Source: an uncultured Acidimicrobiaceae bacterium (GTDB lineage Bacteria > Actinomycetota > Acidimicrobiia > Acidimicrobiales > Palsa-688). Taken from it: a stretch of 64,000 bases of DNA. Shown here piece by piece: positions 1 through 64,000 of the stretch. Where the stretch lies: NCBI GenBank assembly GCA_963729695.1, contig CAVSOT010000007.1, positions 425,332 through 489,331 on the forward strand, written 5' to 3'. Both the position numbers and the translations under genes were made by a program. The first letter of the stretch is position 1, and each line of letters starts with the position of its first letter. A model generated the notes under the pieces. It did not search any database and was not told where the DNA came from. It worked only from the letters and a program-made list of their open reading frames with translations.

Positions 1-851
1 TCCGAGGGGGCGGTATCGAACAGTTGGCCAACAATGTCAATCCGGCCTACAACCGAGAACGGTTCGCGGAGGCCCACGATCTGCTGATCAAGACGTGGAC
101 GGTGCCCGGCCCCTGGCGATGGGAGGGTGAGCACTATCAGGTCCGGGTGGTCAACCCCTGGTCGCTGCCGCTGCAGATGCCACATCCGCGGATTCTCGTC
201 CCGGGCGTTACGAGCCCGGAGTCGATCGTCTTCGCCGCCGAGCACCAATATCCCTACATCTGCCTGAACATGACCCTTCCGGTGACGAAACGGATCTGGG
301 CGACCTACGACGAAGCGGCTGCCCGGGCCGGTTACACGGCTGGACCCGAGCACCGGGGCTACTTGATGCGCTGCCACGTCCAACGAGATGGGGACAAAGC
401 CCGGGCTATTGCGGCAGATTTCACCTGGATGATGGGAGACACCATCGGGTTGGGGAATCCGGCGTGGAATGCTCCCACCGGTTACAGCAGCTTCGATGCC
501 CGCCAGGCTCGAATCAAGGCGTTGAAGGAGTACAGCGTCCCGATAGAGCAGCAGTTCGAGAACCTGACCTTGATCGCGGGCACGCCCAAAGAGGTGATCC
601 AAGGCATCCGGATCTGGCTCGAAGAGACCCGCCCAGGGATGCTGATCTTTATGCCGAACGAGGGTCGAGTCACCCACGACGATGCGATGGAGTGCATCAG
701 ACTCATGGGCGAGGAAGTGCTCCCTGCCGTAAGGGACATGGCCAAAGAGCTCGACCTTCCCGGTCCTTTCGAGGCCGACTCGGGCATCAGCCCCGCGGCC
801 CGGGCCGCAACATGGCCGGAGCCGTCTCCGGTGGCGTCGCCGGTGGCCTGA
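1..851 (+). CDS. LLM-class (luciferase-like) flavin-dependent oxidoreductase, C-terminal fragment (5' end outside window)
   Basis: Frame is open from the window edge to TGA 849-851. The C-terminal half aligns by eye with the complete paralog at 24653..25810 (VNPWSLPLQMPHPRILVPG vs VNPWPRPIQTPHPPIWIPG). Confidence 0.8.
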   Translation, partial: RGGGIEQLANNVNPAYNRERFAEAHDLLIKTWTVPGPWRWEGEHYQVRVVNPWSLPLQMPHPRILVPGVTSPESIVFAAEHQYPYICLNMTLPVTKRIWATYDEAAARAGYTAGPEHRGYLMRCHVQRDGDKARAIAADFTWMMGDTIGLGNPAWNAPTGYSSFDARQARIKALKEYSVPIEQQFENLTLIAGTPKEVIQGIRIWLEETRPGMLIFMPNEGRVTHDDAMECIRLMGEEVLPAVRDMAKELDLPGPFEADSGISPAARAATWPEPSPVASPVA

Positions 852-879
852 TGGCGACCCCCCGGGGCGGCGACGCCGA

Positions 880-1818
880 TCAGGACCTCGGCGCGACCAC
901 CCGGGCGAGCCAATCGCTGACCATCCGCTGGCAGCGCTTGGTCACCTCGGCGTTGGGAGCGGCCGATTCGAATCCATGGGGTAAGCCGGGATAGACGTGG
1001 AGCTCGGTAGCCACACCAGCCTGGTAGAGCCTCATGGCGTAGACGACGTCCTCGTCGCAAAATCCGTCCAGGGTCCCGACATAGACCAGGGCGGGTGGCA
1101 GGCCGCAGAGGTCGGGGGATCGGCTGGGTGCTGCCAGATACGGAACATCGACGCCATACAGGTCACCGAGATAGCAACGCCAGCCGAACTCGTTGTCGGC
1201 CGGCGTCCAGGTAGGTACGTGCCACCCGCTCGTCTCGGTTGTCTGGCGGTCGTCGATCATCGGGTAGGCCAGCATCTGGAAGGCGACAGGCAACTCGCCT
1301 CGATCGCGGGCCAGGAGAGCGAGGGCTGCAGCCAGACCCCCGCCGGCGCTGGCCCCTCCGATGCCGATTCTCGTCGGGTCGACACCTAGGTCAGTGGCGT
1401 GCTCGAACACCCACTTCAAGCCGGCGTAACAATCGTCGAGTGGCCCCGGGTATGGGGTTTCGGGGGCCAGCCGGTACTCGACCGACACCCCGACAAGACC
1501 GATATCCGCGCACCAGCGATCAAAACGGGGATCGTCCATCGACCGGTGCCCCAGCACGTACCCGCCGCCGTGAATGTGGTACAGGCACGGAGCCGCCGGC
1601 TGCACATCCGTAGGAACGTGGACTCGAACGGTCACGTCGGGCGCCCCTGGCGCCCCCGGTACCACGTAGTCCTGGCGCGTCACCGCTTCGGTGGAGGCCA
1701 AGGTGTCCATCGCGGCAAGGAACTGGCGGGCTTCGGCGAGGCGATCCAAGCCGAGCGGCGGCGAGGCGCCGCGAGCTCGTAGAGCCGCTTCGATCTCAGG
1801 GTCCAGGGTGACAACCAT
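880..1818 (-). CDS. alpha/beta hydrolase, hormone-sensitive-lipase-type esterase
   Basis: HGGG oxyanion motif (YHIHGGGYVLG) and GxSxG nucleophile elbow (GGASAGG). Start placed at ATG 1818 (MVVTLDPEIE...) because the 54 upstream codons of ORF 880..1980 look non-coding. Confidence 0.85.
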   Translation of the reverse strand: MVVTLDPEIEAALRARGASPPLGLDRLAEARQFLAAMDTLASTEAVTRQDYVVPGAPGAPDVTVRVHVPTDVQPAAPCLYHIHGGGYVLGHRSMDDPRFDRWCADIGLVGVSVEYRLAPETPYPGPLDDCYAGLKWVFEHATDLGVDPTRIGIGGASAGGGLAAALALLARDRGELPVAFQMLAYPMIDDRQTTETSGWHVPTWTPADNEFGWRCYLGDLYGVDVPYLAAPSRSPDLCGLPPALVYVGTLDGFCDEDVVYAMRLYQAGVATELHVYPGLPHGFESAAPNAEVTKRCQRMVSDWLARVVAPRS

Positions 1819-2000
1819 CAAAATGGATGTTAGCGGGCAGACGTCCAGGCCTGCTCGTTTGATGCACCCCGATATGAGGTCCAGCCCGGTGAATACAACT
1901 GAATAGAGGGAATGCAAGTGAATAGAATGGCGGTCACGTCGAGGTATCGAGGGACCGTCGCCGGACTCTCGAGGAACCAAAGTCGAGGTTCAAGGAAGCC

Positions 2001-3353
2001 GTGACCGCCCCCACTTCGCTGGAGGAAATTGCCGACGGCCTGGTGGCCGTGGTCAGGAGCAGTTGCCCGACGTGCGTGACCGTGGCTCCGGTTCTCGCCG
2101 AGCTGGCGTCGGAAGCCTCGTTGACGGTCATCAGCCAGGACGACCCGGGATTCCCTGACGGGGTCGAGTCGGTGGTCCTCGACCAGGATCTCCACCTGTC
2201 CTGGCTTCTCGGCATCGAGACGGTGCCAACCCTCCTCCGCGTAGCCGACGGGCGCGAGTCGGCCCGAGAGATCGGCTGGCACCGCAGCCGTTGGGAGACC
2301 CTCAGCGGCGTCCGGGAGTTGGGTGAGGGGCTTCCCGAACAGCGGCCGGGATGCGGCTCGCTGTCGGTCGAACCCGGTGTGGCCGAGGCGCTCGACGTCC
2401 GCCACCGACGCCAGATCATGCGCTCCCGTCGAGTCGAGTTCTCCGTGCTGGAGGACGAGTTCGAGGGCATGTGGGCGCGAGGGTGGACCGATGGGTTGCC
2501 GGTGGTGCCGCCAACCGAGGCGCGGGTCTTGGCCATGCTGGACGGCGCCCGGCGCGACCCCGACGAGGTGGTCGGGATCGTGGCGCCGAATCTGGTCCCG
2601 GTGACGGTGGAGAAGGTCGCGGTCAACGCAGTAATGGCCGGATGCCGTCCCGAGTACCTTCCCGTCGTCCTCGCTGCGGTCGAAGCCACCTGCACTGAAG
2701 GGTTCAACATCCACGGGGTGTTGGCCACCACGTTCTCCGTGGGGCCGGTGATCATCGTCAATGGTCCAGTGGCCCGCGCTATCGGTGTGAACAGCGGCGT
2801 CAACGTCCTGGGCCAGGGCAACCGGGCCAACTCGACCATCGGTCGGGCCCTTCAGCTGGTGGTTCGCAACGTCGGGGGCGGCCGTCCCGGCGGCGTCGAC
2901 CGAGCCACCCTCGGCAACCCCGGGAAGGTCGGTTTGTGTTTCTCAGAGGACGAGGAGGGTTCGCCTTGGGAACCGCTCTCGGTAGAGCGGGGAGTGCCCG
3001 ACGGAGTTTCCGCCGTCACCGTGTTCGCTGGAGGGGGGACGCACTCCATCTCCGACCAGACGGCCCGGACACCTGAAGATCTCAGCCGTACCCTGGCGTC
3101 CGGGTTGCGATCGGTGGACACCCTGCTGCTGGTCTCGCCTGATCACGGCCGGACCTTTCGGGACGGTGGCTGGTCGAAGGCCCGGTTGCGCGCCGCACTC
3201 GAACAGCCGAACCAGCGAACCGGGATGCTCGGAAGCCGAGAGTTGCTGATCGTGTATGCGGGTGGGGGCGCCGGGCTCTTCTCCGGCGCCATGGAGGGCT
3301 GGGGTGGTGGCCCCATGGGTAGCATGCACGTGACACGGGAGGTTCGACCATGA
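2001..3353 (+). CDS. fusion protein: N-terminal thioredoxin-fold domain (CPTC) + uncharacterised ~300-aa 'domain X'
   Basis: GTG start preceded by AAGGAAG. SSCPTCVTVAPVL...ETVPTLL is a thioredoxin-like CxxC fold. The C-terminal part (about 2433..3353) has two paralogs in the window (about 30410..31425 and 32109..33189) sharing GLPxxPPT, AGCxPEY, NGP, RANxTxGRA and FCFxED motifs. Confidence 0.85.
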   Translation: MTAPTSLEEIADGLVAVVRSSCPTCVTVAPVLAELASEASLTVISQDDPGFPDGVESVVLDQDLHLSWLLGIETVPTLLRVADGRESAREIGWHRSRWETLSGVRELGEGLPEQRPGCGSLSVEPGVAEALDVRHRRQIMRSRRVEFSVLEDEFEGMWARGWTDGLPVVPPTEARVLAMLDGARRDPDEVVGIVAPNLVPVTVEKVAVNAVMAGCRPEYLPVVLAAVEATCTEGFNIHGVLATTFSVGPVIIVNGPVARAIGVNSGVNVLGQGNRANSTIGRALQLVVRNVGGGRPGGVDRATLGNPGKVGLCFSEDEEGSPWEPLSVERGVPDGVSAVTVFAGGGTHSISDQTARTPEDLSRTLASGLRSVDTLLLVSPDHGRTFRDGGWSKARLRAALEQPNQRTGMLGSRELLIVYAGGGAGLFSGAMEGWGGGPMGSMHVTREVRP

Positions 3354-3395
3354 CGCCGATCGAGATGCCGTCGGGCGGGTATCGCGCTGAGTACC

Positions 3396-3923
3396 TTGCT
3401 GGACCCGACGGCTGAGCTCGCCCCCGCGAGCAGGGCGCTCGTCTCCCGCCCTGCTGGCCTCGACGGGTTGACCATCGGTCTGCTCGACATCTCCAAGCCC
3501 AGAGGTGACGTGTTCCTCGACCAGCTCGCGCAGCGACTGCACGGGCGGGGATGGAGCGTCCTGCGCTATGCAAAACCAACCTTCACCAAGCCGGCGCCCA
3601 TCGATCTTCGCCAGGAGATCGCCGTCCAGTGCGACGTGGTGATCGAGGCCCTCGCCGATTGAGGCAGCTGTACGTCGTGCAGTGTGCACGACATCGCCGA
3701 CCTGGACTCGCGAGGCGTGCCAGGCGTGTTTGTGGCGTCCCGCGAGTTCATCCCTGCCGCCGCGGCCCAGTCCGAAGGTCTCGGTTTTCCCGCCGCCGCG
3801 GTCTTTGTCGACCACCCGATACAGGATCGCACCGACGAGGAGGTCAGAGCCCTGGCTGACGGCGCCCTGCCTGCGCTTCTCGCCGCGCTCACCAACCCTG
3901 CGCCCACCCGCAGCGCGGACTGA
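3396..3923 (+). CDS. UGSC-motif selenoprotein (TGA 3660-3662 read as selenocysteine); function unknown
   Basis: ORF-track fragments 3396..3662 and 3684..3923 share one frame and are split only by TGA. Read-through gives ...VVIEALAD-U-GSCTSCSVHDIADL.... A paralog with the same TGA context lies at 31761, a hairpin lies 11 nt downstream, and the sel genes are in the window. The start is uncertain (TTG 3396, or ancestral ATG 3350 in another frame). Confidence 0.8.
3674..3692 (+). promoter_or_regulatory. SECIS-like RNA hairpin downstream of Sec codon
   Basis: Perfect inverted repeat GTCGTGCA-GTG-TGCACGAC starting 11 nt after TGA 3660-3662. The apical region contains GU. Confidence 0.55.
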
Positions 3924-4004
3924 GCGACCACTGTCGCCGGCGGACCCCGTCGGCGGACCCCTCCGGCCGAACCTGGGGAGGACCGCGACGTCTACGATCT
4001 CGGT

Positions 4005-4838
4005 GTGCACTGGGGGATCGGCTCCGTTCGGGTGACCAAGGTGGTCGAGTACGAGACGTCCGGCCCGTTCCCGAGACTGCTGCTTGGAGCCCCAACCGAC
4101 CTCGCCGAGAAGCACAGGTGGCTCTCCCCGCATTTCGTGACCGACGACGGCGAGGCCCGAACGTCGATTCACGGCCTGGTTGTCGATACCGGGGCCCACC
4201 GGATTCTCGTCGACACCTGTATCGGGAGCATGCGGGAGATGTCGAGCGTGCCCCTCTCACCCAGCGGGTTCCTGGACGCCCTGAACGCAGCCGGCTACGG
4301 CGTGGACGATATCGACACCGTCTTGTGCACCCATCTCCATTTCGATCACGTCGGTTGGAACACCCGCTTGGTGGACGGTCAGTGGCAGGTCACCTTTCCA
4401 AAGGCCCGTTATCTGTTCAGCCGGTCGGAATGGGAGCATTGGCAGACGGCGACCAGCGGGCTGGTGGACATCGCCCACACCGTGGAGCCCGTGGTGGCGG
4501 CCGGCCAAGCCGAGATGGTCGAAGTCGACTGCGTGGTCTGCGACGAGGTTCGGCTTGAGCCGACACCCGGCCATACGCCCGGCCACGTCAGCGTGGTGAT
4601 CGAGAGCGCCGGCGAGCGGGCCGTGATCACGGGCGATCTGGCCCACCATCCGGTCCAGTTCGCCGAGCCACAGCTCGGCAGCCCCGCGGACTCCGATCGG
4701 GCCGAGGCGGTGGAGACGCGCCGTCGCTTCCGGGAGGAGCGTGGCGCCGACGGCGCCTTGGTCATCGGCACCCACTTTGGCGGACCTACTGCCGGGCGGA
4801 TCGTCTGTGAGGGAACGTCATGGCGCTTCGCTGTCTAG
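4005..4838 (+). CDS. MBL-fold metallo-hydrolase (lactonase-like)
   Basis: HxHxDH motif (CTHLHFDHVGW) and a later HTPGH. The GTG start is uncertain by a few codons. Confidence 0.8.
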   Translation: MHWGIGSVRVTKVVEYETSGPFPRLLLGAPTDLAEKHRWLSPHFVTDDGEARTSIHGLVVDTGAHRILVDTCIGSMREMSSVPLSPSGFLDALNAAGYGVDDIDTVLCTHLHFDHVGWNTRLVDGQWQVTFPKARYLFSRSEWEHWQTATSGLVDIAHTVEPVVAAGQAEMVEVDCVVCDEVRLEPTPGHTPGHVSVVIESAGERAVITGDLAHHPVQFAEPQLGSPADSDRAEAVETRRRFREERGADGALVIGTHFGGPTAGRIVCEGTSWRFAV

Positions 4839-4889
4839 AGGGTCGAGGTGTGAGTCGGTTCGGCTTGGGAACGGGCTGTCGACGGCCGC

Positions 4890-5861
4890 TCAGGATTGAC
4901 TCGGAGCGGGAAGGCGCAAGCGTGGCCATACCTCTCGCACCGCCAGCTCGATGACGTCCAGGCTGTCCTCGAAGACCGCAGGCGAGATGATAAAGGTGCG
5001 GGCGCCGGCATCGACAAACGCCTGGAGCCGAGCGGCGACCTCAGCGGGCGTCCCAGCCGGCGCAACCCGCTCGGCCTTGGCCACCTTGTCGGGAGTCCGG
5101 TAGGCGTACCCGAAGAAGCGGCCGATCTCGTCTCGCGCCTGGTCCCCATCCTTGCGGATGGCGCACTTCACGGTCAGCATCCACTCGAATCCGTCGAGGT
5201 CTCGGCCCCGACGCGTCGCCTCCTCGCGGACGACCCGCACGGACTCCGCGTACGCCCGGGGTGACACGAGGTACGGCATCCAGCCGTCGCCGGCCCGGGC
5301 GGCGCGGCGCATCGCCGCCGGCTTACGACCCGATATGACCACAGGCAACTGGCGCGGGCGGGTCGCCGTCTCGTCTGCCCCGAGGGGCTGGACCCGGTGC
5401 AACTGGACGTCGTCGAGGTGGAAGTAGCGCCCGTGGTGGGTCACCGGCTCACCGGTCCACAGCGCCCGCATGACTTCGAGGGCTTCGTCGGTTCGCTGGC
5501 CTCGCTCTGTGATCGGGCTCCCGACCGCTTCGAACTCTTCGGGAAATTCGCCGCCGACACCGATGCCGACCGCAAGCCGGCCGCCCGAGTGGGCGTCGAG
5601 GTCGGCCAACTGCTTGGCCACCAGCACGGGATGATAAAGAGGTAGGACGAGCACCGCCGTGCCGATGCGTACCCGTTCGGTCCATGCCGCGAGCAGGGCG
5701 ACGCGTGTGATCGTCTCGCCCCGCGGGCCCCGAGGAAGGATGTGACCGCCGTGCCAGATGGACTCGATGGGCAGGCGTTCCGCCGCGGCCAACCAGGCTC
5801 GATCCGGCTCGGGGATTGCCGCGGCCCCGAACACGATGCGGTCGGCTATCGCCGCTGGCAT
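4890..5861 (-). CDS. LLM-class (probably F420-dependent) oxidoreductase
   Basis: Luciferase-like TIM-barrel signature stretches (RVRIGTAVLVLPLYHPVLVAKQLADLD, GRLAVGIGVGG). Start trimmed to ATG 5861 (MPAAIADRIVFG...), since the upstream 79 codons of the ORF are Arg/Pro-rich and non-coding-like. Confidence 0.8.
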   Translation of the reverse strand: MPAAIADRIVFGAAAIPEPDRAWLAAAERLPIESIWHGGHILPRGPRGETITRVALLAAWTERVRIGTAVLVLPLYHPVLVAKQLADLDAHSGGRLAVGIGVGGEFPEEFEAVGSPITERGQRTDEALEVMRALWTGEPVTHHGRYFHLDDVQLHRVQPLGADETATRPRQLPVVISGRKPAAMRRAARAGDGWMPYLVSPRAYAESVRVVREEATRRGRDLDGFEWMLTVKCAIRKDGDQARDEIGRFFGYAYRTPDKVAKAERVAPAGTPAEVAARLQAFVDAGARTFIISPAVFEDSLDVIELAVREVWPRLRLPAPSQS

Positions 5862-5955
5862 GGATCGTCCCTGATGGCCGAGCACGCTACTGCAAGCCCG
5901 AAGGGGTCCCACCGTCCGGGCGGAGGGAGTGGCGGGTGGGCCGCTGCTCGTGATG

Positions 5956-6000
5956 TTCGGGGTGCGCCGGCGTTTTCGGGGTGCGCCGGCGTTTTTCGGA
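5956..6000. repeat. ~19-nt direct repeat, about 2.3 copies (TTCGGGGTGCGCCGGCGTT), each containing the palindrome CGCCGGCG
   Basis: Read directly. Lies in the divergent intergenic region between the LLM gene (start 5861, minus) and the CoxL-like gene (start 6146, plus). Confidence 0.6.
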
Positions 6001-6145
6001 CGCGCCTGGCGACAAATGGACATCTGTGCAGCCTCAGGCTGTACAGACGTCCAAAGAATGAGACCTCGCCGCTGGAGGACCACCGGCTCGGCCGCCACCT
6101 ACCCGGCGGTCCCCAACAGTGGTTCCCCAACAACGGGGCCATAGG

Positions 6146-8422
6146 ATGCCCCCCATGGCACTGTTGGGTACGCCGCTGACCCGTCGCGAAGACGAGCGGC
6201 TTCTCACCGGCCGCGCCCAGTACGTCTCGAATCTCGATATCCCAGGCGCCGCGTTTGCCGTGTATGTGACCTCGACCGTGGCCCACGGTCGCATCCTCTC
6301 CGTCGACCTCAGCGACGCGCGTACCGCTCCGGGAGTGCTCGGGGCGTACAGCGCCCACGACGTCGATTTCGGCCCGTATCCGCTGGGAGATCCCACCGCG
6401 CCCGTGGCCATCGTCCGTCCGCTTCTGGCGGGCGACACCGTCCATTTTGTGGGCGAACCGATCGCGGTTGTCGTCAGCGAGACACGCGAGGCAGGCGTCG
6501 ACGCAGCCGGACTCGTCGTGGTCGACATCGATCCGCTCCCGGCTCTCCCGAGCCTCGAGCGGGCCCTTCAAGGCGACGTACTGCTGTACCCCGAGGCCGG
6601 TTCGAATGTGGTGAAGCGCGAAGAGGGAGGCGATCCAGAGGCGGAGGCCCTGCTCGACGCCTGCGAGGTGGTCGTCCGGGCCACCATCCGGAGCCCACGC
6701 GTCGCGCCCTGCCCCCTCGAGACGAGAGCGGGGGCGTCCCGATGGGAGGAAGACGGCCGGCTGACGCATTGGTCGGCGTGCCAGGGTCCCCACCCCATCC
6801 GAACCCTGCTGGCATCGCTCTACGACCTGCCGGCTGACCGGATTCGGGTCATCGCCCCCGACGTCGGTGGCAGTTTCGGCGCCAAGGCGCGTGCGTACCC
6901 GGAGGAGACGTTGCTGCCATGGCTGGCGGAGCGGGTGGGTCGGCCGGTGCGCTGGGTGCCCACCCGGTCCGACGACATGGTTGGCCTGGGGCACTCCCGC
7001 TGCCAGCAACAGCACGTGGCCCTGGGCGGCAGCCGGGACGGGACCCTGGAAGTGCTGAGCGTCAAGGTCGTCGCCGACGCAGGCGCGTATCCGATGTCCG
7101 CCGCGCTCTTGGCGCGCAATACGGGTTTGCTGTCGCCCGAGATCTACCGCATTGGCAAGGTCCACTGGGAGACCGAGGTGGTGGTTACTTCGACCACTCC
7201 GGTGACGGCCTATAGAGGTGCCGGCCGCCCCGAGGCGGCGGCGGTCACGGAGCGGGCGGTCGAGCTGTTCGCCCGGGAGATCGGAATGGATCCCGTCGAA
7301 CTTCGTCGGCGCAACCTTCTTCGTTCGTCGCAGTTTCCCTATACGACGCCGACCGGCCTCGTCTACGACAGCGGCGATTACGAAGTGTTGCTGGACCGGG
7401 TCCTCGACGCGGCCGGATATCAGCAGCTACGCAACGAACAGTCCTGCCGTCGGGCCGAACAAACCCCCGTTCAGCTCGGCATCGGTGTGGCGATGTTCCT
7501 CGACCGCACCGCCGGGTTCCCCGGCAGCGAGTACGCGCGCACGCAGCTTCGATCAGACGGTTCGGTTCTCCTGACCACCAGCTCGACGCCGCACGGTCAA
7601 GGTCATCACACGGTGTGGGCGATGCTCGTGGCCGATCGCACCGGCCTTCCCCTTGAGAAGGTCGAGGTTGTCCATGGCGACACGGACCTGATGCCCTACG
7701 GCAGCACGACGGGGGGCTCGGTATCGGCGCAACGGGCCGGGTCGGCCGTGGCGCTGGCGGCCGAGCAGCTGGTGGAGCTGGGCCGCAATGCCGCTGCTGA
7801 TCTCTTGGAGGCCGCCGTCGAGGACATCGTCCTCGACGCGGGGGGCCCGGCCTGCTTCCACGTGGCCGGGTCGCCGTCGACCGCCTTGAGTTGGGAGGAC
7901 ATCGCCGTCGCTGCGGCTTCCGCCTCGGACTCGGGCCTGGCCTGCGAGTCGGACTGCAGCAGTGCCGCCACCTTCCCGGCCGGCGCGTACGTCGCCGTGG
8001 TCGAGGTCGACACCGAGACGGGTGCCGTCAGCGTGCGACGGCTGGTTACCGTGGACGACGCGGGGACCGTCCTGAACCCGTTGCTGGCCGAAGGGCAGGT
8101 GCACGGCGGTTCGGCTCAAGGGATAGCCCAAGCGTTGCTCGAGGAATTCGTATACGACGACGCGGGTAATCCGCTCACATCCAACTTTGCCGACTACGCA
8201 GTGATCTCCGCCCCCGAGCTCCCGTCCTTCGAATCGTTCATGGTGGAGACTCCCTCGCCCAACAATCCGCTCGGCGCCAAGGGCATTGGCGAGTCGGGTT
8301 CGATCGGGGCTCCTCCCGCTGTGCAAAATGCGGTCATCGACGCCCTCCTGCCCTTCGGTGTCACCCACGTCGACATGCCGTGCACACCCCAGCGGGTCTG
8401 GCAGGCCATGCGGGGGATATGA
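6146..8422 (+). CDS. xanthine dehydrogenase family molybdopterin-binding subunit, form-II CoxL-like
   Basis: N-terminal LGTPLTRREDERLLTGRAQYV and the AYRGAGR motif (VTAYRGAGRPEA) typical of form-II CODH-like large subunits. ATG 6146 or 6155 is more plausible than GTG 6119. Confidence 0.85.
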   Translation: MPPMALLGTPLTRREDERLLTGRAQYVSNLDIPGAAFAVYVTSTVAHGRILSVDLSDARTAPGVLGAYSAHDVDFGPYPLGDPTAPVAIVRPLLAGDTVHFVGEPIAVVVSETREAGVDAAGLVVVDIDPLPALPSLERALQGDVLLYPEAGSNVVKREEGGDPEAEALLDACEVVVRATIRSPRVAPCPLETRAGASRWEEDGRLTHWSACQGPHPIRTLLASLYDLPADRIRVIAPDVGGSFGAKARAYPEETLLPWLAERVGRPVRWVPTRSDDMVGLGHSRCQQQHVALGGSRDGTLEVLSVKVVADAGAYPMSAALLARNTGLLSPEIYRIGKVHWETEVVVTSTTPVTAYRGAGRPEAAAVTERAVELFAREIGMDPVELRRRNLLRSSQFPYTTPTGLVYDSGDYEVLLDRVLDAAGYQQLRNEQSCRRAEQTPVQLGIGVAMFLDRTAGFPGSEYARTQLRSDGSVLLTTSSTPHGQGHHTVWAMLVADRTGLPLEKVEVVHGDTDLMPYGSTTGGSVSAQRAGSAVALAAEQLVELGRNAAADLLEAAVEDIVLDAGGPACFHVAGSPSTALSWEDIAVAAASASDSGLACESDCSSAATFPAGAYVAVVEVDTETGAVSVRRLVTVDDAGTVLNPLLAEGQVHGGSAQGIAQALLEEFVYDDAGNPLTSNFADYAVISAPELPSFESFMVETPSPNNPLGAKGIGESGSIGAPPAVQNAVIDALLPFGVTHVDMPCTPQRVWQAMRGI

Positions 8423-8429
8423 GCCTTGT

Positions 8430-10133
8430 CTATTTCCCGCGGCGCCCGTCTCGACCGGCCCTCAGCAGCTGTCCGGCGCGCACGTCGGTGGCTTCGCCGT
8501 CGCGGGTGAACACCTGGCCATTGACGACGGTCGCCACGTAGCCCTGGGCGCGCTGCACCAAACGCCTGGCCCCGCCGGGCAGATCCTGCACCAGTTGCGG
8601 CATGTCGGGGGCGACGGTTTGCGGATCGAAGATCGTGATGTCTGCCGCGTATCCCGGTGCCAATGTGCCTCGGTCGTGCAGTCGCCACACTCGCGCCGGC
8701 TGGCTGGTGATCATCCGGACGGCCTCCTCGAGCGAGAACACTTCTCGCTCGCGTACCCAATAGGCGAGGAGATAGGTCTGGATCGATGCATCCGCCACTT
8801 GGCTGACATGAGCACCTGAGTCGGAAAATGTCATCGCCGTGTGCGGGTTTCGCAACAGCGCCACCAACTCGTCTTCCGGTTGCATCGTCAGAAGTTGGGG
8901 AAAGAGGGCGTCGAAATTGCTCTCGAGGGCGACGTCGATCATCGCCTCCACCGGGTCGGTGCCGCGGCGTGTGGCCTCCTCGGCGACCGATGGATTCGGG
9001 AGCCACGGCGAGCGCATGATGAAGATGGTGTCGTAGTCGGGTGTCCGAGCTTCGGCCCCGATAGCCTCGCCGTACTTGCCGTGCCGGGCCGCCTGCACCA
9101 ACCGAGCCCGGACCTCGGGGTTCTGGAGGAGCACCTGCTGCTCTCCGAGCGGGCGGCTCCGGATCGGCTGCCATTCCGGCAGGGTGTCGAAGGCCAGGCG
9201 GGTCCGGAAGGACTGCATCGTCGAGACACCCCGACAGTGGGTCAACCCGTACATCTCGCCGCCGCGCGCCACCGTGTCCTCGATGACCCCCAGGGCGCCA
9301 GTGAAGCTCGGCGACGCGAACAGGCCGAACACGACGGGCACGCCGGTCCTCAGAGCCAGCTGCTGGATGCGCCGGTAGTAGTCGTCACGTTCCTCTGCGT
9401 CACCGGCCGCGGCCGGCTCGGGGGCGAGCTGGAAGACCGCGCTGCTCTCGCTTCCGACCACCTCCACTAGGGACGCCACCTCGTCCCACGAGGCCAGGCG
9501 GGAAGCCACCGGCCGCCCGTCGGATGTGGCATGGGCCGAGCTCCGCGACGTGGTGAAGCCCGCCGCGCCCGCCTGCAGGGCGTCGGTCAGCTCTCGCCGC
9601 ATGACGTCGAGATCGGTCTCCGTGGCCGGCCCGGCAAAGGCCCGTTCGCCCATGGCCCAGGTGCGGAGGGCGGAATGCCCTATCGATCCGGCATAGTTGA
9701 CGCCTTTCGGCAACCGGTCCACCGCGTCGAAGTACTCGGAGAACGTCGACCACGTCCAGGGGACTCCCTCCGCCATGGCGTCGCCCGAGATGTCTTCCGC
9801 TCTCTCGAGGTTCCGTACCACGAGCTCTCGTTGGTCGGAACGGGCCGGAGCCAGAGTAAAGCCGCAATTGCCCATCACGACCGTGGTCACCCCCTGCCAG
9901 CACGACGAAGTGCCGAGCTGGTCCCAGAACACCTGGGCGTCCATGTGTGTGTGTCCGTCGACAAAGCCGGGGGCCACGACGAGACCGTCGGCGTCGATTT
10001 CCTGGCGCCCGGAGTCGTCCACCTCGCCGACTGCTGCGATCCGATCCCCGAGGACAGCCACATCCCCCCGGACCCCAGGGGCCCCGGTGCCGTCGATCAC
10101 GAGTCCGTTGCGAATCACCAAGTCGTACTGCAC
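8430..10133 (-). CDS. N-acyl-D-amino-acid deacylase family amidohydrolase
   Basis: N-terminus MQYDLVIRNGLVIDGTGAPGVRGDVAV...APGFVDGHTHMD (metal-binding HxH). Paralog of 10322..12058. Confidence 0.85.
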   Translation of the reverse strand: MQYDLVIRNGLVIDGTGAPGVRGDVAVLGDRIAAVGEVDDSGRQEIDADGLVVAPGFVDGHTHMDAQVFWDQLGTSSCWQGVTTVVMGNCGFTLAPARSDQRELVVRNLERAEDISGDAMAEGVPWTWSTFSEYFDAVDRLPKGVNYAGSIGHSALRTWAMGERAFAGPATETDLDVMRRELTDALQAGAAGFTTSRSSAHATSDGRPVASRLASWDEVASLVEVVGSESSAVFQLAPEPAAAGDAEERDDYYRRIQQLALRTGVPVVFGLFASPSFTGALGVIEDTVARGGEMYGLTHCRGVSTMQSFRTRLAFDTLPEWQPIRSRPLGEQQVLLQNPEVRARLVQAARHGKYGEAIGAEARTPDYDTIFIMRSPWLPNPSVAEEATRRGTDPVEAMIDVALESNFDALFPQLLTMQPEDELVALLRNPHTAMTFSDSGAHVSQVADASIQTYLLAYWVREREVFSLEEAVRMITSQPARVWRLHDRGTLAPGYAADITIFDPQTVAPDMPQLVQDLPGGARRLVQRAQGYVATVVNGQVFTRDGEATDVRAGQLLRAGRDGRRGK

Positions 10134-10321
10134 GAGCTTGCCCTCCCGTTCTGGTTGTCGACGTCATCCCCAGGTCGGTATTCGTTTCGGCCCCGGCCGG
10201 GTCGATCGTCTCCAGCAGTTCTAGCGCAGGGAGGTGGGGCGGTCCAGATGGCTCTAATGGACACTCGTGTCGTTAGATGTACCTGATTGACGCTGTCTGC
10301 GGACGGGCGTAGCGTGACGGC

Positions 10322-12058
10322 GTGGCTGATCTCGTGATTCGGAACGGGTTGGTGATCGACGGTACCGGGGCGCCGGGGGTCGTGGCCGACGTGGCCGTCG
10401 AGGGGGGCCGGGTGGTGGAAGTAGGTCAGGTGGCCGAGCGGGGGACCCGGACGATCGATGCCTCCGACCTGGTGGTTGCCCCTGGCTTCGTCGACATCCA
10501 CACGCACTACGACGCCCAGGCCTTTTGGGATTCGACGCTGAGCCCGTCACCCCTGCACGGTGTGACGACGGCCGTGAGCGGGAATTGCGGGTTCACTATT
10601 GCGCCGTTGTCGGGCAACGCCGACGACAGCGACTACCTCCTGCGCATGCTGGCCCGGGTCGAGGGGATGCCACTGGCGTCGTTGCAGCAGGGGGTCCCGT
10701 GGGATTGGCAGTCGACTGCGGAGTATCTCGACCGCCTCGACGAGCGCGGGTTGGGTCCGAATGTCGGTTTCCTGGTGGGCCATTCGACTCTCCGGCGCTT
10801 GGTGATGCGAGACGATGCGGTCAGCCGCCCCAGTACCGAGGCGGAGCTGGCGGCGATGCAGCAGCTCTTGCGGGATGGTCTGCGGGCCGGCGGCTTCGGC
10901 TTTTCCTCTACGTGGGCCCGTTCGCACAACGACCACGAAGGCCATCCCGTCCCCTCCCGCCATGCCACGGCCGAGGAGCTGGTGGCGCTCTCCGCCGTAG
11001 TGGGCGAGTTTCCCGGGACGACCCTGGAGTTCATTCCTGGGGTTCCGCCATTCAGCGACGATCTGTTCGCTTTGATGGCGGCTATGAGCCGGGCCGCCAA
11101 CCGGACGATCAACTGGAACGTTCTGGCGGTCTTTCCCGACAATCAGGACCTGGTGCAACGCCAGCTCGCCGGCGCGGATTACGCGGCGGAGATGGGAGGC
11201 CGCGTCGTGGGCCTGACGCTAGCCGACGGCATCAGAAACCGGCTCAACTTCAAGAGCGGTTTCGTGCTCGATGTCCTGCCCGGGTGGGACCGGCTGATGG
11301 CGTTACCCGACGACGAGAAGCTCGCATTCATGGCGGACCCCTCTTCGCGTGCCGAGATGGACCGGCTGGCCCAGAGCGTGCAGGGCATGGCTACCATCAT
11401 CCCCCGCTGGAATCAGTATGTGATCCTGGAGGCCTTTTCCCCTGAGACCAAGCCGTTCCAGGGCATGACGGTCGAAGAGATCGCGGCGCGCACCAATCGC
11501 AGCCCGTGGGACGCGTTGGCGGACATCGTCGTGCAGGACCGGCTGCGGACCGTCATTCTCAACGAGGACCGCGGCCAGACCAGGGAGACGTGGCGCCTCC
11601 GGGCCGAGCTGTGGCGCGACCCTCGCGTGGTCATCGGGGCCTCCGACGCCGGAGCGCACCTGGACATGATCGACACATTTTCCTATCCGACCGCCATGAT
11701 CGCCAAGGCGGTTCGGGAGCACGGCCTCCTACCGTTGGAGGAGGCGGTCCACTATCTCACGGGAGTACCCGCCGGCTTGTACGGCATCCGGGATCGTGGT
11801 GTGGTCCGACCCGGAGCCTGGGCCGACCTGGTGATCTTCGATCCGCAGACGATCGGCCCGGACCTCGTCTCGACCCGGTTCGACCTCCCTGGTGGCGCTC
11901 CCCGGGTGTACGGAGGTGCCATCGGGATGGAGCATGTCATGGTGGCCGGCCGTGACATCGTCACGAGCGGGGAGTTCACTGACGACCGGCCCGGGCGAGT
12001 GCTTCGTGCCGGCCGGGACAGCACCACCGTGACCGCAGCCCCCGTCGAGCACCCCTAG
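10322..12058 (+). CDS. N-acyl-D-amino-acid deacylase family amidohydrolase (divergent paralog)
   Basis: MADLVIRNGLVIDGTGAPGVVADVAV...APGFVDIHTHYD. Divergently transcribed from 8430..10133. Confidence 0.85.
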   Translation: MADLVIRNGLVIDGTGAPGVVADVAVEGGRVVEVGQVAERGTRTIDASDLVVAPGFVDIHTHYDAQAFWDSTLSPSPLHGVTTAVSGNCGFTIAPLSGNADDSDYLLRMLARVEGMPLASLQQGVPWDWQSTAEYLDRLDERGLGPNVGFLVGHSTLRRLVMRDDAVSRPSTEAELAAMQQLLRDGLRAGGFGFSSTWARSHNDHEGHPVPSRHATAEELVALSAVVGEFPGTTLEFIPGVPPFSDDLFALMAAMSRAANRTINWNVLAVFPDNQDLVQRQLAGADYAAEMGGRVVGLTLADGIRNRLNFKSGFVLDVLPGWDRLMALPDDEKLAFMADPSSRAEMDRLAQSVQGMATIIPRWNQYVILEAFSPETKPFQGMTVEEIAARTNRSPWDALADIVVQDRLRTVILNEDRGQTRETWRLRAELWRDPRVVIGASDAGAHLDMIDTFSYPTAMIAKAVREHGLLPLEEAVHYLTGVPAGLYGIRDRGVVRPGAWADLVIFDPQTIGPDLVSTRFDLPGGAPRVYGGAIGMEHVMVAGRDIVTSGEFTDDRPGRVLRAGRDSTTVTAAPVEHP

Positions 12059-12125
12059 CCGACACCAAGACCGACGCCACGCCGCACCGGCCTCCTCAGG
12101 GGGCGAGGACCCAGGGTGCGGACAT

Positions 12126-12992
12126 TCAACCCGGGCCGAGCCGGACCAGCGCCGCCAGGTGGTCGCTGCTCGGGTTCCCCGAGATCATCACCACGTCGTC
12201 GAACCCGAGTTCGCCGAGTCGCTCCAGCCTCTGCCGGGCCTGGTCGGGGGGGCATCGCAGATTCACCGATGCATCCGGCCCGTCCGGTCCGTCGCCGTCG
12301 AGGTCCGCAATGACGCTGACGAGCACGGCCCGCCCGCCGCCGGCCGCCCGAAAACGAGCCATCGCCCTCTCGACCTGCCCCCAGGTGGCATGGGCGCCGG
12401 ATCCGATCCATCCATCGAATTCCTCGGCTGCCCGCTCGACCCACCTGCTGCCCCACGCGCCGATCAGCACGGGCGGTCCTCCCAGGCCGTCCGGCCACGG
12501 ATCGAGCTGGGCGGCGCCGACCCGCTCGCCGTTCCACAGCCGCCGCATGGCGGCGAGCGATCGATCCAGCGTGGTGAACCGGGACTGGAAGTCCTGCCCG
12601 ACCGCCTCGAAATCGGCGGGCGTGGAACCAGCGCCGACGCCGAGAACGAAGCGATCGTGAGCCACCAGCGCGGTAGTGAGGACGCGCCGGGCCAGGCTGA
12701 CGGGATTCGCCAGCGGAACCTGCAGGATGCAAGTTCCGAGTTCCAGACGCGAGGTGGCACCGGCGACCGCAGCCAAGCCGACCAGCGGGTCGAGAAGGAA
12801 ATGGCCGCGGCCGATCACGTCGGCCATCCAGATGCCCGCGTATCCGAGCTCTTCTATGTGTTTCGCCCCCTCGATGAGCTCCGGGCCGCTCACCGGGACG
12901 CCCCGGGTGGGAGCGGGCGTCGGAAAGGAGACACCAAGACGGGGAGTGACGCTCCGCCTTGGCTGCTCGACGGAGGGAATGGGCGATGTCAC
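12126..12992 (-). CDS. LLM-class flavin/F420-dependent oxidoreductase
   Basis: Luciferase-like stretches (LELGTCILQVPLANPVSLARRVLT, FVLGVGAGSTPADFEAVG). GTG 12992 is preceded by AAGGAG. The rest of ORF 12126..13478 overlaps the thiolase-like gene and looks non-coding. Confidence 0.75.
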   Translation of the reverse strand: MTSPIPSVEQPRRSVTPRLGVSFPTPAPTRGVPVSGPELIEGAKHIEELGYAGIWMADVIGRGHFLLDPLVGLAAVAGATSRLELGTCILQVPLANPVSLARRVLTTALVAHDRFVLGVGAGSTPADFEAVGQDFQSRFTTLDRSLAAMRRLWNGERVGAAQLDPWPDGLGGPPVLIGAWGSRWVERAAEEFDGWIGSGAHATWGQVERAMARFRAAGGGRAVLVSVIADLDGDGPDGPDASVNLRCPPDQARQRLERLGELGFDDVVMISGNPSSDHLAALVRLGPG

Positions 12993-13014
12993 GATGGCAC
13001 TCCTTTCGCCTGGT

Positions 13015-14187
13015 TCAGCGGGTGAGCAGCGCCGCGCCGCCCTCGAGGACTCCGGCACTGGTAACCACTGCGACCTCGGCACCAGCCACCTGACGTCCCC
13101 GGGCCTCGCCCCGCAGCTGGCGAACGGCCTCGGCGATGTGTCCGAAGCCGGCGTGGAGCCGGCCGCCCGAGAGCTGGCCGCCCCACGTATTGAGGGGCAG
13201 CTCCCCTCCGACAGAGATACGTCCCCCTCCCTCGATGAAACTCCCGGCCTCGCCGGTGCCGCAGAATCCGAGCGCTTCGAGCCAGCAGACGACGGAGATG
13301 CTAAAGCCGTCGTACAGCTGGGCGACGTCGACGTCGGTGGGTTTGAGATCAGTGCGACTCCACAGCGCGGCGGCCGTCCGGCGACCCAGGGCTTCGATGC
13401 GGTCCACCTGATACCAGGACGTTGCTCCTTCGCGGACGCCGGCCATGGACTCGATCCGAATGGGAGCCCGGAGATCACCCGACGTCTCGGCTGCCGAGAC
13501 GACGATCGCGGTTGAAGCGTCTACCGGCACGTCGCAGTCAAACAGGCACAACGGCGTCGAGATCATCCGCGACTGCAAATAGTCCTCGACGGTCAAGGGA
13601 TCGCGGTAGACCGCGTCCGGGTTTGCCGAGGCGTGAGCCCGTTGCGTGACGGAGATCCAGGCCAATTGGTCTCGTCTGAGCTGGTAGTCGTGCATGTACC
13701 GCGCCGCGATCGGCGCCAGCTGGCAGGCTACGGACAATCCGCCGATGGGCAGCACCCAGGCGAGCGCTCCAGCCGCGGTGGGGGAGGTGGATCCGTACGC
13801 CGGGCGTCCACCCGCTCTGCGGCCCGCGCTGCCCTCCTTGACGGTTCGATAGAGGACCACGTGGCGCGCCTGGCCGGTAGCCACGGCCATGACCGCGCCC
13901 GACAGAGGACCGGCCGAGCCGACGCCGCCGCTCCACGACGTGGTGAGGCGAAGCGCCTCGTGAATCTCCGCCAGGTCTGGGTTGGACGCCCCGGGCACGC
14001 CACCGCCTCCCGAAGGAAACGCCGAGATGCCGTCGATGTCGTCGAGGACGAGGCCGGCATCAGCGACGGCGGCGCAGATGGCATCGAGGGTGAGCTGAAA
14101 TCCCGACCGTTCGATCTGCCGACCGATGGCGGAGTGCCCGATGCCTGAGATGACGGTGCGGCGCTCGCACTGTTCGTTTCGGATCAG
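13015..14187 (-). CDS. thiolase-fold (SCP-x / lipid-transfer-type) protein
   Basis: C-terminal thiolase-like region, with the conserved N-terminus RRTVISGIGHSAIGRQ in frame upstream of the ORF-track start (GTG 13998). There is no ATG/GTG/TTG between in-frame TAG 14197-14199 and 13998. A GGGGAGG Shine-Dalgarno lies just upstream of in-frame CTG 14187 / ATC 14184. Confidence 0.7.
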   Translation of the reverse strand: MIRNEQCERRTVISGIGHSAIGRQIERSGFQLTLDAICAAVADAGLVLDDIDGISAFPSGGGGVPGASNPDLAEIHEALRLTTSWSGGVGSAGPLSGAVMAVATGQARHVVLYRTVKEGSAGRRAGGRPAYGSTSPTAAGALAWVLPIGGLSVACQLAPIAARYMHDYQLRRDQLAWISVTQRAHASANPDAVYRDPLTVEDYLQSRMISTPLCLFDCDVPVDASTAIVVSAAETSGDLRAPIRIESMAGVREGATSWYQVDRIEALGRRTAAALWSRTDLKPTDVDVAQLYDGFSISVVCWLEALGFCGTGEAGSFIEGGGRISVGGELPLNTWGGQLSGGRLHAGFGHIAEAVRQLRGEARGRQVAGAEVAVVTSAGVLEGGAALLTR

Positions 14188-14224
14188 GCACCTCCCCTAC
14201 GGCACGCGCTGATCGATGACGGGG

Positions 14225-16513
14225 TCACGTGGTCGCGACGATGCCATCGTCTGCCAACTTGGCTCGCTCCGCCGGGTCGAAGCCCAGCCTGGCCAGGACC
14301 TCGTCGGTGTGCTGACCGAGGCGTGGAATGAACGAGAGCGGGGGTGGCTGCGGCTTCGGGCCGAACCGCACGGGCAGGGAGAGCGTTTCGAGGCGCCCCC
14401 GCGGCTCCCAGTCGAAGGCTACCACCCGTCGGAGTTGATGGTTCACGGGATCGTCGAGTATCGCGGCGACGAACTCGACCCGGTCAGGCTCCGCCACCGG
14501 CTCAACCGCCACGCCGGCTCGGCGCAGCTCGCCCACCCACACCGACGCTGGCCGCCGGGCGAAGGCCTCTTCCAGGATTTCTTCAGCCGGTTGGCGCTCA
14601 CCCCGTCGCAATCGGAGCGGAGGCGGACGGTCCGGCACACCGGGTTCGGCGACGATCTTGCGCACCGCTTGCCACGAGGCCTCGTCGAGTATCGCCAGGG
14701 CGAACCAGGCGCCGTCCGAGCCTTGATAGAGGCGGTAGGTCGCGCCATAGCCGGTTTGACGGTCATCGAGCAGGGGGCCCTCGACGCTATCGTCGCCGAC
14801 CAGGAATACGCCCGACTTCAGGGTCATGCCCGCGCCGAGCAGGATGCTCGTGACGGACTGTGGAACTCCGCTTCTCCGCCTGGCGTACAACCCGGCGAGC
14901 ATGGCACAGGCCGCCAGCCAACCGTTGGTCCGGTCGACCGGCGCGGCCGGGAGGTGGGTGGGTGGTTGCCCTTCACCGCCCGCCGCGGCCTCGATGCCCG
15001 AAAGCGCCTGGATCAGGTGGTCGTTGGCCGGCAGGCGCGCCTTGGGGCCGAACGGCCCGAAGCCGCTGGCATGGCTGTAGATGACGTTGGGGTTCACCGT
15101 CCGTACCGTTTCCTCGTCGTAGCCGAGTCGCTCCGCCAAACCGATACGGGAACTGTGGTGCACCAGGTCGGCCCACTGGAAGAGTCGGTGCAGCACTGAT
15201 GCCGCTTCCGGAGCCTTGAGGTTCAAGGCGACGGCCCGCTTGCCGCGATGCGTCGACGCGAAGGAAGGGTCCATGCCCCGGTGGGCATCTCCGCTCGTGG
15301 GTTCGACCTTGACCACATCGGCGCCCAGCTCCGCCAGGATTCGGGCGCCGGTTGGGCCGGCACCGAAGGCCGACAAGTCCAGGAGCCGTACCCCCGCCAG
15401 CAACCGCTGCCCGTCGGCGGATCGGGCCGAGGGGTCGACGGAGAAATCTCCCCCAGGGACGGGAGTCACCCGGACGACGGGCCCGAGCACGGTGATGGTG
15501 CCTCGGTCGGGATCTTCCACGTCGACCCTCAGGCCGACCTCGGCCAGGTGGGGCTCGCGAAGCGCCTGACCCGGCCGCAACACCGGCTCGCACCGGAAGT
15601 CGCGCCCGGCCAGGTCGTCGACCCACCAGGCCCGCTCCCGGGTGAGGAACATCTTTTCCCAGCGCGTCGTTCGTTCGGCCAGGGAGCCGCTCAGGATGTC
15701 CGCCGCGTATCCCGCGTCGCTCGGCGGATCGCCGATATGGGCGAGGAAGGCCTGGTAGGCGCCTTTGGCTCCGAACCACAACTGCACGTACTCGCCGTCC
15801 GCGCAACCAAACGACAAGGCCATGTCCCATCCGCGCCCTTCCCACTGGCTGGCGGTGGAGGGGGTGGGAAACTCGACCCGCCCGATCAGCAGCGGGAGAA
15901 GCGCATGCATTCCGTCATAGAGGCTGGTCTCCACCCAACCGCCTCTGCCCGTCGACTCCCGCTCGTACAAAGCGGCCAGGGCGCCGACGGTGGCGCAAAG
16001 GGCTGCGCCCGTGCTGGCCAGGGACAGGTCGCAGAAGATGGGGCCGGGTCGATGACCCTCGAACTGCGAGAGGAGCCCGGTCCGGGCGTGTACCAGCATT
16101 TCGACGTCAGGGATGGGCCCGAGAGCGTTGTAGCCCGGCCGCACGCGGACGTGCACCAAGCGGGGATTCGAGCGCTCCAGTGCCGAATAGGTCAACCGAC
16201 GACGCTCGACCCATTCCTCGGCGCCGGCGATCAACACCACATCCGCCTGGCGCGCCAGAGCTGCGGCCGTCGCAGCCACGTCTTTTCCGTCGACCACCTC
16301 CAGGTGCTTCCCCCTATCCCACACCCGCTGGTATTCGACTCCCGCGTCGAGGGGGCACGCCTCGGACGATTGCACCCTGATGACGTCGGCACCCAGGTCC
16401 CTCAGGAGCGCGCCCGGGAGGCTGCCCGCCAACCCGGCACCGACCGCGCTGATCCCGGCTGCCACCTCGACCACCCGTACCCCGGCCAGAGCTGGCCCCG
16501 GATCGCTTGCCAT
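14225..16513 (-). CDS. tandem-domain family-III (CaiB/BaiF) CoA-transferase
   Basis: Two complete CoA-transferase units in one 762-aa protein: GVRVVEVAAG...LRDLGADVIRVQ and GVRLLDLSAFGAGPTGARILAELGADVVKVEP. Both keep the candidate catalytic Asp context (PDVEMLVHARTG; NDHLIQALSG). Confidence 0.85.
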   Translation of the reverse strand: MASDPGPALAGVRVVEVAAGISAVGAGLAGSLPGALLRDLGADVIRVQSSEACPLDAGVEYQRVWDRGKHLEVVDGKDVAATAAALARQADVVLIAGAEEWVERRRLTYSALERSNPRLVHVRVRPGYNALGPIPDVEMLVHARTGLLSQFEGHRPGPIFCDLSLASTGAALCATVGALAALYERESTGRGGWVETSLYDGMHALLPLLIGRVEFPTPSTASQWEGRGWDMALSFGCADGEYVQLWFGAKGAYQAFLAHIGDPPSDAGYAADILSGSLAERTTRWEKMFLTRERAWWVDDLAGRDFRCEPVLRPGQALREPHLAEVGLRVDVEDPDRGTITVLGPVVRVTPVPGGDFSVDPSARSADGQRLLAGVRLLDLSAFGAGPTGARILAELGADVVKVEPTSGDAHRGMDPSFASTHRGKRAVALNLKAPEAASVLHRLFQWADLVHHSSRIGLAERLGYDEETVRTVNPNVIYSHASGFGPFGPKARLPANDHLIQALSGIEAAAGGEGQPPTHLPAAPVDRTNGWLAACAMLAGLYARRRSGVPQSVTSILLGAGMTLKSGVFLVGDDSVEGPLLDDRQTGYGATYRLYQGSDGAWFALAILDEASWQAVRKIVAEPGVPDRPPPLRLRRGERQPAEEILEEAFARRPASVWVGELRRAGVAVEPVAEPDRVEFVAAILDDPVNHQLRRVVAFDWEPRGRLETLSLPVRFGPKPQPPPLSFIPRLGQHTDEVLARLGFDPAERAKLADDGIVATT

Positions 16514-16566
16514 TACTCTCCTCCTGCCCCTGGGTGATACACGCGGTGTTGATTCAGGATCCCAGA

Positions 16567-17775
16567 TCAGGCGGTAATGCCGAAATAGCGGTCCAGGCCG
16601 TAGACCCGGATGGCGTTCTCGCGGACGAGCAGGCTGGTCTCGCGGTCGTCCAGACCGGCAGCCGTGATCAATTCGATCGTGCGCTTCTCGGAGTGGGGAT
16701 AGGTGGAGTCCACGTGGGGAAAGTCCGTCTCGATCATGATCTGGCCGATCCCAACCGCATCCCGATCCAGCAGCCCGCGCAGATCGTCATAGATGCAGCC
16801 GAAGACGTGATCGGGAACAATGCTGCTCGGCAGCTCGGTGGCTCGCCTGCCTCCATGATCAACGTTTTGACCGGTCTTCAGCCACACCTCGTCGATGCGC
16901 TGCATGAGGAACGGCATCCATCCGACCTGGCCCTCGGAGAGCACGATTCGAAGCTTCGGGAATTCCTGCAGGACTCCGGAGTAGAGCCAGTCGGCGAAGG
17001 CCAGCTCGGAGTTGACGAATAGCAGGCTGATGCCCATGTCGACGGGTGCGTCCGCGCTCACGAGCTGCCGGGAGGAGGATCCCACATGCATGTTGAGAAC
17101 TGTGTCCGTCTCCTCACAAGCGATGAACAACGGGTCCCACTCTCGGGTGAAGACACTCGGCAGACCGAGAGCGGGCGGCCCCTCGGGGAAGGAGACGGCG
17201 TGTGATCCCTTGGCCGCGCAGCGACGCACCTCGGCTGCTGCCAGCTCTGGGTCCCAGAGCGGCACCAGGGTGAGCGGCACCAGCCGGGCCGGCCGTTCGG
17301 TGCCGCACCACTCCTCGATCATCCAGTCGTTGTACGCCTGCACGCCGAGCAGGGCGACTTCCTTGTCCTTGCGCTCGAGAAATATCTGGCCGCAGAATCG
17401 AGTGATGTTCGGGAAGCAGATCGACACGTCGGTATGGTTTTCGTCCAGGACGGCGATCCGGGCGTCGCGCTTATACGTGCCTGGCATGACCTCGTCGTAG
17501 GTGACCACTCGACTGGTTACGTCGTCGACGAAGCCGGACTGGGCGAGGCCACGCAACAGCGGCGCCACCAAGTCGTCGTAGTACCAGACGTCTGCCCACG
17601 CCGCGTCGTCGCCCCCCAGGGTCCAAGGTCCTCTTCTCGGGTCGCTCAGGACACCTCGTTCCCGCCGCACGTGGGGACCTTGCTCTCGCTGCTTGGCCGG
17701 AAGCCGGGACCACCACAGATCGGGCGGCTCGAGCACGTGGTCGTCGACCGAGATCAGGCGGGGCAACGTGGTCAT
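16567..17775 (-). CDS. amidohydrolase-2 family protein (ACMSD / decarboxylase-hydrolase type)
   Basis: N-terminal ISVDDHVLEPPDLW metal-binding motif and TIM-barrel length. Paralog at 52106..53281. Confidence 0.8.
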   Translation of the reverse strand: MTTLPRLISVDDHVLEPPDLWWSRLPAKQREQGPHVRRERGVLSDPRRGPWTLGGDDAAWADVWYYDDLVAPLLRGLAQSGFVDDVTSRVVTYDEVMPGTYKRDARIAVLDENHTDVSICFPNITRFCGQIFLERKDKEVALLGVQAYNDWMIEEWCGTERPARLVPLTLVPLWDPELAAAEVRRCAAKGSHAVSFPEGPPALGLPSVFTREWDPLFIACEETDTVLNMHVGSSSRQLVSADAPVDMGISLLFVNSELAFADWLYSGVLQEFPKLRIVLSEGQVGWMPFLMQRIDEVWLKTGQNVDHGGRRATELPSSIVPDHVFGCIYDDLRGLLDRDAVGIGQIMIETDFPHVDSTYPHSEKRTIELITAAGLDDRETSLLVRENAIRVYGLDRYFGITA

Positions 17776-17904
17776 CTCGACACTCCTTTGAGAGGCGACC
17801 TTCCGGAAGCGGACGTAGCCACGGCGTGTGGCGACGGGACCGCTGCGGTTCCCCCGCCAGCCTAACCGTGGGAGCGATGCCAGGCCCGACGCCGGACCCA
17901 GACT

Positions 17905-19107
17905 TCATGCCCCTTCGAGTCGCGGATCGAACGACAGGTTCAGCGCCATCGGGCCGCGCGAGCAGCCCGAGTCGTATGGGACCCAGTCGTCTCGAAGCCG
18001 AATGTTCCCCATCCGGGAAAGGATCTGCCCCAGCGCCACCCGCAACTCCAAGCGGGCCAAATGGACGCCGAGGCAGTAGTGGGCTCCGTAGCCGAAGGTG
18101 AGATTGAGACCCTGACGACGAAAGTCCAGCTGCTCCGGGTCCTCGAATTCCCTCGGATCCCGGTTGGCGGACGCCACGAGCAGCAGAACCCGGTCGCCGG
18201 CGGGGATCTCGTCGCCGCCGATCACGATGTCACGGCTGGCCGTGCGCACGAGACCCCCGGCGGGCGGCCGGCAACGCAACAACTCCTCGATGGCACCCGG
18301 GAGCAGACCCGGGTCTGCGACCAGCTGGGCCAGCAGTTCCGGACGTTCCGATAGTCGGTGCATGATGATGCCGAGGGAGTGGACCGTGGTGTCGAGGCCG
18401 GCCGCGATGAGCAGCATGACCGTGCGAAAGATCTCGTCGTCGGTGAGCGCCCTGTCGAACACGGTCCCGTACAAAAGCGCATCTACGACATCGGGACGAC
18501 GGGGCTCGGCCCGTCGGCGGGCGATCAACCCGGCGATGAGTTCCATGAAGTTCTGGTGGATGAGGGGGGCGTCCGGCTTGTCCAGGTCGTGCATGATCGC
18601 CATCGTCCAGTGGTACGCCGCTTCCAGCTCGGAATCCGGGAGTCCCAGGAACAGCTGAAAGATCACCGCCCCGGGAAGGGGCCGGGCGAAGTCGGCAATG
18701 AACTCGCACTCGCCCCGATCGATGAAGCTATCGATGAGCTCGTCGACGATCTGGCGGATGCCCTCCTCGTACTTCGCGATGGCTCCGGCCCGAAAGTACG
18801 GGTCGAGCAACCGCCGGAATCCCCCGTGCACGTCCGGCTCGCATTGCAGCGGCAGCACGGGAACGGCCCCCGGATTGGGGGGAATGGTCGTGGTGGGAAC
18901 GCTCGAGAGCCCATCGTTGTCGGCGAAGCCGGTTCGCACGTCGGCGAACCGGGTGACCGTCCAGAACGTGCCCTGGGCGTCGCTGTGGGCGACCGGACAC
19001 TCTTCCCTGAGCGCGTCGACGACCTCGAAGAAGTGGTCCCCGCATTCGGGGTCGAAGGGGTCGAACCGCTCGAGCAGCCGACGAAAAGGAGAATCCTGCG
19101 AGATCAT
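17905..19107 (-). CDS. cytochrome P450
   Basis: Heme Cys-ligand loop FGYGAHYCLGVHLARLE and ExxR (EELLR). The N-terminus RFDPFDPE is shared with the other two P450s. Confidence 0.9.
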   Translation of the reverse strand: MISQDSPFRRLLERFDPFDPECGDHFFEVVDALREECPVAHSDAQGTFWTVTRFADVRTGFADNDGLSSVPTTTIPPNPGAVPVLPLQCEPDVHGGFRRLLDPYFRAGAIAKYEEGIRQIVDELIDSFIDRGECEFIADFARPLPGAVIFQLFLGLPDSELEAAYHWTMAIMHDLDKPDAPLIHQNFMELIAGLIARRRAEPRRPDVVDALLYGTVFDRALTDDEIFRTVMLLIAAGLDTTVHSLGIIMHRLSERPELLAQLVADPGLLPGAIEELLRCRPPAGGLVRTASRDIVIGGDEIPAGDRVLLLVASANRDPREFEDPEQLDFRRQGLNLTFGYGAHYCLGVHLARLELRVALGQILSRMGNIRLRDDWVPYDSGCSRGPMALNLSFDPRLEGA

Positions 19108-19171
19108 GACGTGGCCTCACTTGCGTTCGATCGATCCGACATCGACGTCGACATCCGCCGGCTCTGCCGGG

Positions 19172-19657
19172 TTACCAAGGATCTGCCCCCTGCTGGTAAC
19201 TCCCACACAGGATCGTCCCGAGCACGTCCCGTTGTGCGGCATCAACCAACTCGATCCACGTCGTACCCGGCCGGGACAGGTACGCAAATGCCCTGGGTCG
19301 CCCGTCCTGGTCCCGCGTCGTGACCTCGAGCGTCCAGCCGGCCGCCTCCGCGGCAGCCACGCTGGCCCTCATGTCGTCGACCCAGTAGCCGACATGGTGC
19401 AGGTGGGTACCGCGGTCCGGTTCGTAGATGGTGCCCAGTTCGGATCGAACCAGCTCCACGTGCATGGGTCCTTCCGAAGACCACACCACCCGGCTGGATG
19501 GTCTTGTCGGCCCGTTCGGCGTGTCGTGCTGCACGGGAGGGCGGGGGAGGTCGACCCAGGTCAAGTGCATCACCGGACCGAGCGTCTGCATCAGCAACTC
19601 GACGTCAGGAGTGGCAATGCCGACATGAAACGGCGGTTCTCCGACGGGATGGAGCAT
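19172..19657 (-). CDS. VOC (glyoxalase/bleomycin-resistance/dioxygenase) family protein
   Basis: Size and motif pattern (PFHVGIATPD..., HHVGYWVDD). Confidence 0.7.
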   Translation of the reverse strand: MLHPVGEPPFHVGIATPDVELLMQTLGPVMHLTWVDLPRPPVQHDTPNGPTRPSSRVVWSSEGPMHVELVRSELGTIYEPDRGTHLHHVGYWVDDMRASVAAAEAAGWTLEVTTRDQDGRPRAFAYLSRPGTTWIELVDAAQRDVLGTILCGSYQQGADPW

Positions 19658-19959
19658 GGGCCCCCGATTGTATGGCGTTCCTTGGCGAACCCGCGTAAGC
19701 GGTGCGGCCTGCTCGGCCCAGGAACCCCCTGCTACGTTGCCATGGCAGCTTCGGGATCCGAGACTTGATCACGGAGGGAGGTGAGCGTGGTCCGTCGTCT
19801 TTGAGGCTTGGAAGTGCCGTCTGGTCGGACGGTGACACGGGCTGCGCCTCGCTGCTCTCGGAGGGGTGTCGGCGCAGTCCTCAGGGTATAGCCCGTTTCT
19901 CGCGGAAGAAGGAATGATGATTCGAGGACTGGACGCGTTGCCAGCGCGTCATCGACGAA

Positions 19960-21036
19960 GTGGTGAGGCCGGCTGCAGGGCAAGTTGACGTAAATGGGGT
20001 ATTTCCCAGGGCGTCGATCGAGGCCCTGGGTGAAGCCGGGCTGTTGGGGTTGACCGTCGCCGAGGAGGCGGGCGGAGGAGGCGGTGGTCTCGCTGATGCC
20101 AGCACGGTCGTGAGAAGCCTGGCGGGGGCCTGCGGCTCGACCGCAATGGTGGTGCTGATGCACTATTCGGCGGTCGTGTTGTTCGAGAAGTACGGCCCGC
20201 AGGATGTGCGCGAGGCGGTTGCCTCCGGTCAGCATCTGAGCACGCTGGCCTTCTCCGAGGTCGGCTCCCGTAGCCACTTCTGGGCGCCGCTGAGTACGGC
20301 GACGGCCTCAGACGGCAAGGTGAGACTCGACGCCCGCAAGAGCTGGGTGACTGCGGCCGGCGAAGCTGACACCTACGTGTGGTCGAGTCGACCACTCGAC
20401 GCCGAGGGCCTGATGACCCTGTGGCTCGTTCCCTCCAACGCCGCCGGTCTTTCGGCTCCGGGCGCCTTCGACGGACTTGGTTTGCGCGGGAACCGTTCGG
20501 CGCCGATCAGTGCCGATGGGGTCATGGTCGCACGGGACAGCATGCTGGGCGAGGATGGCGCCGGTCTCGACATCGCCCTCGCCAATGTGCTGCCGTGGTT
20601 CCTGGTCCTCAACGCGGCCTTCAGCGTTGGCTTGATGGAGTCGGTAACCGCCGAGACCGGCGCGCACCTGAGCGGTACCCGGTTGGAGCATCTGGATCAG
20701 ACCTTGGCCGATATTCCGGTCACACGGGCGGATCACGCCCGGATGCGCATCGCTACCGACCAGGCCGCGGCGCTGCTCGGTGACACGATCGCCGCGCTCA
20801 GCCAAGGGCGAGACGACGCCATGCTGAGAGTCCTCGAAGTGAAAGCCGCCGCCGGCGAAAGTGCAGCCGCAGTGACGGATCTGGCCATGAAGGTGTGCGG
20901 CGGGGCGGCCTTCCGGAAGGAGCTGGGCATCGAACGGCGCTTTCGCGACGCCAGGGCCGCACGAGTCATGGCGCCTACCACCGATGCCCTCTTGGACTTC
21001 GTCGGCCGAGCGATCAACGGGATGGCCTTGCTGTGA
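19960..21036 (+). CDS. acyl-CoA dehydrogenase family protein
   Basis: ACAD-like sequence throughout (FPRASIEALGEAGLLGLTV; C-terminal RDARAARVMAPTTDAL). The N-terminus is probably longer: in-frame FEDWTRCQRVIDE precedes GTG 19960 but is closed by TGA 19918-19920. Confidence 0.85.
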   Translation: MVRPAAGQVDVNGVFPRASIEALGEAGLLGLTVAEEAGGGGGGLADASTVVRSLAGACGSTAMVVLMHYSAVVLFEKYGPQDVREAVASGQHLSTLAFSEVGSRSHFWAPLSTATASDGKVRLDARKSWVTAAGEADTYVWSSRPLDAEGLMTLWLVPSNAAGLSAPGAFDGLGLRGNRSAPISADGVMVARDSMLGEDGAGLDIALANVLPWFLVLNAAFSVGLMESVTAETGAHLSGTRLEHLDQTLADIPVTRADHARMRIATDQAAALLGDTIAALSQGRDDAMLRVLEVKAAAGESAAAVTDLAMKVCGGAAFRKELGIERRFRDARAARVMAPTTDALLDFVGRAINGMALL

Positions 21037-21857
21037 CCGACGCGGTTCTTCTGGGGGCGGTGGCGTACGATCCCAAGGTCGTCACCATCTGGGACGGGTT
21101 CCGGACCTGGCTGCGCCGGCAGGACCTGGAGTTCGATTATGTCCTGTACTCCAACTATGAACGGCAGTCCGAAGAGTTGGTGCAAGGCCGCATCGATGTG
21201 GCGTGGAACTCGCCGCTCGCCTGGGTGCGGGTTCGGCGTATGGCCCCATCCGCCCAGGCGTTGGTAATGCGGGATACGGACCGGGATCTCACCTCTGTGG
21301 TGGTCGTGCGCTCCGACTCGACGGTGACGGATATCGCCGGCCTGTCGGGAGCAAGAGTGGGAGTTGGTGCGGTTGACTCTCCGCAGGCCACCCTGCTGCC
21401 GCTGGCGCTTTTCGGCGACATTCCTATTTCCGTTCGCCGCTTCGACGTCGGCGTCGGTCTGCACGGCGATCACATCGGTGGCGAGCGCCAGGCCGCCCAC
21501 GCCCTCGTGGACGGAGAGATCGATGCCTCGTGCATGATCGATGCCAACCACTTGCGCTTTACCACCGAGGGAACCCTGCCGGCGGGCGGGACCAGGGTGA
21601 TTGCCCAGACACCGCCCTATGACCACTGCAATATGACGGTTGCCGACCGGCCCTCCGCGGTGCTGGACCGCTTTTTCACCCTGCTCTTGGCCATGGACTA
21701 CGCCGACGCGGAAGTGCGACCCCTGCTCGATCTGGAGGGCCTGACCAGGTGGCTGCCTGGTCGGACCACCGGCTACGCGCCATTGGAAGCCGCCGTCGAC
21801 CGCTTCGGTTTCTACGACGAAAAAGGCCAGGTGACCGCGGACGACTACACACCCTGA
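21033..21857 (+). CDS. PhnD/SsuA-type periplasmic-binding-fold protein without signal peptide
   Basis: GTG 21033 overlaps the ACAD stop (GTGA). Phosphonate-binding-like fold suggested by YSNYERQSEELVQGRIDVAWNSPLAW. No N-terminal hydrophobic leader. Confidence 0.65.
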   Translation: MTDAVLLGAVAYDPKVVTIWDGFRTWLRRQDLEFDYVLYSNYERQSEELVQGRIDVAWNSPLAWVRVRRMAPSAQALVMRDTDRDLTSVVVVRSDSTVTDIAGLSGARVGVGAVDSPQATLLPLALFGDIPISVRRFDVGVGLHGDHIGGERQAAHALVDGEIDASCMIDANHLRFTTEGTLPAGGTRVIAQTPPYDHCNMTVADRPSAVLDRFFTLLLAMDYADAEVRPLLDLEGLTRWLPGRTTGYAPLEAAVDRFGFYDEKGQVTADDYTP

Positions 21858-21945
21858 GGAACGCCCCGTCACGGCTACGGTCGACATCGGCCATCTAGGC
21901 CTCGACCGGGGTGGTCATCTCCTTGTCCAGAGAGCGCTCTCCCGT

Positions 21946-23070
21946 GTGCAACCGGGACAACGAGTTGGCGTGCACGGCACCGACCCCACCCTGCGTGTGC
22001 ACCTGCCGGCGTGGGCGCGCCAGCAGGGCCATCGCGTCGAGGCCGACACCGGGATGGGTGACCCACGGCCGGGTGACGCGCCACTTGTCGTCGTCCGGGG
22101 GGAGGCTGAGGAGCTTCGCTGGGCGGGGGCGGAGCGAGCGGGCAGCCCGGCCGGGGTCGTCGATCGCGCCCCTGCAAGCTGGGGATTCGCTGCTCGTGGT
22201 GCCCTGGTCGAGCAGGGGGGACCGCCCCTGACCGGTGCTGGCCTCGACCGAGCCGACGTCGTGTGGAGTGACCAAGCCCCGAAGCTCTACGCCCAGGCCG
22301 TGGCCAATCAATGGAATCCGGCCACCGCCATCGACTGGACGCCGCCCAGCCTCCCCCGGGAGGTCGAGCTGGCGGTCGTGCAAACCATGACCTACCTGGT
22401 CGAAAACGAACAGGCCGCCCTGGCGGTTCCTGCTCGTTTCATTGGTCGCATCCACCCGCACTTCCGCGAGGTCATCGGCTTTCTGGCCACCCAGCTGGCG
22501 GACGAAGCCCGTCACGTCGAAGTCTTCACCCGACGAGCGGCTCTATGTGGACACTCGCCGGGCATCTCGGGAGCAGGAGGGAGAGCGTCGTTGCAAACCC
22601 TGCTTGACGAACCTGACTGGGCCAACGCGTCCTTCCTGCTCTCCGTCCTGGGGGAGGGGAGCTTCCTCTCGCTGCTGTCGTTCCTGTCCGAGCACGCACC
22701 GGATGCGGTCACGGCTCGCATATCGCAGCTGGCCTTGGCCGATGAGGCTCGCCATGTGGCGTTCGCCCTCGGGCACCTGGGCGAGCACGTCGCCCAGACG
22801 GCCAACCAGCGGGATCGCCTCGCCGCTGCCGTCGGGCGCCGGCACGGCGCCCTGGTCAGCACCGCCGGTCTGGCTCCATCGGTGCACGACAGCCTGGTCG
22901 TCCTCGCGGCCGGCGCCTGGACACCGGAAGCCATCCAGGCCGGATGGGACGCGGTCCACGCTTTGCAGGCTGATATGGACGAAGGCCGGCGGCACCGCCT
23001 GGCTCGACTCGGCTTCGGCGATCGAGAAGCCGCCGAGCTCTCGGCGCTCCACACGACGAACTTCATGTAG
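21946..23070 (+). CDS. ferritin-like di-iron protein with degenerate TusA-like N-terminal domain
   Basis: Two ExxH motifs (LADEARHVEVF, LADEARHVAFA). The N-terminal part resembles TusA (GQRVGVHGTDPTLRVHLPAWARQQGH), and that similarity continues upstream of GTG 21946 with no canonical start codon. Confidence 0.7.
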   Translation: MQPGQRVGVHGTDPTLRVHLPAWARQQGHRVEADTGMGDPRPGDAPLVVVRGEAEELRWAGAERAGSPAGVVDRAPASWGFAARGALVEQGGPPLTGAGLDRADVVWSDQAPKLYAQAVANQWNPATAIDWTPPSLPREVELAVVQTMTYLVENEQAALAVPARFIGRIHPHFREVIGFLATQLADEARHVEVFTRRAALCGHSPGISGAGGRASLQTLLDEPDWANASFLLSVLGEGSFLSLLSFLSEHAPDAVTARISQLALADEARHVAFALGHLGEHVAQTANQRDRLAAAVGRRHGALVSTAGLAPSVHDSLVVLAAGAWTPEAIQAGWDAVHALQADMDEGRRHRLARLGFGDREAAELSALHTTNFM

Positions 23071-23122
23071 CGGCCTCCCCCAGGTCGCTGCCGTTCACCG
23101 GGCGGCTCGCGCATCGAACGAA

Positions 23123-23249
23123 GGCCGGGGCCGATCTCCAGGGCCGGGGCCGATCTCCAGGGCCGGGGCCGATCTCCAGGGCCGGGGCCGATCTCCAGGG
23201 CCGGGGCCGATCCCCAGGGCCGGGGCCGATCCCCAGGGCCGGGGCCGAC
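23123..23249. repeat. 19-bp tandem repeat, about 6.7 copies (GGCCGGGGCCGATCTCCAG)
   Basis: Read directly: four identical units, two GATCCCCAG variants and one truncated unit. Intergenic, between the ferritin-like gene and the Rieske oxygenase gene. Confidence 0.9.
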
Positions 23250-23363
23250 CGCCGAAGAGTCGACGGGACGGTCCTTGCGAGCGAACGCTTACTTGACCGT
23301 GATAATCCGCTCAGACTAGGCTTACCTCTGTAACCGCATTGATGCGTAAAGGGGGATTCCCTG

Positions 23364-24647
23364 ATGGCAAAGAGCCTCGACGTTAACGCCGTATCATATC
23401 CGTTGTGGGGGACAGGCGAGGCCGTCCAGATTTCGACGGATCGTTATGTCTCCAAGGAGTTCACCCGGCTCGAAAATGAGCGCCTGTGGCCATATACCTG
23501 GCAGCTGGCCTGCCGCGAAGAGGAAATATCTGACGTGGGAGATTTCCTCGAATACGAGATATTGGATCAGTCTATATTGCTCATTCGGACGAGTCCCGAC
23601 GTGATCAAGGGCTACCGCAATGCCTGTTTGCATCGCGGCACACAACTGAAAAAGGGCTGCGGTTGGACGGCGGCGTTGACCTGTCCGTTCCACGCCTGGA
23701 CTTGGAATCTGGATGGCAGCATCAACACGGTTGTCGGCCGGGAGGATTTCCCAGGCCTGGAGGACGCGGAGCTGCAACTGCCGGAGTGTGCCGTGGGTCG
23801 CTGGGAGGGGTTCGTGTTCGTGAACCTCGATGTCGACGCCGTACCCCTGGATGAGTTCCTCACGCCCGTGGCCGAGCACCTGGCGCCCTGGCAGCTCGGG
23901 CGCCATCGGTTGACCTCCTGGCGCACCACGATCATCAAGTGCAACTGGAAGGTTGCGGTCGAGGCGTTCGAGGAGTACTACCACGCGCTCGGGACCCATC
24001 CCCAGGCGCTCCCGATGTCGGACGATGTCAACACGTCGTACGACAACTTCGGCCCGCATTCCCGGATGATCGTGCCGACCGGCGTGGCCAGTCCTCGGCT
24101 CGGTGCCTTCACCGAAAAGGACGTGCTCGACGCCATGATCGCCTCGTTGCAGGACGTGCAGCTGGCCGCCGACGAGGCCGGCGCGCTCGGGGAGGTGGAG
24201 CTGCCGGCGGGTAAAACGGCCCGCCAGATGTTCCAGGACATGGCTCGCGAGCGCTACGCCCGGGTGCTGACCGACCTGGAGGGTGACCAGTGGCTCGACG
24301 ACTGGGAGTACACGATCTTCCCCAACTACGTGTTCAACTGTCTCCCGGGGGAGGTGTTCAGCTTCGCCGCCCGGCCCCATGGGGACGATCCCGACTCGTG
24401 CTACTTCGACGTGATCAGCCTGAGCCTCGATCCATCCGGTGAGGAGGCGCCCAAGGTCGAGCGCCAGTTTGTGGAGGACTCCCTGGATCCCAGCTGGGGA
24501 GGGACGCTGCTGCAGGACATGCGCAACCTGCCGCGGATCCAGGCCGGCATGCACTCCCGGCCTTTTGTCCGGCTGGCTGCCTACCAAGAGAAGCGGATGC
24601 TCAACCGTCACAACTACGTCGACAAGTACATCGAAGCCAGGAGCTGA
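23364..24647 (+). CDS. Rieske (2Fe-2S) aromatic-ring-hydroxylating oxygenase, alpha subunit
   Basis: Rieske motif CLHRGTQLKKGCGWTAALTCPFHAW. RBS AAAGGGGGA lies upstream of the ATG. Confidence 0.9.
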   Translation: MAKSLDVNAVSYPLWGTGEAVQISTDRYVSKEFTRLENERLWPYTWQLACREEEISDVGDFLEYEILDQSILLIRTSPDVIKGYRNACLHRGTQLKKGCGWTAALTCPFHAWTWNLDGSINTVVGREDFPGLEDAELQLPECAVGRWEGFVFVNLDVDAVPLDEFLTPVAEHLAPWQLGRHRLTSWRTTIIKCNWKVAVEAFEEYYHALGTHPQALPMSDDVNTSYDNFGPHSRMIVPTGVASPRLGAFTEKDVLDAMIASLQDVQLAADEAGALGEVELPAGKTARQMFQDMARERYARVLTDLEGDQWLDDWEYTIFPNYVFNCLPGEVFSFAARPHGDDPDSCYFDVISLSLDPSGEEAPKVERQFVEDSLDPSWGGTLLQDMRNLPRIQAGMHSRPFVRLAAYQEKRMLNRHNYVDKYIEARS

Positions 24648-24652
24648 GCTGG

Positions 24653-25810
24653 GTGGAGGTCTTCAACTTCAACTTGATGCCCTGGCCTTACCTGCCTGCG
24701 GATTACTCCGATCCGGCCTGGGTGACATGCCCCAACGCCCTCTACGATCCGATGCTCGGCCACCAGCTGTACAACGACTATCTCGATCAGCTCGAGTACT
24801 CCGAAGAGCTGGGTTTCGACGGCGTCGTGATCAACGAGCACCATCAGACTGCCTATGGCGGCATGCCGAGTCCCAACGTGGTGGCTGGCATGCTGGCCCG
24901 GCGGACTTCGAAGGTCAAGATCGCGGTCATGGGCGCGGCGTTGCCCCTGTACAACCCGCCGCTTCGGGTCGCGGAGGAGTATGCCCTGCTCGACGTGGTG
25001 ACAGGCGGCCGTCTCATCGCCGGGATGGTGCTCGCCGCCGGTCCCGAATATCTCAACTTCGGTATCAAACCGACTGAAGCGAGGGCCCGGTTCAACGAGG
25101 CGCTGGAGCTCATCCTGCAGGCCTGGACCCGCCCCGGGCCCTTCGAGTTCAACGGCCGGTTCAACAAGGTGAAGTACGTCAACCCGTGGCCGAGACCTAT
25201 CCAGACGCCACATCCGCCGATCTGGATCCCGGGTGCCGGCTCGCTGGAGACCATCGAACTGGTCTCTCGTCACGGGTTCGGATACGCAGGCATCCCCTTC
25301 TTCGATAGGGGCTACCTGGGCAAGACCTACCAGACCTTCCGGCGGAAGTGGCAGGAGGCCGGCCGGGCGCCCGACCCCGGTAAGATGGCCTTGCTGATGC
25401 CCATATTCGTCGGCGAGAGCGACCGCGCGGCACGTGAACAGTTCGAGCCGCACATGTGGTACTTCGTCCGGAAGCTGATCAATGGGATCGGCTTGGCCCC
25501 GCCCGGCTACATGTCGCCGGAGTCGACCATGCGGATGATGGCCTCGGTCGGCAGCATCATCCAATCCGCGGAGACGTGGGACGATATCGATAAAGGCGAG
25601 TACGTGATTGTTGGTAGCCCAGAGACCGTCACCGAGCGGTTGTCGGAGCGGATCGCCGAAATAGGCGCCGGAAACCTCTACGCCATCATGCAGTTCGGCT
25701 CGATGCCCAACGATATGGTCCGCAGGAATCTCGAGCTGTTCTCGGAGGAGGTCTTGCCCTCTATCCGTAAGGAGTTCCCGGCAGGGGCTCCATGGCCAAA
25801 GGGGGAGTAG
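24653..25810 (+). CDS. LLM-class flavin-dependent oxidoreductase
   Basis: Luciferase-like N-terminus (GFDGVVINEHHQTAYGGMPSPNVVAGMLA, LRVAEEYALLDVVTGGRLIAG). Paralog of the fragment at 1..851. Confidence 0.85.
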   Translation: MEVFNFNLMPWPYLPADYSDPAWVTCPNALYDPMLGHQLYNDYLDQLEYSEELGFDGVVINEHHQTAYGGMPSPNVVAGMLARRTSKVKIAVMGAALPLYNPPLRVAEEYALLDVVTGGRLIAGMVLAAGPEYLNFGIKPTEARARFNEALELILQAWTRPGPFEFNGRFNKVKYVNPWPRPIQTPHPPIWIPGAGSLETIELVSRHGFGYAGIPFFDRGYLGKTYQTFRRKWQEAGRAPDPGKMALLMPIFVGESDRAAREQFEPHMWYFVRKLINGIGLAPPGYMSPESTMRMMASVGSIIQSAETWDDIDKGEYVIVGSPETVTERLSERIAEIGAGNLYAIMQFGSMPNDMVRRNLELFSEEVLPSIRKEFPAGAPWPKGE

Positions 25811-26622
25811 GGGTGGAGACACTCTCAGTCGACGGCAAGACGATCCGCATCTACTCCGGCGGGAGCGGACGCCCCCTCGTCTATCTCCATTCCGCCTTCG
25901 GCGAAGTCGGCCCCATCGCTGTGTTCAAGGCCCTGGAGGAGCGGGGCTTTGCCATCACTGCGCCGGAGCTGTCGGGATTTGGTAAGTCGGAGACGATCAC
26001 CGACTGGGACTCGATCGAAGACGTGGTGTACTACCTTCGCCGCGTGCTGGACGAAGCCGGCGTCGGGCGGGCGATCCTGGCCGGATCGTCGATCGGTGGC
26101 TGGCTGGCCGCGGAGCTGGCCGTGTGGTTCCCCGACCGGGTGGCCGGGCTCGTGCTCCTCGACGCGGCTGGGCTCCGGCTCGACGAGGTCCCGCTGATGG
26201 ATCTGTTCATGGCCCCCCAGGATCAGGCGATGGCCGCCTCGAATCCACGCGGGGTCGATCTCATCGCCGCCCTGCAACCCGGGCTGGAGATCGAAGGCGA
26301 CCCGGAAGCGGCGATCATGATGCACTTTCTCCGAGCCATGGACACGGTCGCTCGCATCGGGTACAGCCCCTATCTGCACGACCCGAAGCTGCAGGCCCGG
26401 CTGGCTCAAGTCAAGGCGCCCACGCTCGTTCTCTGGGGCGATCAAGATGGCTTGATACCCCTGGCCTACGGCGAAGCGTACGCATCCGGGATCGAAGGAG
26501 CTCACTTGGAAGTCATCGCCGATTCAGGGCATCTACCGGCTTTGGAACAGCCGGTCGCGGTGGCCGACGCCATCGCCCGCTTCTCCGAGAAGCTGCCTGA
26601 TACTGCGGAGGTCGGGGTATGA
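25792..26622 (+). CDS. alpha/beta hydrolase (meta-cleavage-product-hydrolase-like)
   Basis: GxSxG (GSSIGGW) and a C-terminal SGHLP His motif. Alternative start GTG 25813 preceded by GGGGGAG. Confidence 0.85.
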   Translation: MAKGGVGVETLSVDGKTIRIYSGGSGRPLVYLHSAFGEVGPIAVFKALEERGFAITAPELSGFGKSETITDWDSIEDVVYYLRRVLDEAGVGRAILAGSSIGGWLAAELAVWFPDRVAGLVLLDAAGLRLDEVPLMDLFMAPQDQAMAASNPRGVDLIAALQPGLEIEGDPEAAIMMHFLRAMDTVARIGYSPYLHDPKLQARLAQVKAPTLVLWGDQDGLIPLAYGEAYASGIEGAHLEVIADSGHLPALEQPVAVADAIARFSEKLPDTAEVGV

Positions 26623-27071
26623 GCGCCGAGAGCCAGGTCGGCGCCGATCAGGTGGAGACCGACCCGGTCGAGGTGATTCGACAGCTGCTCGAGCGGACCT
26701 CGGAGCTCGACAGGGACGGGGTGGCGGCCCTGTTCGACGAAAACATCCGGTTCGAACACATGTTCATGCCTGACGGCGAGCCGATGATCATCACATCGGG
26801 CGAAGAGCTGGCCAGGAGCCTGACCGACACGCTGCGTCGTTTTGACAGCTGGCACATCTGGATGACCAACGCCTACCGTCTGGTCGGGGATCCTTCGACC
26901 GTGATCTCGGAGTGGGCGAGTGAGGGTCGTTTGAAAAACGGCCACGAGTACCGCAACACCTACATAGGCATCCACAAGGTCGTCAATGGGCGCATCGTGT
27001 TCTGGAGAGAATACGCCCACCCCAGCCCCATGGAATTGGTCTGGCCCGAAGATCATCGCCCTGATATCTGA
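26619..27071 (+). CDS. SnoaL/NTF2-like (ketosteroid-isomerase-fold) protein
   Basis: 150 aa with a typical NTF2-like pattern (VIRQLLERTSELDRDGVAALFDENIRFE ... NGRIVFWREY). ATGA overlap with the upstream gene. Confidence 0.7.
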   Translation: MSAESQVGADQVETDPVEVIRQLLERTSELDRDGVAALFDENIRFEHMFMPDGEPMIITSGEELARSLTDTLRRFDSWHIWMTNAYRLVGDPSTVISEWASEGRLKNGHEYRNTYIGIHKVVNGRIVFWREYAHPSPMELVWPEDHRPDI

Positions 27072-27155
27072 GCCTCCTCCGGGTGTTCTAGATCACGCAT
27101 GGCAGGGGCCCGGGCCGGCCGGCTGACTGCGGCGTAGCCGCCCGGAAGGATCGGA

Positions 27156-28397
27156 GTGATGACACAGTCCAGGTTTGTACGCCTCATAGAGCGGTTCGAT
27201 CCGTTCGATCCCGAGTTCGTACAGCACTTCAACCAGGTTTGCGGAGACCTCAGGGAGCAATGCCCGGTTGCCCACAGTTCGGCGCACGGAGGGTTTTGGA
27301 CCTTCAGCCGGTTCGACGAGGTGCTGCACGGCTTTGCCGACAACGATGGCCTGTCGGCGGTTCCCACGGCGACGATTCCCCCCAATCCCAACGCGGTGCA
27401 CCTCCTGCCCCTTCAGGCGGACCCGGCCGAACACGGCGACCTCCGTCGATTCCTCAACCCGTACTTTCGGGCGGGGGCGGTTGGCAAATTCGAAGCGGGC
27501 ATCCGATCCGAGGTCACCGCGCTCATCGACGATTTCATCGAAGCCGGGCGCTGCGAGTTCATCGCCCAATTCGGTCGGCGCCTACCCGGCGCCGTCATCT
27601 TCCGCCAGCTGCTCGGGCTTCCCGAAAGCGAAGTGGACGAGGCCTACCACTGGGTGATGGCCATCATGCACGGCCACAACACCGACGAGTTCGGTCATAT
27701 CTTCGACAGTTTCTCGACTCTGGCCGCAGGCATGCTCGAACGCCGGCGGAACGAGGACCGCCGCGACGACGCCGTCGATGCCCTCCTGCACGGAACGATA
27801 GGGGACCGGCTCCTCACCGACGACGAGATCATCCGGACGCTCATGCTCCTCATCGCGGGTGGGCTGGACACGACCGCGCATGCCCTCGGCAACTTTGTCA
27901 TCAGGTTGGCGCACGACCCGGAGCTGCGGGGGCGCCTCGAAGCCGAGCCGCAGCGCATACCGGGAGCCATCGAGGAGCTGCTGCGCATCGACCCGCCGGC
28001 CGGTGGGCTCGTGCGCACGGCGGTGCGCGACCTGGTGATCGACGGCGCGGAAGTACGGGAGGGCGACCGGATCCTGCTCCTGGTCGCGGCGGCGAATCGA
28101 GACCCCCGCGAGTTCGAGGCGCCCGAGCGCATCGATCTCGACCGCACCCGCAATCGGCATCTGTCTTGGGGATACGGCACCCACTTCTGTCTCGGCGTGC
28201 ACCTGGCCCGCCTGGAACTACGGGTGGCGTTCGAGGAGATCCTCGACCGGCTCCACGACATTCAGGTGCTCGACCATCCCGTCCCCTACGACACGGGCTG
28301 TTCTAGGGGCCCCGTCGCCCTGCGCATCGGCTTCACGCCGGGACTGCGACGTGAGCCCCAGAGGTCAGCTGCGCACGCGTCCCCGAACGATGGCTGA
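27156..28397 (+). CDS. cytochrome P450
   Basis: Heme loop WGYGTHFCLGVHLARLE and EELLR. Confidence 0.9.
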   Translation: MMTQSRFVRLIERFDPFDPEFVQHFNQVCGDLREQCPVAHSSAHGGFWTFSRFDEVLHGFADNDGLSAVPTATIPPNPNAVHLLPLQADPAEHGDLRRFLNPYFRAGAVGKFEAGIRSEVTALIDDFIEAGRCEFIAQFGRRLPGAVIFRQLLGLPESEVDEAYHWVMAIMHGHNTDEFGHIFDSFSTLAAGMLERRRNEDRRDDAVDALLHGTIGDRLLTDDEIIRTLMLLIAGGLDTTAHALGNFVIRLAHDPELRGRLEAEPQRIPGAIEELLRIDPPAGGLVRTAVRDLVIDGAEVREGDRILLLVAAANRDPREFEAPERIDLDRTRNRHLSWGYGTHFCLGVHLARLELRVAFEEILDRLHDIQVLDHPVPYDTGCSRGPVALRIGFTPGLRREPQRSAAHASPNDG

Positions 28398-29286
28398 ATC
28401 CGCGCTTGGTATGGTGCTCGACTGGTTCGGCTGCGCGACCTTCCGGCTGCGGGCGCAGGGCGTGACGATCTTTCTGGACGCCTACATCGATCGGGTCGCG
28501 GGGGCTCCGGGCCCCGCCCTCACTGCCGATGACGTCGACGAGTGCGATTGGATGGTGATCGGCCACTCGCACTTCGATCACCTTTACGGTGCGGATCGCA
28601 TTGCCAGCTCGACCGGGTGTCGGATCATCGGCAGCTACGAGACGATCCGTGTCCTCGAATCGTGCGGGGTTCCGATCGACCAGATGATCTGCGTCTCCGG
28701 TGGGGAGCGCATCGAGCTGGCCGATGGGCTCCGGGTTTCGGTGTACCCGAGCCAGCATTCCTGCGTGTGGACCCACCGCCAGATGCCGCGGGTCGACGAG
28801 GTGTGCATCGGCGACCTCGGCGTCACGTGGCAGGAGCAGGCGGCGCGACTCGCCGACCTGGGCGCCTACTACGCCGGGCTCGGGGGCGCCCTGTTCGACC
28901 ATCTTCGGTCGACGCATCAAGGCGCAAGGGGCGACGGTGGCTCGTTGGTGTATCTCTTCGAGACGCCCGAGGGTTCGCTTCTCTACCAGGACACTTCGGG
29001 ATGCTGGACGGGGGTGCTCCGTGACCTCCGACCGGATGTCGCCATTCTGGCCGCGGCTGGTCGGGGCAACCTCGATGGGGATCCCATCCAGGGGAGCCTG
29101 GCCCAGTTCGTCGCTCGGGAGGTGGCTCTGCTGAGGCCCCGACAGGTCGTGCTCAGTCACCATGATGACTGGCTCCCCGGGTTTTCCGTCGAGACTGACG
29201 TCGGGCCTATCCGATCTGAGCTTTCCCGCCTGGCCCCGAGCGCCGAGCTGCGGGAAATCGGGTATCTCGATGGGACGGTGCTGTAG
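28390..29286 (+). CDS. MBL-fold metallo-hydrolase
   Basis: HxHxDH (VIGHSHFDHLYG). ATG 28390 (MAESALGMVLDWFG...) overlaps the P450 stop by 8 nt. Confidence 0.75.
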   Translation: MAESALGMVLDWFGCATFRLRAQGVTIFLDAYIDRVAGAPGPALTADDVDECDWMVIGHSHFDHLYGADRIASSTGCRIIGSYETIRVLESCGVPIDQMICVSGGERIELADGLRVSVYPSQHSCVWTHRQMPRVDEVCIGDLGVTWQEQAARLADLGAYYAGLGGALFDHLRSTHQGARGDGGSLVYLFETPEGSLLYQDTSGCWTGVLRDLRPDVAILAAAGRGNLDGDPIQGSLAQFVAREVALLRPRQVVLSHHDDWLPGFSVETDVGPIRSELSRLAPSAELREIGYLDGTVL

Positions 29287-29298
29287 CCGGCCCGGTCG

Positions 29299-31425
29299 GT
29301 GCACTCATCGTGGTTGACACCCGGCGGACCGTGTGAGACGGTGATGTTTGCTTTGAGCCGAGCAGGTAGTTCGTTGAGGACAACCGCTGTCGTCGGAGCC
29401 GGGGCCAGCGGCCTGTCGGCCGCCTGGCACGTGGCCCGTCGGGGTCATCACGTCATCCTGATCGACCATCAGGGGGCCGGGGGACAACTGTTGAACGTTG
29501 GCGTCATCGAGTCCGTTCCTGGTCTCGGGTCGTCGGTACGGGGGCCCGACCTGGTCGCTCGAATGGTGCAGCAGATGGATGAGCAGAAGATCGAGTGGCT
29601 GCACGAGCGGGCTGTCAACATCGGGCACCGGTCGAACCGGTTCCGGATCCTCACCGACGCGGGTTCCGAGGTCGTGGCCGACGCCGTCATCGTGGCAACC
29701 GGATCTTGGCACCGCCAACTCGGTGTTCCCGGCGAGGACGCCCTCGAGCACCGGGGCGTGTCCCACTGCGCCGTCTGTGACGGCCCGCTCTACCGGGATC
29801 GACCAGTAGCAGTGGTGGGTGGCGGCGACGCGGCCGCCGACGCCGCCGCCTACCTGGCCGGCATCTGCTCGCGGGTTCACCTCGTGCACCGAGCGGGTCG
29901 ACTCGAAGCGGTTGATGCCTTGTGTCGCCGGCTCTATGGGCTCCCCAACGTGGAGCATTGGCCCGACACGGAGGTGCGTCGCATCGGTGGGGACACAGCG
30001 GTCGAGGCGGTGGAGATCGAAGACGGCGCCGGGGGGAGGCGGAGCATCGAAGTAGCCGCTGTCTTCGTCGCCGTCGGGATGGATCCCGACGCCTCCTTGG
30101 TCGCCGGCCTCGCCCAGCTCGACCCCTCAGGATGCGTGGCGGTCGATGCCGGCCTGATGACAAACGTCCCGGGCCTGTTCGCCGTGGGAGCGGTCCGGGC
30201 GGGGACCTCCGGCCAGCTGGCGGGCTCCATCGGCGACGGTGTCGCCGCCGCCGCGGCCGCGGATGGGTGGCTTCGGTCCCAGCGCCCGCCGGCCGGTAGT
30301 CCAGGGTTGGCTCGTAGTCCAGGGTCGGCTCGTAGTCCAGGGTCGGCCCTTCGTCCGGGATGGGCCGGTGGTCCCGGATGGCCCGGCAACGCCACTCGCA
30401 CCCGTCGTCTCGACGATGGCTCGGACTACGTCGACTACGGCGACTTCTTCGACTCGATGGGCGAAGTCGGGGTCGGCGATGGATTGCCTCTTGTGCCGCC
30501 TACACCGGCGCGTTTCGACCGCTTCGCCACCGCGTTGGCGTGCGATCCCTACGAACTGCTGCCGGCTCTTCCGGACGGCCGCCGGCTGCGCTACGCCGAC
30601 CTCGTCATGTCCGCCATCCTGGCCGGCTGCCGCCCGGAGTACATGCCGGTGGTCGCGGCCGCAGCCGAGTCGCTGTTGACGGATCTCGCCGGCCGGCAAC
30701 CGCGACTGCCCGACTCCGTTGCGGTCGTCCTCGTCAACGGTCCCGTCCGGGAGACGATCGGCCTCAATTGCTCGGACGGCCTCTTCGGGCCGGGGTGGCG
30801 AGCCAATGCCACCATCGGGCGGGCCGTTCAGCTGTTCCTCCGTGGGCAGGTCGACGATCGCCGGCCGACCGGGTTCGGCGACGCCGGACAGATCGCGTTC
30901 TGCTTCGGAGAAGATGAACAAACGTCGCCCTGGACGCCACTGCACGTCCAGCGGGGATTAGATCCAGGCCAGAGCACGGCCACCGTTTTCGTGGCCAACG
31001 CCTACCGGCACATGCTGGACCGTCAGAACACTGATGCGGACGGGATCATCGAGTACCTGCGGCTGTTCCTTCGCGGCCGGGCCTCAGGAACCCGACTGTT
31101 CGGCGACGTCCCGCTAACCCTGATGGTCGTCATCGGTCGGGAGCTGCGGCGCCAGTTGGCCCCGCGCTATTCGAAGGCGGAGCTATCCGAACGGCTGTTC
31201 GACCTTCTGACCCTGGACGACGGGACGCCCTTTGGGCCAATCGACGTGCCCGATGCCGACCACGTTCTGATCGTCGGGGCGGGAGGCGTCGCCACCCCCG
31301 CACTATGGTGCTTTGTCGCGGCGGCGTCGCCGCCCGTTACCGTGCCGGTCCGCGATCCGGGACTCGCCTTCGGATCTGGGCCGCCGCCACGAGCTCGAGA
31401 GATGAGCCAAGGAGAAGCGAGATGA
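29299..31425 (+). CDS. fusion protein: thioredoxin-reductase-like flavoprotein (CAVC) + Pro/Gly-rich repeat linker + domain X
   Basis: VVGAGASGLSAAWHVARRG (FAD GxGxxG), GVSHCAVCDGPLY (TrxB-type redox disulfide), VVGGGDAAADAA (NADPH site) and GLFAVGAV. The C-terminal DGLPLVPPTPAR...LAGCRPEYMPVV...VNGPV...WRANATIGRA...FCFGEDEQ is domain X. Start may be ATG 29344. Confidence 0.85.
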   Translation: MHSSWLTPGGPCETVMFALSRAGSSLRTTAVVGAGASGLSAAWHVARRGHHVILIDHQGAGGQLLNVGVIESVPGLGSSVRGPDLVARMVQQMDEQKIEWLHERAVNIGHRSNRFRILTDAGSEVVADAVIVATGSWHRQLGVPGEDALEHRGVSHCAVCDGPLYRDRPVAVVGGGDAAADAAAYLAGICSRVHLVHRAGRLEAVDALCRRLYGLPNVEHWPDTEVRRIGGDTAVEAVEIEDGAGGRRSIEVAAVFVAVGMDPDASLVAGLAQLDPSGCVAVDAGLMTNVPGLFAVGAVRAGTSGQLAGSIGDGVAAAAAADGWLRSQRPPAGSPGLARSPGSARSPGSALRPGWAGGPGWPGNATRTRRLDDGSDYVDYGDFFDSMGEVGVGDGLPLVPPTPARFDRFATALACDPYELLPALPDGRRLRYADLVMSAILAGCRPEYMPVVAAAAESLLTDLAGRQPRLPDSVAVVLVNGPVRETIGLNCSDGLFGPGWRANATIGRAVQLFLRGQVDDRRPTGFGDAGQIAFCFGEDEQTSPWTPLHVQRGLDPGQSTATVFVANAYRHMLDRQNTDADGIIEYLRLFLRGRASGTRLFGDVPLTLMVVIGRELRRQLAPRYSKAELSERLFDLLTLDDGTPFGPIDVPDADHVLIVGAGGVATPALWCFVAAASPPVTVPVRDPGLAFGSGPPPRAREMSQGEAR
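30296..30385 (+). repeat. in-frame 18-nt (6-aa) tandem repeat, 5 diverging copies, forming the inter-domain linker
   Basis: GTAGTCCAGGGTTGGCTC / GTAGTCCAGGGTCGGCTC / GTAGTCCAGGGTCGGCCC / TTCGTCCGGGATGGGCCG / GTGGTCCCGGATGGCCCG, encoding GSPGLARSPGSARSPGSALRPGWAGGPGWPG. Confidence 0.7.
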
Positions 31426-32112
31426 ACCCTCTGGTGCGTCCGGTGAACGTTCGAAACGAGGTCGGAGTGGTGTGCGACCCGCTCGCTCCCTTGCCGGCCG
31501 GCGATGGCCGCGCCGAGCGGACCGTTGCCTCCCGGCCCTCGTCGCTCGACGGCAAGGTGCTCGCCGTGATCGACAACGGGATGGGCCAGCAAGCTCCAGG
31601 ACTGGGTTTCGGAGAGGTCTTGGTCCGGAAGCTGAAGGAGGTGGCCGACATTGCCGATGTCATCTACGTTCGCAAGGACGCGGTCAACGTCCCCCCTCGC
31701 CCAGAGGACTGGATGGAGATATGCCGTCGTGGCGACGTCGGTCTGGCCCTCTACGGCGCTTGAGGGAGTTGCAGCTCGCGCAGTTTCGCGCGACGCCATA
31801 GAGCTCGAGTGGGCTGGCATACCGGCAGTAGCGGTGGTGCACGAGGCGCTGGCCGGCTCGGCCGACGCCATGAGGTTGATGTCGGGGATCCCGCACTATC
31901 CGTTTCTCGAGGTCAACTTCCCGTTACCCCCGGTCGGCCCGTGGACCGTCGAGCAGGTTGAGGCTGTGTGCGACGAGCTGCTCCCCGGAGTGATCGAACA
32001 ATTGACCCACGACATCGCCGGGCCCGCGGCGCGTGACCAGCAGTCCGCCCCTGCGCTGGTCCCTGCCGGTGATGCCGTCGCAGAGGATCGGCCGAGGGCC
32101 CCGGCGCCGTGA
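31422..32112 (+). pseudogene. UGSC-motif (seleno)protein paralog; needs TGA 31761 recoding and a +1 frame correction near 31779 (pseudogene or assembly indel)
   Basis: ATG 31422 overlaps the upstream stop (ATGA). Frame 0 gives ...DVGLALYGA-TGA-GSCSS. The homologous continuation AVSRDAIELEWAGIPAVAVVHEAL...PFLEVNFP is in the +1 frame through TGA 32110-32112. The span is 3n+1 nt. Confidence 0.6.
31776..31793 (+). promoter_or_regulatory. SECIS-like hairpin downstream of second in-frame TGA
   Basis: TCGCGC-AGTTTC-GCGCGA, starting 12 nt after TGA 31761-31763. The loop contains GU. Confidence 0.4.
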
Positions 32113-33189
32113 CAGCCGGCGGTCAGACCCGGACGTTCGCCGATTATGACGATTTCTTCGATGACTTTGTCGAGCGCGGCGCTACGGATGGGCTTCCCAT
32201 CATCCCCCCGACCCCAGCCCGAGTGGACGCTGCTCTGGCCGCGGCCGGGCTGGATGGACGCGAAGTGTTGGGGGAGATTCCCACCCGGGATGTCGTGGTG
32301 GACGCCCGGCGGGTCGCGATCAACGCAGTCATGGCGGGGTGCTTGCCCGAGTACATGCCTGTCGTGGCGGCCGCGGTGCGAGCGTGGACGCATCCGCTGG
32401 CCAATGGGCACGGCGTCACCGGGAGCCTCGCCGGGCCGACCAATCCCATCATCATCAATGGTCCCATCGCGACGGAGCTCGGGTTCAACGGTGGGGCGGG
32501 GTGCTTCGGGCCGGGCTGGCGAGCCAATGCCACGGTGGGACGAGCACTTCGTCTGATCGTCAGGAACGTCGCTCTGTCGATACCCGGCTTCGCCGATCGC
32601 GCCGCCTACTCCCAGCCTGGGCGCTTCACGTTCTGCTTCTGCGAAGACCAACAATCGACCGTCTGGAACCCACTCCACGTCGAGCGCGGCTACCGCCCCG
32701 AGGACAGCGTGGCAAGCGTGCATTCGAACACGGACATCTTCACCTATCGCAGCGAGGAGCCCGACCCGGAGGGCCTCCTCGACGGCCTCGTGACCCTCGC
32801 TCGGGCTCGTCCGGTCCAGAAGGAGGACTTCGTGGGCCAGTGGCGCAGCGTGGTCATCGGTAATTGGACCGGATCACCGCGACGTCCTGGAGCGCAACGG
32901 ATGGTCGAAGGCAGCTGTCCGCGAGTATTTGCATCCTCGGTTGACGATGCCGGACACGTTCGAGCCGGGCGCTCGGACCGTCTGGGGTAGCCAACCGACG
33001 GGAAGCCTGGGTGAGTACTCGTTCTATATCCCGAACGCCGACAACGTCCTCCTCGTTGCCGCCGGGGGGAGGTCGGCCTTCCAATCTGTCGTTTTGTACC
33101 CCCACGTGTCCAGCACCGTCTCCGCCGAGGTCACCTTCGACGGTTCGCGCGGCCGGTTGGTCCCCGACGACAGCATCGTGTGCGGTTGA
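32109..33189 (+). pseudogene. stand-alone domain-X paralog with +1 frame discontinuity at about 32862 (pseudogene or assembly indel)
   Basis: GTG 32109 overlaps the upstream stop (GTGA). Frame 0 carries DGLPIIPPTPAR...MAGCLPEYMPVV...INGPI...WRANATVGRA...FCFCEDQQ...WRSVVIG. The homologous C-terminus (IGPDHRDVLERNGWSKAAV...LLVAAGG) continues in the +1 frame to 33189. The span is 3n+1 nt. Confidence 0.6.
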
Positions 33190-33236
33190 GGCGCCCTGGC
33201 TTTTCTTTGGGGAGGTCAGGGTTGTTGGGCGGGCGG

Positions 33237-33764
33237 TCAGGGCGTGGGAAGGTACCGGTCCCTGTACAACTGATGGATGCGAGCTGACTGACCGACCTCT
33301 TGAAACTGGATCAGGTTGCCGTCTGGGTCCTGCAGGAATCCCGGCGCCGGAGGTTCGACGCCGAGGGAACGGGCCTTGGCAAAGAAGGCGTCCAGGTTGC
33401 GGACATCGAACGCCAAGTGGGTGTATCCCAAGCGGTCGAGCTTCTCCGACGGCCGCCCCCCGAGCTCGTCGCCCGGGTGGCCGATGAGCGTCAGGCTGAT
33501 GCCGCCGACGCGCTCGAAGATCACCATGCGCCGTATGGCGTGGACGCTGTCGTAGATCGCCCCCTCTGACGCCGTGGCCAGCTCGACGACTTCACCATCC
33601 TGCACGGCAAACCCGCCGAAGGTGCTCTCGCCGTCGACCCGTACGTTGGTCAGCACCCGCAATCCCACGACGTCCTCGTAGAAGCGCGTGGCTGCCTCTA
33701 TGTCGCGCACCGTAATGGTGATGTGGTCGATGCCGACGAGGTCCGATTCCTCGCTCATGGCCAA
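33237..33764 (-). CDS. VOC (glyoxalase) family protein
   Basis: GIDHITITVRDIEAATRFYEDVVGL and HLAFDVRN motifs. RBS GAGGGAGGA. Confidence 0.75.
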   Translation of the reverse strand: MAMSEESDLVGIDHITITVRDIEAATRFYEDVVGLRVLTNVRVDGESTFGGFAVQDGEVVELATASEGAIYDSVHAIRRMVIFERVGGISLTLIGHPGDELGGRPSEKLDRLGYTHLAFDVRNLDAFFAKARSLGVEPPAPGFLQDPDGNLIQFQEVGQSARIHQLYRDRYLPTP

Positions 33765-33865
33765 TAGTCCTCCCTCTCGATCCGTCGAATGCTATCGCTC
33801 GGCCCCGGGCGGCCCAAAGTGGCTCGCAGACGGGATGAACACGAGGAGGCGGGAGCGTGGAGGTC

Positions 33866-34870
33866 TCAGTCGAGCGCGACCATGGGCGGTCCGGGCCCGA
33901 CCTCTCCAATCTCCCACCACCCGTTTCCGGCCAGGACCCCAGCGTCGTCGGGATGGACCGAGACGAGGAGTCCTCCCGAGGTTTGGGGGTCGATGGCCAG
34001 AGCCTCCAGGCTGGGTTCGGCCGCCGACGACAGATGGCCCTGCAAGTAGGCCCGGTTTCGGGCATCACCGCCCGTGCGCACCCCGGCCGTGGCGGCGCGC
34101 TTGGCCCCCGGATACAGAGGGAGGGCGGCCGAGTCGAACCGGATCGAGGCGCCTGACCTCTCGGCAATTTCCCAACCGTGACCAACCAGGCCGAACCCGG
34201 TCACGTCGGTGACTGCGTGCGCCGCCGGCCCGTAGTCTCGATCAGGAAGCTGCGCCAGTTGCTGCGCCGCCTTCCTGTTGAGCACTCGCATCTGCCCGAT
34301 CGTGGCCGTTTTCGAGCCTTCGTCGGTGCTGGCCAGCACGATGCCGGAGCCCAGCGGTTTGGAGAGGAGCAAGCGATCCCCCGCCAGGGCGCCGCCTTTG
34401 GTCCAGATCCGCTCGGGATCCACCAGCCCTTGGACAGCGAGGCCGAAGATCGGTTCGGCCGACCGGATCGTGTGGCCGCCGGCAATCGTCCCCCCGGCTT
34501 CGGCGACCACGGCGGCGGCCGCCTCCAGGATGGCTGCGATCGCATCTGGGGGGAATTCCTCGGGAAAGGCGGCAATGTTGAGAGCGGTGATCACCCGTCC
34601 TCCCATGGCGAATACGTCGCTGCAAGCGTTCGCGGCTGCGATGGCCCCGAAGTCGGCCGGATCGTCCACCAGGGGTGGGAAGAAGTCGGTGGTGGACACG
34701 ACCGCCAGTTCGGGCGATAGCCGGTACACAGCGGCGTCGTCGAAGGGGGCCAGACCGACGAGGAGATCAGCGTCCTCGGTCCCGGCGACCAGGTCCACCA
34801 GCCCGCTCAACGCGGCGCCGCCCCATTTGGCCGCGCACCCTCCACAGGATGTCCATTCGGTCAGTTTCAC
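33866..34870 (-). CDS. selD: selenide, water dikinase (selenophosphate synthetase), Cys-type
   Basis: LTEWTSCGGCAAKWGG N-terminal active-site loop followed by the AIR-synthase-like fold (DDAAVYRL..., DFFPPLVDDP, TDVTGFGLVGH). GTG 34870 overlaps the selA stop (GTGA). The longer ORF-track N-terminus overlaps selA and looks non-coding. Confidence 0.9.
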   Translation of the reverse strand: MKLTEWTSCGGCAAKWGGAALSGLVDLVAGTEDADLLVGLAPFDDAAVYRLSPELAVVSTTDFFPPLVDDPADFGAIAAANACSDVFAMGGRVITALNIAAFPEEFPPDAIAAILEAAAAVVAEAGGTIAGGHTIRSAEPIFGLAVQGLVDPERIWTKGGALAGDRLLLSKPLGSGIVLASTDEGSKTATIGQMRVLNRKAAQQLAQLPDRDYGPAAHAVTDVTGFGLVGHGWEIAERSGASIRFDSAALPLYPGAKRAATAGVRTGGDARNRAYLQGHLSSAAEPSLEALAIDPQTSGGLLVSVHPDDAGVLAGNGWWEIGEVGPGPPMVALD

Positions 34871-36180
34871 GGACCAGATCCTTCCGTTGGTGAGGGGGCC
34901 GCGTGGGCGGGCCCTGACAACGCCGCTCGTATCGCCTCGCCGAGGTCGCCGTCCTGGTGCTCGAAAACGGCGCGCATCTCGCAGAGGGTGCGGCCCTTTT
35001 CGACCCTGGGGATCACGGGAGGTTGCCAGCTGCGCAGGGGCGCGGAGATATCGCCTTCGATGGCCACGGCAACCGAGGGGATGAGCACGCCGGGGAGCGT
35101 TCCACCCCCCATGGGAGCCGCCGTATCGACCACCTCGCCGACAGCCAGGCGCTGTGCCCTTTGGCGGAGATCCGGCAACGGAGTCGTGGCCAGCTTCCAC
35201 AGCGGCACGGTGGACCCGGCGTCACGCCGCAGGTAGGCCAAAGCGACGTTCTGAAGTGCTTCCAGGACCAGGCCGCCCGGGCGGAGCACCCGGGCCAGCG
35301 GGTGCCGGCGGCACCTGTCCACCAGGGTGCTCGAACCGGCGATGATGCCGGCCTGCGGGCCGCCGAGCAGCTTGTCGCCGCTGAAGGTGATCAGGTCGGC
35401 TCCAGCCGACAGCGTCTGGCGGCACGCCGGTTCTCCCCCCAGCCAGTCTGGTGGACCGTCGGAGAGCCACGGGCAGGCCGCGTCCAGCAGCCCGGACCCG
35501 AGGTCGACCACCACCGGTGCTCCCAGCCCTTTGAGCTCCCGGACGGCGACCGACTCGGTGAAGCCACTGACGCGAAAGTTGGAGGTGTGGACCTTGAGCA
35601 CCAACGAGGTGAGAGGACCGATGGCCGCCTCGTAATCTCCTCGCTTGGTCCGGTTGGTGGTCCCAATCTCGACCAGCTGCGCACCCGAGGTCGCCAGGAT
35701 CTCCGGTATCCGGAATCCTCCGCCGATCTCGACGAGCTCTCCCCGGCTCACGATCACCTGGCCACCGCCACCGGCGAGCGCGGTGAGGGCGAGGAGGACG
35801 GCGGCCGCTCCGTTGTTGACCACCAGGGCCTCCTCGGCGCCGCACGCTTTGGCGATCAGGGTGGCGGCGTGCGCGGAGCGGTCGCCCCTGCTGCCGGCAT
35901 TGACGTCGAATTCGAGATTTGAGTACCCCGCCACGCGCTCGACGGGCAGCGGCGCTCTGCCGAGATTGGTGTGCAACAGCACCCCGGTTGCGTTGACGAG
36001 AGGCCGGAGGAGGCGCCGCCGGGTGTCGGCGGCTACGGCGGCCGCCCGTTGCAGGATGGTGTCCCCGTTGCCGTCCTCGCGGAGGACCGTCCTGGCCACG
36101 TCGACCAGAATCGGATGAGGCAGACCTGACGGCGCCAGCTGGCGGGCCAACGAGTCCACCGATGGTGGGCGGTGCGCCAC
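34867..36180 (-). CDS. selA: L-seryl-tRNA(Sec) selenium transferase
   Basis: VNATGVLLHTNLGRAPL, and the PLP-lysine motif FSGDKLLGGPQAG. Confidence 0.9.
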   Translation of the reverse strand: MAHRPPSVDSLARQLAPSGLPHPILVDVARTVLREDGNGDTILQRAAAVAADTRRRLLRPLVNATGVLLHTNLGRAPLPVERVAGYSNLEFDVNAGSRGDRSAHAATLIAKACGAEEALVVNNGAAAVLLALTALAGGGGQVIVSRGELVEIGGGFRIPEILATSGAQLVEIGTTNRTKRGDYEAAIGPLTSLVLKVHTSNFRVSGFTESVAVRELKGLGAPVVVDLGSGLLDAACPWLSDGPPDWLGGEPACRQTLSAGADLITFSGDKLLGGPQAGIIAGSSTLVDRCRRHPLARVLRPGGLVLEALQNVALAYLRRDAGSTVPLWKLATTPLPDLRQRAQRLAVGEVVDTAAPMGGGTLPGVLIPSVAVAIEGDISAPLRSWQPPVIPRVEKGRTLCEMRAVFEHQDGDLGEAIRAALSGPAHAAPSPTEGSGP

Positions 36181-36258
36181 GCCCGTAGGCTAGCCCTGAT
36201 GAGCATCGCCGACAGAGCCTGCATCCGCGTCGTAGTGGGGCGGGGCGGGCTGCTCCGG

Positions 36259-36351
36259 CGGAGGTGGACGGGAATCGAACCCGCCGCTGTGGGTGCGCCA
36301 CAGCCAACCGCTTTGAAGGCGGCGGAGTCCACCAGGTACTCGGACACCTCC
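36259..36351 (-). tRNA. selC: tRNA-Sec (anticodon UCA)
   Basis: The reverse complement reads GGAGGTGTCCGAGTACCTGGTGGACTCCGCCGCCTTCAAAGCGGTTGGCTGTGGCGCACCCACAGCGGCGGGTTCGATTCCCGTCCACCTCCG. It has a 7-bp acceptor (GGAGGTG/CACCTCC), anticodon loop CTTCAAA, a long variable arm (GCTGTGG-CGCAC-CCACAGC) and a 6-bp T-stem with loop TTCGATT, giving 13 stacked acceptor+T base pairs as in tRNA-Sec. It lies between selA and selB. Confidence 0.85.
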
Positions 36352-36452
36352 GCGTGGGAGTGTAACGACGGTCAAAAGCGGCCGGCAAGCCGGCGCAGGG
36401 GCCGTCAGCTCGACCATCAGGCGCGCCACGCGACCATCGCGGTCGAGGTCCT

Positions 36453-38183
36453 ATGGCGGTAATCGCGACAGCCGGTCACGTCGATCACGGGAAGTCGACA
36501 TTGGTATTGGCCTTGACCGGCGTCGATCCCGATCGTCTCCCTGAAGAGCAAACGAGAGGCATGACGATCGATCTGGGGTTCGCCCACACCACGCTGAAAT
36601 CGGGTCGACAGGTTTCTTTTATCGACGTTCCCGGACACGGGCGATTCGTGAAGAACATGTTGGCCGGTGTGACAGGAGTGGACGGCGTCCTTTTCGTCGT
36701 CGCCGCCACGGAAGGGTGGAAAGCCCAGTCGGAGGAGCATCTGGCCATATTGGAACTGACCGGCGCCCCGGCCGGGGTGGTGGCGTTCACCAAGGTTGCC
36801 GGAGTTCCACGAGCCCAGCTCGAGGCCGTGGTGGCGGACTGCCGCCGCTTTCTGTCTGGTTCTTTCCTCGCTGATGCGGAGATCGTTTTCGTCGATGTGC
36901 CGCACAACGTCGGACTGCCAGAGCTGCAGGATGCCCTCGACAGATTGGTCGGTAAGGTCGCTGCGCCAGTGGACTGCCGGCGGCCCAGACTGTGGATCGA
37001 CCGTTCCTTTTCCGTTCGGGGGACTGGGACCGTGGTGACGGGGACACTCAACGATGGGCCGCTCGCGGTAGGGGACATCGTCGCCGTGCAGCCGGGGCGT
37101 CGCCCCGTGCGGATCCGGGGCCTCCAGAGCAACGGTCGCCCGCTCTCGGACGCGTCGCCGGGCTGTCGGCTGGCGGTCAACCTGGCGGATACGGCGGTGA
37201 CCGAGGTGCGTCGCGGTCAGGCCGTGGTGCGACCCGACGAGTGGCATCTGACGCGGACGTTCGACGCCTCCCTCCAGGTGCTGCGGTCGGTCGCCCACGA
37301 GATTTCCCAGAAGGGCGCCTTCACGGTCCACATCGGCACGTCTGCGGTTCCGGTCCGGATCCGCGTGATCGGCGAGGAAACCCACCTGGGAGCTGGCGAG
37401 GAAGGATTCGTTCGGGTGTGGATGCAAAGGGGCTCCACCCTTCCGTTGGTACCCGGTGACCGGTACATCCTTCGGGAAGCCGGCCGAGCCGAAACGGTCG
37501 GAGGTGGCGAGGTCCTCGATGTCGATCCGTTGCTGGGCGCCAAACGGGCGATGCCTTCGAAATCGGCAGAGCGGGTGGTCAGCGAGCGCGGCTGGGTGGA
37601 CGTGGACGAGCTGCAACGGCTGACCGGGCAGACGCTGGCGCCCAACGCCGGCCGGTGGGTCGTGGACCCCGCCGTGCTGGCTGCCCAGCGGGAAGACCTG
37701 AAGGCCAGGTGTCGGGCGGCCGGTCGGAGCGGTTTGGACACGGCCACCCTGGATGACCTGCAGCGTGCCATTCTCGACTTGGGCCTCGACGGTATCCGCG
37801 TGGCGCATGGACGAGCGGTTGACGAGTCCTCCTCGGAGGAGCTCAGCACGGATGAAACCCGGGTGCTCCGCATTCTCGAGTCGAGTCCCTGGGACCCCCC
37901 GGATCTGCCGCTCGGAGACAGAGGGGCCTTGCGGCGGCTGCAACGCCTGGGACTCGTCGTGGAGTCCGAGAGCATCTGGTTTGCCACCTCAGCGGTGGAA
38001 AAGGCCATGGCGGTGATCGTCGGGCTCGTCCGGGATCACCAGGAGGGATTCACCGTTGCCCAATTTCGCAGTGCGCTCGGCACGAGTCGCAAATTTGCCC
38101 TGCCGCTCCTGCGTTATGCAGATACCGCAGGCCTCACCAAACGCGAGGGTGATTTCCGGAAGCTGAGGCATACCGAAAGTTGA
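36453..38183 (+). CDS. selB: selenocysteine-specific translation elongation factor
   Basis: G-domain AGHVDHGKSTL, DVPGH and a C-terminal winged-helix extension. 576 aa. Divergent from tRNA-Sec/selA. Confidence 0.9.
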   Translation: MAVIATAGHVDHGKSTLVLALTGVDPDRLPEEQTRGMTIDLGFAHTTLKSGRQVSFIDVPGHGRFVKNMLAGVTGVDGVLFVVAATEGWKAQSEEHLAILELTGAPAGVVAFTKVAGVPRAQLEAVVADCRRFLSGSFLADAEIVFVDVPHNVGLPELQDALDRLVGKVAAPVDCRRPRLWIDRSFSVRGTGTVVTGTLNDGPLAVGDIVAVQPGRRPVRIRGLQSNGRPLSDASPGCRLAVNLADTAVTEVRRGQAVVRPDEWHLTRTFDASLQVLRSVAHEISQKGAFTVHIGTSAVPVRIRVIGEETHLGAGEEGFVRVWMQRGSTLPLVPGDRYILREAGRAETVGGGEVLDVDPLLGAKRAMPSKSAERVVSERGWVDVDELQRLTGQTLAPNAGRWVVDPAVLAAQREDLKARCRAAGRSGLDTATLDDLQRAILDLGLDGIRVAHGRAVDESSSEELSTDETRVLRILESSPWDPPDLPLGDRGALRRLQRLGLVVESESIWFATSAVEKAMAVIVGLVRDHQEGFTVAQFRSALGTSRKFALPLLRYADTAGLTKREGDFRKLRHTES

Positions 38184-38339
38184 GTTGAAGACGGTGCTGA
38201 TTTCGGAGCAAGGCTGGATCCGCCTTTCTGGTCGACCAGCCGAAAAGGTGGGCATCCCAGCGCCCGGCGTGAGCAGCCAAGGGCATGCCGCCTGACGCCG
38301 GGCTCGATTGACGGGGTGAGCGGGCGCTGCTAGCTTCGG

Positions 38340-38903
38340 ATGCAAAACCTTGACCTGTCGCGAGCCGGAAGGGATTCGAGCGTGAACTGGCTGGGACGTG
38401 AGGCCGATGAGGCCACGGAGCTCGAGCGGGTGTTGGGTCTTCTCCCGGACGCTCACGAAGCGGTGAGGGAGTTCTATTCCATCTTTTGGGTGGACGAGCT
38501 GGTCGATCCGGTCCTCCTCGAGTTGATCCGCCTCAGGGTGGCGATGTTGCACGGGGTCCAATCGGAGCTCCTTGTCCGCTATGACGTCGCCAGGGAGCGG
38601 GGCCTGACCGAGGAAAAGGTTGCCGTTCTGTCGTCGTGGCCGACGTCGCCGCTCTTTACCGAGCTCGAGCGCCGGGTGCTGGGCCTGACCGAGCAATTCG
38701 TGATGGACCCCCATGGCGTCACCGACGACGACGTGTTGCCGATCAAGGAGGCGCTGACATCGGCCGGGTTGGTTGCGCTCGTCAATGCCATGGCCCTGAT
38801 CGACCACTTGGACCGCGTTCGCGTGGCCTTTGAAATTCCGCCCGCCGACGGAGACCGGGTGCTGGTCGTGGCCGGGCCCGGCCCCACGTCGCCTTTGTAC
38901 TGA
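38340..38903 (+). CDS. carboxymuconolactone decarboxylase (AhpD-like) family protein, Cys-less
   Basis: AhpD-like helical pattern (LIRLRVAMLHGVQSELLV, where CxxC normally sits). The protein contains no cysteine. Confidence 0.7.
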   Translation: MQNLDLSRAGRDSSVNWLGREADEATELERVLGLLPDAHEAVREFYSIFWVDELVDPVLLELIRLRVAMLHGVQSELLVRYDVARERGLTEEKVAVLSSWPTSPLFTELERRVLGLTEQFVMDPHGVTDDDVLPIKEALTSAGLVALVNAMALIDHLDRVRVAFEIPPADGDRVLVVAGPGPTSPLY

Positions 38904-38926
38904 GCCCATCGACGAGGAGAAACCTG

Positions 38927-39517
38927 ATGACCGTTAGCTCTGATCCCGTAGCGACGAAAGAGCCCCGCAGGTACCGGTTGAGTCATACCGGGGAGTTGTT
39001 CCCGCTGGGTTTCAAGCCCGCCTCGTCCCCCCGCATCGACGCAGACGTCGAGAGCAACCCCTTGCCGACATGGGACGGTCAGCCCGGCTTGGCCAAAGCG
39101 TTCATGAAGCACGACGAGGCCGTGTTCTGCCGGGATGGGAGCGGCCTGATTCCCATGGACGTCAAGGAGCCCGTCCGTCTCCGCGTGGCCCGAGTCGGGG
39201 GCTGCAAGATCTGCAGCAACACTCGAAACGCGGTGGCGCGCGATCAGGGCGTCAGCGAAGAGATGCTCGACCAGGTCACGGATCACTACGAGGAGTCGGG
39301 GCTTACCGATTACCAGAAGGTGGCGCTTCGTTACGCCGATGCGATCCTGTTGTCGACGCCCCCGTCGGACGAGTTGAAGCGCGAGCTGCTGCAACACTTC
39401 ACGGTCGAGCAGATCGTCGAGCTCACTCTCTTTGTGAGCCAGTGCCGGGTGTTCGCTGCCGTCACGATCGTGGAAGGAATCCAGCCTGACGAGATGCCGG
39501 AGAAGTGGGTCCACTGA
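38927..39517 (+). CDS. carboxymuconolactone decarboxylase (AhpD-like) family protein with CxxC
   Basis: LRVARVGGCKICSNTRN (CxxC at the AhpD core position). Confidence 0.75.
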   Translation: MTVSSDPVATKEPRRYRLSHTGELFPLGFKPASSPRIDADVESNPLPTWDGQPGLAKAFMKHDEAVFCRDGSGLIPMDVKEPVRLRVARVGGCKICSNTRNAVARDQGVSEEMLDQVTDHYEESGLTDYQKVALRYADAILLSTPPSDELKRELLQHFTVEQIVELTLFVSQCRVFAAVTIVEGIQPDEMPEKWVH

Positions 39518-39543
39518 TGCCTGGCGGGTGCTGAGGCGCACCC

Positions 39544-40785
39544 ATGACGACAACGGAGAATGCTGGATCCGCGGATCGCCATGGCGATGCCGGCCTGCTC
39601 GCCGCCATCGAGGATTTCGATCCTTTCGATGATGGGCTGGTCAATCGGTTCGACGAGACCTTTGCCGTCATGCGGCAGAAGTGCCCAGTCGCCCATAGCA
39701 CCGCGCACGGAGGGTTTTGGACCGTCACCCGGTTCGACGAAGCGGCCACCGTGTTGCAGGACGCCAACCTGTTCAGCAACCGGGCGTCGGGTTCGGTCCG
39801 GCAGGACTCGGTCAAGCTGCCACTGATACCGATGACGATCGACCCGCCGGAGCAGCGGGAGTTCCGTAGGCTACTCAACCCCCACTTCACCCCCGCGGCC
39901 ATGGCCGTGCACGAACCGGCGATCCGGCGGGTATGTACCCGGCTGATCGACGCGTTTGTCGACCGGGGCCGGTGTGAGTTCGTCGCCGAGTTCGCCGCGC
40001 CGTTGCCGGAGAACGTCTTCTTCGGTGAGGTCCTGCACCTGCCGCCGGCCGATGCGGAAGCGCTGCACCACAACATCCACCGGTTGCTGCACCGAAGCCT
40101 CGCTGAATCCGACGCCGCTTATCAGGAGATGCGTCGTTACGCCAAGGGCGTTCTGGATCGTCGCCGGGCCGAACCTCGAGTCGACGACTTCATCGACGCC
40201 CTTCTCCACGCCCAGATATTCGACGAACCGCTCGACGAGGATCGGATGCTGCGGACGCTGGTGTTGCTTATGATCGCCGGCCTCGACACCACGACTCGGA
40301 CAGTCGCCAATATCTGCCGTCACCTGGCGGAGCGGCCCGATCTGACCGAGCGGCTGCAAAGGAGCCCGGAGCTGATTCCTACCGCGATCGAGGAATTCAT
40401 CCGGTTCGAGTCGGTCGGTGGCGGCATCGTACGGTTAACCCGCGAGGACGTGGAGGTAGGCGGCCAGTCCGTTCCGGCCAGCGAGCGAATACTGGTCGTG
40501 ATCGCATCGGCCAACCGGGATCCGGAGGCCTTTCCCGACGCCGACGACATCGTGCTCGATCGCAATCCCAACCGCCACCTGGCCTTCGGCATCGGCCCGC
40601 ACCGCTGCCTGGGGGCCAGCTTGGCCCGATTGGAGTTGCGGGTGGCAACCGAGGAGATCCTGAAGCGGCTGCCCGAGCTCGAGATCGATTCCTCGGTCCC
40701 CCTGCACTACACCAACAGCACCTCACGGGGGTTGACGCAACTCGACATCACCTTCCGGCCCGGTTCGAGATCGGCCGCCGGGTAA
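39544..40785 (+). CDS. cytochrome P450
   Basis: Heme loop FGIGPHRCLGASLARLE and EEFIR. Confidence 0.9.
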   Translation: MTTTENAGSADRHGDAGLLAAIEDFDPFDDGLVNRFDETFAVMRQKCPVAHSTAHGGFWTVTRFDEAATVLQDANLFSNRASGSVRQDSVKLPLIPMTIDPPEQREFRRLLNPHFTPAAMAVHEPAIRRVCTRLIDAFVDRGRCEFVAEFAAPLPENVFFGEVLHLPPADAEALHHNIHRLLHRSLAESDAAYQEMRRYAKGVLDRRRAEPRVDDFIDALLHAQIFDEPLDEDRMLRTLVLLMIAGLDTTTRTVANICRHLAERPDLTERLQRSPELIPTAIEEFIRFESVGGGIVRLTREDVEVGGQSVPASERILVVIASANRDPEAFPDADDIVLDRNPNRHLAFGIGPHRCLGASLARLELRVATEEILKRLPELEIDSSVPLHYTNSTSRGLTQLDITFRPGSRSAAG

Positions 40786-40792
40786 GAGCTCC

Positions 40793-41293
40793 TTAGTCCT
40801 CTGGGACGGATTTGTACAGCCGCTGGAGGCTGTCCATCGCGGCCCCCACCTCTTGCTCGTTGATCTGATCGGCGAGCTTCGCCCCGCCGGATTCACGGAG
40901 CATGTCGTCGAGGCGGTACCGAATACGGCTGGTCGCCCATTCGAAGGGATCCCCCGCGGCGACGACGTCGATCTCGTACACGACGTGAAAATCCTCGTGT
41001 GGCTTCATGTAGTGGTAATGGGGCTCGTTGTGGAAGCAGTCGAACCGCAGATACTCGAGCCCATCGCCGGTCCCGAACACGTGGATGGTCGGACCGTCGT
41101 CGCCGACCCCGCGCTCCCGGTGGTCGACCAGGTCCTGGACGGCTTCCTCGTCCGCCCGGCCCTGATAGAAGTCGGAGACGATAGCCGGGCTGAGCTGGCG
41201 CATCTCGAGCCCGAAGGTCACGGGCCCGGCAGGGATTCGTCTGGTCGCCGCTTCGACGGGGGCGATGGGCTCGACGAAGTTCTTTCTTCCCAT
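40793..41293 (-). CDS. hypothetical protein
   Basis: 166-aa ORF with coding-like composition and a His-rich motif (FDCFHNEPHYHYMKPHEDFH). No family recognised. Confidence 0.6.
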   Translation of the reverse strand: MGRKNFVEPIAPVEAATRRIPAGPVTFGLEMRQLSPAIVSDFYQGRADEEAVQDLVDHRERGVGDDGPTIHVFGTGDGLEYLRFDCFHNEPHYHYMKPHEDFHVVYEIDVVAAGDPFEWATSRIRYRLDDMLRESGGAKLADQINEQEVGAAMDSLQRLYKSVPED

Positions 41294-41360
41294 GGTCGTT
41301 TACCTGCCTATCGTTCGCCGTCAACCCTAGACCAACAACCAGAAACCTGGCGAGGGCAGC

Positions 41361-42341
41361 TCAGGCGCCGGATCCGGACTCCAACAGGGGCACGATCCGA
41401 TCGGAGAGGAATCGGTAGGCCCAACCCGGACCGTCGAGCGGGAGTTCCTTGGCGGTCGCGTCCGAGCCGTAGATCTCCTCCCAATGTTCGAGGACATCCT
41501 CGGCCTCGAACGGTTCTGGACCAGCTACCCAGCCATCGCCGGCGACGATCCACGCCCTGGAAAACCATCCGGCTCGGGCGAGGAACACCTCGCCCGTCAC
41601 CGGGCAGCTCGGGTGGCAGAGGACCGCCACTATCGGCGCGACCCTCTCCGGGGTAAGCCACTCCCGGGCCGGCATTGCGGTCGGGTCCAGGGGTTCGGCC
41701 CTGGCCCGAAAGCGAAACGCGTTGGGATCGTCTGCTCGCCGGGTCGCCGCCCCTGGAGATATGGCGTTGGCCTTGATGCCGTATTGCCGGCCTTCGACTG
41801 CCAGCGAGCGCACCAACCCAACCACCCCCATTTTGGCCGCCGCGTAGTTGCTCATGAGCGGGGCGCCAAGCAGCCCGGCAGCCGACGTGGTGAGCACGAA
41901 CCGCCCCCCACCGCTTTGCTGCATGGCGGCGAAAGCCGGTTGGGCCACATAGAACCCTCCGAGCAGGTGCACATCGACCACGGCCTGGATCTCTTGGGTT
42001 GTCATCTCCGCAAAATGATTGTCCCGCGTAAAACCCGCGTTATGGACCACCGCATCCACCCTGTCCCACGCGTCGAGCGCGGCGCGCACGATGGCCTTTC
42101 CCCCTTCGGGATCTGCGACGCTGTCCTGGTTGGCCTCGGCTACTCCTCCTGCCGCCCGGATGGCGTCGACGGTTGCCGCCGCGGGGTTAGGCGAGGAGCC
42201 GCCTCCGCTTGGGTCGGCACCGAGGTCGTTGACGAGCACCCTGGCCCCCCGCCGGCCCAGCTCGAGCGCATAGGCGCGGCCGAGCCCAGCTCCCGCCCCG
42301 GTGACGATGACGACATCCCCATTGAACGTCAAGCTGCTCAT
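41361..42341 (-). CDS. SDR family NAD(P)-dependent oxidoreductase (MFE-2-like dehydrogenase domain)
   Basis: VIVTGAGAGLGRAYA (TGxxxGxG) and YAAAKMG (YxxxK). Confidence 0.85.
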   Translation of the reverse strand: MSSLTFNGDVVIVTGAGAGLGRAYALELGRRGARVLVNDLGADPSGGGSSPNPAAATVDAIRAAGGVAEANQDSVADPEGGKAIVRAALDAWDRVDAVVHNAGFTRDNHFAEMTTQEIQAVVDVHLLGGFYVAQPAFAAMQQSGGGRFVLTTSAAGLLGAPLMSNYAAAKMGVVGLVRSLAVEGRQYGIKANAISPGAATRRADDPNAFRFRARAEPLDPTAMPAREWLTPERVAPIVAVLCHPSCPVTGEVFLARAGWFSRAWIVAGDGWVAGPEPFEAEDVLEHWEEIYGSDATAKELPLDGPGWAYRFLSDRIVPLLESGSGA

Positions 42342-42471
42342 GGCACCTCCCTAACCCGGCGACGGCGATTCTGGCCGTGGCTATGGGCCCAATCAGACTA
42401 CTCACAGATTGACAACGCACCCGCTGCCTTGGTAACTTTCCCGCCTTGTACTGGTTGCCTCAGGGAGGGCA

Positions 42472-43632
42472 ATGGGGCCCTTAACCGGCATTCGAATCAT
42501 CGAAATGGGCGGCGCCGGCCCCGGACCATTCACTGCCATGGTGCTCGCCGATCTCGGCGCTGATGTCATCCGCATCGACCGGCCCAGCCTGGCGGATCCC
42601 GGCACGCCGAAGTCACGCAGCGTTTTGGTCAACGGCCGCAGTCGACGGTCGATCGCAGTCGACCTGAAGGCACCGGGCGGTGCCGCACTCGTCCTGCGTC
42701 TGGTGGCTCAGGCGGATGGATTCCTTGATGTTTACCGGCCAGGGGTCGCGGAGCGTCTGGGAATCGGGCCCTCTGAATGTCTGACCCACAATCCTCGTCT
42801 CGTCTACGTGCGAGTAACGGGTTGGGGCCAGGACGGTCCCTACGCGCAGGCTCCCGGTCACGACCTCAACTACATCGGTCTGACAGGTGTCCTTCACGCC
42901 ATCGGTGCGCCGCCCGCTCCGCCGCCCGTCCCGCTCAACGTCATTGGTGACTACGGCGGAGGGGGAATGCTCGCCGCCATCGGCATGCTGGCCGCCCTCT
43001 TGGAAAGCCGCCGCTCCGGAAAGGGGCAGGTGGTGGACGCCTCCATGCTCGACGGGGTCGCCCTGCTTTCGACGCTGTTCCACGGCCAGCGCGCCGAGGG
43101 CGAATGGCTCGACGAACGCGCCGCCAATTCGCTCAATGGCGGCGCCCACTTCTACAATGTCTACGAGACCTCCGATGGGAGGTTCTTGACTATTGCCTCT
43201 GGGGAGCCGCAGTTCTATGAAGCCCTCCTGCGAGAGCTCGACCTCCCCCCAGAGGAATTCCCTCAGTACGACCTGGATAAGTGGCCGGAGATGAAAGTTC
43301 GGATAGCTGCGATTATCAAAACCAAGCCGCTGGCCCACTGGTCCGCACTGGCCGGTGACCGTTCGCAGTGTGTCGCTCCGGTTTGGAGCTTTGCCGAGGC
43401 CCCCTCGGATCCGCACAACCAGGCCCATGGCACCTTCGTCGAGGTCGATGGGGTCACGCAGCCGCAGGTAGCACCTAGATTCGCCCGGACTCCGGGGCGG
43501 GTCGGGCCGGTCGCGACACCGGGGCAACACACCCGCGCCGTCTTGAAGGAGTGGGGCTTGGCCGATGAGGAGGTCGCCGCCTTGGAAGAGCAGGAGACCA
43601 TTCGCCAGCGGCCCGTCACCCACACGCCATGA
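42472..43632 (+). CDS. family-III CoA-transferase, alpha-methylacyl-CoA racemase-like
   Basis: GIRIIEMGGAGPGPFTAMVLADLGADVIRIDRP and the GHDLNYIGLTG (His/Asp racemase-type) motif. Confidence 0.85.
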   Translation: MGPLTGIRIIEMGGAGPGPFTAMVLADLGADVIRIDRPSLADPGTPKSRSVLVNGRSRRSIAVDLKAPGGAALVLRLVAQADGFLDVYRPGVAERLGIGPSECLTHNPRLVYVRVTGWGQDGPYAQAPGHDLNYIGLTGVLHAIGAPPAPPPVPLNVIGDYGGGGMLAAIGMLAALLESRRSGKGQVVDASMLDGVALLSTLFHGQRAEGEWLDERAANSLNGGAHFYNVYETSDGRFLTIASGEPQFYEALLRELDLPPEEFPQYDLDKWPEMKVRIAAIIKTKPLAHWSALAGDRSQCVAPVWSFAEAPSDPHNQAHGTFVEVDGVTQPQVAPRFARTPGRVGPVATPGQHTRAVLKEWGLADEEVAALEEQETIRQRPVTHTP

Positions 43633-45335
43633 CCGAATGGGATTTCCTCACTGACACGTTGATCGTCGGCAGCGGCGGCGGCGCGTTGTGCGCCGCACTG
43701 GTGGCGCGATCCCACGGTCTGGACGCGCTCGTGGTGGAGAAGACGGAGTACGTGGGCGGCTCCACGGCCATGTCCGGTGGGGGGGTATGGATCCCCAACA
43801 ACCCGGTCATGCGATCGGCCGGGGTGCCGGATTCGGCTGCAGACGCCCTCACCTACTTCGACGCCGTGGTCGGCGACGTCGGTCCGGCGTCCTCGGAGGA
43901 ACGACGACAGGCGTACGTGGACAGCGCGCCCCGGATGGTGTCGTTCTTGCAGGATCTGGGTGTTCCGTTCAGTCGGGGTGACGGATATGCCGATTACTAC
44001 AGCGAAGCGGCGGGTGGCAGCGAACGGGGCCGCACCATCGAGGTCCACGCATTCGACTTGCACAAGCTCGGTCCCTGGCAGCGCAAGCTTCGACCCGGAA
44101 TGACCGCGAGCCTGGGTATCGTCGCCACGACCCCTGAGCTCACGGCGATGCTCTACTACAACCGGAGCGTGAAGGGGCTGCTGGTCAGCGCCCGCGTCCT
44201 GGCCCGGACCTTCGCCGGGAAGGTGCGGGGCCAGGCCCTCGTTTCCAACGGTGGGGCGCTGACCGGAAGGCTGCTCGAGTTGGTCGTCGACCGTGGCGCC
44301 CAAATCTGGACGGAGTCGTCCCTCAAGGACCTGATCGTCGACGGCGGCGTGGTCGTGGGTGCGATCGTCGAGCAAGGTGGCAGGCAGCGACGCGTCGGTG
44401 CCCGCTACGGGGTGCTGCTGGCGGCCGGGGGTTTCTCCCGCAACGATGCCATGCGGAAGCGCTACGGCGGCGAGCAGGCGCACTCCGCAGCGTGGTCGAT
44501 TGCCGGTCCGGGGGACACTGGCGAGGTGCTCCAGACCGCGGTGGCGCACGGAGCGGCCACGGACTTGCTCGACGAAGCCGTGTGGATCCCCACCCCCCGG
44601 CAGGCCGACGGGAGCCTGCCGACCTATCCGGCTCGCCGGATGCTGTCGTTCTCCCGGTTCCGGTGGCGGCCGGGGACGATCATGGTCGACGCGGCCGGAG
44701 AGCGTTTCGCCAACGAGTCGATGAGTTACATGGAGCTCGGGCAGCTGATGTTCGCCCGGGATCGAAAGGTGCGCTCCGTGCCGAGCTGGCTGGTGTTCGA
44801 CGACGCCTGCCGACGCCGGTCGCTCTTCGGGGTGCTTCCGGGTCGGCTCCCTGCCCGGTGGATCCGCGACGGGTTCATCGTTCGGGCGGACACTCTCGCC
44901 GAGCTGGCCACCCGGTGCGGCGTGGATCCGGTCGGCCTCGAAGCCACTGTGCAACGCTTCAACGGTTTCGCCCGAACTGGAGTGGACGCCGATTTCCACC
45001 GGGGTGAGAGCGCCGCCGACCGGTTCGCAGCCGATCCGAGCATCCGCCCCAACAGCTGCCTGGCGCCGCTGGATCGGCCACCGTTCTACGCGGTCGCCAT
45101 GTACCCGTGCGACGTCGGAACGAGCGGTGGTCTGCTCACCGACGGGCACGCCCGGGTGCTTGGAACGGACGGCCGGCCCATCCCTGGGCTGTACGCCGCC
45201 GGCAACATCACGGCCAGCGTGATGGGCCGGCGTTACCTGGGCGCCGGCGGCAATATAGGGCCGGCGTGCACCTTTGGGTTCGTGGCCATGGAGCACATCG
45301 CGTCGCAGGCAGCCGCTCCGGTCACCCGGTCCTAA
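43629..45335 (+). CDS. FAD-dependent oxidoreductase, 3-ketosteroid-delta1-dehydrogenase / fumarate-reductase flavoprotein-like
   Basis: LIVGSGGGALCAALVA...VVEKTEYVGGSTAMSGGGVWIP, and C-terminal GLYAAGN. ATGA overlap with the upstream gene. Confidence 0.85.
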   Translation: MTEWDFLTDTLIVGSGGGALCAALVARSHGLDALVVEKTEYVGGSTAMSGGGVWIPNNPVMRSAGVPDSAADALTYFDAVVGDVGPASSEERRQAYVDSAPRMVSFLQDLGVPFSRGDGYADYYSEAAGGSERGRTIEVHAFDLHKLGPWQRKLRPGMTASLGIVATTPELTAMLYYNRSVKGLLVSARVLARTFAGKVRGQALVSNGGALTGRLLELVVDRGAQIWTESSLKDLIVDGGVVVGAIVEQGGRQRRVGARYGVLLAAGGFSRNDAMRKRYGGEQAHSAAWSIAGPGDTGEVLQTAVAHGAATDLLDEAVWIPTPRQADGSLPTYPARRMLSFSRFRWRPGTIMVDAAGERFANESMSYMELGQLMFARDRKVRSVPSWLVFDDACRRRSLFGVLPGRLPARWIRDGFIVRADTLAELATRCGVDPVGLEATVQRFNGFARTGVDADFHRGESAADRFAADPSIRPNSCLAPLDRPPFYAVAMYPCDVGTSGGLLTDGHARVLGTDGRPIPGLYAAGNITASVMGRRYLGAGGNIGPACTFGFVAMEHIASQAAAPVTRS

Positions 45336-45382
45336 GCCGGACGATATTCCGCGCCAGACCGAAGCCCACGGTGACGATTTTC

Positions 45383-45417
45383 GGTATCTAAACCGCGTAT
45401 TACGCGGTTTAGATACC
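45383..45417. terminator. perfect 35-nt AT-rich palindrome between convergent genes (possible bidirectional terminator or protein-binding site)
   Basis: GGTATCTAAACCGCGTA-T-TACGCGGTTTAGATACC, flanked by TTTTC on the left and AAAAAA on the right. Confidence 0.5.
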
Positions 45418-45477
45418 AAAAAAGCCTCGGGGATTGATGAGCGATGCTCGACGGGCCGGGTGACGCGTCCTGTCAGC

Positions 45478-46299
45478 TCACGAGGTGTGGGACTGACCGG
45501 ACTGACCGGACTGGCCGGACTGACCGGACTGGCCGGACTGACTGCTTGCGACCGCCGGAAACTGCTTGGCGAACGTTTCCATCACGGCCGTCGTCTCAGG
45601 GGCGACCGCCTCGTTGAGGAAGGTGCCCAAATCGAATCCGGGCAAGGTGCGTCGAACCGTGTACTTGTATTCTCGAAGCGAGTAGGCGTCGTAGGTGGCG
45701 AGCTGACCGGCCAACTCCATCGTTGCCGCCTCGAGCTCACTCGGGGGATGAACTTCCGAGATCATTCCCCAGTCGAGCGCCTGGGGCGCCCCGATCTTCT
45801 TCGCCGTGAAGAGCATGTACTTCGTGCGCTCCACCCCGATCCTCGCCGCCAACCGGGTGGCGGTATAGGGTTCGTACAGGCCACGCGTCGCCATTGGCGT
45901 GCAAAAACCGGCGGTCTCTGCTGCGATCGCCAGGTCGCTGTAGAGGATGAACCCCAGGCCCCCCGCATAGGTATCGCCATTGACCATGGCCACGATGGGC
46001 TTGGGGAGCCACTCCATGAGCGAGAAGATGTCGACGGTCCGCATGGACATCGCCACGGTGTTGTGGAGCGCGTTCTGCCGTTCACCCAGCGTCGTGGTCA
46101 GATCCCCGCCCGCGCAGAAGAACCGGCCGTTGCCAGTGACCACGACCACCTTCACGTCGGGGCTGGCAGCGGCTCGGGTGAGCTCCTCAGAGATGGCATT
46201 GAGGAGGTCGGCATTCATGGCATTGAGCTTCTCGGGTCGATTGAGCCGGATGGTCAGAACACCGGATGCAAAGTCGCTGGTTACGGTTGGGTTGCTCAC
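45478..46299 (-). CDS. enoyl-CoA hydratase/isomerase family protein with C-terminal (SGQ)n tail
   Basis: Crotonase motifs LNRPEKLNAMN and FFCAGGDL. The C-terminus reads SSQSGQSGQSGQSGQSGQSHTS. Confidence 0.85.
   Translation of the reverse strand: MSNPTVTSDFASGVLTIRLNRPEKLNAMNADLLNAISEELTRAAASPDVKVVVVTGNGRFFCAGGDLTTTLGERQNALHNTVAMSMRTVDIFSLMEWLPKPIVAMVNGDTYAGGLGFILYSDLAIAAETAGFCTPMATRGLYEPYTATRLAARIGVERTKYMLFTAKKIGAPQALDWGMISEVHPPSELEAATMELAGQLATYDAYSLREYKYTVRRTLPGFDLGTFLNEAVAPETTAVMETFAKQFPAVASSQSGQSGQSGQSGQSGQSHTS
45490..45543 (-). repeat. 9-nt tandem repeat, about 6 copies (GGACTGRCC), encoding the (SGQ)n tail
   Basis: Read directly at the 3' end of the hydratase gene. Confidence 0.8.
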
Positions 46300-46360
46300 G
46301 CCGGCGAGTCTAGGGTCTTACCGTCCAGGACGAACAAGGGCGCACGAGGGAGATGAACCG

Positions 46361-47977
46361 GTGACGGGATGGGGACGCGCAACCGAGGCCACGTTGGCGC
46401 CGATATTGTCCGATCGAGTCCAACAACATCCAGAAAAGGCGCTCTTTATCGTCGAAGGGCGAGCCGTCTCCTACGCCGAGCTCGATCGCAAGTCAAATGG
46501 CTTCGCCCGTCGATTCCAGGAACTCGGTATCGGTCCGGGTGACACCGTAGCCACGTTGATGCTCAACTGCGAGGAGATCGTCTATAGCTGGTTCGCCTGC
46601 GCCAAGTTGGGAGCCATCCACGTGCCCATGCACGCCGAGTGGGGAGAACAGCTGATCGACCAGCTCACCACGGCGGAGGCCAAGGTGGTCCTGGCCGATC
46701 CCGACCTGGCCGCGCACCTGGCCGGCTCCATGCAGGCCGTGCCGCACCTCGAGCACATTGTCGTGCGGGCAGGGGAGGACCGTACGGTGGAAATCACCAC
46801 TGATGGCAAGGCGAGCCTTCACCCCATGGACTACCTCCTCGGCGGCGACGAATCCGGCGTACATCCGGTGAGAGAACCGCGCTGGGACGATCTCTCGGCC
46901 ATTCTGTTCACGGGCGGGACGACCGGTCGTTCCAAAGGCGTCGCCATCTCGCACAACTACGTGGTGACCATGGCTCGAGCCGCGGCTGCTCAAGTGGGCT
47001 TCACCTCTAATTCGGTCGCCTTTCAGCCGAGTCCCCTGTACCACGTGGGGGCCACCATCGGGGCGGTCATGTGTCCGCTCGTGAGCGGCGGAACCGGGGC
47101 GACCGAGCTTCGTTTCGACCCGACCACGTACTGGCAGCGCACCCGTGCCTACGGGGCCACGAGCGTCAGCTTGCGAATGCCGATGATCGTCATGCTCTTG
47201 GCCGAGCCCTCGCGTGAGGATGATGCCGACAACCCGGTGCGGTTTTCCACCGCTCCCCAGATTCCCAAGGACGTGCGCCTCGAGTTCGAACAGCGGTTCG
47301 ACCTGCAAATCGTCCACTCGTACGCCAACTCGGAGGCGATTCCCATCCTCGTCGGCCTCGCTGCCGATCCGCCGCCGCCCGGTCGGTCCGGCCAGCCCAA
47401 TCCGGACATGGAGGTACGCCTGTTCGACGACCAGGACCGGGAAGTAATCTCAGGAGACGTCGGCGAATTTGTCGTTCGACCGCGTCGGCCTTGCATCATG
47501 TTCTCGGGCTACTTCAACAACGCGGCGGCCACGGTCAAGGCGTGGCGGAACCTGTGGTTTCACACCGGCGACCTCGGGAGGGTGCACGAGGACGGATGGT
47601 GGTCCGTGATCGATCGCAAAGGGGACGAGCTCCGAGTAGGCCGGGAGGTCTACTCGACCTTCGAGATCGAGGGTTCCGTCCTGCGATTTCCCGGCGTGAA
47701 GGAGGCTGCCGTCTACTCCCTGCTCGGCCCGGAGGGCGCCGAGGTGAAGATGAGCCTGCGTCTCGGCCACCCCGAGCTGGACTTCGAGGCCTTCGTTCGT
47801 TTCTGCGAGGAGAAGTTGCCGGTCGTCCCGCGGTATATCGAGGTGGTCGACGATTTCCCCCGTGGGGCTGCCAGCCGGGTGCAGAAATACAAGCTGCGCC
47901 AGCTTGGCCTGACCGCCCAGACGTGGGACCGTTCCACCGGATCGTTTTGCTGCCTCGCGCCGGGGGAGAGACGGTAG
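46361..47977 (+). CDS. AMP-dependent synthetase/ligase (acyl-CoA ligase)
   Basis: AMP-binding motif LFTGGTTGRSKGV. Start set to GTG 46361 (GGGAG upstream) because the ORF-track N-terminus overlaps the divergent hydratase gene. Confidence 0.8.
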   Translation: MTGWGRATEATLAPILSDRVQQHPEKALFIVEGRAVSYAELDRKSNGFARRFQELGIGPGDTVATLMLNCEEIVYSWFACAKLGAIHVPMHAEWGEQLIDQLTTAEAKVVLADPDLAAHLAGSMQAVPHLEHIVVRAGEDRTVEITTDGKASLHPMDYLLGGDESGVHPVREPRWDDLSAILFTGGTTGRSKGVAISHNYVVTMARAAAAQVGFTSNSVAFQPSPLYHVGATIGAVMCPLVSGGTGATELRFDPTTYWQRTRAYGATSVSLRMPMIVMLLAEPSREDDADNPVRFSTAPQIPKDVRLEFEQRFDLQIVHSYANSEAIPILVGLAADPPPPGRSGQPNPDMEVRLFDDQDREVISGDVGEFVVRPRRPCIMFSGYFNNAAATVKAWRNLWFHTGDLGRVHEDGWWSVIDRKGDELRVGREVYSTFEIEGSVLRFPGVKEAAVYSLLGPEGAEVKMSLRLGHPELDFEAFVRFCEEKLPVVPRYIEVVDDFPRGAASRVQKYKLRQLGLTAQTWDRSTGSFCCLAPGERR

Positions 47978-49555
47978 ATGCCAATTGGGGAAGTGCTTCC
48001 CGAGATGGTGCGCAGGCGGGCCGAGGAGTCACCGACGCGGGTGTTCCTCCGGGAAGTGGACGGGCCGGCGTTGACCTGGGCGGAGCTCCACCGCGGGGCC
48101 ACGACATGGGTCTCTGCCCTCAAAGCCGCGGGGGTGAAATCCGGCGACGCCGTGGCCGCCATGATGCCCCACGGGGTGGAGGCCTATTTCGCCTGGCTGG
48201 CGTGCGGCTGGTTGGGGGCGATCGAGGTGCCCGCCAACCTGGCCTACAAGGCGAGATGGCTCCAACACGTGCTCAACCTGCCTCGCGCCCGGTTCCTGGT
48301 GATCTCCGAGCGCTACCTCGACCGCCTCGCTGACATCTGGGGGGACCTGTCATGGTTGGACACGGTCATCGTGTTCGATGCTCAAGACGCTCTCCCCGAA
48401 TTGCCGTTTCGAACCTTGGATCGCAAGGAGTTCCTCTCGGGCGCGCCGCCTACGGACGACGAGCGCCTGGTCGCACCATCCCCGCACGACATCTCCTGCA
48501 TCATCTACACCTCCGGTACCTCCGGTCCGACCAAGGGGGTGCTGGTCACCTGGGCCATGCTGCACGACGCCGTCGAATCCGCGGTGCCAGCGACGTGGGG
48601 GAAAGGCGACGTGTGGTACGGGACGGCCCCGCTGTATCACGTCTCCGGAAAGTCCTCCCTGCTGGTCGGAGCTCACTACAACTCCGAACTGGTGGTGAGG
48701 GAGACCTACAGCACCGGCGCGTTTTGGGAGGATATCCGCAACTACGGCTGTACCGGGGCAGCCCTCGTCGGGGCAATGGTGAACTATCTTTTCCGGCAGC
48801 CTCCGCACGAAGGCGACGCCGATTCGCCACTCCGTTATGTACGCATGACGCCGTTGATCGAAGAGCTCGAAGAGTTCCGGCGGCGGTTTGGGGTGGAGGT
48901 CTACACCGCCTATGGCATGACGGAGATAACCCCGCCGATCAGCTTCGCGAGCAAAGAGGTGGATGCCGGGCACTGGAAGAGTTGTGGTCGGGTCCGTCCG
49001 GGCCTCGACGTTCGGGTGGTCGACGATTTCGATCGGCCGCTGCCGCCCGGGGAAGTGGGCGCTCTGGTCGTCCGCAGTCACGAGCCGTGGCTGATCACAC
49101 CGGGCTACGTCAACATGCCGGAGGAAACGGCCAAGGCCTGGCAGAACGGCTGGTTTCACACCAATGATGCCTTTACTTACGACGAAGACGGCTATTTCTA
49201 CTTCCAGCCGGGCGTGAAGAAGAAGGACATGATCCGGCGGCGAGGGGAGAATATCTCCGCCTTCGAAGTCGAGGTCGCGGTAAGGCAGCATCCCGATGTC
49301 GCGGATTGCAAGGCCATGGCCGTGGCCTCCGAGTGGGGGGAGGACGAGGTGAAGGTCGTGGTGGTGGCCAGGCCCGGCCGGATGATCGAGCCCCGGCAGT
49401 TGGTCGACTTCCTCGACCCTTTCATGCCCAGATTCGCGTTACCTCGGTTCGTCGAGCTCGCTTCGAGCTTGTCGGAGCACCCCACCGGATCCAGGGCGAG
49501 CCTGCGAGCCCATTCCCGGACTGCGAGGGTGTGGGATCGGGAGCAACCGGCCTGA
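47978..49555 (+). CDS. AMP-dependent synthetase/ligase (acyl-CoA ligase)
   Basis: IIYTSGTSGPTKGV, YGMTE and WFHTNDAF motifs. The ATG immediately follows the upstream stop. Confidence 0.85.
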   Translation: MPIGEVLPEMVRRRAEESPTRVFLREVDGPALTWAELHRGATTWVSALKAAGVKSGDAVAAMMPHGVEAYFAWLACGWLGAIEVPANLAYKARWLQHVLNLPRARFLVISERYLDRLADIWGDLSWLDTVIVFDAQDALPELPFRTLDRKEFLSGAPPTDDERLVAPSPHDISCIIYTSGTSGPTKGVLVTWAMLHDAVESAVPATWGKGDVWYGTAPLYHVSGKSSLLVGAHYNSELVVRETYSTGAFWEDIRNYGCTGAALVGAMVNYLFRQPPHEGDADSPLRYVRMTPLIEELEEFRRRFGVEVYTAYGMTEITPPISFASKEVDAGHWKSCGRVRPGLDVRVVDDFDRPLPPGEVGALVVRSHEPWLITPGYVNMPEETAKAWQNGWFHTNDAFTYDEDGYFYFQPGVKKKDMIRRRGENISAFEVEVAVRQHPDVADCKAMAVASEWGEDEVKVVVVARPGRMIEPRQLVDFLDPFMPRFALPRFVELASSLSEHPTGSRASLRAHSRTARVWDREQPA

Positions 49556-49601
49556 CTCGCCCGACGAGGTTCGGGAGGCCGCTCTCGAAGCGGGATGCCG
49601 C

Positions 49602-52109
49602 CTACTTCCGTGGCGAGCGTTCGTCTAGCGCCCCGACGACCCCCAGCGAGACCAGGCGGCTGATTTCTTTGTTGGTGTAGCCGTATTCAGCGAGTATGTC
49701 CCGCGTGTGCTCCCCGACAGCCGGGCTCCGCAGATGGTTGCGGCCGGGGGTGAGCGACATCCCCACGAGCAGTCCCCCTTGGTCGAACCTCCCGAGCTCC
49801 GGGTGGACGTAGCTGCTGGTCCAACCCAGGCTGGCCAGCTCCTCGTCGTCGAACAGGTCGTCCAGCGTGACTTGTCGGGATTGCTCACAGGGAACGTCAT
49901 GCTGATCGAGCAGCTCGACCCAGAAGGCGGCCTTCTGCGTGAGGAACACCGACTCGAGCAACCGGGCCAACTCGTATCTGTTCGCTTCGCGCCGTTCTGC
50001 TGTGCCGAATCGGGGATCGATGGCGAGGTCCGGGCGACCAATGGCCCGGCACAGTCGGGGCCAGTGGTCCGGGAGCACCGCTTCGATACAGATCCAGTCC
50101 GACGCCGTCGGGTACAACATGTCCAGGGCACCGACGCCCCGGTGATCGCGGTCCAACTCCGGTTGTCGCAGCTCCCGTCCCTCCTCGTCCAGACAGACAT
50201 AGGAGTTGTTGAGGAGGCATGCGTTCAGGAGCGAGGTGCTCACGTTCTGCCCGAGGCCCGTCCTGTCTCGAGCGATCAAACCCAACATGACCGCGGTCGC
50301 CGACAGATAACCTGCCCCGACGTCGCCCATGGGGGTCAAAGCCCAGAAGGGCTTCCCCCCGTTGGCGCACGCGCCGTCCTCCCACTGCACTCCGGATATC
50401 CCGGCGACGATCTGGTCGTTGGCGGGGCGCTCCGATCGCGCCCCCCTTTCAAAGCCGCGAATGTGGCTGTAGACCAGTCGAGGGTTGAGCCGAGCCATGG
50501 CCGGGTAGCCGAGGCCCAATCGCTCGGCTGCTCCCATCCTCATGTTGTGCTGGAGAACATCCGCCCCCGACACCAGACGGCAGACGACCTCGTAGCCGGC
50601 TGGGTGTTTCAGATCGATCGCAATGCTCCGTTTTCCCCTCGTGGTGGCTTGGATCATCTGGTTGGAGTCGCCGGCCCCGTCGTAGCGGGCGTGGACCTTG
50701 ATCACCGTCGCCCCGAGCTGGGCGAGTACCTGGGTTCCGTAGGGTGCCGAGACCGCCAATCCCAGGTCGACGACCACGATCCCGCTCAAGGGGTGCTGCA
50801 ACTCGCGGTGGCGCGATCCGGAGCCGTCGCCGTTGGGGCGGCTGTTTGGGCGGAACGAGCTGCTCTCCCTCCGAACTGCCTCGGTGTCCTCTCCAGCTCG
50901 AGGTTGCGGTCCTCGAATCAGCCCCGGATAGGACTCCAGAGAGAAGGCGAACCCGGCCTGGCGAGTCGTACCTGAGTCGCTGCTGGCGACCTCGAGGACA
51001 GTCCCGTCGACCAGGTAGGCCGAATCGTCGAGCGCCTCTTTCGTGGATCGGACCGGGGCGATGGGCGCGCCGACCTGGGCCCCGAGAGCGACCCAGTCCT
51101 CTGAGGGGAATTGGGCGAAGATCTTCACCATTTCGGGGTAATAGTGCCAGTAGATGGCCAGCTCCCAGATGTCCAACTGGAGCCGATCGGGGTCCTGGCG
51201 TGGGCCGGTCGTGTTTTCGTCAACGCTGAGCTGATCCTTGTCGCGCTGCGAGAGCACGAGGCGGGGGCTCGGCAGGGCATAGTGGATCCAGCGGCCGTCC
51301 GAGCACAGGAAGCTCTCTTGGGGGGCTCGCGCGTCGAGTAGCCAGCTGGCGTACCCCGGCGCCTCCGGGTGGTCCAGCCGTTGCCAGACAAAGGCGGCGC
51401 TGGCCATGGCGCCCTGAAAGAGGGAGGTCTCGACCAGCTGACCTGCACCGGTGCGTTCTCGGGCGTAGAGCGCGGCGGCGATGCCGGTCGTCGCCAGGTG
51501 ACAAGCGCCGAGGCTGGGCCAGCGGGACGAAGAGAACAGCGGCCCCTCCCGCGCCGGGCCGCCTCTGTCGGCGAATCCCGTCTGGATCTCAGGAAGCGGG
51601 AGCTCGCTCGTTGGAGCATGTCCAAAGGCCCCACCATCAGGACCGCGCTGCTCCCATTGAAGACCGGTCCTGGCCGCCACCAAGGCGTCGTAGCCGGGCC
51701 TTCCGGCGTGGTTCGTCTGGGCGCCGTAGCCCGTTATAGAACAGTAGATCAAGCGAGGATTCCTCTCGCGAAGGGTCGGCCAATCGATCCCCAGTCGCGC
51801 CGTCGTACCCGGGCTGAAGCTCTCGATGAGGACATCGGCATTGCCGGCCAGCTGCACGAAAAGCTCGTGGTCGGATGCCCTCTTCAGGTCGAGCACGGCG
51901 CTGCGTTTTCCTCGATCCCACACCCGGTAGCCAGCTTGGAAGCGGAAAGGATCTCCACCCGGTGGCTCGACTTTGATGACCTGGGCGCCCTGATCGGCCA
52001 AGAGCCGTGCAGTCATGGGGCCGGCGATGCCCCAGGACAGGTCGAGGACGGTGAGATCGTCGAGAAGTCCGGGGATCCCAGGAAATACTTGGCCAGAATG
52101 GGTTGTCAA
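49602..52109 (-). CDS. tandem-domain family-III (CaiB/BaiF) CoA-transferase
   Basis: Two CoA-transferase units (LTVLDLSWGIAGPMTARLLADQGAQVIKVEPP; IVVVDLGLAVSAPYGTQVLAQLGATVIKV). Asp contexts GYDALVAARTG and ANDQIVAGISG. Confidence 0.85.
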   Translation of the reverse strand: MTTHSGQVFPGIPGLLDDLTVLDLSWGIAGPMTARLLADQGAQVIKVEPPGGDPFRFQAGYRVWDRGKRSAVLDLKRASDHELFVQLAGNADVLIESFSPGTTARLGIDWPTLRERNPRLIYCSITGYGAQTNHAGRPGYDALVAARTGLQWEQRGPDGGAFGHAPTSELPLPEIQTGFADRGGPAREGPLFSSSRWPSLGACHLATTGIAAALYARERTGAGQLVETSLFQGAMASAAFVWQRLDHPEAPGYASWLLDARAPQESFLCSDGRWIHYALPSPRLVLSQRDKDQLSVDENTTGPRQDPDRLQLDIWELAIYWHYYPEMVKIFAQFPSEDWVALGAQVGAPIAPVRSTKEALDDSAYLVDGTVLEVASSDSGTTRQAGFAFSLESYPGLIRGPQPRAGEDTEAVRRESSSFRPNSRPNGDGSGSRHRELQHPLSGIVVVDLGLAVSAPYGTQVLAQLGATVIKVHARYDGAGDSNQMIQATTRGKRSIAIDLKHPAGYEVVCRLVSGADVLQHNMRMGAAERLGLGYPAMARLNPRLVYSHIRGFERGARSERPANDQIVAGISGVQWEDGACANGGKPFWALTPMGDVGAGYLSATAVMLGLIARDRTGLGQNVSTSLLNACLLNNSYVCLDEEGRELRQPELDRDHRGVGALDMLYPTASDWICIEAVLPDHWPRLCRAIGRPDLAIDPRFGTAERREANRYELARLLESVFLTQKAAFWVELLDQHDVPCEQSRQVTLDDLFDDEELASLGWTSSYVHPELGRFDQGGLLVGMSLTPGRNHLRSPAVGEHTRDILAEYGYTNKEISRLVSLGVVGALDERSPRK

Positions 52110-53281
52110 ACCACGTGGTACACGCGTGCCGCGTTGTCGTGCAACACCTTGCGCATGATGTCGTCTCCTACGATGCCGGTGGCTCGATCGATCACCTCGG
52201 CCGGAGAGGGGGAGATGGTGGCCGGACCCGGGTACAGGCAGGTCGGGTGGGGAAAATCCGTCTCGAACATGATGTTGTCCTGATATCGGGGCAGGACCTC
52301 GAGTACTTGACTCTCGAACCAGAACATTCCGTAGACCTGACGGCGAAAATACTCACTGGGCATCAACCGCTCTGGGTAGGAGTGCTGCCCCCCGACATTG
52401 GCCCAGTTCCAGTCGAGTGCCTCCAACAGGAAGGGGAGGTAGCCGAAACCGCTCTCCACCGAAACAAAGTTGAGCCTCGGGAAGCGATCGCATACATCAC
52501 TGAGCACGAGGCTGCCGATGGTCCGCGAGTTCCCGAGCAGGAACAGGGTGGAGCGGAGGGCGGAGGCCGCCGGGTTGAACTCATTGCGGTACATGGCCAG
52601 GATGGCGTCGATGTCCTCCCGTGTCTCGCCCACACCGACGTGAAAGTTCATCGACATACCGAGGTCCTGAGCTACTGCGTACAGCGGGTCCCAATGCGTC
52701 TCGGTGAAATCCGGGAGCCCATGCCTGTCGAAGGTGGCAGCCCACAGCACCCCCCGGTGGCCCGTCTCGTGGCAGCGCCGGAGCTCTGCGATCGATGCCT
52801 CGAGATCCCAGAAGGGCAGCACCGCCAGGGTGATAAACCGGTCGGGTGCGACGGAAGCAAACTCGGACTGATAATCGTTGTAAGTTCTGACACACGCCAG
52901 CTTCAGGTCCTCGTCCTTGAGCGCCATAATGGCGAAGCCCTCGAACGCCAAGATGTTCGGGTAGAGGACCTGGGCATAGATCCCGTTCTGATCCATGTGG
53001 GCGAGGCGGGCTTTGGGATCGAAGGCGGCCGGATGCGCCTCCTCCAACGACGGTGGGCAGGAGGGCGGGAACTCGGGCCAGCCGGCGACGCTGTAGTTGG
53101 CGACCATGCTGCCCAAGCGGTCGCCGATCAGCCAGCGCCAGGATCTCGTGGCGTCGTCGTAGGTGACCCTCGGCGCAGCATCTCGAAAACGGGCTGGGAT
53201 CCGAGCCGTCCACAGGTCCACCGGTTCGGTCAGGTGCGTGTCGGCATCGATGACCCGGACTGGTGTCGCCGCTACTGCCAT
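52106..53281 (-). CDS. amidohydrolase-2 family protein
   Basis: RVIDADTHLTEPVDLW N-terminal metal motif. ATG 53281 preceded by GAGGGGGAA. 4-nt overlap with the downstream CoA-transferase gene. Confidence 0.8.
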   Translation of the reverse strand: MAVAATPVRVIDADTHLTEPVDLWTARIPARFRDAAPRVTYDDATRSWRWLIGDRLGSMVANYSVAGWPEFPPSCPPSLEEAHPAAFDPKARLAHMDQNGIYAQVLYPNILAFEGFAIMALKDEDLKLACVRTYNDYQSEFASVAPDRFITLAVLPFWDLEASIAELRRCHETGHRGVLWAATFDRHGLPDFTETHWDPLYAVAQDLGMSMNFHVGVGETREDIDAILAMYRNEFNPAASALRSTLFLLGNSRTIGSLVLSDVCDRFPRLNFVSVESGFGYLPFLLEALDWNWANVGGQHSYPERLMPSEYFRRQVYGMFWFESQVLEVLPRYQDNIMFETDFPHPTCLYPGPATISPSPAEVIDRATGIVGDDIMRKVLHDNAARVYHVV

Positions 53282-53369
53282 GGTCGATTCCCCCTCGTCG
53301 GCGGGCGTTGTTCCACTGGCCTCAGTATATAAAGCGCCACGATGGGCAGCCTGGCGCAGATCGACAACC

Positions 53370-54995
53370 TCAACCGGCGTGTCGAGCGTCCCAGGTTTGG
53401 GGGTTGAGCGGGTTGGTTCGCAGCGCCGGTTTCTTGATGCGCAGCATGGCTTCGGTGCGCTCGGGGTTGTCGATGAACTCGATGTAGCGGGGCACCATAA
53501 AGGTCGGCATGCGGGCATCCAAGTACTCGTGCAGCTCGGCGTGGGTCAGAGAATGCCCATCGCGGCGCAGGACGCAGATCTTGACCTCGTCTTCGCCGAG
53601 CTCGGAGGGCACGGCGATGGCGGCCGATTCGAACACGGCCGGGTGGCGGTTGACGTAGGCCTCCACCTCCATGGATGAGATGTTCTCTCCCCGGCGGCGC
53701 ATGGAATCGGTGATGCGATCCACGAAGTGGTACCGGCCCCGCTCGTCCCGCACGAAACCGTCACCGGTGTGGAACCAGCCGTTACGCCAGGCCTCGGCGG
53801 TCTTCTCGGCCATCCCGAAATAGCCCACGATCATCCGCCACGGCTCCGACGTCCGCACCAACAACTCACCGGCCTGGCCTTGCGGCACCTCGTAGTCGTG
53901 CTCATCCACCACGCGCACCTGATAGCCCGGTGCCGGCCATTTCCCCGTGGACTCTCTATCGGCCGACACATCCGGTCCCGCGTAGAGGGGCATGCCCGTC
54001 TCCCCCGACGAGTACACCGTCCGCATCTGCACCCCGAAGCGGCTCTTGAATTCGTCCACCCGGGAGACCACGGGGGCCCCTGCGACCACCCGCAACGGGT
54101 TGTCCAGGTCGTCTGCTCGGGGGGGCTGGTCGAGCAGCCAGTTCATCATCACCGGGATCAAGGCGGTCATCGTGCAGCCGAAGGCCCGCACCTCCTCCCA
54201 GAACAGCCGGGTCTTGAACCCGTCCCGCAACACCACCCGCCCGCCGGGAAAGGCCATCCACCCGAGCGCGGACAGTCCCGACAGGTGGAAACAGGGGAAC
54301 GGGTCGTAGCAAGCGTCGTCGCCGGTCAGGTCCATCCAAACTTCTTCGGGCCACAGGCGTCCCCAGGGGACCAGGATGCCCTTGGAAGCCCCAGTGGTGC
54401 CCGAGGTGTACGTGATGCAAGCGATCTCATGGCGCATCGGCACGGCCAAGTCCCGAGCCGCCTCCGCCCCCTCCCACACCTCAGCCGCCGTCACCAACCG
54501 AAACGGAAACCCCTCCGGCACCTCCACCACCGCCGCATCGGGCACGACCACCAACTCCAGATACTCCAGCTGCGACGCCACCTCCGCCACCCGCTCCAAG
54601 AACGGCAACCCGCAGATCATGTGCCGGGCCCGGCAGTTGTTCAACACATAGGCCAACGAGCTGCCCCGAAAGTCCGTGTTCACCCCAGTGTGCACCGCCC
54701 GCAACCAGCCCAACCCGACCCAGTGCTCACACGTCGAAATCGACGTCTGCACCATGGCCGCCACGTTGTCACCCGCCCCGATACCCAACCGGCGAAACCC
54801 GTCCGCCCAGCGCAGCACCGCCTGATGAAACTCCCCATAGGTGCGCGACCCCCCACTCACCTCCTGCAGAAACAGGCGACCACCATCACGCTCCGCCCAC
54901 TCCCGCACCACCCCAGGCAACGTCTCACTCGGCTCGAACGTAGGCGTCGCTACCCCCTCTGTGACGCGGGACGGGCGGGCTGGGCTAGGCCGCAC
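53370..54995 (-). CDS. AMP-dependent synthetase/ligase (acyl-CoA ligase)
   Basis: ITYTSGTTGASKGI, SSGETG and WFHTGDGF motifs. The exact start is uncertain. Confidence 0.8.
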   Translation of the reverse strand: MRPSPARPSRVTEGVATPTFEPSETLPGVVREWAERDGGRLFLQEVSGGSRTYGEFHQAVLRWADGFRRLGIGAGDNVAAMVQTSISTCEHWVGLGWLRAVHTGVNTDFRGSSLAYVLNNCRARHMICGLPFLERVAEVASQLEYLELVVVPDAAVVEVPEGFPFRLVTAAEVWEGAEAARDLAVPMRHEIACITYTSGTTGASKGILVPWGRLWPEEVWMDLTGDDACYDPFPCFHLSGLSALGWMAFPGGRVVLRDGFKTRLFWEEVRAFGCTMTALIPVMMNWLLDQPPRADDLDNPLRVVAGAPVVSRVDEFKSRFGVQMRTVYSSGETGMPLYAGPDVSADRESTGKWPAPGYQVRVVDEHDYEVPQGQAGELLVRTSEPWRMIVGYFGMAEKTAEAWRNGWFHTGDGFVRDERGRYHFVDRITDSMRRRGENISSMEVEAYVNRHPAVFESAAIAVPSELGEDEVKICVLRRDGHSLTHAELHEYLDARMPTFMVPRYIEFIDNPERTEAMLRIKKPALRTNPLNPQTWDARHAG

Positions 54996-55070
54996 ACGCT
55001 ATCCTGCAGACATCGGACCGGCAAGTGGGCCAGGTGATCGAGCGACCGTGAAGAAAAGGGGTTCTGGCCA

Positions 55071-55448
55071 ATGACCAAGTGGACCGTGCGGCCCGAGCAG
55101 CCGATTCCAGGTTTATCGGCCGCAGCGGTTGCCAACGGTACGGTATACGTCACCGGGCAGGTCGCGTTTGGACCGGATGGACAGCTCGTGGGCCGGGGAG
55201 ATGCAGAAGCACAGTCGCGTCAGTGTTTTTCCAACATCGCACGCATCATCTCTCAGGCCGGATGCGGCATGGAGGACATCGTGTCGCTCACGGCTTATCT
55301 CGCGGACCATGCGGTTGGTGCGTCGTATTTCGCAGTGCGACGCGAGCTCTTCCCAGTCGACCCGCCGGCTACCACGACCATCGTGGCTCAGCTGTCCAAC
55401 CCCGACTACCTCGTCGAGATACAGGCGATTGCTGTCGTGCCCTCATGA
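55071..55448 (+). CDS. RidA (YjgF/UK114) family protein
   Basis: 125 aa with VANGTVYVTGQVAF...VEIQAIAV, typical of RidA. Confidence 0.85.
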   Translation: MTKWTVRPEQPIPGLSAAAVANGTVYVTGQVAFGPDGQLVGRGDAEAQSRQCFSNIARIISQAGCGMEDIVSLTAYLADHAVGASYFAVRRELFPVDPPATTTIVAQLSNPDYLVEIQAIAVVPS

Positions 55449-56605
55449 GCACGACTCCAGCCATCAGGTTCGGCGGCGGCCTACCGGATCCCGGTTATGC
55501 CCCACCTTTGGCCGACCTTTTCGACGCGGTGCTGCACGAAGATCCCGAGGCCTTCACCTACGACCAGACCCATCTGCGCGGTGGCGGCGTCTGGGGTCAT
55601 GAGCCCCTCCGCAACGCCATCGCGAATCGCCTTGGCGGGCGGTCAGGCGCCTCGCTCGACGCCGGCAACGTGGTGTTGGTCAACGGTGCGGCCGGCGCCA
55701 TCGAGCTGGTTGCCGCCAACCTGGTCCGTCCGGGCACCACGGTGGCAGTCGAGGAGTTGACCTATCCCGCGGCGCTGAAGGTGTTGCGCCGCCGCGGTGC
55801 CACCGTCTTGAGCGTACCGTTGGACGCGGACGGATTGCGAGTCGATGCGCTCAGCCAGATGCTGAGTCAAGGTCGAAGCGCCCCTTCTGTCCTGTACACC
55901 ATCGCGACCGGGCAGAGCCCGACGGGGACCACCCTGGCCGCCGGGCGCCGGCAGGCGCTGGCTCGTCTGGCGGAGCAGTATCACATGACCATCGTCCAGG
56001 ACGACACCTACGGCGAGGTGATCTTCGCTCAGGATCCCCCGACGCCGCTCATCGGGCTGGCGCCGGATCGCACCGTTCACGTGGGATCGTTCAGCAAGAC
56101 CCTCGCCCCGGGGCTTCGCCTCGGATGGGTCGCGGCCGGGACCGACGTGTGCGAGGCCATTGCTCGCGAGCGCACCGATCTCGGGCAGACGCCGATCGTC
56201 CAGTACGTGGTGGGTCGGTTTTTCCAGTCCGGTCGTTTCGAGCCTCACCTGGCCCGGATCACTGATGCCTACCGCCAGAAGCGGGACGTCCTCGTCGAGG
56301 CGCTCGACCGATACTGCTCGAACCTGGTCACCTGGACCGTTCCCGAAGCCGGGTTTTTCGTCTGGGCCACGCTCATCGACGGTGACGTGGACGAGGTGGC
56401 CCGCCTCGGTCTCGAGGAAGGCGTGTCGTTTGTGGGCGGGCCCTACTTCGGCGTGGACGAGCCCAATCACCGCGGCATACGGCTCGCCTACTCCGAGCTC
56501 ACGGCCGCACAGCTCGACGAGGGATGCCGAAGGCTGGCCAGGGCCATCGAGCGCGCCGTGGCATCCGGAGACGAGGCCAGCCGCGCCCCGTCCAGCCTGA
56601 CCTGA
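55445..56605 (+). CDS. PLP-dependent aminotransferase, class I/II fold
   Basis: ATGA overlap with the RidA gene. PLP-lysine context SFSKTLAPGLRLGW. Confidence 0.8.
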   Translation: MSTTPAIRFGGGLPDPGYAPPLADLFDAVLHEDPEAFTYDQTHLRGGGVWGHEPLRNAIANRLGGRSGASLDAGNVVLVNGAAGAIELVAANLVRPGTTVAVEELTYPAALKVLRRRGATVLSVPLDADGLRVDALSQMLSQGRSAPSVLYTIATGQSPTGTTLAAGRRQALARLAEQYHMTIVQDDTYGEVIFAQDPPTPLIGLAPDRTVHVGSFSKTLAPGLRLGWVAAGTDVCEAIARERTDLGQTPIVQYVVGRFFQSGRFEPHLARITDAYRQKRDVLVEALDRYCSNLVTWTVPEAGFFVWATLIDGDVDEVARLGLEEGVSFVGGPYFGVDEPNHRGIRLAYSELTAAQLDEGCRRLARAIERAVASGDEASRAPSSLT

Positions 56606-56608
56606 AGG

Positions 56609-57796
56609 TTATCCCCGGTCTGCGCCGAGGACGGTGAGCGCGCTCACCAGCGAACCCGGCTCGCCCCCAAGGTTGTGAGTGAGGGCCTTCGTCCTGCCGT
56701 TGCTGACCTGACGCTCGCCGGCTTCACCGCGGAGCTGGAGCCACGCCTCGAAGACCATACGAAGGCCTGACGCCCCGATCGGATGCCCAAAGCTCTTCAA
56801 GCCTCCATCCGTGTTCACCGGGAGCTCACCATCGAGATCGAAGCAGCCCGCGAGCACGTCCTCCCATGCCTCGCCGCGCTCCGAGAAACCCAGGTCTTCC
56901 ATCAGCACCAGTTCAGTCGGCGTGAAGCAGTCGTGCACCTCGGCCATGCAGAACTCGGCCCTCGGGTCGTTGATCCCGGCTTGGGCGTAGGCTTCGTCCG
57001 CACAGTGGACGACCTCTGGGAACGTGGTGAAGTCCTGGTTCGGATTGATGGAGCCATCGCCCGGGCCGGCCACCAGGGTGATGGCCTTGACGTACACCGG
57101 TTGACCCGGGTACTCGTGGGCCTCGTCCGCCGGGACGACGATCGCCGCCGCGGACCCATCGGACAGACCTGAGCAGTCGAACACCCCGAGCTGGCCGGCG
57201 ACGGAGGGGGAGGAACAGATCTGCTCTATCGGAACCTCACGACGGAACGCGGCCCGGGGGTTGCGCGCCCCGTTGCGATGGTTTTTCCAGGCGATACGGG
57301 AGATGGCGTCCTTCACTTTCCCGGTGTCGATATCGTATTTGGCGGCGTACGCGGGCACGATGAAGGAGAAGGCCGCCGGTGACGACAGCCAGCTCCGGGT
57401 GCCATCGCTTGCGGCCTGAGCGTTGGGCATGCCGGCATACGGGTAGTCCTTGAGCTTCTCCATTCCGATTGCCATCGCCACGTCGCACGCTCCGGCCGCG
57501 ACCGCGTAGACAGCCTGGCGCAGGGCATCCGTCGCCGTGGCGCACATGTTTTCGGTCCTGCTCACCGGCTTGTAGCCGGTTCTGAGGGGCCTCGACAACG
57601 AGAGTCCACTCACACCCGACACCACCGTGCCGAAGAAGTAGGCGTCGATATCGTCGATCTTCAACTCTGCGGCGTCGAGTGCTTCGGAGGATGCCTGGAC
57701 GAGCAGATCGTCGCCGGACCGGTCGAAGTGGTCGCCGAAAGGTGTACATCCCATGCCGACGATCGCCACCTTGTCTCTGATACTGCGGTTCGCCAT
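56609..57796 (-). CDS. thiolase (SCP-x / lipid-transfer-protein type)
   Basis: KVAIVGMGCTPFG and catalytic Cys context ENMCATATDAL. ATG 57796 lies 1 nt after the upstream stop. Confidence 0.85.
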   Translation of the reverse strand: MANRSIRDKVAIVGMGCTPFGDHFDRSGDDLLVQASSEALDAAELKIDDIDAYFFGTVVSGVSGLSLSRPLRTGYKPVSRTENMCATATDALRQAVYAVAAGACDVAMAIGMEKLKDYPYAGMPNAQAASDGTRSWLSSPAAFSFIVPAYAAKYDIDTGKVKDAISRIAWKNHRNGARNPRAAFRREVPIEQICSSPSVAGQLGVFDCSGLSDGSAAAIVVPADEAHEYPGQPVYVKAITLVAGPGDGSINPNQDFTTFPEVVHCADEAYAQAGINDPRAEFCMAEVHDCFTPTELVLMEDLGFSERGEAWEDVLAGCFDLDGELPVNTDGGLKSFGHPIGASGLRMVFEAWLQLRGEAGERQVSNGRTKALTHNLGGEPGSLVSALTVLGADRG

Positions 57797-57797
57797 C

Positions 57798-59216
57798 TCA
57801 GTGCCTCCTTGGCCCACGACTCAGGCGGGCCTTCCAGAAGTAGTTGTGGCCGTCCGCGGTCGTGGAAAGCCGGCGAAACGTCATCTCGACCCGATCGCCG
57901 ACGCGGATATCCTCCGCTTCGACGTCGGTGACCTCGACGGTCGCTCGCCCGCCGCCGTCGAAGTCGATGACCGCGTCGACGACCGCGGACGCGGGCGAGT
58001 AGGACCCATGATCGACGGTCACGGCCGCGACGGTCGCCTCCACGTCCGCCATCCGGACGGGGACCATATCGTCGATCGCTCCGCCCTCCGAGGATACGCG
58101 AGCTGGTGGGAGATGGAGGTAGCCGTGGTCGTCGCGCGACGCCACCAGACCGTATTTCCAACGCGTGTTTCGTTCGGCTGCCACCGCGCTGTACGGCTGG
58201 GGGTCGGCCAGGCGTGGGGCCTCCGTCAGAAGGGTCCCCCGCCAGCTCGCAAATCGGCCGTACGGCAGGCTGGCCCGACTCTCGAGTTGATCGGCGAGCG
58301 ACGGAATCTGGCGCCGGGTGCGCTCGGCCCGGTACGCGTCCAACTGGTTGGTCGTGTGGAACACCATCGCCGTGACACCGTCGGCCATCGCCACGACCAC
58401 GATGTGCTGATCCGGTTCGCCCCGGTCGAGCACATCGGTGAGCACGAGCGGCCAGTGGGCAGTGCCGCAGTATCCGATCTCGTCCGACAGGTCCCCGGCC
58501 AGAATGTCTTTTCGCCCTCCCAGGGACCGAACGACGGTACGGCCGACTCGTGGGTTGGCGGCGCTGATGATCAGGTGCTGCACGTCCGCGTCGCTGATGT
58601 CCGCCGCCTTGAGTGCATCCGCCATGGCCCCGTCGATGAGCTTGCTATAGAAGAACTCGACGGAGCGCTGGTCCGTTGAGTGGCTGGTCTTCTCGGCGGG
58701 CAGCCGCCATCTCTCCATGAACTCGTGCGTCGCATGGCCCGTACCGACGAGCTCGGCGATGACCCGGTAGTCGCCGAACAAGAGGGCGGCCGCCCCGTCA
58801 CCACCGCTGGATTCGTCTACAGACCCGGCGGGGCCGTTGCGCATATCGGACGCCACCACGATGCCGCCGAGCTCGGCTGCCGCCATTACCGCCGGCACAC
58901 TCGATCGCGCGTTGCCGACCAGATCAAACGCCGGCGTCGCCCTATCGAGGTCGAGTGCGGCATGGATGGCATTGGCGTTGCTCTTGTCCAGATAGGCCGG
59001 CTCCGACGTGGCGAAGAAGACCGGACGGTTTCCGAGGTCGTCCACCGAGCGAAGGGCATTGCGAGCGGCCTCGACACCCATCGTGGTCGTGTCCTCGTCA
59101 TAGGAGGCCGCCGTGCGCCAACCCGGGCTGCGCCGCCCTCCGATGGCTGAGGTAATGCCCGTTCGGTCGACCCGCCAGTAGGGAACGTAGGCCCCGTAGC
59201 CCACGACACCAATCAT
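57798..59216 (-). CDS. HMG-CoA-synthase-like thiolase-fold domain fused to C-terminal DUF35/OB-fold domain
   Basis: N-terminal IGVVGYGAYVPYWRV...YDEDTTTMGVEAARNAL (HMGCS-like). C-terminal ...ATVEVTDVEAEDIRVGDRVEMTF (OB-fold, DUF35-like). The expected catalytic Cys position reads FDLVGNARSS. Confidence 0.75.
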   Translation of the reverse strand: MIGVVGYGAYVPYWRVDRTGITSAIGGRRSPGWRTAASYDEDTTTMGVEAARNALRSVDDLGNRPVFFATSEPAYLDKSNANAIHAALDLDRATPAFDLVGNARSSVPAVMAAAELGGIVVASDMRNGPAGSVDESSGGDGAAALLFGDYRVIAELVGTGHATHEFMERWRLPAEKTSHSTDQRSVEFFYSKLIDGAMADALKAADISDADVQHLIISAANPRVGRTVVRSLGGRKDILAGDLSDEIGYCGTAHWPLVLTDVLDRGEPDQHIVVVAMADGVTAMVFHTTNQLDAYRAERTRRQIPSLADQLESRASLPYGRFASWRGTLLTEAPRLADPQPYSAVAAERNTRWKYGLVASRDDHGYLHLPPARVSSEGGAIDDMVPVRMADVEATVAAVTVDHGSYSPASAVVDAVIDFDGGGRATVEVTDVEAEDIRVGDRVEMTFRRLSTTADGHNYFWKARLSRGPRRH

Positions 59217-59258
59217 GTCTTCCTCCGGGAGTTATGGGATCGGGCGGTTCCGAGCGCT

Positions 59259-60662
59259 CTATGACCCACGCCGACCGGGGCCATGACCGTTGACGTCGGG
59301 TGCAGAGGTCTGCTCGGTGGCGGTTGGGTTTTCATCGAAGATGTAGGTGTCCAACCCGCGGTGCATCGTGGAGACCCGGGATTCCTGGCGTCGGGACAGA
59401 TGAATGTTCTTGGAGCCCCCGGCCCGCAGGCCGCGCTGGATTTCCGGCAGGTTGGTGAAATCCTGGTTGAGAATGTGACCCCACGTCGCCTCGCGCTCGT
59501 CGTGGTCGTCGCTCCAGGGCACCACCTGGTGGCCTCGACTTCGGTGACCCGGCTCGGGAAAGCGCAGGCTGATTTCGTCGAACCAGCACTCGTTTGGGTC
59601 GTCCCCGACCGGCCTCGCCCGGAAGCCGTAGTACTCACCGGGAAAGATGTTGAACGTGATATTCGGGAAAAGATAAAAGTTCCAGTTCTCGCCGTACTGG
59701 GCGTTTGAGAGCGCCTGATTGTCGTACCCTCGCTGCTTCAGCCGGGCCCGATTCATTTGGGCAAAGAGATCCTGCAAGGTGACATCATTCGGCAAGGCGA
59801 TCTCGCCGGCCCGCAGCAGCTTGAGGTACGCCAGCTGATCGGGCGTCACCTTTTGGATAGACAGCATCGTCTTCACCATCTCAGGCATCAACCGGTCGAC
59901 ATCGTGCTCGTCGAGGCGCGGGCTGGGGACACCGGACGGCGTGATCATCCGCCCGTGAGGAGGGAACGTGTCGTACCTGGTGTTGACGTCGTCGCTCGCC
60001 GAGATGGCATCTGGGTGGGTGCCGAACAAGTGGTAGGTCTCGTTGAAGGCGTCGATGGCCGTCTTCCAATTGGCCGGCAGTCGCACCGTGCGCCAGTTCA
60101 TGATCCGCATGTCGGCGATCCGGTAGGGCTCGACTTGGTCGACGAGAGGCTGGAGGAAAGTGAGGAGGGGGGCAGCGTCAGGGTCGAGGTTGACAAATAC
60201 GAAGCCGGCCCATGTCTCGACCCGGCACTCGTGCAGGCTGAGCTTGGCGGGATCGAGGCCGGGGAAGTCATCGAGGTCGATGACCTCGACGTTGGTGCCG
60301 TCAAGGGCCCACCGCCATCCGTGGAAAGGACAGCGAAGCTCCTCGGCCTTCCCGCAGCCGGTGCGCAGGCGCGTGCCCCGGTGGAGGCATGAGTTGAAGA
60401 AGCCTTTCAGCGTCCTCCGGCCCGAGCGGACCAGCAGGATCGACACGTCCCCGAGCTCGTATTCCAGATAGTCCCCGACGTTGGGGATGTCCTCCTCCCG
60501 GCAGGCCATCTGCCACACCCGCGGCCAGAGGTGCTCGTACTCCAGATCAGCCCACTGCACCGACGTATAGCGGTCTTTTGGAACCGTGACATGCGAGCCG
60601 TCTGCGGCCGCGACAGGAGCGAGACCCGGACCGCTGGGTCGGTTGGTGGACACCAAAGTCAC
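59259..60662 (-). CDS. Rieske (2Fe-2S) aromatic-ring-hydroxylating oxygenase, alpha subunit
   Basis: CLHRGTRLRTGCGKAEELRCPFHGW. Paralog of 23364..24647. Confidence 0.9.
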   Translation of the reverse strand: MTLVSTNRPSGPGLAPVAAADGSHVTVPKDRYTSVQWADLEYEHLWPRVWQMACREEDIPNVGDYLEYELGDVSILLVRSGRRTLKGFFNSCLHRGTRLRTGCGKAEELRCPFHGWRWALDGTNVEVIDLDDFPGLDPAKLSLHECRVETWAGFVFVNLDPDAAPLLTFLQPLVDQVEPYRIADMRIMNWRTVRLPANWKTAIDAFNETYHLFGTHPDAISASDDVNTRYDTFPPHGRMITPSGVPSPRLDEHDVDRLMPEMVKTMLSIQKVTPDQLAYLKLLRAGEIALPNDVTLQDLFAQMNRARLKQRGYDNQALSNAQYGENWNFYLFPNITFNIFPGEYYGFRARPVGDDPNECWFDEISLRFPEPGHRSRGHQVVPWSDDHDEREATWGHILNQDFTNLPEIQRGLRAGGSKNIHLSRRQESRVSTMHRGLDTYIFDENPTATEQTSAPDVNGHGPGRRGS

Positions 60663-60829
60663 GGAATTACTCTACTGACGGCCCGGCGGTACCGTCCAGA
60701 CCAGGGCCTGACTAGCCTGTTCAGTCCCGCTGCACGTGCACCTTGCGAGACATGTCGTTCCGCTTCCGTTTGCGTCGGCGCGAGCAATAAATTGACGTAC
60801 CGCCCGACCACCACGTCAGGAGAACGCTC

Positions 60830-62230
60830 ATGGCTATCGCCACCATCAACCCCGCGACGGGGGAAACGGTCAAGACGTTCGAGGAGCTGAGCGACGACGA
60901 GATCGACCGCTGCCTCACCAGAGCCGTAGAGACGTTCGCGACCTACCGGTTGACGAGCTTCGCCGAACGGGGTGTGTGGATGCGCCGGGCAGGTGACATC
61001 CTCGATGACGAGCTCGAGCCGGTCGCCCGGTTGATGACGACCGAGATGGGCAAGACCGTGGCCGCGGCCAAGCAAGAGGTTCAGAAGTGTGCCAAGGCCT
61101 GCCGGTACTACGCCGACCACGCCGAGGGTTTCCTCGCCGGTGAGGCCGTGGACCCGGATTCGGTGGGCGCCATCCAGGCCTTCACTCGATACCAGCCGCT
61201 CGGTCCGGTGTTGGCGGTGATGCCCTGGAACTTCCCCCTCTGGCAGGCCATGCGTTTCGTCGTCCCGGCGCTGATGGCGGGCAACGTCGGGTTGCTGAAG
61301 CACGCTTCCAACGTCCCGCAGACCGCTCTTTATATCCAGGATCTGGTGGAGCGGGCCGGCTTCCCCCGAGGCGCCTTCCAGACGCTACTCATCGGGTCTG
61401 GCAAGGTGGAAGCCGTCCTCCGCGACAAGCGGGTCGTGGCCGCCACGCTGACGGGCTCCGGGCCGGCTGGAAGTTCAGTGGCATCGACTGCCGGAGCCGC
61501 GCTCAAGCCAACTGTGCTCGAGCTCGGCGGGAGCGACCCGTTCATCGTGATGCCTTCCGCTGATCTCCAACGAGCCGCCAACATCGGGGTGGGGGCGCGC
61601 CTTCTCAACAATGGCCAGTCGTGCATCAACGCCAAGCGCTTTATCGTCCATCGAGACGTGTACGACGAATTCGAACGGCGCTTCGTCGAGGTGACAGCGG
61701 CCAAGGTCGTCGGCGACCCGATGGACGGGAAGACCGACGTCGGTCCGTTGGCGTCCGCCCAGCAAGTCAAGGACGTGGCCGAACTGGTGGAGGACGCGGT
61801 CGCTAAGGGCGTAAAGGTGCTCTGTGGCGGCCAGGCCATCGACGGTCCGGGCTTCTACTACCAACCCACCGTGCTGGCGGGCGTCACGCCAGAGATGCGG
61901 GTCCACCTGGAGGAGGTATTCGGACCGGTGGCGACCCTCTATCGCGTCGACAGCATCGACGAAGCGATCGAGCTGGCGAACGTGACCGAGTTCGGATTGG
62001 GCTCCAACGTGTGGACCGATGACGAAGGGGAGCGAGCTCGATTCCTCCGGGATCTGGCCGCGGGAATGGTCTTCATCAACGGGAGCACTACCAGCTATCC
62101 CGAGCTCCCGTTTGGCGGCATCAGGGCGTCGGGCTACGGGAGGGAGCTGTCGGCCCACGGGATCAGGGAGTTCTGCAATCTGCAGACGGTGTGGATAGGG
62201 GAGGCATCGGTTCCCTCGATCTCTGAATAG
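60830..62230 (+). CDS. NAD(P)-dependent aldehyde dehydrogenase, succinate-semialdehyde-dehydrogenase-like
   Basis: MAIATINPATGE..., VLELGGSDP, catalytic Cys in NNGQSCINAKR, and ELPFGG. RBS AGGAGAA. Confidence 0.9.
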   Translation: MAIATINPATGETVKTFEELSDDEIDRCLTRAVETFATYRLTSFAERGVWMRRAGDILDDELEPVARLMTTEMGKTVAAAKQEVQKCAKACRYYADHAEGFLAGEAVDPDSVGAIQAFTRYQPLGPVLAVMPWNFPLWQAMRFVVPALMAGNVGLLKHASNVPQTALYIQDLVERAGFPRGAFQTLLIGSGKVEAVLRDKRVVAATLTGSGPAGSSVASTAGAALKPTVLELGGSDPFIVMPSADLQRAANIGVGARLLNNGQSCINAKRFIVHRDVYDEFERRFVEVTAAKVVGDPMDGKTDVGPLASAQQVKDVAELVEDAVAKGVKVLCGGQAIDGPGFYYQPTVLAGVTPEMRVHLEEVFGPVATLYRVDSIDEAIELANVTEFGLGSNVWTDDEGERARFLRDLAAGMVFINGSTTSYPELPFGGIRASGYGRELSAHGIREFCNLQTVWIGEASVPSISE

Positions 62231-62315
62231 TCCGGGCCGAAGGCGGGGGTCGCGTTCCCGGTTGCCGCCCGATTCCCTCGCGCATAGAGTGAGCGTTCAG
62301 TGACAAGTGACGCGA

Positions 62316-62333
62316 GGGAGGAGAGGTCCTCCC
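62316..62333. terminator. GC-rich hairpin between convergent genes (possible tail-less terminator)
   Basis: GGGAGGA-GAGG-TCCTCCC. No U-tract follows it. Confidence 0.3.
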
Positions 62334-62426
62334 GCTCAGAGGCCCGAAGGGTCGGAGCCATCGACCCGTCGTAGGCCTCCGGGGTGATGGTCGGCGTGGG
62401 CCACTCCGGCCTTCCGACGGGGTCGA

Positions 62427-63317
62427 TCACCAGGGAACGAGGCCGGGCACGTCCACCTCGGTGGCCTCGATCCACCCATCGGAGAAGACCGACGGATCGC
62501 CCTTGGGCGGGGGCGGGGTGGTGCAGATGAACAGGGTCTTCAGATCCGGGCCTCCGAGCGCACAGGCCAGCGCCCACTTGCGGTCGGGGAGGGCGACGCG
62601 ATCGACCAGTTCGCCACCGAGAAACCGCCGCGCCTCATGACCGAAGGCGGTGCCGACCCACACGGCTCCAACCGAGTCGAAGCAGAGGCCGTCCCAGCAT
62701 CCGCGTCCCAGCGTGGCGACCACCGTCCTATCGTGGAGAGAACCGTCGCCGGCGATGGAGAAGCCGAGCAGGCGAGCCCCCGCGGGCTGGCCGCCGGTGC
62801 CCATGGATTCTCCGACGACGAGCTGCGTTCCGTCTCCGGAGATGGCGATGCCGTTGGGGGCCAGGATGTGCTCTGCCGCGATGTGGGGCGTGCCGTCGGG
62901 CTCTACGACGATGATCCTCCCGACGGGGGCCCATCCTTCGGTGAATGGATCAAGCCCGGCATCGCCGATGTAGGCCCGTCCCGCGCCGTCCACGGCCATG
63001 TCGTTGAGGCGGTGAGTCGTGGCCGACAGATCCAGGCTCTCGACCACGGTTCCGTCCCGGACCGTGTGCAACCACGCTTTCTTGTCGACAGCCGTCTGGT
63101 GTACCTCGTTGCCGGTGGCGACGAGAAGGTCGCCGTCGGGCCGGAATCCCAGCGACGTCGGGTGGTCGAAGCGGGCGACAGTCTCCACCGCGCCATCCGC
63201 GAGCCGGTTGATCCGGCCTTGCAGCATGTCGACGAACCACAACGCGCCGTCGTGCCATCGTGGGCTCTCAGGCAGCAGGAAGCCACCAGCGAGTGTCGTC
63301 AGCGGTCTGTCCGCCAT
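62427..63317 (-). CDS. SMP-30/gluconolactonase/LRE family protein
   Basis: PESPRWHDGALWFVDMLQGRI and repeated beta-propeller blade patterns (NDMAVDGAGRAYIGD, PNGIAISGDG). Confidence 0.8.
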   Translation of the reverse strand: MADRPLTTLAGGFLLPESPRWHDGALWFVDMLQGRINRLADGAVETVARFDHPTSLGFRPDGDLLVATGNEVHQTAVDKKAWLHTVRDGTVVESLDLSATTHRLNDMAVDGAGRAYIGDAGLDPFTEGWAPVGRIIVVEPDGTPHIAAEHILAPNGIAISGDGTQLVVGESMGTGGQPAGARLLGFSIAGDGSLHDRTVVATLGRGCWDGLCFDSVGAVWVGTAFGHEARRFLGGELVDRVALPDRKWALACALGGPDLKTLFICTTPPPPKGDPSVFSDGWIEATEVDVPGLVPW

Positions 63318-63387
63318 GGGACCTCCTTGCCTACCTCGGTGTGACCTACTCGGGGTTAATGGTGACGGTCACCGCTGGTCCAGGCCG

Positions 63388-64000
63388 CTAAAGACCTTGA
63401 CCGGCCGCCCCGAAGACCTCCGCAGCTGTGGGCTGATGCGCCAGGTAGCCACCGTCCACGCTCAGAACCTGGCCGGTTATGAACGCAGACTCTTCGCTGG
63501 CCAGGAAGACGACGGTCTCGGCGATATGTTCAGGCTTGCCGAGGTAGGGCGTCAGGACATGCCGCTCGAGGCGTTCCATGTGCTCCGGAGTGACGTCGCC
63601 CCACGCCGGTGTATGTACAGGGCCCGGTGCGATGGCGTTGCAACGTACCCCGCGCTTGCCGTAGGTCGCGGCTACGTGGAAGGTGAGGGCGTTCACCCCC
63701 GCTTTCGACGACCCGTAGGCGTGGCTCACCGGGTAGCCCGTGAGGCCCGATGTCGACGAGATGTTGATGATGGACCCGCCGCCTCCCTCGATCATCACCG
63801 GCACGGTGAACTTGCAAGTGAGGTACGGACCCCGCAGGTTCACGGCGAAGATCCTCTCCCATGCCTCGGGTTCGATGTTGACCACGTCTTTGTCGATCGC
63901 ATGTGCGGCCGGACCGAGGAGGGACGCGTTGTTGTCGAGGATGTCGATCTGCCCGAACGTGCCCACGGCGACGTCGACCATCCGCCGCACCTCGTCGATC
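63388..64000 (-). CDS. SDR family oxidoreductase, C-terminal part (5' end outside window)
   Basis: NNAS, catalytic YGSSKAG (YxxxK) and IAPGPV. The frame is open to the window edge. Confidence 0.8.
   Translation of the reverse strand, partial: IDEVRRMVDVAVGTFGQIDILDNNASLLGPAAHAIDKDVVNIEPEAWERIFAVNLRGPYLTCKFTVPVMIEGGGGSIINISSTSGLTGYPVSHAYGSSKAGVNALTFHVAATYGKRGVRCNAIAPGPVHTPAWGDVTPEHMERLERHVLTPYLGKPEHIAETVVFLASEESAFITGQVLSVDGGYLAHQPTAAEVFGAAGQGL

Follow-up and report, generated by a model that had tools for sequence, protein, structure and literature searches.

Gene content of the locus

The window analysed here is a 64-kb stretch of DNA from an uncultured Acidimicrobiaceae bacterium. Its central feature is Module B, which consists of three consecutive plus-strand genes encoding a TrxR-like::X fusion, a UGSC protein (UGSC-B), and a stand-alone domain X protein. 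A second module (Module A, a Trx-like::X gene plus a UGSC gene, 2001–3923) lies in the same 64-kb window, 26 kb from Module B. The features are as follows.

2001–3353, plus strand: Module A gene 1, Trx-like (CPTC)::X fusion, intact
3350–3923, plus strand: Module A gene 2 (UGSC-A), with UGA at 3660–3662 and a SECIS hairpin
28351–29286, plus strand: metallo-beta-lactamase-fold gene directly 5′ of Module B (Pfam Lactamase_B_2)
29299–31425, plus strand: Module B gene 1, TrxR-like flavoprotein, Pro/Gly-rich linker, and domain X; intact
31422–32112, plus strand: Module B gene 2 (UGSC-B), UGSC-family selenoprotein gene, frame shifted by a 1-base insertion
31761–31763, plus strand: in-frame UGA, Sec codon of U-G-S-C
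31774–31796, plus strand: SECIS-type hairpin, found by folding, beginning 14 nt past the U of the UGA
32109–33189, plus strand: Module B gene 3, stand-alone domain X protein, 359 aa once repaired; frameshifted
33237–33764, minus strand: VOC/glyoxalase-fold gene, convergent, between the module and selD (Pfam Glyoxalase, 55 bits)
33866–34870, minus strand: selD, Cys type, motif SCGGC (TIGR00476, 322 bits; cut-off 125)
34867–36180, minus strand: selA (TIGR00474, 394 bits; cut-off 268)
36257–36351, minus strand: tRNA-Sec, anticodon UCA (ARAGORN; Rfam RF01852, 64 bits; gathering score 47)
36453–38183, plus strand: selB, divergent from tRNA-Sec (TIGR00475, 283 bits; cut-off 242)

The start of selD was placed so as to reproduce the 4 nt that selA and selD share in the related locus L001, and the selA coordinates are those of the longest ORF, the real start of which may lie further downstream.

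The genes of Module B are joined by 4-nt overlaps. The stop codon of gene 1 overlaps the start of UGSC-B in ATGA (31422–31425), and the stop codon of UGSC-B overlaps the start of the stand-alone X gene in GTGA (32109–32112). Both overlaps were also present in the relatives L001, L083, L084, and L086, and with the P0122 contig, the TrxR::X-UGSC-X architecture with 4-nt overlaps was found in at least five independent contigs. This recurrence supports the reading of Module B as an operon-like, putatively translationally coupled unit, as a preliminary description of this DNA had proposed from the gene order and the overlapping junctions. The metallo-beta-lactamase-fold gene is possibly an accessory rather than a core part of the module; the same position was filled in L001, and in L032, a locus from Dehalococcoidia, a 293-bit homolog lay directly 5′ of an X gene, but the gene was absent from the module loci of L083, L084, and L086.

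Gene 1 encodes a TrxR-like flavoprotein fused to domain X

The TrxR-like part of gene 1 (approximately aa 29–325) showed a full-length FAD/NAD(P)H architecture with a C-x-x-C redox motif, CAVC (CAVCDG in the translation). It matched TIGR01292 with 264.2 bits over model positions 3–299 of 300 and Pyr_redox_2 with 138 bits, and the Pfam models Pyr_redox and Pyr_redox_3 also matched. Because the TIGR01292 score was under the TrxB equivalog cut-off (343.45), this reductase is best called TrxR-like, and NADPH-dependent reduction of a thioredoxin-type substrate is a putative function. Domain X of gene 1 was placed at 30415–31359 by the X profile and kept every invariant X column. P0121–P0132 are orthologs of the fusion.

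UGSC-B carries a Sec codon and a SECIS-type hairpin

Repaired UGSC-B matched Pfam PF24696 with 111.4 bits (cut-off 25) over positions 3–171 of 172. Judged by its profile scores, Module B-type UGSC is a divergent subfamily, because repaired UGSC-B scored 68–71 bits against NF041046, below the cut-off of 125; the L001 ortholog scored 69. The sequence TGA GGG AGT TGC at 31761–31772 encodes U-G-S-C, and among 77 scored UGSC genes, the Sec position was occupied by TGA in 67 and by TGC or TGT in 5. The hairpin was found at the same register, with compensatory changes in a covarying stem, in most of the 72 extracted UGSC genes (71 of which had enough downstream sequence). The profile match, the in-frame TGA, and the hairpin bear out the earlier designation of the middle gene as a UGSC selenoprotein gene.

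In Module A, the X domain was located at 2418–3350 by the X profile, and the Trx-like CPTC::X fusion also occurred in 13 of 80 genome loci and in P0182. UGSC-A scored 151 bits against NF041046, above the cut-off of 125.

Two of the three Module B genes are frameshifted as sequenced

Alignment to L001, in which the UGSC ortholog is a single uninterrupted frame, revealed one C too many at 31787. It falls in the loop of the SECIS hairpin and switches the frame of UGSC-B 24 nt beyond the UGA. UGSC-B thus lacks one uninterrupted frame across the whole domain, and it was the sole copy among the 72 extracted genes with an inserted base in the hairpin loop. In gene 3, the frame switches at an extra G at about 32859–32860 relative to L002 and L001. 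Once repaired, its product shared 95% identity with P0001, an intact protein of 359 aa, and had the X domain at 32124–33144 (X profile). An ORF finder split UGSC-B into 31305–31763 and 31651–32112 and gene 3 into 32109–32990 and 32929–33189. The three-gene order and the overlaps of the preliminary description therefore stand, but the intactness of the genes does not, since two of the three are frameshifted and the earlier coordinates bridge both shifts. In UGSC-A, a 1-base insertion at approximately position 3388 (codon 13) cuts the ancestral ATG off from the remaining gene.

The dN/dS values of the repaired genes (0.09–0.19; 0.14 against L002 and 0.19 against L001) were the same as those of intact neighbors. 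Because these values are as low as those of the neighbors, the insertions in UGSC-B, the stand-alone X gene, and UGSC-A are, on this comparison of sequences, mutations of very recent origin or else errors in the sequence. With two of its three genes broken, Module B may be nonfunctional in this organism.

A decaying remnant is the alternative that survives best, and we consider it a serious one, although rated a little below an even chance. Under it, UGSC-B and the free X gene would be recent pseudogenes, and the sel genes would be retained for UGSC-A and/or for selenoproteins elsewhere. Each of the two Module B genes has a 1-base insertion that is absent from L001 and L002; all three coding indels relative to close relatives fell in UGSC or X genes and none in approximately 7 kb of other genes; and a coding-potential scan of the 64 kb gave no further frameshift signature. 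However, that scan was less sensitive for the remaining genes, because the UGSC-A shift escaped it, and the enrichment of indels in the module genes is weak ((5.8/12.9)^3, approximately 0.09). Moreover, gene 1 is intact, a single-base insertion is also a typical assembly error, and the dN/dS of the repaired genes gave no sign of relaxed selection, so that any inactivation would be very recent.

Domain X is a widespread family paired with UGSC

Domain X was defined by alignment A4, with the motifs DGLP..PPT, A.NA..AGC.PEY, G.G.RAN.T.GRA, and C...E. It spans approximately 330 aa, and the family falls into 6,467 clusters when grouped at 50% identity; Pfam, NCBIfam, and PDB gave no match to it. 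The three X domains of the window matched the X profile at 320–480 bits, and the two of them included in A4 kept all invariant columns. Of 80 genomic X loci (drawn from Chloroflexota, Actinomycetota, Methylomirabilota/Rokubacteria, Binatia, Proteobacteria, Poribacteria, and others), 65 had a same-strand UGSC gene within 1 kb of X, in both orders and with a median gap of 91 nt; both modules of the window likewise have an adjacent or fused UGSC partner. The other 15 loci had no adjacent UGSC, so that X can apparently function unaided or with a partner whose gene lies at another site.

Among the 150 top cluster representatives, 34 were single-chain UGSC and X proteins, in both orders, and 8 were X::X tandems. 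Together with multi-copy X arrays, the tandem fusions lend support to the earlier suggestion that X acts as an oligomer. X was also fused to AhpC-TSA/Redoxin/TlpA-like domains (P0176, P0181, P0190, P0207, P0214, P0218, P0229, and P0237) and to Thioredoxin_2 (P0196). In the searchable literature, we found no report of the X-UGSC cassette, of its cross-phylum operon pairing, or of fusions to TrxR, Trx, and Prx. Fig. [quoted passage not shown] In PMC2398784, PMC1976440, and PMC13188914, UGSC is described as abundant in aquatic metagenomes, with no function assigned.

Conserved residues and structure models

In 306 X domains, Cys78 was present in 98% and Cys176 in 94%, and Asn140, Arg145, and Glu179 were conserved in approximately 100%. 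Cys132 was present in 56%, and neither fused X domain of the window has it; the stand-alone X proteins have all three conserved Cys residues (78, 132, and 176). Five domains had Ala at position 78, and Ala or Ser was found there in a few, for example P0220, an observation that fits poorly with Cys78 as the redox residue. The predicted structures had pLDDT values of 90.7 (X) and 92.8 (UGSC). In the X model, Cys78 lies between two helices, at a helix N terminus; the UGSC model resembles flavodoxin, and its U/C opens the helix that follows strand 3. A Foldseek search with the X model gave no match with a TM-score above 0.25, and no match for X or UGSC was found in PDB.

The linkage of Module B to the sel genes is local

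The Sec-decoding set (selA, selB, selD, and tRNA-Sec) is intact, with all four components above curated thresholds. The profiles and ARAGORN agree with the earlier account of a convergent VOC gene followed by selD-selA-tRNA-Sec on the minus strand. The VOC gene lies 47 nt beyond the stop codon of the stand-alone X gene and is conserved in L001 only.

The preliminary description had also read this arrangement as a self-contained selenium-utilization island. In such an island, possibly mobile, the sel genes and their sole client would be inherited and lost together. The module does adjoin the sel genes in both the window and L001 (86% protein identity in the X gene), L038 and L061, both from Dehalococcoidia, have tRNA-Sec beside UGSC, and no gene with an in-frame TGA was seen in the window other than the two UGSC genes. 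Yet no sel genes were visible in the available DNA around the module copies of L083, L084, L086, and P0122, a shorter contig; in the first three, the neighbors are acyl-CoA dehydrogenase, hydratase, and P450 genes. The co-occurrence of module and sel genes expected among relatives is thus seen as adjacency in L001, with no sel genes visible in the four further contigs. Within 10 kb of the 80 X loci, a selA fragment was found in only one and tRNA-Sec in two. Neither an atypical base composition (the GC of the region, 0.66–0.69, is like that of its flanks) nor an integrase or repeat boundary was seen in the region. In the available DNA, it shows none of the marks of a genomic island (atypical composition, mobility genes, or conserved transfer of module and sel genes together). 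In addition, the sel genes could just as plausibly serve the second UGSC module, 26 kb from the first. Because TrxR::X-UGSC-X recurs in four further contigs without visible sel genes, the linkage is, on comparative gene order, a lineage-specific, local accident and no island. The adjacency version of the island reading is already largely refuted, and we regard the island as a whole as improbable.

X and UGSC as a candidate selenoenzyme

Most likely, X and UGSC each form one half of a single thiol/selenol redox enzyme. In the proposed mechanism, X would hold a substrate site built on Cys78, Asn140, Arg145, and Glu179, and UGSC would be its redox-active partner, whose Sec-Gly-Ser-Cys at a helix N terminus would cycle between the selenol/thiol and selenenylsulfide states. 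Reducing power would come from the thiol-reductase domain fused to X. In Module B, the TrxR-like FAD/NAD(P)H disulfide reductase (CAVC) would supply the electrons and its own X domain would dock UGSC; in Module A, the electrons would pass through the Trx-like CPTC domain and elsewhere through a Prx/TlpA-like domain. The adjoining sel genes, outside the unit, would supply Sec to UGSC-B and UGSC-A. The pairing and fusion of the genes, the Sec codon and its SECIS, the folds, and the residue conservation were observed here; from them we infer which way electrons flow, that X and UGSC associate physically, and that X is catalytic.

Two other chemistries were weighed against this thiol/selenol enzyme. 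In the first, which we judge very unlikely, X-UGSC would be an analog of the Stickland reductases (GrdB/GrdE and PrdB/PrdA), with X cleaving itself at Gly77-Cys78 to form a pyruvoyl group and UGSC acting as a U-x-x-C selenoprotein B that is re-reduced by the thioredoxin system of the operon. The Module B operon does encode a thioredoxin-reductase-type function, and grd operons also encode thioredoxin reductase. Ala-Gly-Cys was invariant in a 60-sequence X alignment, with Ser in one fusion, and both Cys and Ser are possible pyruvoyl precursors; the U-x-x-C motif of UGSC is shared with PrdB (GOS table). However, none of 13 UGSC sequences matched Pfam GRDB (PF07355), even at E = 10, and the PDB search was empty for both proteins. 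The modeled position of Cys78 is also atypical for a cleavage loop, and the five domains with Ala there count against cleavage as well. The second, for which we see slightly less chance still, would make X a Fe-S hydro-lyase-like, distant relative of class I fumarate hydratases, with UGSC and the reductase keeping cluster or ligand Cys reduced; such hydratases, including the archaeal two-subunit enzyme, were the best Foldseek matches (E 1.6e-4, probability 0.84), and Cys78, Cys132, and Cys176 are conserved in stand-alone X, but the TM-scores were 0.22–0.25 with an rmsd of 17 Å, and Cys132 has the patchy distribution given above.

For the thiol/selenol enzyme, we think it rather probable that Module B elaborates the X-UGSC cassette in a lineage-specific way, forming one reductase-supplied enzyme. 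The broader proposal is more tentative, and we hold it as somewhat less than probable: that X and UGSC are a previously unrecognized, widespread two-subunit selenoenzyme, with a catalytic subunit of new fold and a flavodoxin-like Sec-x-x-Cys subunit, for which the electron supply was recruited at least three times (TrxR, Trx-like, and Prx/TlpA-like). If true, X-UGSC would be an NAD(P)H-linked reductase of a new class, and an orphan selenoprotein family that ranks among the most abundant in aquatic metagenomes would gain a role.

For approximately 20 years, UGSC has been among the most frequent selenoproteins of marine and freshwater metagenomes, without a function or a partner. By counts taken at X loci, it is nearly always beside or fused to the X family, which is repeatedly fused to thioredoxin-type reductants, and in one lineage, three overlapping genes hold a full predicted NAD(P)H-to-selenoprotein chain. 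The orphan UGSC thereby becomes a testable system, with the genes for co-expression, the target residues, and a candidate electron donor defined. For annotation, a family model of X is merited, and X-UGSC operons are split or truncated at the UGA by gene callers. In this window itself, the sel linkage appears incidental, and the sequenced module carries frameshifts.

Comparison with known systems

Glycine, sarcosine, betaine, and D-proline reductases have operon-encoded TrxB/TrxA. Like X-UGSC, the Grd and Prd systems pair a Sec-Cys selenoprotein with a thioredoxin-type reductase and a larger partner, although no sequence or fold similarity was detected between X-UGSC and GrdA/B/E or PrdA/B. 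The sel cluster of the window has all four components of the usual bacterial cluster and nothing unusual; it is notable only for adjoining a client selenoprotein operon, in a position not conserved beyond L001. In gene 1, the first 325 aa align with TrxB along the whole TIGR01292 model and keep the C-x-x-C motif. As in gene 1, AhpF and NTRC fuse a pyridine-nucleotide disulfide reductase to a domain that handles its protein substrate; the fused domain of gene 1 is X rather than a Trx fold and is placed C-terminally. The flavodoxin-like UGSC model differs from the Trx-like fold suggested in PMC2398784. The fusion depicted in the GOS study probably corresponds to single chains that are common here, both UGSC::X and X::UGSC. 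UGSC-B and UGSC-A share the motif, the in-frame UGA, and the hairpin of the family that the GOS and Olavius selenoproteome surveys call 'UGSC-containing protein'.

The X-UGSC Modules and the Adjacent sel Locus

The main interest of the window is the partnership between domain X, an uncharacterised domain of ~330 aa, and the selenoprotein UGSC, not the sel island. The window holds two architecturally different examples of this partnership, Module B and a second module, Module A.

Features of the two modules (coordinates, strand, description)
2001-3353, plus strand: Trx-like (CPTC)::X fusion, Module A
3350-3923, plus strand: UGSC-A, with UGA at 3660 and the ancestral ATG at 3350
29299-31425, plus strand: gene 1 (TrxR-like::X fusion) of Module B, 708 codons, from the ORF table and raw sequence

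The ORF table and raw sequence confirmed the reported layout of Module B, three plus-strand genes with overlapping junctions beside the sel genes. The stop codon of gene 1 overlaps an ATG at 31422 (ATGA), and the frame stop of UGSC-B at 32112 overlaps the GTG at 32109 (GTGA) of the stand-alone X gene (X3). The final plus-strand stop of the module, at 33189, lies 47 nt from the stop of the convergent gene 33237-33764, behind which the minus strand carries selD, selA, and tRNA-Sec, with selB divergent (36453-38183). The selD (322 bits versus a cut-off of 125), selA (394 versus 268), and selB (283 versus 242) genes all scored above their NCBIfam equivalog cut-offs, and tRNA-Sec was found by both ARAGORN and Rfam (64 versus 47 bits).

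A full-length TrxR-like flavoprotein makes up the N-terminal part of gene 1; it matches positions 3-299 of the 300 in TIGR01292 with 264 bits, under the 343-bit cut-off, and retains the CAVCDG motif. A Pro/Gly-rich linker follows, and then ~330 residues for which Pfam and NCBIfam gave no match. The linker (30270-30420) contains the short tandem units SPGLAR, SPGSAR, and SPGSAL. Gene 1 (708 aa) is 43 codons longer than its orthologue (665 aa) in L001, a syntenic metagenome contig; the linker repeats contribute to this extra length, and the longer ORF start chosen for gene 1 may be a further source. No relative emerged when metagenomes were scanned with gene 1 as the sole query.

Two tandem AhpD/CMD-like genes (38340-38903 and 38927-39517) lie just past selB. 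Both match the NCBIfam "YciW-related (seleno)protein" weakly, at 37 and 54 bits where the cut-off is 310, and a C-K-I-C motif is present in the second. The pair may represent additional thiol-redox genes close to the sel locus. A metallo-β-lactamase (MBL)-fold gene (28351-29286) lies immediately upstream of Module B and has a counterpart in L001 (1247-2143); in a Dehalococcoidia MAG (L032, 9063-9965), an X gene is immediately preceded by a 293-bit homologue. A different, lactonase-like MBL-fold gene (4005-4838) comes after Module A, and MBL-fold genes may accompany some X systems as accessories.

UGSC Is a Selenoprotein Family with a Conserved Hairpin

Proteins containing UGSC form a recognised selenoprotein family of unassigned function, prominent in the GOS data with 255 Sec versus 21 Cys forms and enriched there in non-marine samples. 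Among cultivable carriers, Hyphomonas neptunium is listed with UGSC in PMC1976440. In UGSC-B, TGA GGG AGT TGC at 31761-31772 encodes U-G-S-C. The repaired gene matched Pfam PF24696 with 111 bits, and this match spans both sides of the frameshift described below. Under the stricter NCBIfam model (cut-off 125 bits), UGSC-A passed with 151 bits, whereas the Module B type scored 69-71 bits and thus belongs to a divergent UGSC subfamily. In most of the 72 UGSC genes extracted from related loci, a hairpin of 6-8 bp lies at a constant 14 nt past the UGA, and its small loop contains G-U. Compensatory changes are seen in the stem (for example, UCGUGCA/UGCACGA, UCGCGCA/UGCGCGA, GCCCGCA/UGCGGGA, and UCGUGGA/UCCACGA). 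The UGSC-A hairpin is clean (UCGUGCA-GUG-UGCACGA; UGA at 3660-3662), and among the genes extracted an extra loop base was present only in the Module B copy of the window. On sequence grounds, UGSC-B is a member of a real Sec gene family. Besides the UGSC genes, no further in-frame TGA flanked on either side by coding signal was found in the window.

Among UGSC database entries, P0241 and P0245 read "…DWGSC…", apparently because a gene caller working with another genetic code read the Sec UGA as Trp; in most of the other Sec-form entries the gene is split into two calls at the UGA.

The UGSC structure model (pLDDT 92.8) is a five-stranded flavodoxin-like α/β domain, in which the U/C-G-S-C motif is predicted to lie at the N terminus of the helix after strand 3. 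Its closest structural matches were flavodoxins, lumazine synthases, and B12-binding domains rather than thioredoxins. PDB chains searched with the UGSC profile and sequence returned only noise, and a Pfam scan run at E = 10 on 13 UGSC sequences revealed neither a second family nor a GRDB match.

Domain X Is a Large Family Genetically Coupled to UGSC

No curated family for domain X was found in Pfam or NCBIfam, 60 X proteins scanned against Pfam at E = 1 revealed no second family, and profile and sequence searches against PDB chains returned noise without any relative. The X model was confident (pLDDT 90.7), and its Foldseek matches had TM scores of at most 0.25; class I fumarate hydratase and Toblerone-fold hydrolases, represented only by such low-TM matches, were not accepted as homologues. 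With an E-value limit of 1e-3 the family comprises 6,467 representative clusters, and a limit of 1e-10 leaves 4,383; members are annotated as "hypothetical protein" in the source databases. Across 306 X domains, Asp27, Gly28, Pro30, Asn140, Arg145, and Glu179 are kept in ~100%, Cys78 in 98%, Cys176 in 94%, and Cys132 in just 56%. All three X domains of the window matched the X profile, and the two in the alignment retain all invariant columns.

A scan of one genome per species, annotated with profiles built for this analysis, yielded 80 X loci from Chloroflexota, Actinomycetota, Methylomirabilota/Rokubacteria, Binatia, several proteobacterial classes, Poribacteria, and others. A same-strand UGSC gene was located within 1 kb of X in 65 of them, with a median gap of 91 nt; X preceded UGSC in 55 pairs, and the order was reversed in 19. 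The motif of the UGSC genes at X loci carries TGA in 67 and Cys in 5. The fusions tell the same story more strongly. Among the best 150 of the X cluster representatives, 34 were single-chain UGSC + X proteins, including full-length Cys forms (…GDCGSC…::X). The 34 also include Sec forms in which the gene call begins right past the UGA and X::UGSC forms in which it stops at "…GD" immediately before the UGA. P0426 and P0509 are examples of natural UGSC::X fusions. Furthermore, the domain N-terminal to X is TrxR in 12 clusters (P0121-P0132) and AhpC-TSA/Redoxin/TlpA-like, Thioredoxin_2, or CPTC Trx-like in other fusions. The 2008 GOS paper (PMC2398784) reports fusion of UGSC to an "Unknown_1" domain in a few aquatic organisms, and this domain is probably X. 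The cross-phylum X-UGSC operon, the TrxR/Trx/Prx fusions, and the three-gene module were not found described in the literature searched.

No consistent third neighbour of X-UGSC emerged from 81 loci (the 80 genome loci and L001, with the window also included), only the ubiquitous SDR (18) and LLM (16) oxidoreductase families. LLM (F420/flavin-dependent luciferase-like) genes also lie near Module A (4890-6098, minus strand; 24-851, plus strand); because this family is so common, its recurrence in 16 of the 81 loci may be chance.

Eight X::X tandems were present among the best 150 cluster representatives, and X::X tandem proteins have ~710 aa (P0362, P0368, P0371, P0372, P0374, P0382, P0383, and P0459). 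L007 carries three consecutive X copies, and elsewhere (L017, L019, L035, L047, L050, L051, and L072) X-UGSC pairs number two or three per locus. These arrays and tandems point to paralogue expansion, and the X architecture is probably pseudo-dimeric. The earlier suggestion that X acts as an oligomer fits with the tandems and with the two X copies of Module B.

Single-Base Insertions Interrupt the Window Copies

Three consecutive genes had been proposed for Module B. Their order and overlaps held, but the open frames did not: UGSC-B and X3, two of the three genes, each carry an overlooked one-base insertion. Past U-G-S-C, frame 0 of UGSC-B becomes nonsense, and the conserved C-terminal half reads in frame +1. 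X3 changes frame near 32860, so the ORF finder gives 32109-32990 and 32929-33189 as separate ORFs. Alignment with L001 (X proteins 86% identical) and the closer contig L002 (94% nucleotide identity) placed the extra bases as a C at 31787 and a G at ~32859. In Module A, comparison with its close relative L087 (92.5% nucleotide identity) showed that the ancestral UGSC-A start is the ATG at 3350, overlapping the upstream stop, and that the window copy goes out of frame in codon 13 through an extra base at ~3388. Translation could be rescued by initiation at a TTG at ~3396.

All coding indels detected against close relatives fall in UGSC or X genes, and none were found in ~7 kb of other comparable genes. 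A codon-usage scan over the 64 kb, used after GC3-based frame segmentation was dropped as too noisy, gave no further frameshift signature, although it was judged insensitive because the UGSC-A shift escaped it. Programmed frameshifting was rejected because close relatives read straight through all three sites. After removal of the extra bases, dN/dS was 0.14 (versus L002) and 0.09 (versus L001) for X3 and 0.19 (versus L001) for UGSC-B, compared with 0.09 to 0.14 for intact neighbours and 0.20 for gene 1. The repaired genes are thus indistinguishable in dN/dS from intact neighbours, and the insertions are therefore either very recent mutations or sequence errors. With two of its genes broken as written, Module B might be a recent pseudogene cluster in this organism, a reading that we hold at somewhat short of an even chance and that is orthogonal to the enzymatic readings considered below.

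Elsewhere in the window, the thiolase/SCP-x-like gene (13015-14190, minus strand) has a conserved N-terminus (…RTVISGIGHSAIGRQ…) upstream of the first in-frame ATG, GTG, or TTG, which suggests a non-canonical or mutated start codon.

The Three-gene Module Recurs Largely Apart from sel Genes

The order TrxR::X, UGSC(TGA), and X recurs in L001, L083, L084, L086, and the contig encoding P0122, with 45-70% identity between gene 1 and its counterparts; where DNA could be inspected, the first junction is a 4-nt overlap and the second is tight. Among these recurrences, selD, selA, tRNA-Sec, and selB adjoin the module in L001 only. L083, L084, and L086 carry the module without visible sel genes and are flanked by acyl-CoA dehydrogenase, enoyl-CoA hydratase, acyl-CoA ligase, thiolase, and P450 genes. 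No sel genes were seen on the P0122 contig, which is short. In the 80 loci from other phyla, a selA fragment was present in one, 9.5 kb away. tRNA-Sec lies within 1 kb downstream of UGSC in two Dehalococcoidia MAGs (L038, 11709-11807; L061, 12458-12555), and no selA, selB, or selD was detected in these 20-kb loci.

The GC content across the region (0.66-0.69) resembles that of the flanks. Since only L001 shares the arrangement, the sel adjacency of Module B is real but local. The view of this region as a self-contained selenium-utilisation island was therefore graded weak, there being no island sign, and the second UGSC module, 26 kb off, is an equally good reason to keep the sel genes.

A Proposed Two-subunit Redox Enzyme

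The X-UGSC coupling looks obligate, thiol-reductase domains have repeatedly been recruited onto X, and in the gene 1 lineage a complete FAD/NAD(P)H disulfide reductase is fused to X. We infer that X and UGSC probably form one enzyme, with UGSC as the redox subunit and X as the substrate site. In this scheme, UGSC would cycle between selenol/thiol and selenenylsulfide, and X would provide both the substrate site and a docking surface. In Module B, electrons would pass from NAD(P)H to FAD, to CAVC, and then to UGSC docked on the X domain of gene 1; the free X protein would next be either the target of UGSC or its partner. Module A would use its Trx-like CPTC domain in place of the reductase, and the cellular thioredoxin reductase would reduce that domain. 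That X and UGSC constitute a new class of two-subunit selenoenzyme is possible, though we would not presume it.

A Stickland-like pyruvoyl enzyme would likewise be thioredoxin-linked, but the 13 UGSC proteins gave no GRDB match even at E = 10, making this reading highly improbable. Kinship of X with Fe-S hydro-lyases is hardly credible, as the fumarate hydratase matches from Foldseek that would favour it are low-TM and Cys132 is present in just 56% of X domains.

By membership tests, the X-UGSC system belongs to none of the TrxB/Trx, AhpF/AhpC, or thioredoxin-linked glycine and proline reductase systems. In its proposed working, however, it resembles known chains of this kind, in which a reductase is combined with a redox partner.

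Follow-up and report, generated by a model that had tools for sequence, protein, structure and literature searches.

A divergent UGSC-family selenoprotein gene with a conserved SECIS hairpin and a one-nucleotide frame break that is probably an assembly artefact

The 64,000-nucleotide stretch analysed here (the window; G+C 66%) holds two UGSC genes, copy A and copy B. As judged from its sequence, copy B, with 229 codons, a single UGA-Sec codon and a canonical bacterial SECIS, is an ordinary selenoprotein gene of the UGSC family, and nothing in it is new beyond its divergent membership of the family. In this assembly the gene is interrupted by one extra base, which maps to an exact position within the conserved SECIS and is absent from two near-identical public sequences and from all relatives retrieved. 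From these comparisons we infer that the frame break is probably an assembly artefact, private to the window assembly.

A divergent UGSC gene divided between two frames

UGSC-containing proteins are a long-known, abundant family of prokaryotic selenoproteins with a UxxC motif, for which a Trx-like fold is presumed and no function has been assigned (PMC2398784, PMC9312934, PMC13188914). Copy B lies on the forward strand and begins at ATG 31422, which shares an ATGA overlap with the stop codon of the gene before it and has AAGGAG upstream at 31408-13. Frame 0 supplies the N-terminal part (31422..31760, 113 codons ahead of Sec) and reads ...GDVGLALYGA-TGA(31761-63)-GSCSSRSFARRHRARVGW..., with the next stop a TGA near 31960. 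The Sec codon and redox motif occupy 31761..31772 (TGA GGG AGT TGC, giving U-G-S-C). The C-terminal part (31788..32112) runs in the +1 frame from RDAIELEWAGIPAV... to the stop TGA 32110-12, which overlaps the GTG 32109 of the next gene; this frame is open over 31651..32112 and carries ...AVSRDAIELEWAGIPAVAVVHEAL.... The span 31422..32112 measures 691 nt, or 3n+1. A sequence-only reading of this DNA had described just such an arrangement, with TGA and GSCSS in frame 0, the homologous half in the +1 frame and a total length of 3n+1, and the sequence bears it out on each point.

Both halves match consecutive parts of the NCBIfam profile NF041046 (UGSC_fam), the N-terminal half at profile positions 22-74 and the C-terminal half at 77-147, so the break is real and not a chance resemblance. 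With the frame repaired after the near-identical sequence L062 (described below) and U replaced by C, copy B scores 116.7 bits against Pfam PF24696 (GA 25; profile 3-171/172) and 71 bits against NF041046, under the equivalog cutoff of 125. Passing the first model and missing the equivalog cutoff of the second marks copy B as a genuine but divergent family member; the PF24696 match and the U-G-S-C motif uphold its earlier description as a second UGSC selenoprotein gene. Copy A (3396..3922, forward strand) is intact, with TTG 3396, TGA 3660-62 and stop 3920-22, and scores 151 bits against NF041046 (cutoff 125) and 145.5 bits against PF24696.

Relatives were gathered from two sources. A scan of species-representative genomes yielded 61 loci with 62 UGSC genes (18 with TGA, 44 with TGC or TGT), and a scan of JGI metagenomes yielded 80 further UGSC genes, 9 with TGA. 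All 142 of the relatives fetched, 27 of them with TGA, encode [U/C]G[ST]C[ST]xRxxRD in a single frame and at constant spacing; in the ortholog comparison that the sequence-only reading had proposed as a check, a frame shift is required nowhere. The TGA GGG AGT TGC of copy B aligns with the CGSC/UGSC position both in these 142 genes and in six full-length Cys-type homologs of the repaired protein, which are 42-53% identical to it, all metagenomic and all PF24696 members, and which read CGSCSSRxVRDAIELEW. The closest relatives are MAGs of Acidimicrobiia/Actinomycetota and Dehalococcoidia. Another of the loci (L007) likewise has two Sec-type UGSC copies, so two copies per genome are not unusual.

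Set against the UGSC family as described (PF24696; NF041046; Zhang & Gladyshev 2008, PMC2398784), copy B agrees in the alignment position of its U-G-S-C (UxxC) motif, in having both Cys and Sec homologs, in a SECIS right after the UGA and in an adjoining gene for an uncharacterised partner domain. It differs in lying on a divergent branch, its closest relatives being 42-53% identical, in an extra Ala/Pro-rich tail of ~30 residues and in the 1-nt insertion, which is found in this assembly only.

The surplus base and the SECIS hairpin

Two near-identical public sequences of the same population were found by look-up of the exact 113-aa N-terminal fragment of copy B. L062 (ENA ERZ25039482 contig_101297, 66.5 kb) is 99.7% identical to window positions 21442-41763 (20.3 kb), and L063, a 1,672-bp Logan contig from run ERR11523669, matches 30533-32208. 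Each is more than 99.6% identical to the window, and the 113-aa N-terminal product is the same in all three. Look-ups with the C-terminal fragment of copy B and with the neighbouring glyoxalase gene returned these two assemblies and otherwise a contig longer than 1 Mb that is presumably the window's own source, and an exact-pattern scan of JGI metagenomes at the site, with 1-4 variable bases allowed, gave no match and no further population copies. Both sequences lack the surplus base and carry copy B as a single 690-nt frame of 229 codons with one TGA each. At the site L062 reads TTTGCGCGAC (S-L-R-D), giving ...UGSCSSRSLRDAIELEW..., and L063 reads TTTCCGCGAC (S-F-R-D), giving ...SFRDAIELEW.... 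The sequence-only reading had named a different base count here as the mark of a simple assembly error, and this is in effect what the two sequences contain: one base fewer, with the frame intact. A protein genuinely ending soon after GSCSS was rejected, since the C-terminal half is conserved and both L062 and L063 keep it in frame.

Three-way alignment places the surplus nucleotide, which shifts the frame by +1, at 31787 on the forward strand (C31787, or equivalently G31788). At 31784-31794 the window has TTTCGCGCGAC, L062 TTT-GCGCGAC and L063 TTTC-CGCGAC; over a longer stretch the three read CAGTTTCGCGCGAC, CAGTTT-GCGCGAC and CAGTTTC-CGCGAC. In the hairpin, this puts the base after the apical loop and just before the 3′ arm (GCGCGA, 31788-93). 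From the Arg codon (31779-81) to the Asp codon there are 10 nt in the window (AGTTTCGCGC) against 9 nt in the homologs, and from the TGA to the H/R-D anchor 27 nt in copy A against 28 nt in copy B, in agreement with the earlier count of exactly one nucleotide too many. That count had been assigned to TCGCGC at 31776-81, the 5′ arm; the alignment moves the extra base to 31787/31788, the junction of loop and 3′ arm, which keeps the break inside the SECIS-like hairpin as originally described. The alternative of a 2-nt deletion in place of a 1-nt insertion was rejected because all relatives have the shorter length. The inserted C duplicates no neighbouring base and is thus unlike the product of slippage.

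On comparative grounds the hairpin (31776..31793, forward strand) is the real bacterial SECIS of the UGSC family, predicted to bind SelB and to direct Sec incorporation. It consists of the 5′ arm TCGCGC(A) at 31776-82, the loop GTT at 31783-85, T31786 closing the loop and the 3′ arm GCGCGA at 31788-93. Intact, it reads UCGCGCA-GUU-UGCGCGA; in the window a C follows the loop-closing U and the loop is widened to AGUUUC, while the six G-C pairs are kept. The fold energy is -12.8 kcal/mol for the window and -12.9 kcal/mol for the L062 reading; the L063 reading loses the top G-C pair and folds at -8.0 kcal/mol.

All 27 of the Sec-type relatives share the helix NCGCGCA-GUN-UGCGCGN, with its start 15 nt past the UGA and fold energies from -9 to -15 kcal/mol. 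Across 16 distinct sequences six pairs are paired without exception and three pairs have changed on both sides: GC to CG in three sequences, and CG to UA in copy A and in one further locus (L052). The covariation score was attained in 0 of 500 column shuffles, and slid registers give none. The SECIS of copy A, GUCGUGCA-GUG-UGCACGAC at 3674-3692, folds at -12.4 kcal/mol. Over the same segment the mean hairpin energy is -13.0 kcal/mol in Sec-type genes versus -6.4 kcal/mol in the 44 Cys-type genes, and most Cys-type relatives have a weak hairpin or none. The loci (L001-L144) belong to Dehalococcoidia, Planctomycetota, Alphaproteobacteria and Actinomycetota. Across phyla the Sec-type SECIS has almost the same sequence, GCGCGCAGUAUGCGCGAC, whose translation is A/S-R-S-M-R-D; the Cys-type genes arrive at this peptide through different codons and have lost the hairpin.

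The element resembles known bacterial SECIS hairpins (fdhF-type; a bSECISearch consensus is mentioned in PMC9312934) in being located within the coding sequence 15 nt after the UGA, in its G+C-rich upper stem of 6-7 bp maintained by compensatory changes, and in its small apical loop, which opens with G-U and has its G 22 nt from the U of UGA. Unlike these, the family sequence NCGCGCA-GUN-UGCGCGN also encodes S/A-R-S-M/L/V-R-D, and the window version contains the C inserted after the loop-closing U.

Origin of the frame break

Over 20.3 kb, comparison of the window with L062 shows 20 substitutions and 16 indel events, and so many 1-nt indels in gene-dense DNA cannot all be biological. Indels were judged by a codon-position GC phase test, which discriminated better than ORF length in this high-GC DNA. 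By this test the window is self-consistent at 22015, 22945, 30076, 32315, 32360, 35435, 35936 and 39241; it is also correct at 34898, where it gives the classic GTGA overlap of the selA stop and the selD start. Overall the test favours the window at 8-9 of its indel differences with L062, and L062 is the consistent one at two sites only, 31787 and 32859. In the next gene, frame-damaging deletions in L063 abolish the conserved DGLP motif, and this noise limits the weight that L063 can be given.

In L062 itself at least 9 indels break a reading frame within 20 kb. They split the thioredoxin-reductase fusion into 270 + 429 aa, fuse part of selA to selD and garble 45 nt of the partner gene. The position of several of these indels beside GCGC, CGCG or GATC motifs may point to methylation-linked errors in basecalling. 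The window and L062 also differ by a 3-nt in-frame indel in selB (36850-36852) and by a 19-nt indel near 23194, a direct-repeat-like CCAGGGCCGGGGCCGATC segment.

The second site is again a 1-nt insertion on the forward strand. At 32859-60 the window has GG and L062 a single G, and the gene downstream of copy B (32109..33189) is split in the window into ORFs 32109-32990 and 32929-33189, versus a single 359-aa protein in L062. The L062 reading at this place (VIVIGPDHRDVLERNGWSKAAVREYL; VIGPDHRDVLERNGWSKAAVREYL) matches the paralog encoded by 2001-3353 (SPDHGRTFRDGGWSKARLRAAL). Scanned for codon phase over its full 64 kb, the window has no unexplained frame break beyond 31787 and 32859. A frameshift search in the window flagged eight overlapping high-GC3 ORF pairs, among which 32859 is the only true break. 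In a Pfam scan of five unexplained pairs, two had distinct complete domains on each side and one had a complete domain on one side only, which identifies them as separate or spurious ORFs; Pfam gave no match for ORFs 36036-36371 (reverse strand) and 22391-23290. Two more flagged pairs are separate gene calls on L062.

A probable assembly artefact as the cause of the break in copy B is supported by the site itself. Three assemblies write one dinucleotide in three ways (CG in the window, G in L062, C in L063), which suggests a hard-to-call or polymorphic site where one cause suffices; between genomes ~99.9% identical, independent mutations at a single site are a poor explanation. The insertion would then be a consensus or polishing error at such a G/C position, both alternatives having been written as CG. 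The true sequence would most likely be AGT TTG CGC GAC (S-L-R-D), as in L062, a reading that would restore the frame together with the stem of 7 bp and the loop of 3 nt seen in the family, and copy B would need no decoding beyond Sec insertion. The exact match of the L062 reading to the family SECIS (UCGCGCA-GUU-UGCGCGA) supports an artefact, and the 16 indels between the window and L062 in 20 kb, together with the DGLP deletions of L063, indicate that these assemblies do contain indel errors. Against this, the window assembly is otherwise clean, and L062 and L063 are noisy and may not be independent of the window's reads. A real insertion is the main competing account, and one we regard as unlikely: a very recent pseudogenisation in which C31787 and the G at 32859 inactivate copy B and its partner gene, the operon having become dispensable, for example through the intact copy A operon (2001-3922), with L062 and L063 as intact sister strains. 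It draws strength from the position of the only two detectable breaks in 64 kb, which are 1.07 kb apart in adjacent genes of one operon (a ~3% chance for two random errors), from the window being otherwise the more accurate assembly, from the intact paralogous operon inside the same window, and from a substitution density relative to L062 that is ~5-fold higher across 31239-33236, where 7 of the 20 differences fall in 2 kb. Raised local diversity, however, also predicts consensus errors, and the CG/G/C readings in three near-identical sequences would require repeated hits at one site. Neither gene is otherwise damaged: stops and an excess of non-conservative changes are absent, the one base is the only sign of decay in copy B, and the window's alleles are acceptable to the family. 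At residue 31997 the window has E, which is present in homologs, versus the G of L062, which is absent from them, and at 31890 it has I versus M in L062, both being present among homologs. L063 has the same alleles as the window at both 31890 and 31997 but not the surplus base, and the inserted C is not a slippage-type duplication.

Programmed +1 frameshifting coupled to Sec insertion, in which UGA is read as Sec and one nucleotide is skipped within the SECIS, is extremely improbable. Equally little credence is due to its biological counterpart, a strain whose genome truly contains the additional C and whose ribosomes, paused at the SelB/SECIS complex, shift by +1 and so complete the full-length UGSC protein. 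Only the bare geometry speaks for it: the break falls 24-26 nt after the UGA in a stable hairpin able to pause ribosomes and, as in frameshifting of the prfB/RF2 type, only one nucleotide need be skipped to obtain the full protein from the window. But the break is conserved in 0 of 142 family members, including the 27 Sec-type genes with the same hairpin, and is absent from both sequences that are more than 99.6% identical to the window; the extra base also distorts an otherwise invariant A-U-closed triloop. There is no slippery or hungry-codon motif, and the frame-0 AGU-UUC-GCG allows no +1 tRNA re-pairing. Direct reading of 31770-31800 (AGC UCG CGC AGU UUC GCG CGA) found no stop or rare A-site codon, and the sequence around the shift site contains no upstream SD-like stimulator. 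Copy B is thus unlike prfB/RF2 in shift site, slippery or hungry codon, SD stimulator and conservation alike. The sequence-only reading had ranked an assembly indel and recent pseudogenisation above programmed frameshifting; L062, L063 and the 142 relatives confirm that order, and frameshifting was set aside.

Operon context and significance

Copy B is flanked by genes for an uncharacterised domain of ~330 aa that occurs three times in the window, always on the forward strand and each time beside a UGSC gene (2001-3353, 29299-31425 and 32109-33189). One copy is fused to a thioredoxin-like N-terminus, another to a thioredoxin-reductase-like flavoprotein, and the remaining one stands by itself. 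The domain has no Pfam or NCBIfam match and carries the motifs DGLPxxPPT, AGCxPEYxPVV and GPGWRAN. The flavoprotein fusion is the gene immediately upstream of copy B (29299..31425, forward strand; TIGR01292, 1e-78), with Pyr_redox_2 on residues 29-324; the DGLPxxPPT and AGCxPEYxPVV motifs in its C-terminal part, as read by eye and not from a computed alignment, are common to the proteins of 2001-3353 and 32109-33189. Fusion of UGSC to a domain named 'Unknown_1' is on record (Zhang & Gladyshev 2008, PMC2398784), and the partner domain may be this same domain. The arrangement suggests a redox relay from NAD(P)H through the flavoprotein and the partner domain to UGSC.

A complete set of Sec genes lies 2-6 kb downstream of copy B: selD (33866-34871, reverse strand; Cys-type, ...TSCGGCAAK...), selA (34867-36180, reverse strand), whose stop overlaps the selD start as GTGA, tRNA-Sec (36257-36351, reverse strand) and selB (about 36453-38180, forward strand). 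With selB, selA, selD and tRNA-Sec encoded nearby, the Sec machinery is present. Directly downstream of selB are two adjacent CMD/AhpD-like genes on the forward strand (38334-38900 and 38834-39514), the second of which carries the Cys-type motif GGCKIC. The AhpD-like family is one of the known selenoprotein families; an in-frame TGA was not seen in either of these two genes.

An annotation of copy B would give a single UGSC selenoprotein gene of 229 codons and flag a suspected sequence error; should reads confirm the base, the entry would become a frameshifted pseudogene. If both frameshifts were real, a selenoprotein operon beside the sel genes would have been caught while being lost. The case also carries a caution, since a gene that seems to require a frame correction on top of UGA recoding tempts one to an exotic reading, and here the correction is private to one assembly. 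As by-products, the analysis provides a covariation-supported SECIS consensus for the UGSC family, an example of RNA structure constraining codon choice, and places UGSC genes beside thioredoxin-like and thioredoxin-reductase-like fusions of an uncharacterised domain, which hints at the family's redox partner.

What the first reader, a model, noticed from the sequence alone, without database searches (positions are those of the whole stretch)
33866..38183. Compact, complete Sec-decoding locus: selC-selA-selD on one strand, selB divergent
selD (Cys-type active-site loop TSCGGCAAK), selA (FSGDKLLGGPQAG), tRNA-Sec and selB all lie within 4.3 kb. selA and selD overlap by GTGA. A VOC-family gene lies directly downstream of selD on the same strand (102-nt gap). 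TGA is also the predominant ordinary stop codon among the genes called here, so discrimination must depend on local SECIS elements. The only TGA-interrupted genes I can find in the window are the two UGSC genes.
Basis: partly seen in the sequence, partly recalled or inferred. Interest (0 to 1): 0.6.

Follow-up and report, generated by a model that had tools for sequence, protein, structure and literature searches.

The report
Rearranged but ordinary selenocysteine gene cluster
This is a real and complete set of the four genes bacteria need to insert selenocysteine into proteins; its parts are ordinary, its gene order is a lineage-specific reshuffle, and it serves at least 13 thiol-redox selenoprotein genes in an Acidimicrobiales genome.

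Summary
tRNA-Sec, selA, Cys-type selD and selB all pass curated cut-offs. selA and selD overlap by GTGA, and selB is divergent. TGA makes up 62% of confident stop codons genome-wide.

New here:
1. **Gene order.** All 20 relatives examined keep selA-selB adjacent and co-directional, usually as selC-selA-selB-selD. The window's order is derived. It is not a misassembly: a JGI metagenome contig (about 80% nucleotide identity) is collinear over selB 5' end | selC | selA-GTGA-selD | VOC | UGSC module. A second contig also shows selA overlapping selD.
2. **Selenoproteome.** A whole-genome scan finds 13 selenoprotein genes, not two: 6 UGSC, 3 AhpD-like, 2 Prx-like-TPR, 1 PrxQ and 1 thioredoxin-like (weak). 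Nine of the eleven tested have a SECIS-like stem, against 23% of controls. No Sec-containing formate dehydrogenase and no selU were found.
3. **VOC gene.** It sits next to sel genes only in the close sister contig, so a selenium role is unsupported.
4. **SelB G4 motif.** SelB here, and in 15 of 20 order-level relatives, lacks the G4 aspartate (TKVA/TKVG). All 30 other SelBs sampled from the phylum have xKxD.

Verdict: a known system with a lineage-specific order; modest interest. This scan has already judged sel clusters in other genomes ordinary.

The parts
33866..34870 (-). selD, selenide-water dikinase (selenophosphate synthetase), Cys-type, 334 aa, GTG start
   Evidence: TIGR00476 scores 321.8 bits against a cut-off of 125. 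phmmer to E. coli SelD 3U0O gives E 3e-58, with Cys12 matching Cys17 and Lys15 matching Lys20. It is the only selD in the genome.
34867..36180 (-). selA, L-seryl-tRNA(Sec) selenium transferase, 437 aa (the public gene call starts 7 codons later, 430 aa); its TGA stop overlaps the selD GTG start (GTGA)
   Evidence: TIGR00474 393.5 bits (cut-off 267.9) and PF03841 322.8 bits. PLP-lysine motif FSGDKLLGGPQAG is present. The overlap is read directly from the sequence. A GGAAGGA Shine-Dalgarno-like run lies 9 nt before the selD GTG.
36257..36351 (-). selC, tRNA-Sec (anticodon UCA); 7-bp acceptor + 6-bp T stem, 6-bp D stem with 4-nt loop, 7-bp variable arm; the 3' end reads GCCG, so CCA is not fully encoded
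   Evidence: Found by ARAGORN. Rfam RF01852 scores 64.2 bits against a gathering score of 47. An alignment with 12 relatives gives 31 pairs, 11 with compensatory changes. It is the only match over the cut-off in the genome.
36359..36364 (-). Candidate -10 box TACACT, 7 nt upstream of the tRNA-Sec 5' end (inference only)
   Evidence: It lies in a block (GTTACACTCC) conserved between the window and sister contig L043, inside an otherwise unalignable spacer. The sigma-70 consensus scan found nothing.
36352..36452 (.). 101-nt divergent spacer between selC and selB
   Evidence: Read from the sequence. The fold of the selB leader is not unusual, z = -1.38. The spacer is 239 nt and poorly conserved in L043.
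36453..38183 (+). selB, selenocysteine-specific elongation factor, 576 aa; G1 GHVDHGKS and G3 DVPGH are intact, G4 reads TKVA instead of TKxD
   Evidence: TIGR00475 283.3 bits (cut-off 242.25); PF00009 and PF09107 at residues 528-571. phmmer to E. coli SelB 5LZB gives E 8e-64 and aligns TKVA to TKAD.
33237..33758 (-). VOC/glyoxalase-fold gene downstream of selD; a neighbour, probably not part of the system
   Evidence: PF00903 55.5 bits. It is conserved after selD in L043 at 85% aa identity. It is absent from the sel neighbourhood of 20 relatives. Its own RBS GAGAGGGAGGA and a TAGCAT block are conserved in the spacer.
3396..3923 (+). UGSC-family selenoprotein gene, a client of the machinery; Sec codon TGA at 3660-3662
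   Evidence: PF24696 138.7 bits with one TGA inside. An 8-bp stem starts 14 nt after the UGA.
31422..32112 (+). Second UGSC gene; Sec codon TGA at 31761-31763, plus a +1 frame break just after UGSCSS
   Evidence: Three-frame translation. PF24696 matches in two pieces in two frames. In sister contig L043 the two called pieces are in one frame.
38927..39517 (+). AhpD-like/CMD protein with CxxC (GGCKIC), a Cys paralogue of the genome's three CxxU AhpD-like selenoproteins; lies two genes after selB
   Evidence: tblastn aligns its Cys to the TGA of the genes at C3:1350031, C4:540538 and C4:133692. PF02627 is weak at 22-24 bits. It is not syntenic with sel loci in relatives.

Best explanation
This is the functional selenocysteine-insertion machinery of an Acidimicrobiales bacterium. 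It works by the standard bacterial route.

1. SelD (Cys-type) makes selenophosphate from selenide and ATP.
2. tRNA-Sec is charged with serine.
3. SelA converts the serine to selenocysteine on the tRNA.
4. SelB binds Sec-tRNA-Sec and a hairpin that begins about 8-17 nt after the UGA in each selenoprotein mRNA, and delivers the tRNA to that UGA.

The remaining TGA codons, which make up 62% of stops, lack the hairpin in a coding context and terminate translation.

The gene order is a derived, lineage-specific rearrangement of the selC-selA-selB-selD cluster kept by relatives. selB has moved out from between selA and selD and now points away from selC. selD has become translationally coupled to selA through the GTGA overlap and an upstream GGAAGGA. 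Two nested inversions would produce this order.

The machinery serves at least 13 thiol-redox selenoprotein genes. One UGSC operon lies directly beside it. There is no Sec-containing formate dehydrogenase and no selenouridine pathway.

**Shown:** gene identities, the overlap, the order in relatives and in the sister contig, the selenoprotein genes, and the enrichment of hairpins.
**Inferred:** the selC-selA-selD co-transcript, the promoter, translational coupling, and the inversion path.
For: - **Gene identities:** all four sel genes exceed curated cut-offs. The catalytic Cys and Lys of SelD align to E. coli Cys17 and Lys20. The tRNA-Sec structure is supported by 11 compensatory pairs across 13 genes.
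- **Order in relatives:** in all 20 relatives' loci selA and selB are adjacent and co-directional. selD follows in 10 of them, including 5 of the 6 same-genus genomes examined.
- **Sister contigs:** JGI contig L043 (SelA 82% identity) is collinear with window 36366..27180 at 79-80% nucleotide identity. It carries the divergent selB 5' end (94% aa identity), an identical tRNA-Sec and the GTGA overlap. A second JGI contig also has selA overlapping selD by 4 nt.
- **Origin:** SelA, SelB and SelD trees place the window's proteins inside the family-level clade.
- **Clients:** 13 selenoprotein genes have TGA aligned to Cys or to another TGA in paralogues, or lying inside Pfam matches. SECIS-like stems follow 9 of the 11 tested, against 23% of controls.
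- **Scope of selenium use:** there is no stop codon inside any of six PF00384 enzymes, no TIGR03167 selU, and only one selD.
- **Stop usage:**
Against:
- SelB lacks the canonical G4 aspartate (TKVA) and sits on the longest branch of its clade (0.77). One UGSC client is frame-broken in this assembly. These could be read as early decay. However, the G4 change is shared by 15 of 20 relatives that also keep selenoprotein genes beside their sel loci.
- The genome is 89% complete, so absences (Sec-FdhA, selU) are 'not found', not proven.
- The tRNA acceptor/T partition (7+6, or 8+5 with a U-C mismatch) departs from the textbook 8/5.
Confidence: 0.9

Rival explanations
1. The unusual order (selB divergent, selA fused to selD) is an assembly artefact of a MAG that also shows indel errors.
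For: The genome has 13 contigs, 89% completeness and 4.3% contamination. Frame breaks occur in a UGSC gene, and relatives' sel genes are split into pieces in several long-contig MAGs.
Against: Two independent JGI metagenome contigs from different samples show the same selA-4 nt-selD overlap. One of them also shows the divergent selB and the same flanking genes. The junction is a clean GTGA with an upstream RBS.
Confidence: 0.02
2. The locus, or selB alone, was acquired by horizontal transfer from a distant lineage, which would explain the odd order.
For: Sec-trait transfer of clustered sel genes together with a selenoprotein gene is documented (PMC1794560, PMC5029168). The window's SelA, SelB and SelD sit outside the tight same-genus clade on long branches.
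Against: All three proteins fall inside the family-level Acidimicrobiales clade. For SelB that clade has 100/99 support. The best public hits are all named Acidimicrobiales. The tRNA-Sec is nearly identical to those of relatives. The UGSC module next to the sel genes is also found in relatives G001, G004, G008 and G022.
Confidence: 0.05
3. The system is decaying: SelB is impaired (G4 Asp lost, long branch) and the selenoprotein genes are on the way to loss.
For: SelB reads TKVA in place of TKxD and has a branch length of 0.77. The second UGSC gene is frame-broken.
Against: All four sel genes are open and above equivalog cut-offs. Twelve selenoprotein genes are uninterrupted apart from the Sec codon, and most keep SECIS-like stems. 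The G4 change is clade-wide. An earlier follow-up in this scan judged the frame break a one-base insertion that relatives lack, and the sister contig has the gene in one frame.
Confidence: 0.04
4. The VOC gene is a functional fourth member of a selC-selA-selD-VOC operon, for example in handling a selenium or thiol compound.
For: It is on the same strand about 105 nt after selD, and no terminator was detected. It is conserved in that position in sister contig L043 at 85% aa identity.
Against: No VOC homologue lies within about 6 kb of selA in any of 20 relatives. L043 is collinear over the whole region, so its conservation carries no specific information. The spacer keeps its own RBS and a TANNNT-like TAGCAT block.
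Confidence: 0.08

Closest known systems
selC-selA-selB-selD clusters of other Acidimicrobiales (20 unnamed GTDB relatives examined here)
   Same: The same four orthologous genes (SelA 54-69%, SelB 47-61%, SelD 64-73% identity within the main clade), a nearly identical tRNA-Sec, and in several cases a UGSC module next door.
   Different: In relatives selA is followed by selB, often overlapping it, and then by selD. In the window selA is followed by and overlaps selD, and selB is alone on the other strand beyond selC.
Mycobacterial sel locus: selD divergent from selC-selA-selB (bioRxiv 10.64898/2026.03.03.709296)
   Same: All four genes lie in one compact locus. selC is immediately upstream of selA on the same strand, and one gene is divergent.
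   Different: There the divergent gene is selD, selA-selB stay together, and the client is fdhA. Here the divergent gene is selB, selA-selD are coupled, and no Sec-FdhA is found. Relatives G032 and G055 do have the mycobacterial-type order.
Proteobacterial selA-selB-selC operon beside fdhA (Zhang et al. 2006, PMC1794560), and the E. coli system with selAB, selC and selD at separate sites
   Same: The same mechanism, families and SECIS-dependent UGA recoding. The sel genes are linked to a selenoprotein gene.
   Different: Different gene order. The linked selenoprotein is UGSC, not FdhA. The selenoproteome has 13 genes, whereas FdhA is the only selenoprotein in those proteobacterial lineages per that paper.
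Marine and metagenomic thiol-redox selenoproteomes (GOS study PMC2398784; review PMC13188914)
   Same: The client families are the ones catalogued there: UGSC-containing, AhpD-like (CxxU), Prx, and Prx-like/Trx-like. A Prx/AhpD-like selenoprotein gene pair like C4:132713-133799 is a co-location already described there.
   Different: Here they are seen together in one 6.2-Mb genome with six UGSC paralogues.

Membership tests
tRNA-Sec (Rfam RF01852) | UCA anticodon and a covariance-model score above the gathering threshold | tested here: met
   ARAGORN reports tRNA-SeC with anticodon tca. RF01852 scores 64.2 bits against 47.
tRNA-Sec (Rfam RF01852) | Bacterial Sec geometry: 13 bp in acceptor + T (textbook 8/5), 6-bp D stem with 4-nt loop, long variable arm | tested here: inconclusive
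   The D stem has 6 bp (one bulged base) and a 4-nt loop. The variable arm has 7 bp. The sum is 13 bp, but RNAalifold partitions it 7+6 (G67-C85 invariant); an 8/5 reading would need a U-C mismatch. Secmarker and tRNAscan-SE were not available.
SelA (TIGR00474 / PF03841) | Equivalog score above the cut-off, and the PLP-binding lysine motif | tested here: met
   393.5 bits against 267.9. FSGDKLLGGPQAG is present.
SelD (TIGR00476) | Equivalog score above the cut-off; N-terminal Gly-rich loop with catalytic Cys/Sec and Lys | tested here: met
   321.8 bits against 125. Cys12 and Lys15 align to E. coli Cys17 and Lys20. GCAAK matches the A. aeolicus-type loop.
SelB (TIGR00475) | Equivalog score above the cut-off; EF-Tu-like domains I-III plus a C-terminal winged-helix SECIS-binding domain | tested here: met
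   283.3 bits against 242.25. PF00009, PF03144 (weak), PF25461 (weak) and PF09107 at residues 528-571. The C-terminal winged helix aligns to E. coli and A. aeolicus SelB.
SelB (TIGR00475) | Canonical GTPase motifs G1 (GxxxxGKS/T), G3 (DxxG) and G4 ((N/T)KxD) | tested here: not met
   G1 GHVDHGKS and G3 DVPGH are present. G4 reads TKVA where E. coli has TKAD and A. aeolicus has TKMD. The same loss (TKVG, TKVA or THAA) occurs in 15 of 20 order-level relatives. All 30 other SelBs sampled from the phylum have xKxD. The failure is clade-wide, so it lowers confidence in textbook nucleotide binding, not in the SelB assignment.
Functional Sec-decoding trait | Selenoprotein genes with an in-frame TGA aligned to Cys/Sec of homologues, followed by a SECIS hairpin | tested here: met
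   13 genes. Stems of at least 6 bp follow 9 of the 11 tested, against 23% of controls.
Functional Sec-decoding trait | Actual selenium incorporation or UGA read-through | not testable with these tools
   This needs 75Se labelling, proteomics or ribosome profiling.
Selenouridine trait (SelD + SelU/MnmH) | Presence of tRNA 2-selenouridine synthase TIGR03167 | tested here: not met
   No match in the own genome, which is 89% complete. This agrees with the reported absence of the trait in Actinobacteria (PMC1794560).

The most novel reading that the evidence does not exclude
SelB of this Acidimicrobiales clade works without the guanine-specifying aspartate of the G4 motif. It reads TKVA here and TKVG, TKVA or THAA in 15 of 20 relatives, whereas all 30 other SelBs sampled from the phylum have xKxD. 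Nucleotide recognition or exchange in Sec delivery may therefore differ from the E. coli paradigm. In the window's sublineage selB has also been uncoupled from selA and given its own divergent promoter region, which could reflect retuning of the SelB:tRNA-Sec ratio for a 13-gene selenoproteome.
Probability: 0.2. Interest if true: 0.5.

Novelty: new member of a known kind. Interest (0 to 1): 0.27.

Why it matters
Mechanistically nothing new is required: this is the standard bacterial SelA/SelB/SelC/SelD system.

Its value is descriptive.
- It shows that an Acidimicrobiales genome, with oxygenase and steroid-type catabolic genes in the same window, keeps a selenoprotein-rich, purely thiol-redox selenoproteome. 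It has 13 genes, against the literature threshold of 6 (PMC5029168), and no selenocysteine formate dehydrogenase.
- It shows that the usually stable selA-selB adjacency can be broken and replaced by selA-selD coupling.
- It flags a clade-wide loss of the SelB G4 aspartate that could be tested biochemically.
- The physical link between the sel genes and a UGSC operon, which recurs in relatives, supports other findings of this scan that treat UGSC as a principal client.

Tried and rejected
- **Exact-sequence look-up of SelD** found nothing.
There was therefore no read-level check of junctions and no RNA evidence for a selC-selA-selD(-VOC) transcript.
- **A first codon-usage scan** was too noisy and missed the known UGSC gene. 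I replaced it with a hexamer model.
- **A relaxed TGA scan** (1979 candidates) was swamped by shadow-frame matches between paralogues and was dropped.
- **Promoter and terminator scan:** no sigma-70 promoter, and only intragenic terminator-like sites.
- **Repeat search:** no repeats mark the rearrangement borders; all hits are short, chance-level matches.
- **selB leader:** its fold is not significant, z = -1.38, so there is no evidence for a SECIS-like autoregulatory element.
- **Apparent TAG inside an EF-Tu-like match**: it is simply the tuf stop codon.
- **Family searches that found no Sec forms:** PF00384, PF10262, PF00085, PF13462, PF02566, PF01521, PF13098, PF00255, PF00581 and PF01323.
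- **Thioredoxin-like candidate at C7:147730:** it rests on weak Pfam scores and was not recovered by the genome-wide PF13098 search. It is the least certain of the 13.

Full report

Yes. ARAGORN finds a single tRNA in the 64-kb window: tRNA-Sec with anticodon TCA at 36257..36351 on the minus strand. Rfam's tRNA-Sec model scores it 64.2 bits against a gathering score of 47. It is the only match over the cut-off in the 6.2-Mb genome.

The gene products pass NCBI's equivalog models:
- The 437-aa product of 34867..36180 (-) scores 393.5 bits on TIGR00474 selA (cut-off 267.9).
- The product starting at GTG 34870 and ending at 33866 (-) scores 321.8 bits on TIGR00476 selD (cut-off 125).
- The 576-aa product of 36453..38183 (+) scores 283.3 bits on TIGR00475 selB (cut-off 242.25).

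The Pfam domains agree, including the C-terminal SelB winged helix. The sequence shows the GTGA overlap of the selA stop and the selD start at 34870..34867, preceded by GGAAGGA.

Aligned to E. coli SelD (PDB 3U0O), the loop TSCGGCAAK places Cys12 on catalytic Cys17 and Lys15 on Lys20. The enzyme is therefore Cys-type.

The downstream gene at 33237..33764 is a glyoxalase/VOC-fold protein.

Among about 1270 confident long ORFs in the genome, stops are TGA 783, TAG 347 and TAA 139. In the window my coding-potential scan finds no TGA read-through other than the UGSC gene at 3660. The second UGSC gene at 31761 also carries a frame break right after UGSCSS.

**2. What organism, and how does the locus compare with kin?**

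The nearest public SelA proteins that carry an organism name are annotated as Acidimicrobiales or Acidimicrobiaceae MAGs.

SelA is found over its cut-off in 39 of 61 genomes (G000 plus 60 relatives). I fetched about 13 kb around selA in 20 of the relatives and annotated them with tblastn and ARAGORN. In all 20, selA is immediately followed by selB on the same strand. In 10, including five of the six same-genus genomes examined, selD follows selB. tRNA-Sec sits either before selA or after selD. Two long-branch relatives (G032, G055) have the mycobacterial-type order with divergent selD, as described in bioRxiv 10.64898/2026.03.03.709296.

The window's order, selD<-selA<-selC | selB->, occurs in none of them. 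It can be derived from selD<-selB<-selA<-selC by two nested inversions. This path is an inference, and no repeats mark the borders.

**3. Is the odd order an artefact or foreign?**

Neither.
- The closest public SelA (82% identity) lies on a 9.8-kb JGI metagenome contig (L043). That contig is collinear with window 36366..27180 at 79-80% nucleotide identity. Its content, in order, is: the divergent selB 5' end (94% aa identity over 99 residues), a tRNA-Sec identical except for an encoded CCA, selA, the same GTGA overlap, selD, the VOC gene, then domain-X, UGSC and the TrxR-like fusion.
- A second contig from another sample (SelA 81% identity) also has selA overlapping an AIRS-family gene by 4 nt.
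- Maximum-likelihood trees of SelA, SelB and SelD place the window's proteins inside the family-level clade (100/99 support for SelB). They sit on long branches, SelB 0.77. There is no sign of a distant donor.

The rearrangement is therefore real, old enough to be shared by a sister lineage at about 80% nucleotide identity, and confined to that sublineage among the genomes searched.

**4. Which genes does the machinery serve?**

I trained a hexamer coding model on the genome. I listed in-frame TGAs with coding signal on both sides, then asked by tblastn whether paralogues align across the TGA with Cys or another TGA. I then checked candidates against Pfam and ran family searches that read through stops.

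The result is 13 selenoprotein genes:

| Family | Count | Genome positions and motifs |
|---|---|---|
| UGSC (PF24696) | 6 | C7:428991 and C7:457092 (both in the window), C4:419758, C4:798519, C11:135396, C7:824538-825065 |
| AhpD-like/CMD, CxxU | 3 | C3:1350031, C4:540538, C4:133692 |
| AhpC/TSA-redoxin-TPR, YUGC | 2 | C3:1228881, C7:1419079 |
| PrxQ/BCP-type peroxiredoxin, TAGUT | 1 | C4:132713-133090, directly upstream of the Sec-CMD gene |
| Thioredoxin-like, TUGGC (weak scores) | 1 | C7:147730 |

By the literature's definition of at least six genes (PMC5029168), the organism is selenoprotein-rich.

None of six molybdopterin oxidoreductases contains a stop, so no Sec-containing formate dehydrogenase was found. 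There is no selU and only one selD. In this 89%-complete genome, SelD therefore appears to serve Sec only.

A perfect stem of at least 6 bp starting 8-22 nt after the UGA is present in 9 of the 11 Sec genes tested (the two found later were not included). The figure is 23% for 2204 internal coding positions and 23% for true TGA stops. This supports SECIS-based discrimination.

**5. Neighbours.**

The VOC gene is not near sel genes in any of the 20 relatives. Its conservation in L043 is uninformative, because that whole contig is collinear. The selD-VOC spacer keeps only an RBS and a TAGCAT block. I rate a selenium role as unlikely.

The two CMD-fold genes after selB are also not syntenic in relatives. 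One (38927..39517, CxxC) is a Cys paralogue of the CxxU selenoproteins.

By contrast, a UGSC gene with its domain-X partner lies beside the sel locus in G001, G004, G008, G022 and L043. This agrees with earlier follow-ups in this scan.

**6. Details of the parts.**

- **tRNA-Sec.** Thirteen tRNA-Sec genes align, with 31 consensus pairs and 11 compensatory ones. The acceptor/T partition comes out as 7+6, with G67-C85 invariant, rather than the textbook 8/5. This matches another first-reader note.
- **Possible promoter.** A conserved TACACT lies 7 nt upstream of the tRNA and is a candidate -10 box. The consensus promoter scan found nothing.
- **selB leader.** It has no significant structure.
- **SelB G4 motif.** This is the one unexpected point. 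Where E. coli (TKAD) and A. aeolicus (TKMD) have the (N/T)KxD aspartate, the window has TKVA. Fifteen of 20 order-level relatives also lack the Asp (TKVG, TKVA or THAA). All 30 best-scoring SelBs from a 200-genome sample of the phylum have xKxD. Because the change is clade-wide and these genomes retain selenoprotein genes, I read it as a tolerated or compensated change, not decay. It is nonetheless a defining GTPase feature that is not met.

**7. Comparison with the known, and verdict.**

Every component belongs to a well-described family, and the mechanism is the standard bacterial one. Clustered sel genes next to a selenoprotein gene are well known (PMC1794560, PMC5029168). The client families are all catalogued (PMC2398784, PMC13188914). 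This scan has already judged several sel clusters in other genomes ordinary.

What is particular here:
- the broken selA-selB adjacency with selA-selD coupling;
- the FdhA-less, UGSC-rich selenoproteome of 13 genes;
- the SelB G4 variant.

I classify the finding as a new member of a known kind with modest interest.

**Limits.** The genome is incomplete. The selenoprotein list is a lower bound, since singletons without paralogues or outside the families searched would be missed.

Noticed in passing
window 36768-36779 (SelB residues 106-109, TKVA); relatives L023-L042: SelB lacks the G4 (N/T)KxD aspartate. It reads TKVA here and TKVG, TKVA or THAA in 15 of 20 order-level relatives. All 30 other SelBs sampled from the phylum, and E. 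coli and A. aeolicus SelB, have the Asp.
   Followed up: partly
window 36257-36351: The tRNA-Sec folds with a 7-bp acceptor and 6-bp T stem (G67-C85 invariant in 13 genes) instead of the textbook 8/5. The window copy ends GCCG, whereas six of the 12 relatives' genes and the sister contig encode GCCA.
   Followed up: partly
genome C4:132713-133799 (outside the window): A PrxQ-type peroxiredoxin with Sec (TAGUT) lies directly upstream of an AhpD-like protein with Sec (CHYU). This is a two-selenoprotein gene pair of a kind noted in metagenomes (PMC13188914).
   Followed up: partly
genome C4:306795-308031 (outside the window): A molybdopterin oxidoreductase (PF00384) matches in two pieces in different frames (model positions 14-236 and 252-352). 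This looks like another frameshift in this assembly.
   Followed up: no
whole genome: Many in-frame TAG or TGA codons align to Tyr or Trp in multi-copy paralogues (for example families with 30-50 copies on C1, C4, C8 and C10). This suggests numerous degraded IS or repeat-element copies.
   Followed up: no
genome C9:~296000-299800 and C13:~70700-74400: The ends of contigs C9 and C13 share stretches that are about 99% identical at the protein level (tblastn). This is probably an unresolved repeat or a redundant contig end in the assembly.
   Followed up: no
genome C8:137868-138086: A SelW-like (Rdx, PF10262) gene is present in the Cys form, with no in-frame stop.
   Followed up: no
relatives G001, G002, G003, G005, G006 (loci L025, L026, L040, L041): The selA or selB genes of several same-genus long-contig MAGs are split into pieces in different frames. 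This points to frequent indel errors in these assemblies rather than true pseudogenes.
   Followed up: no
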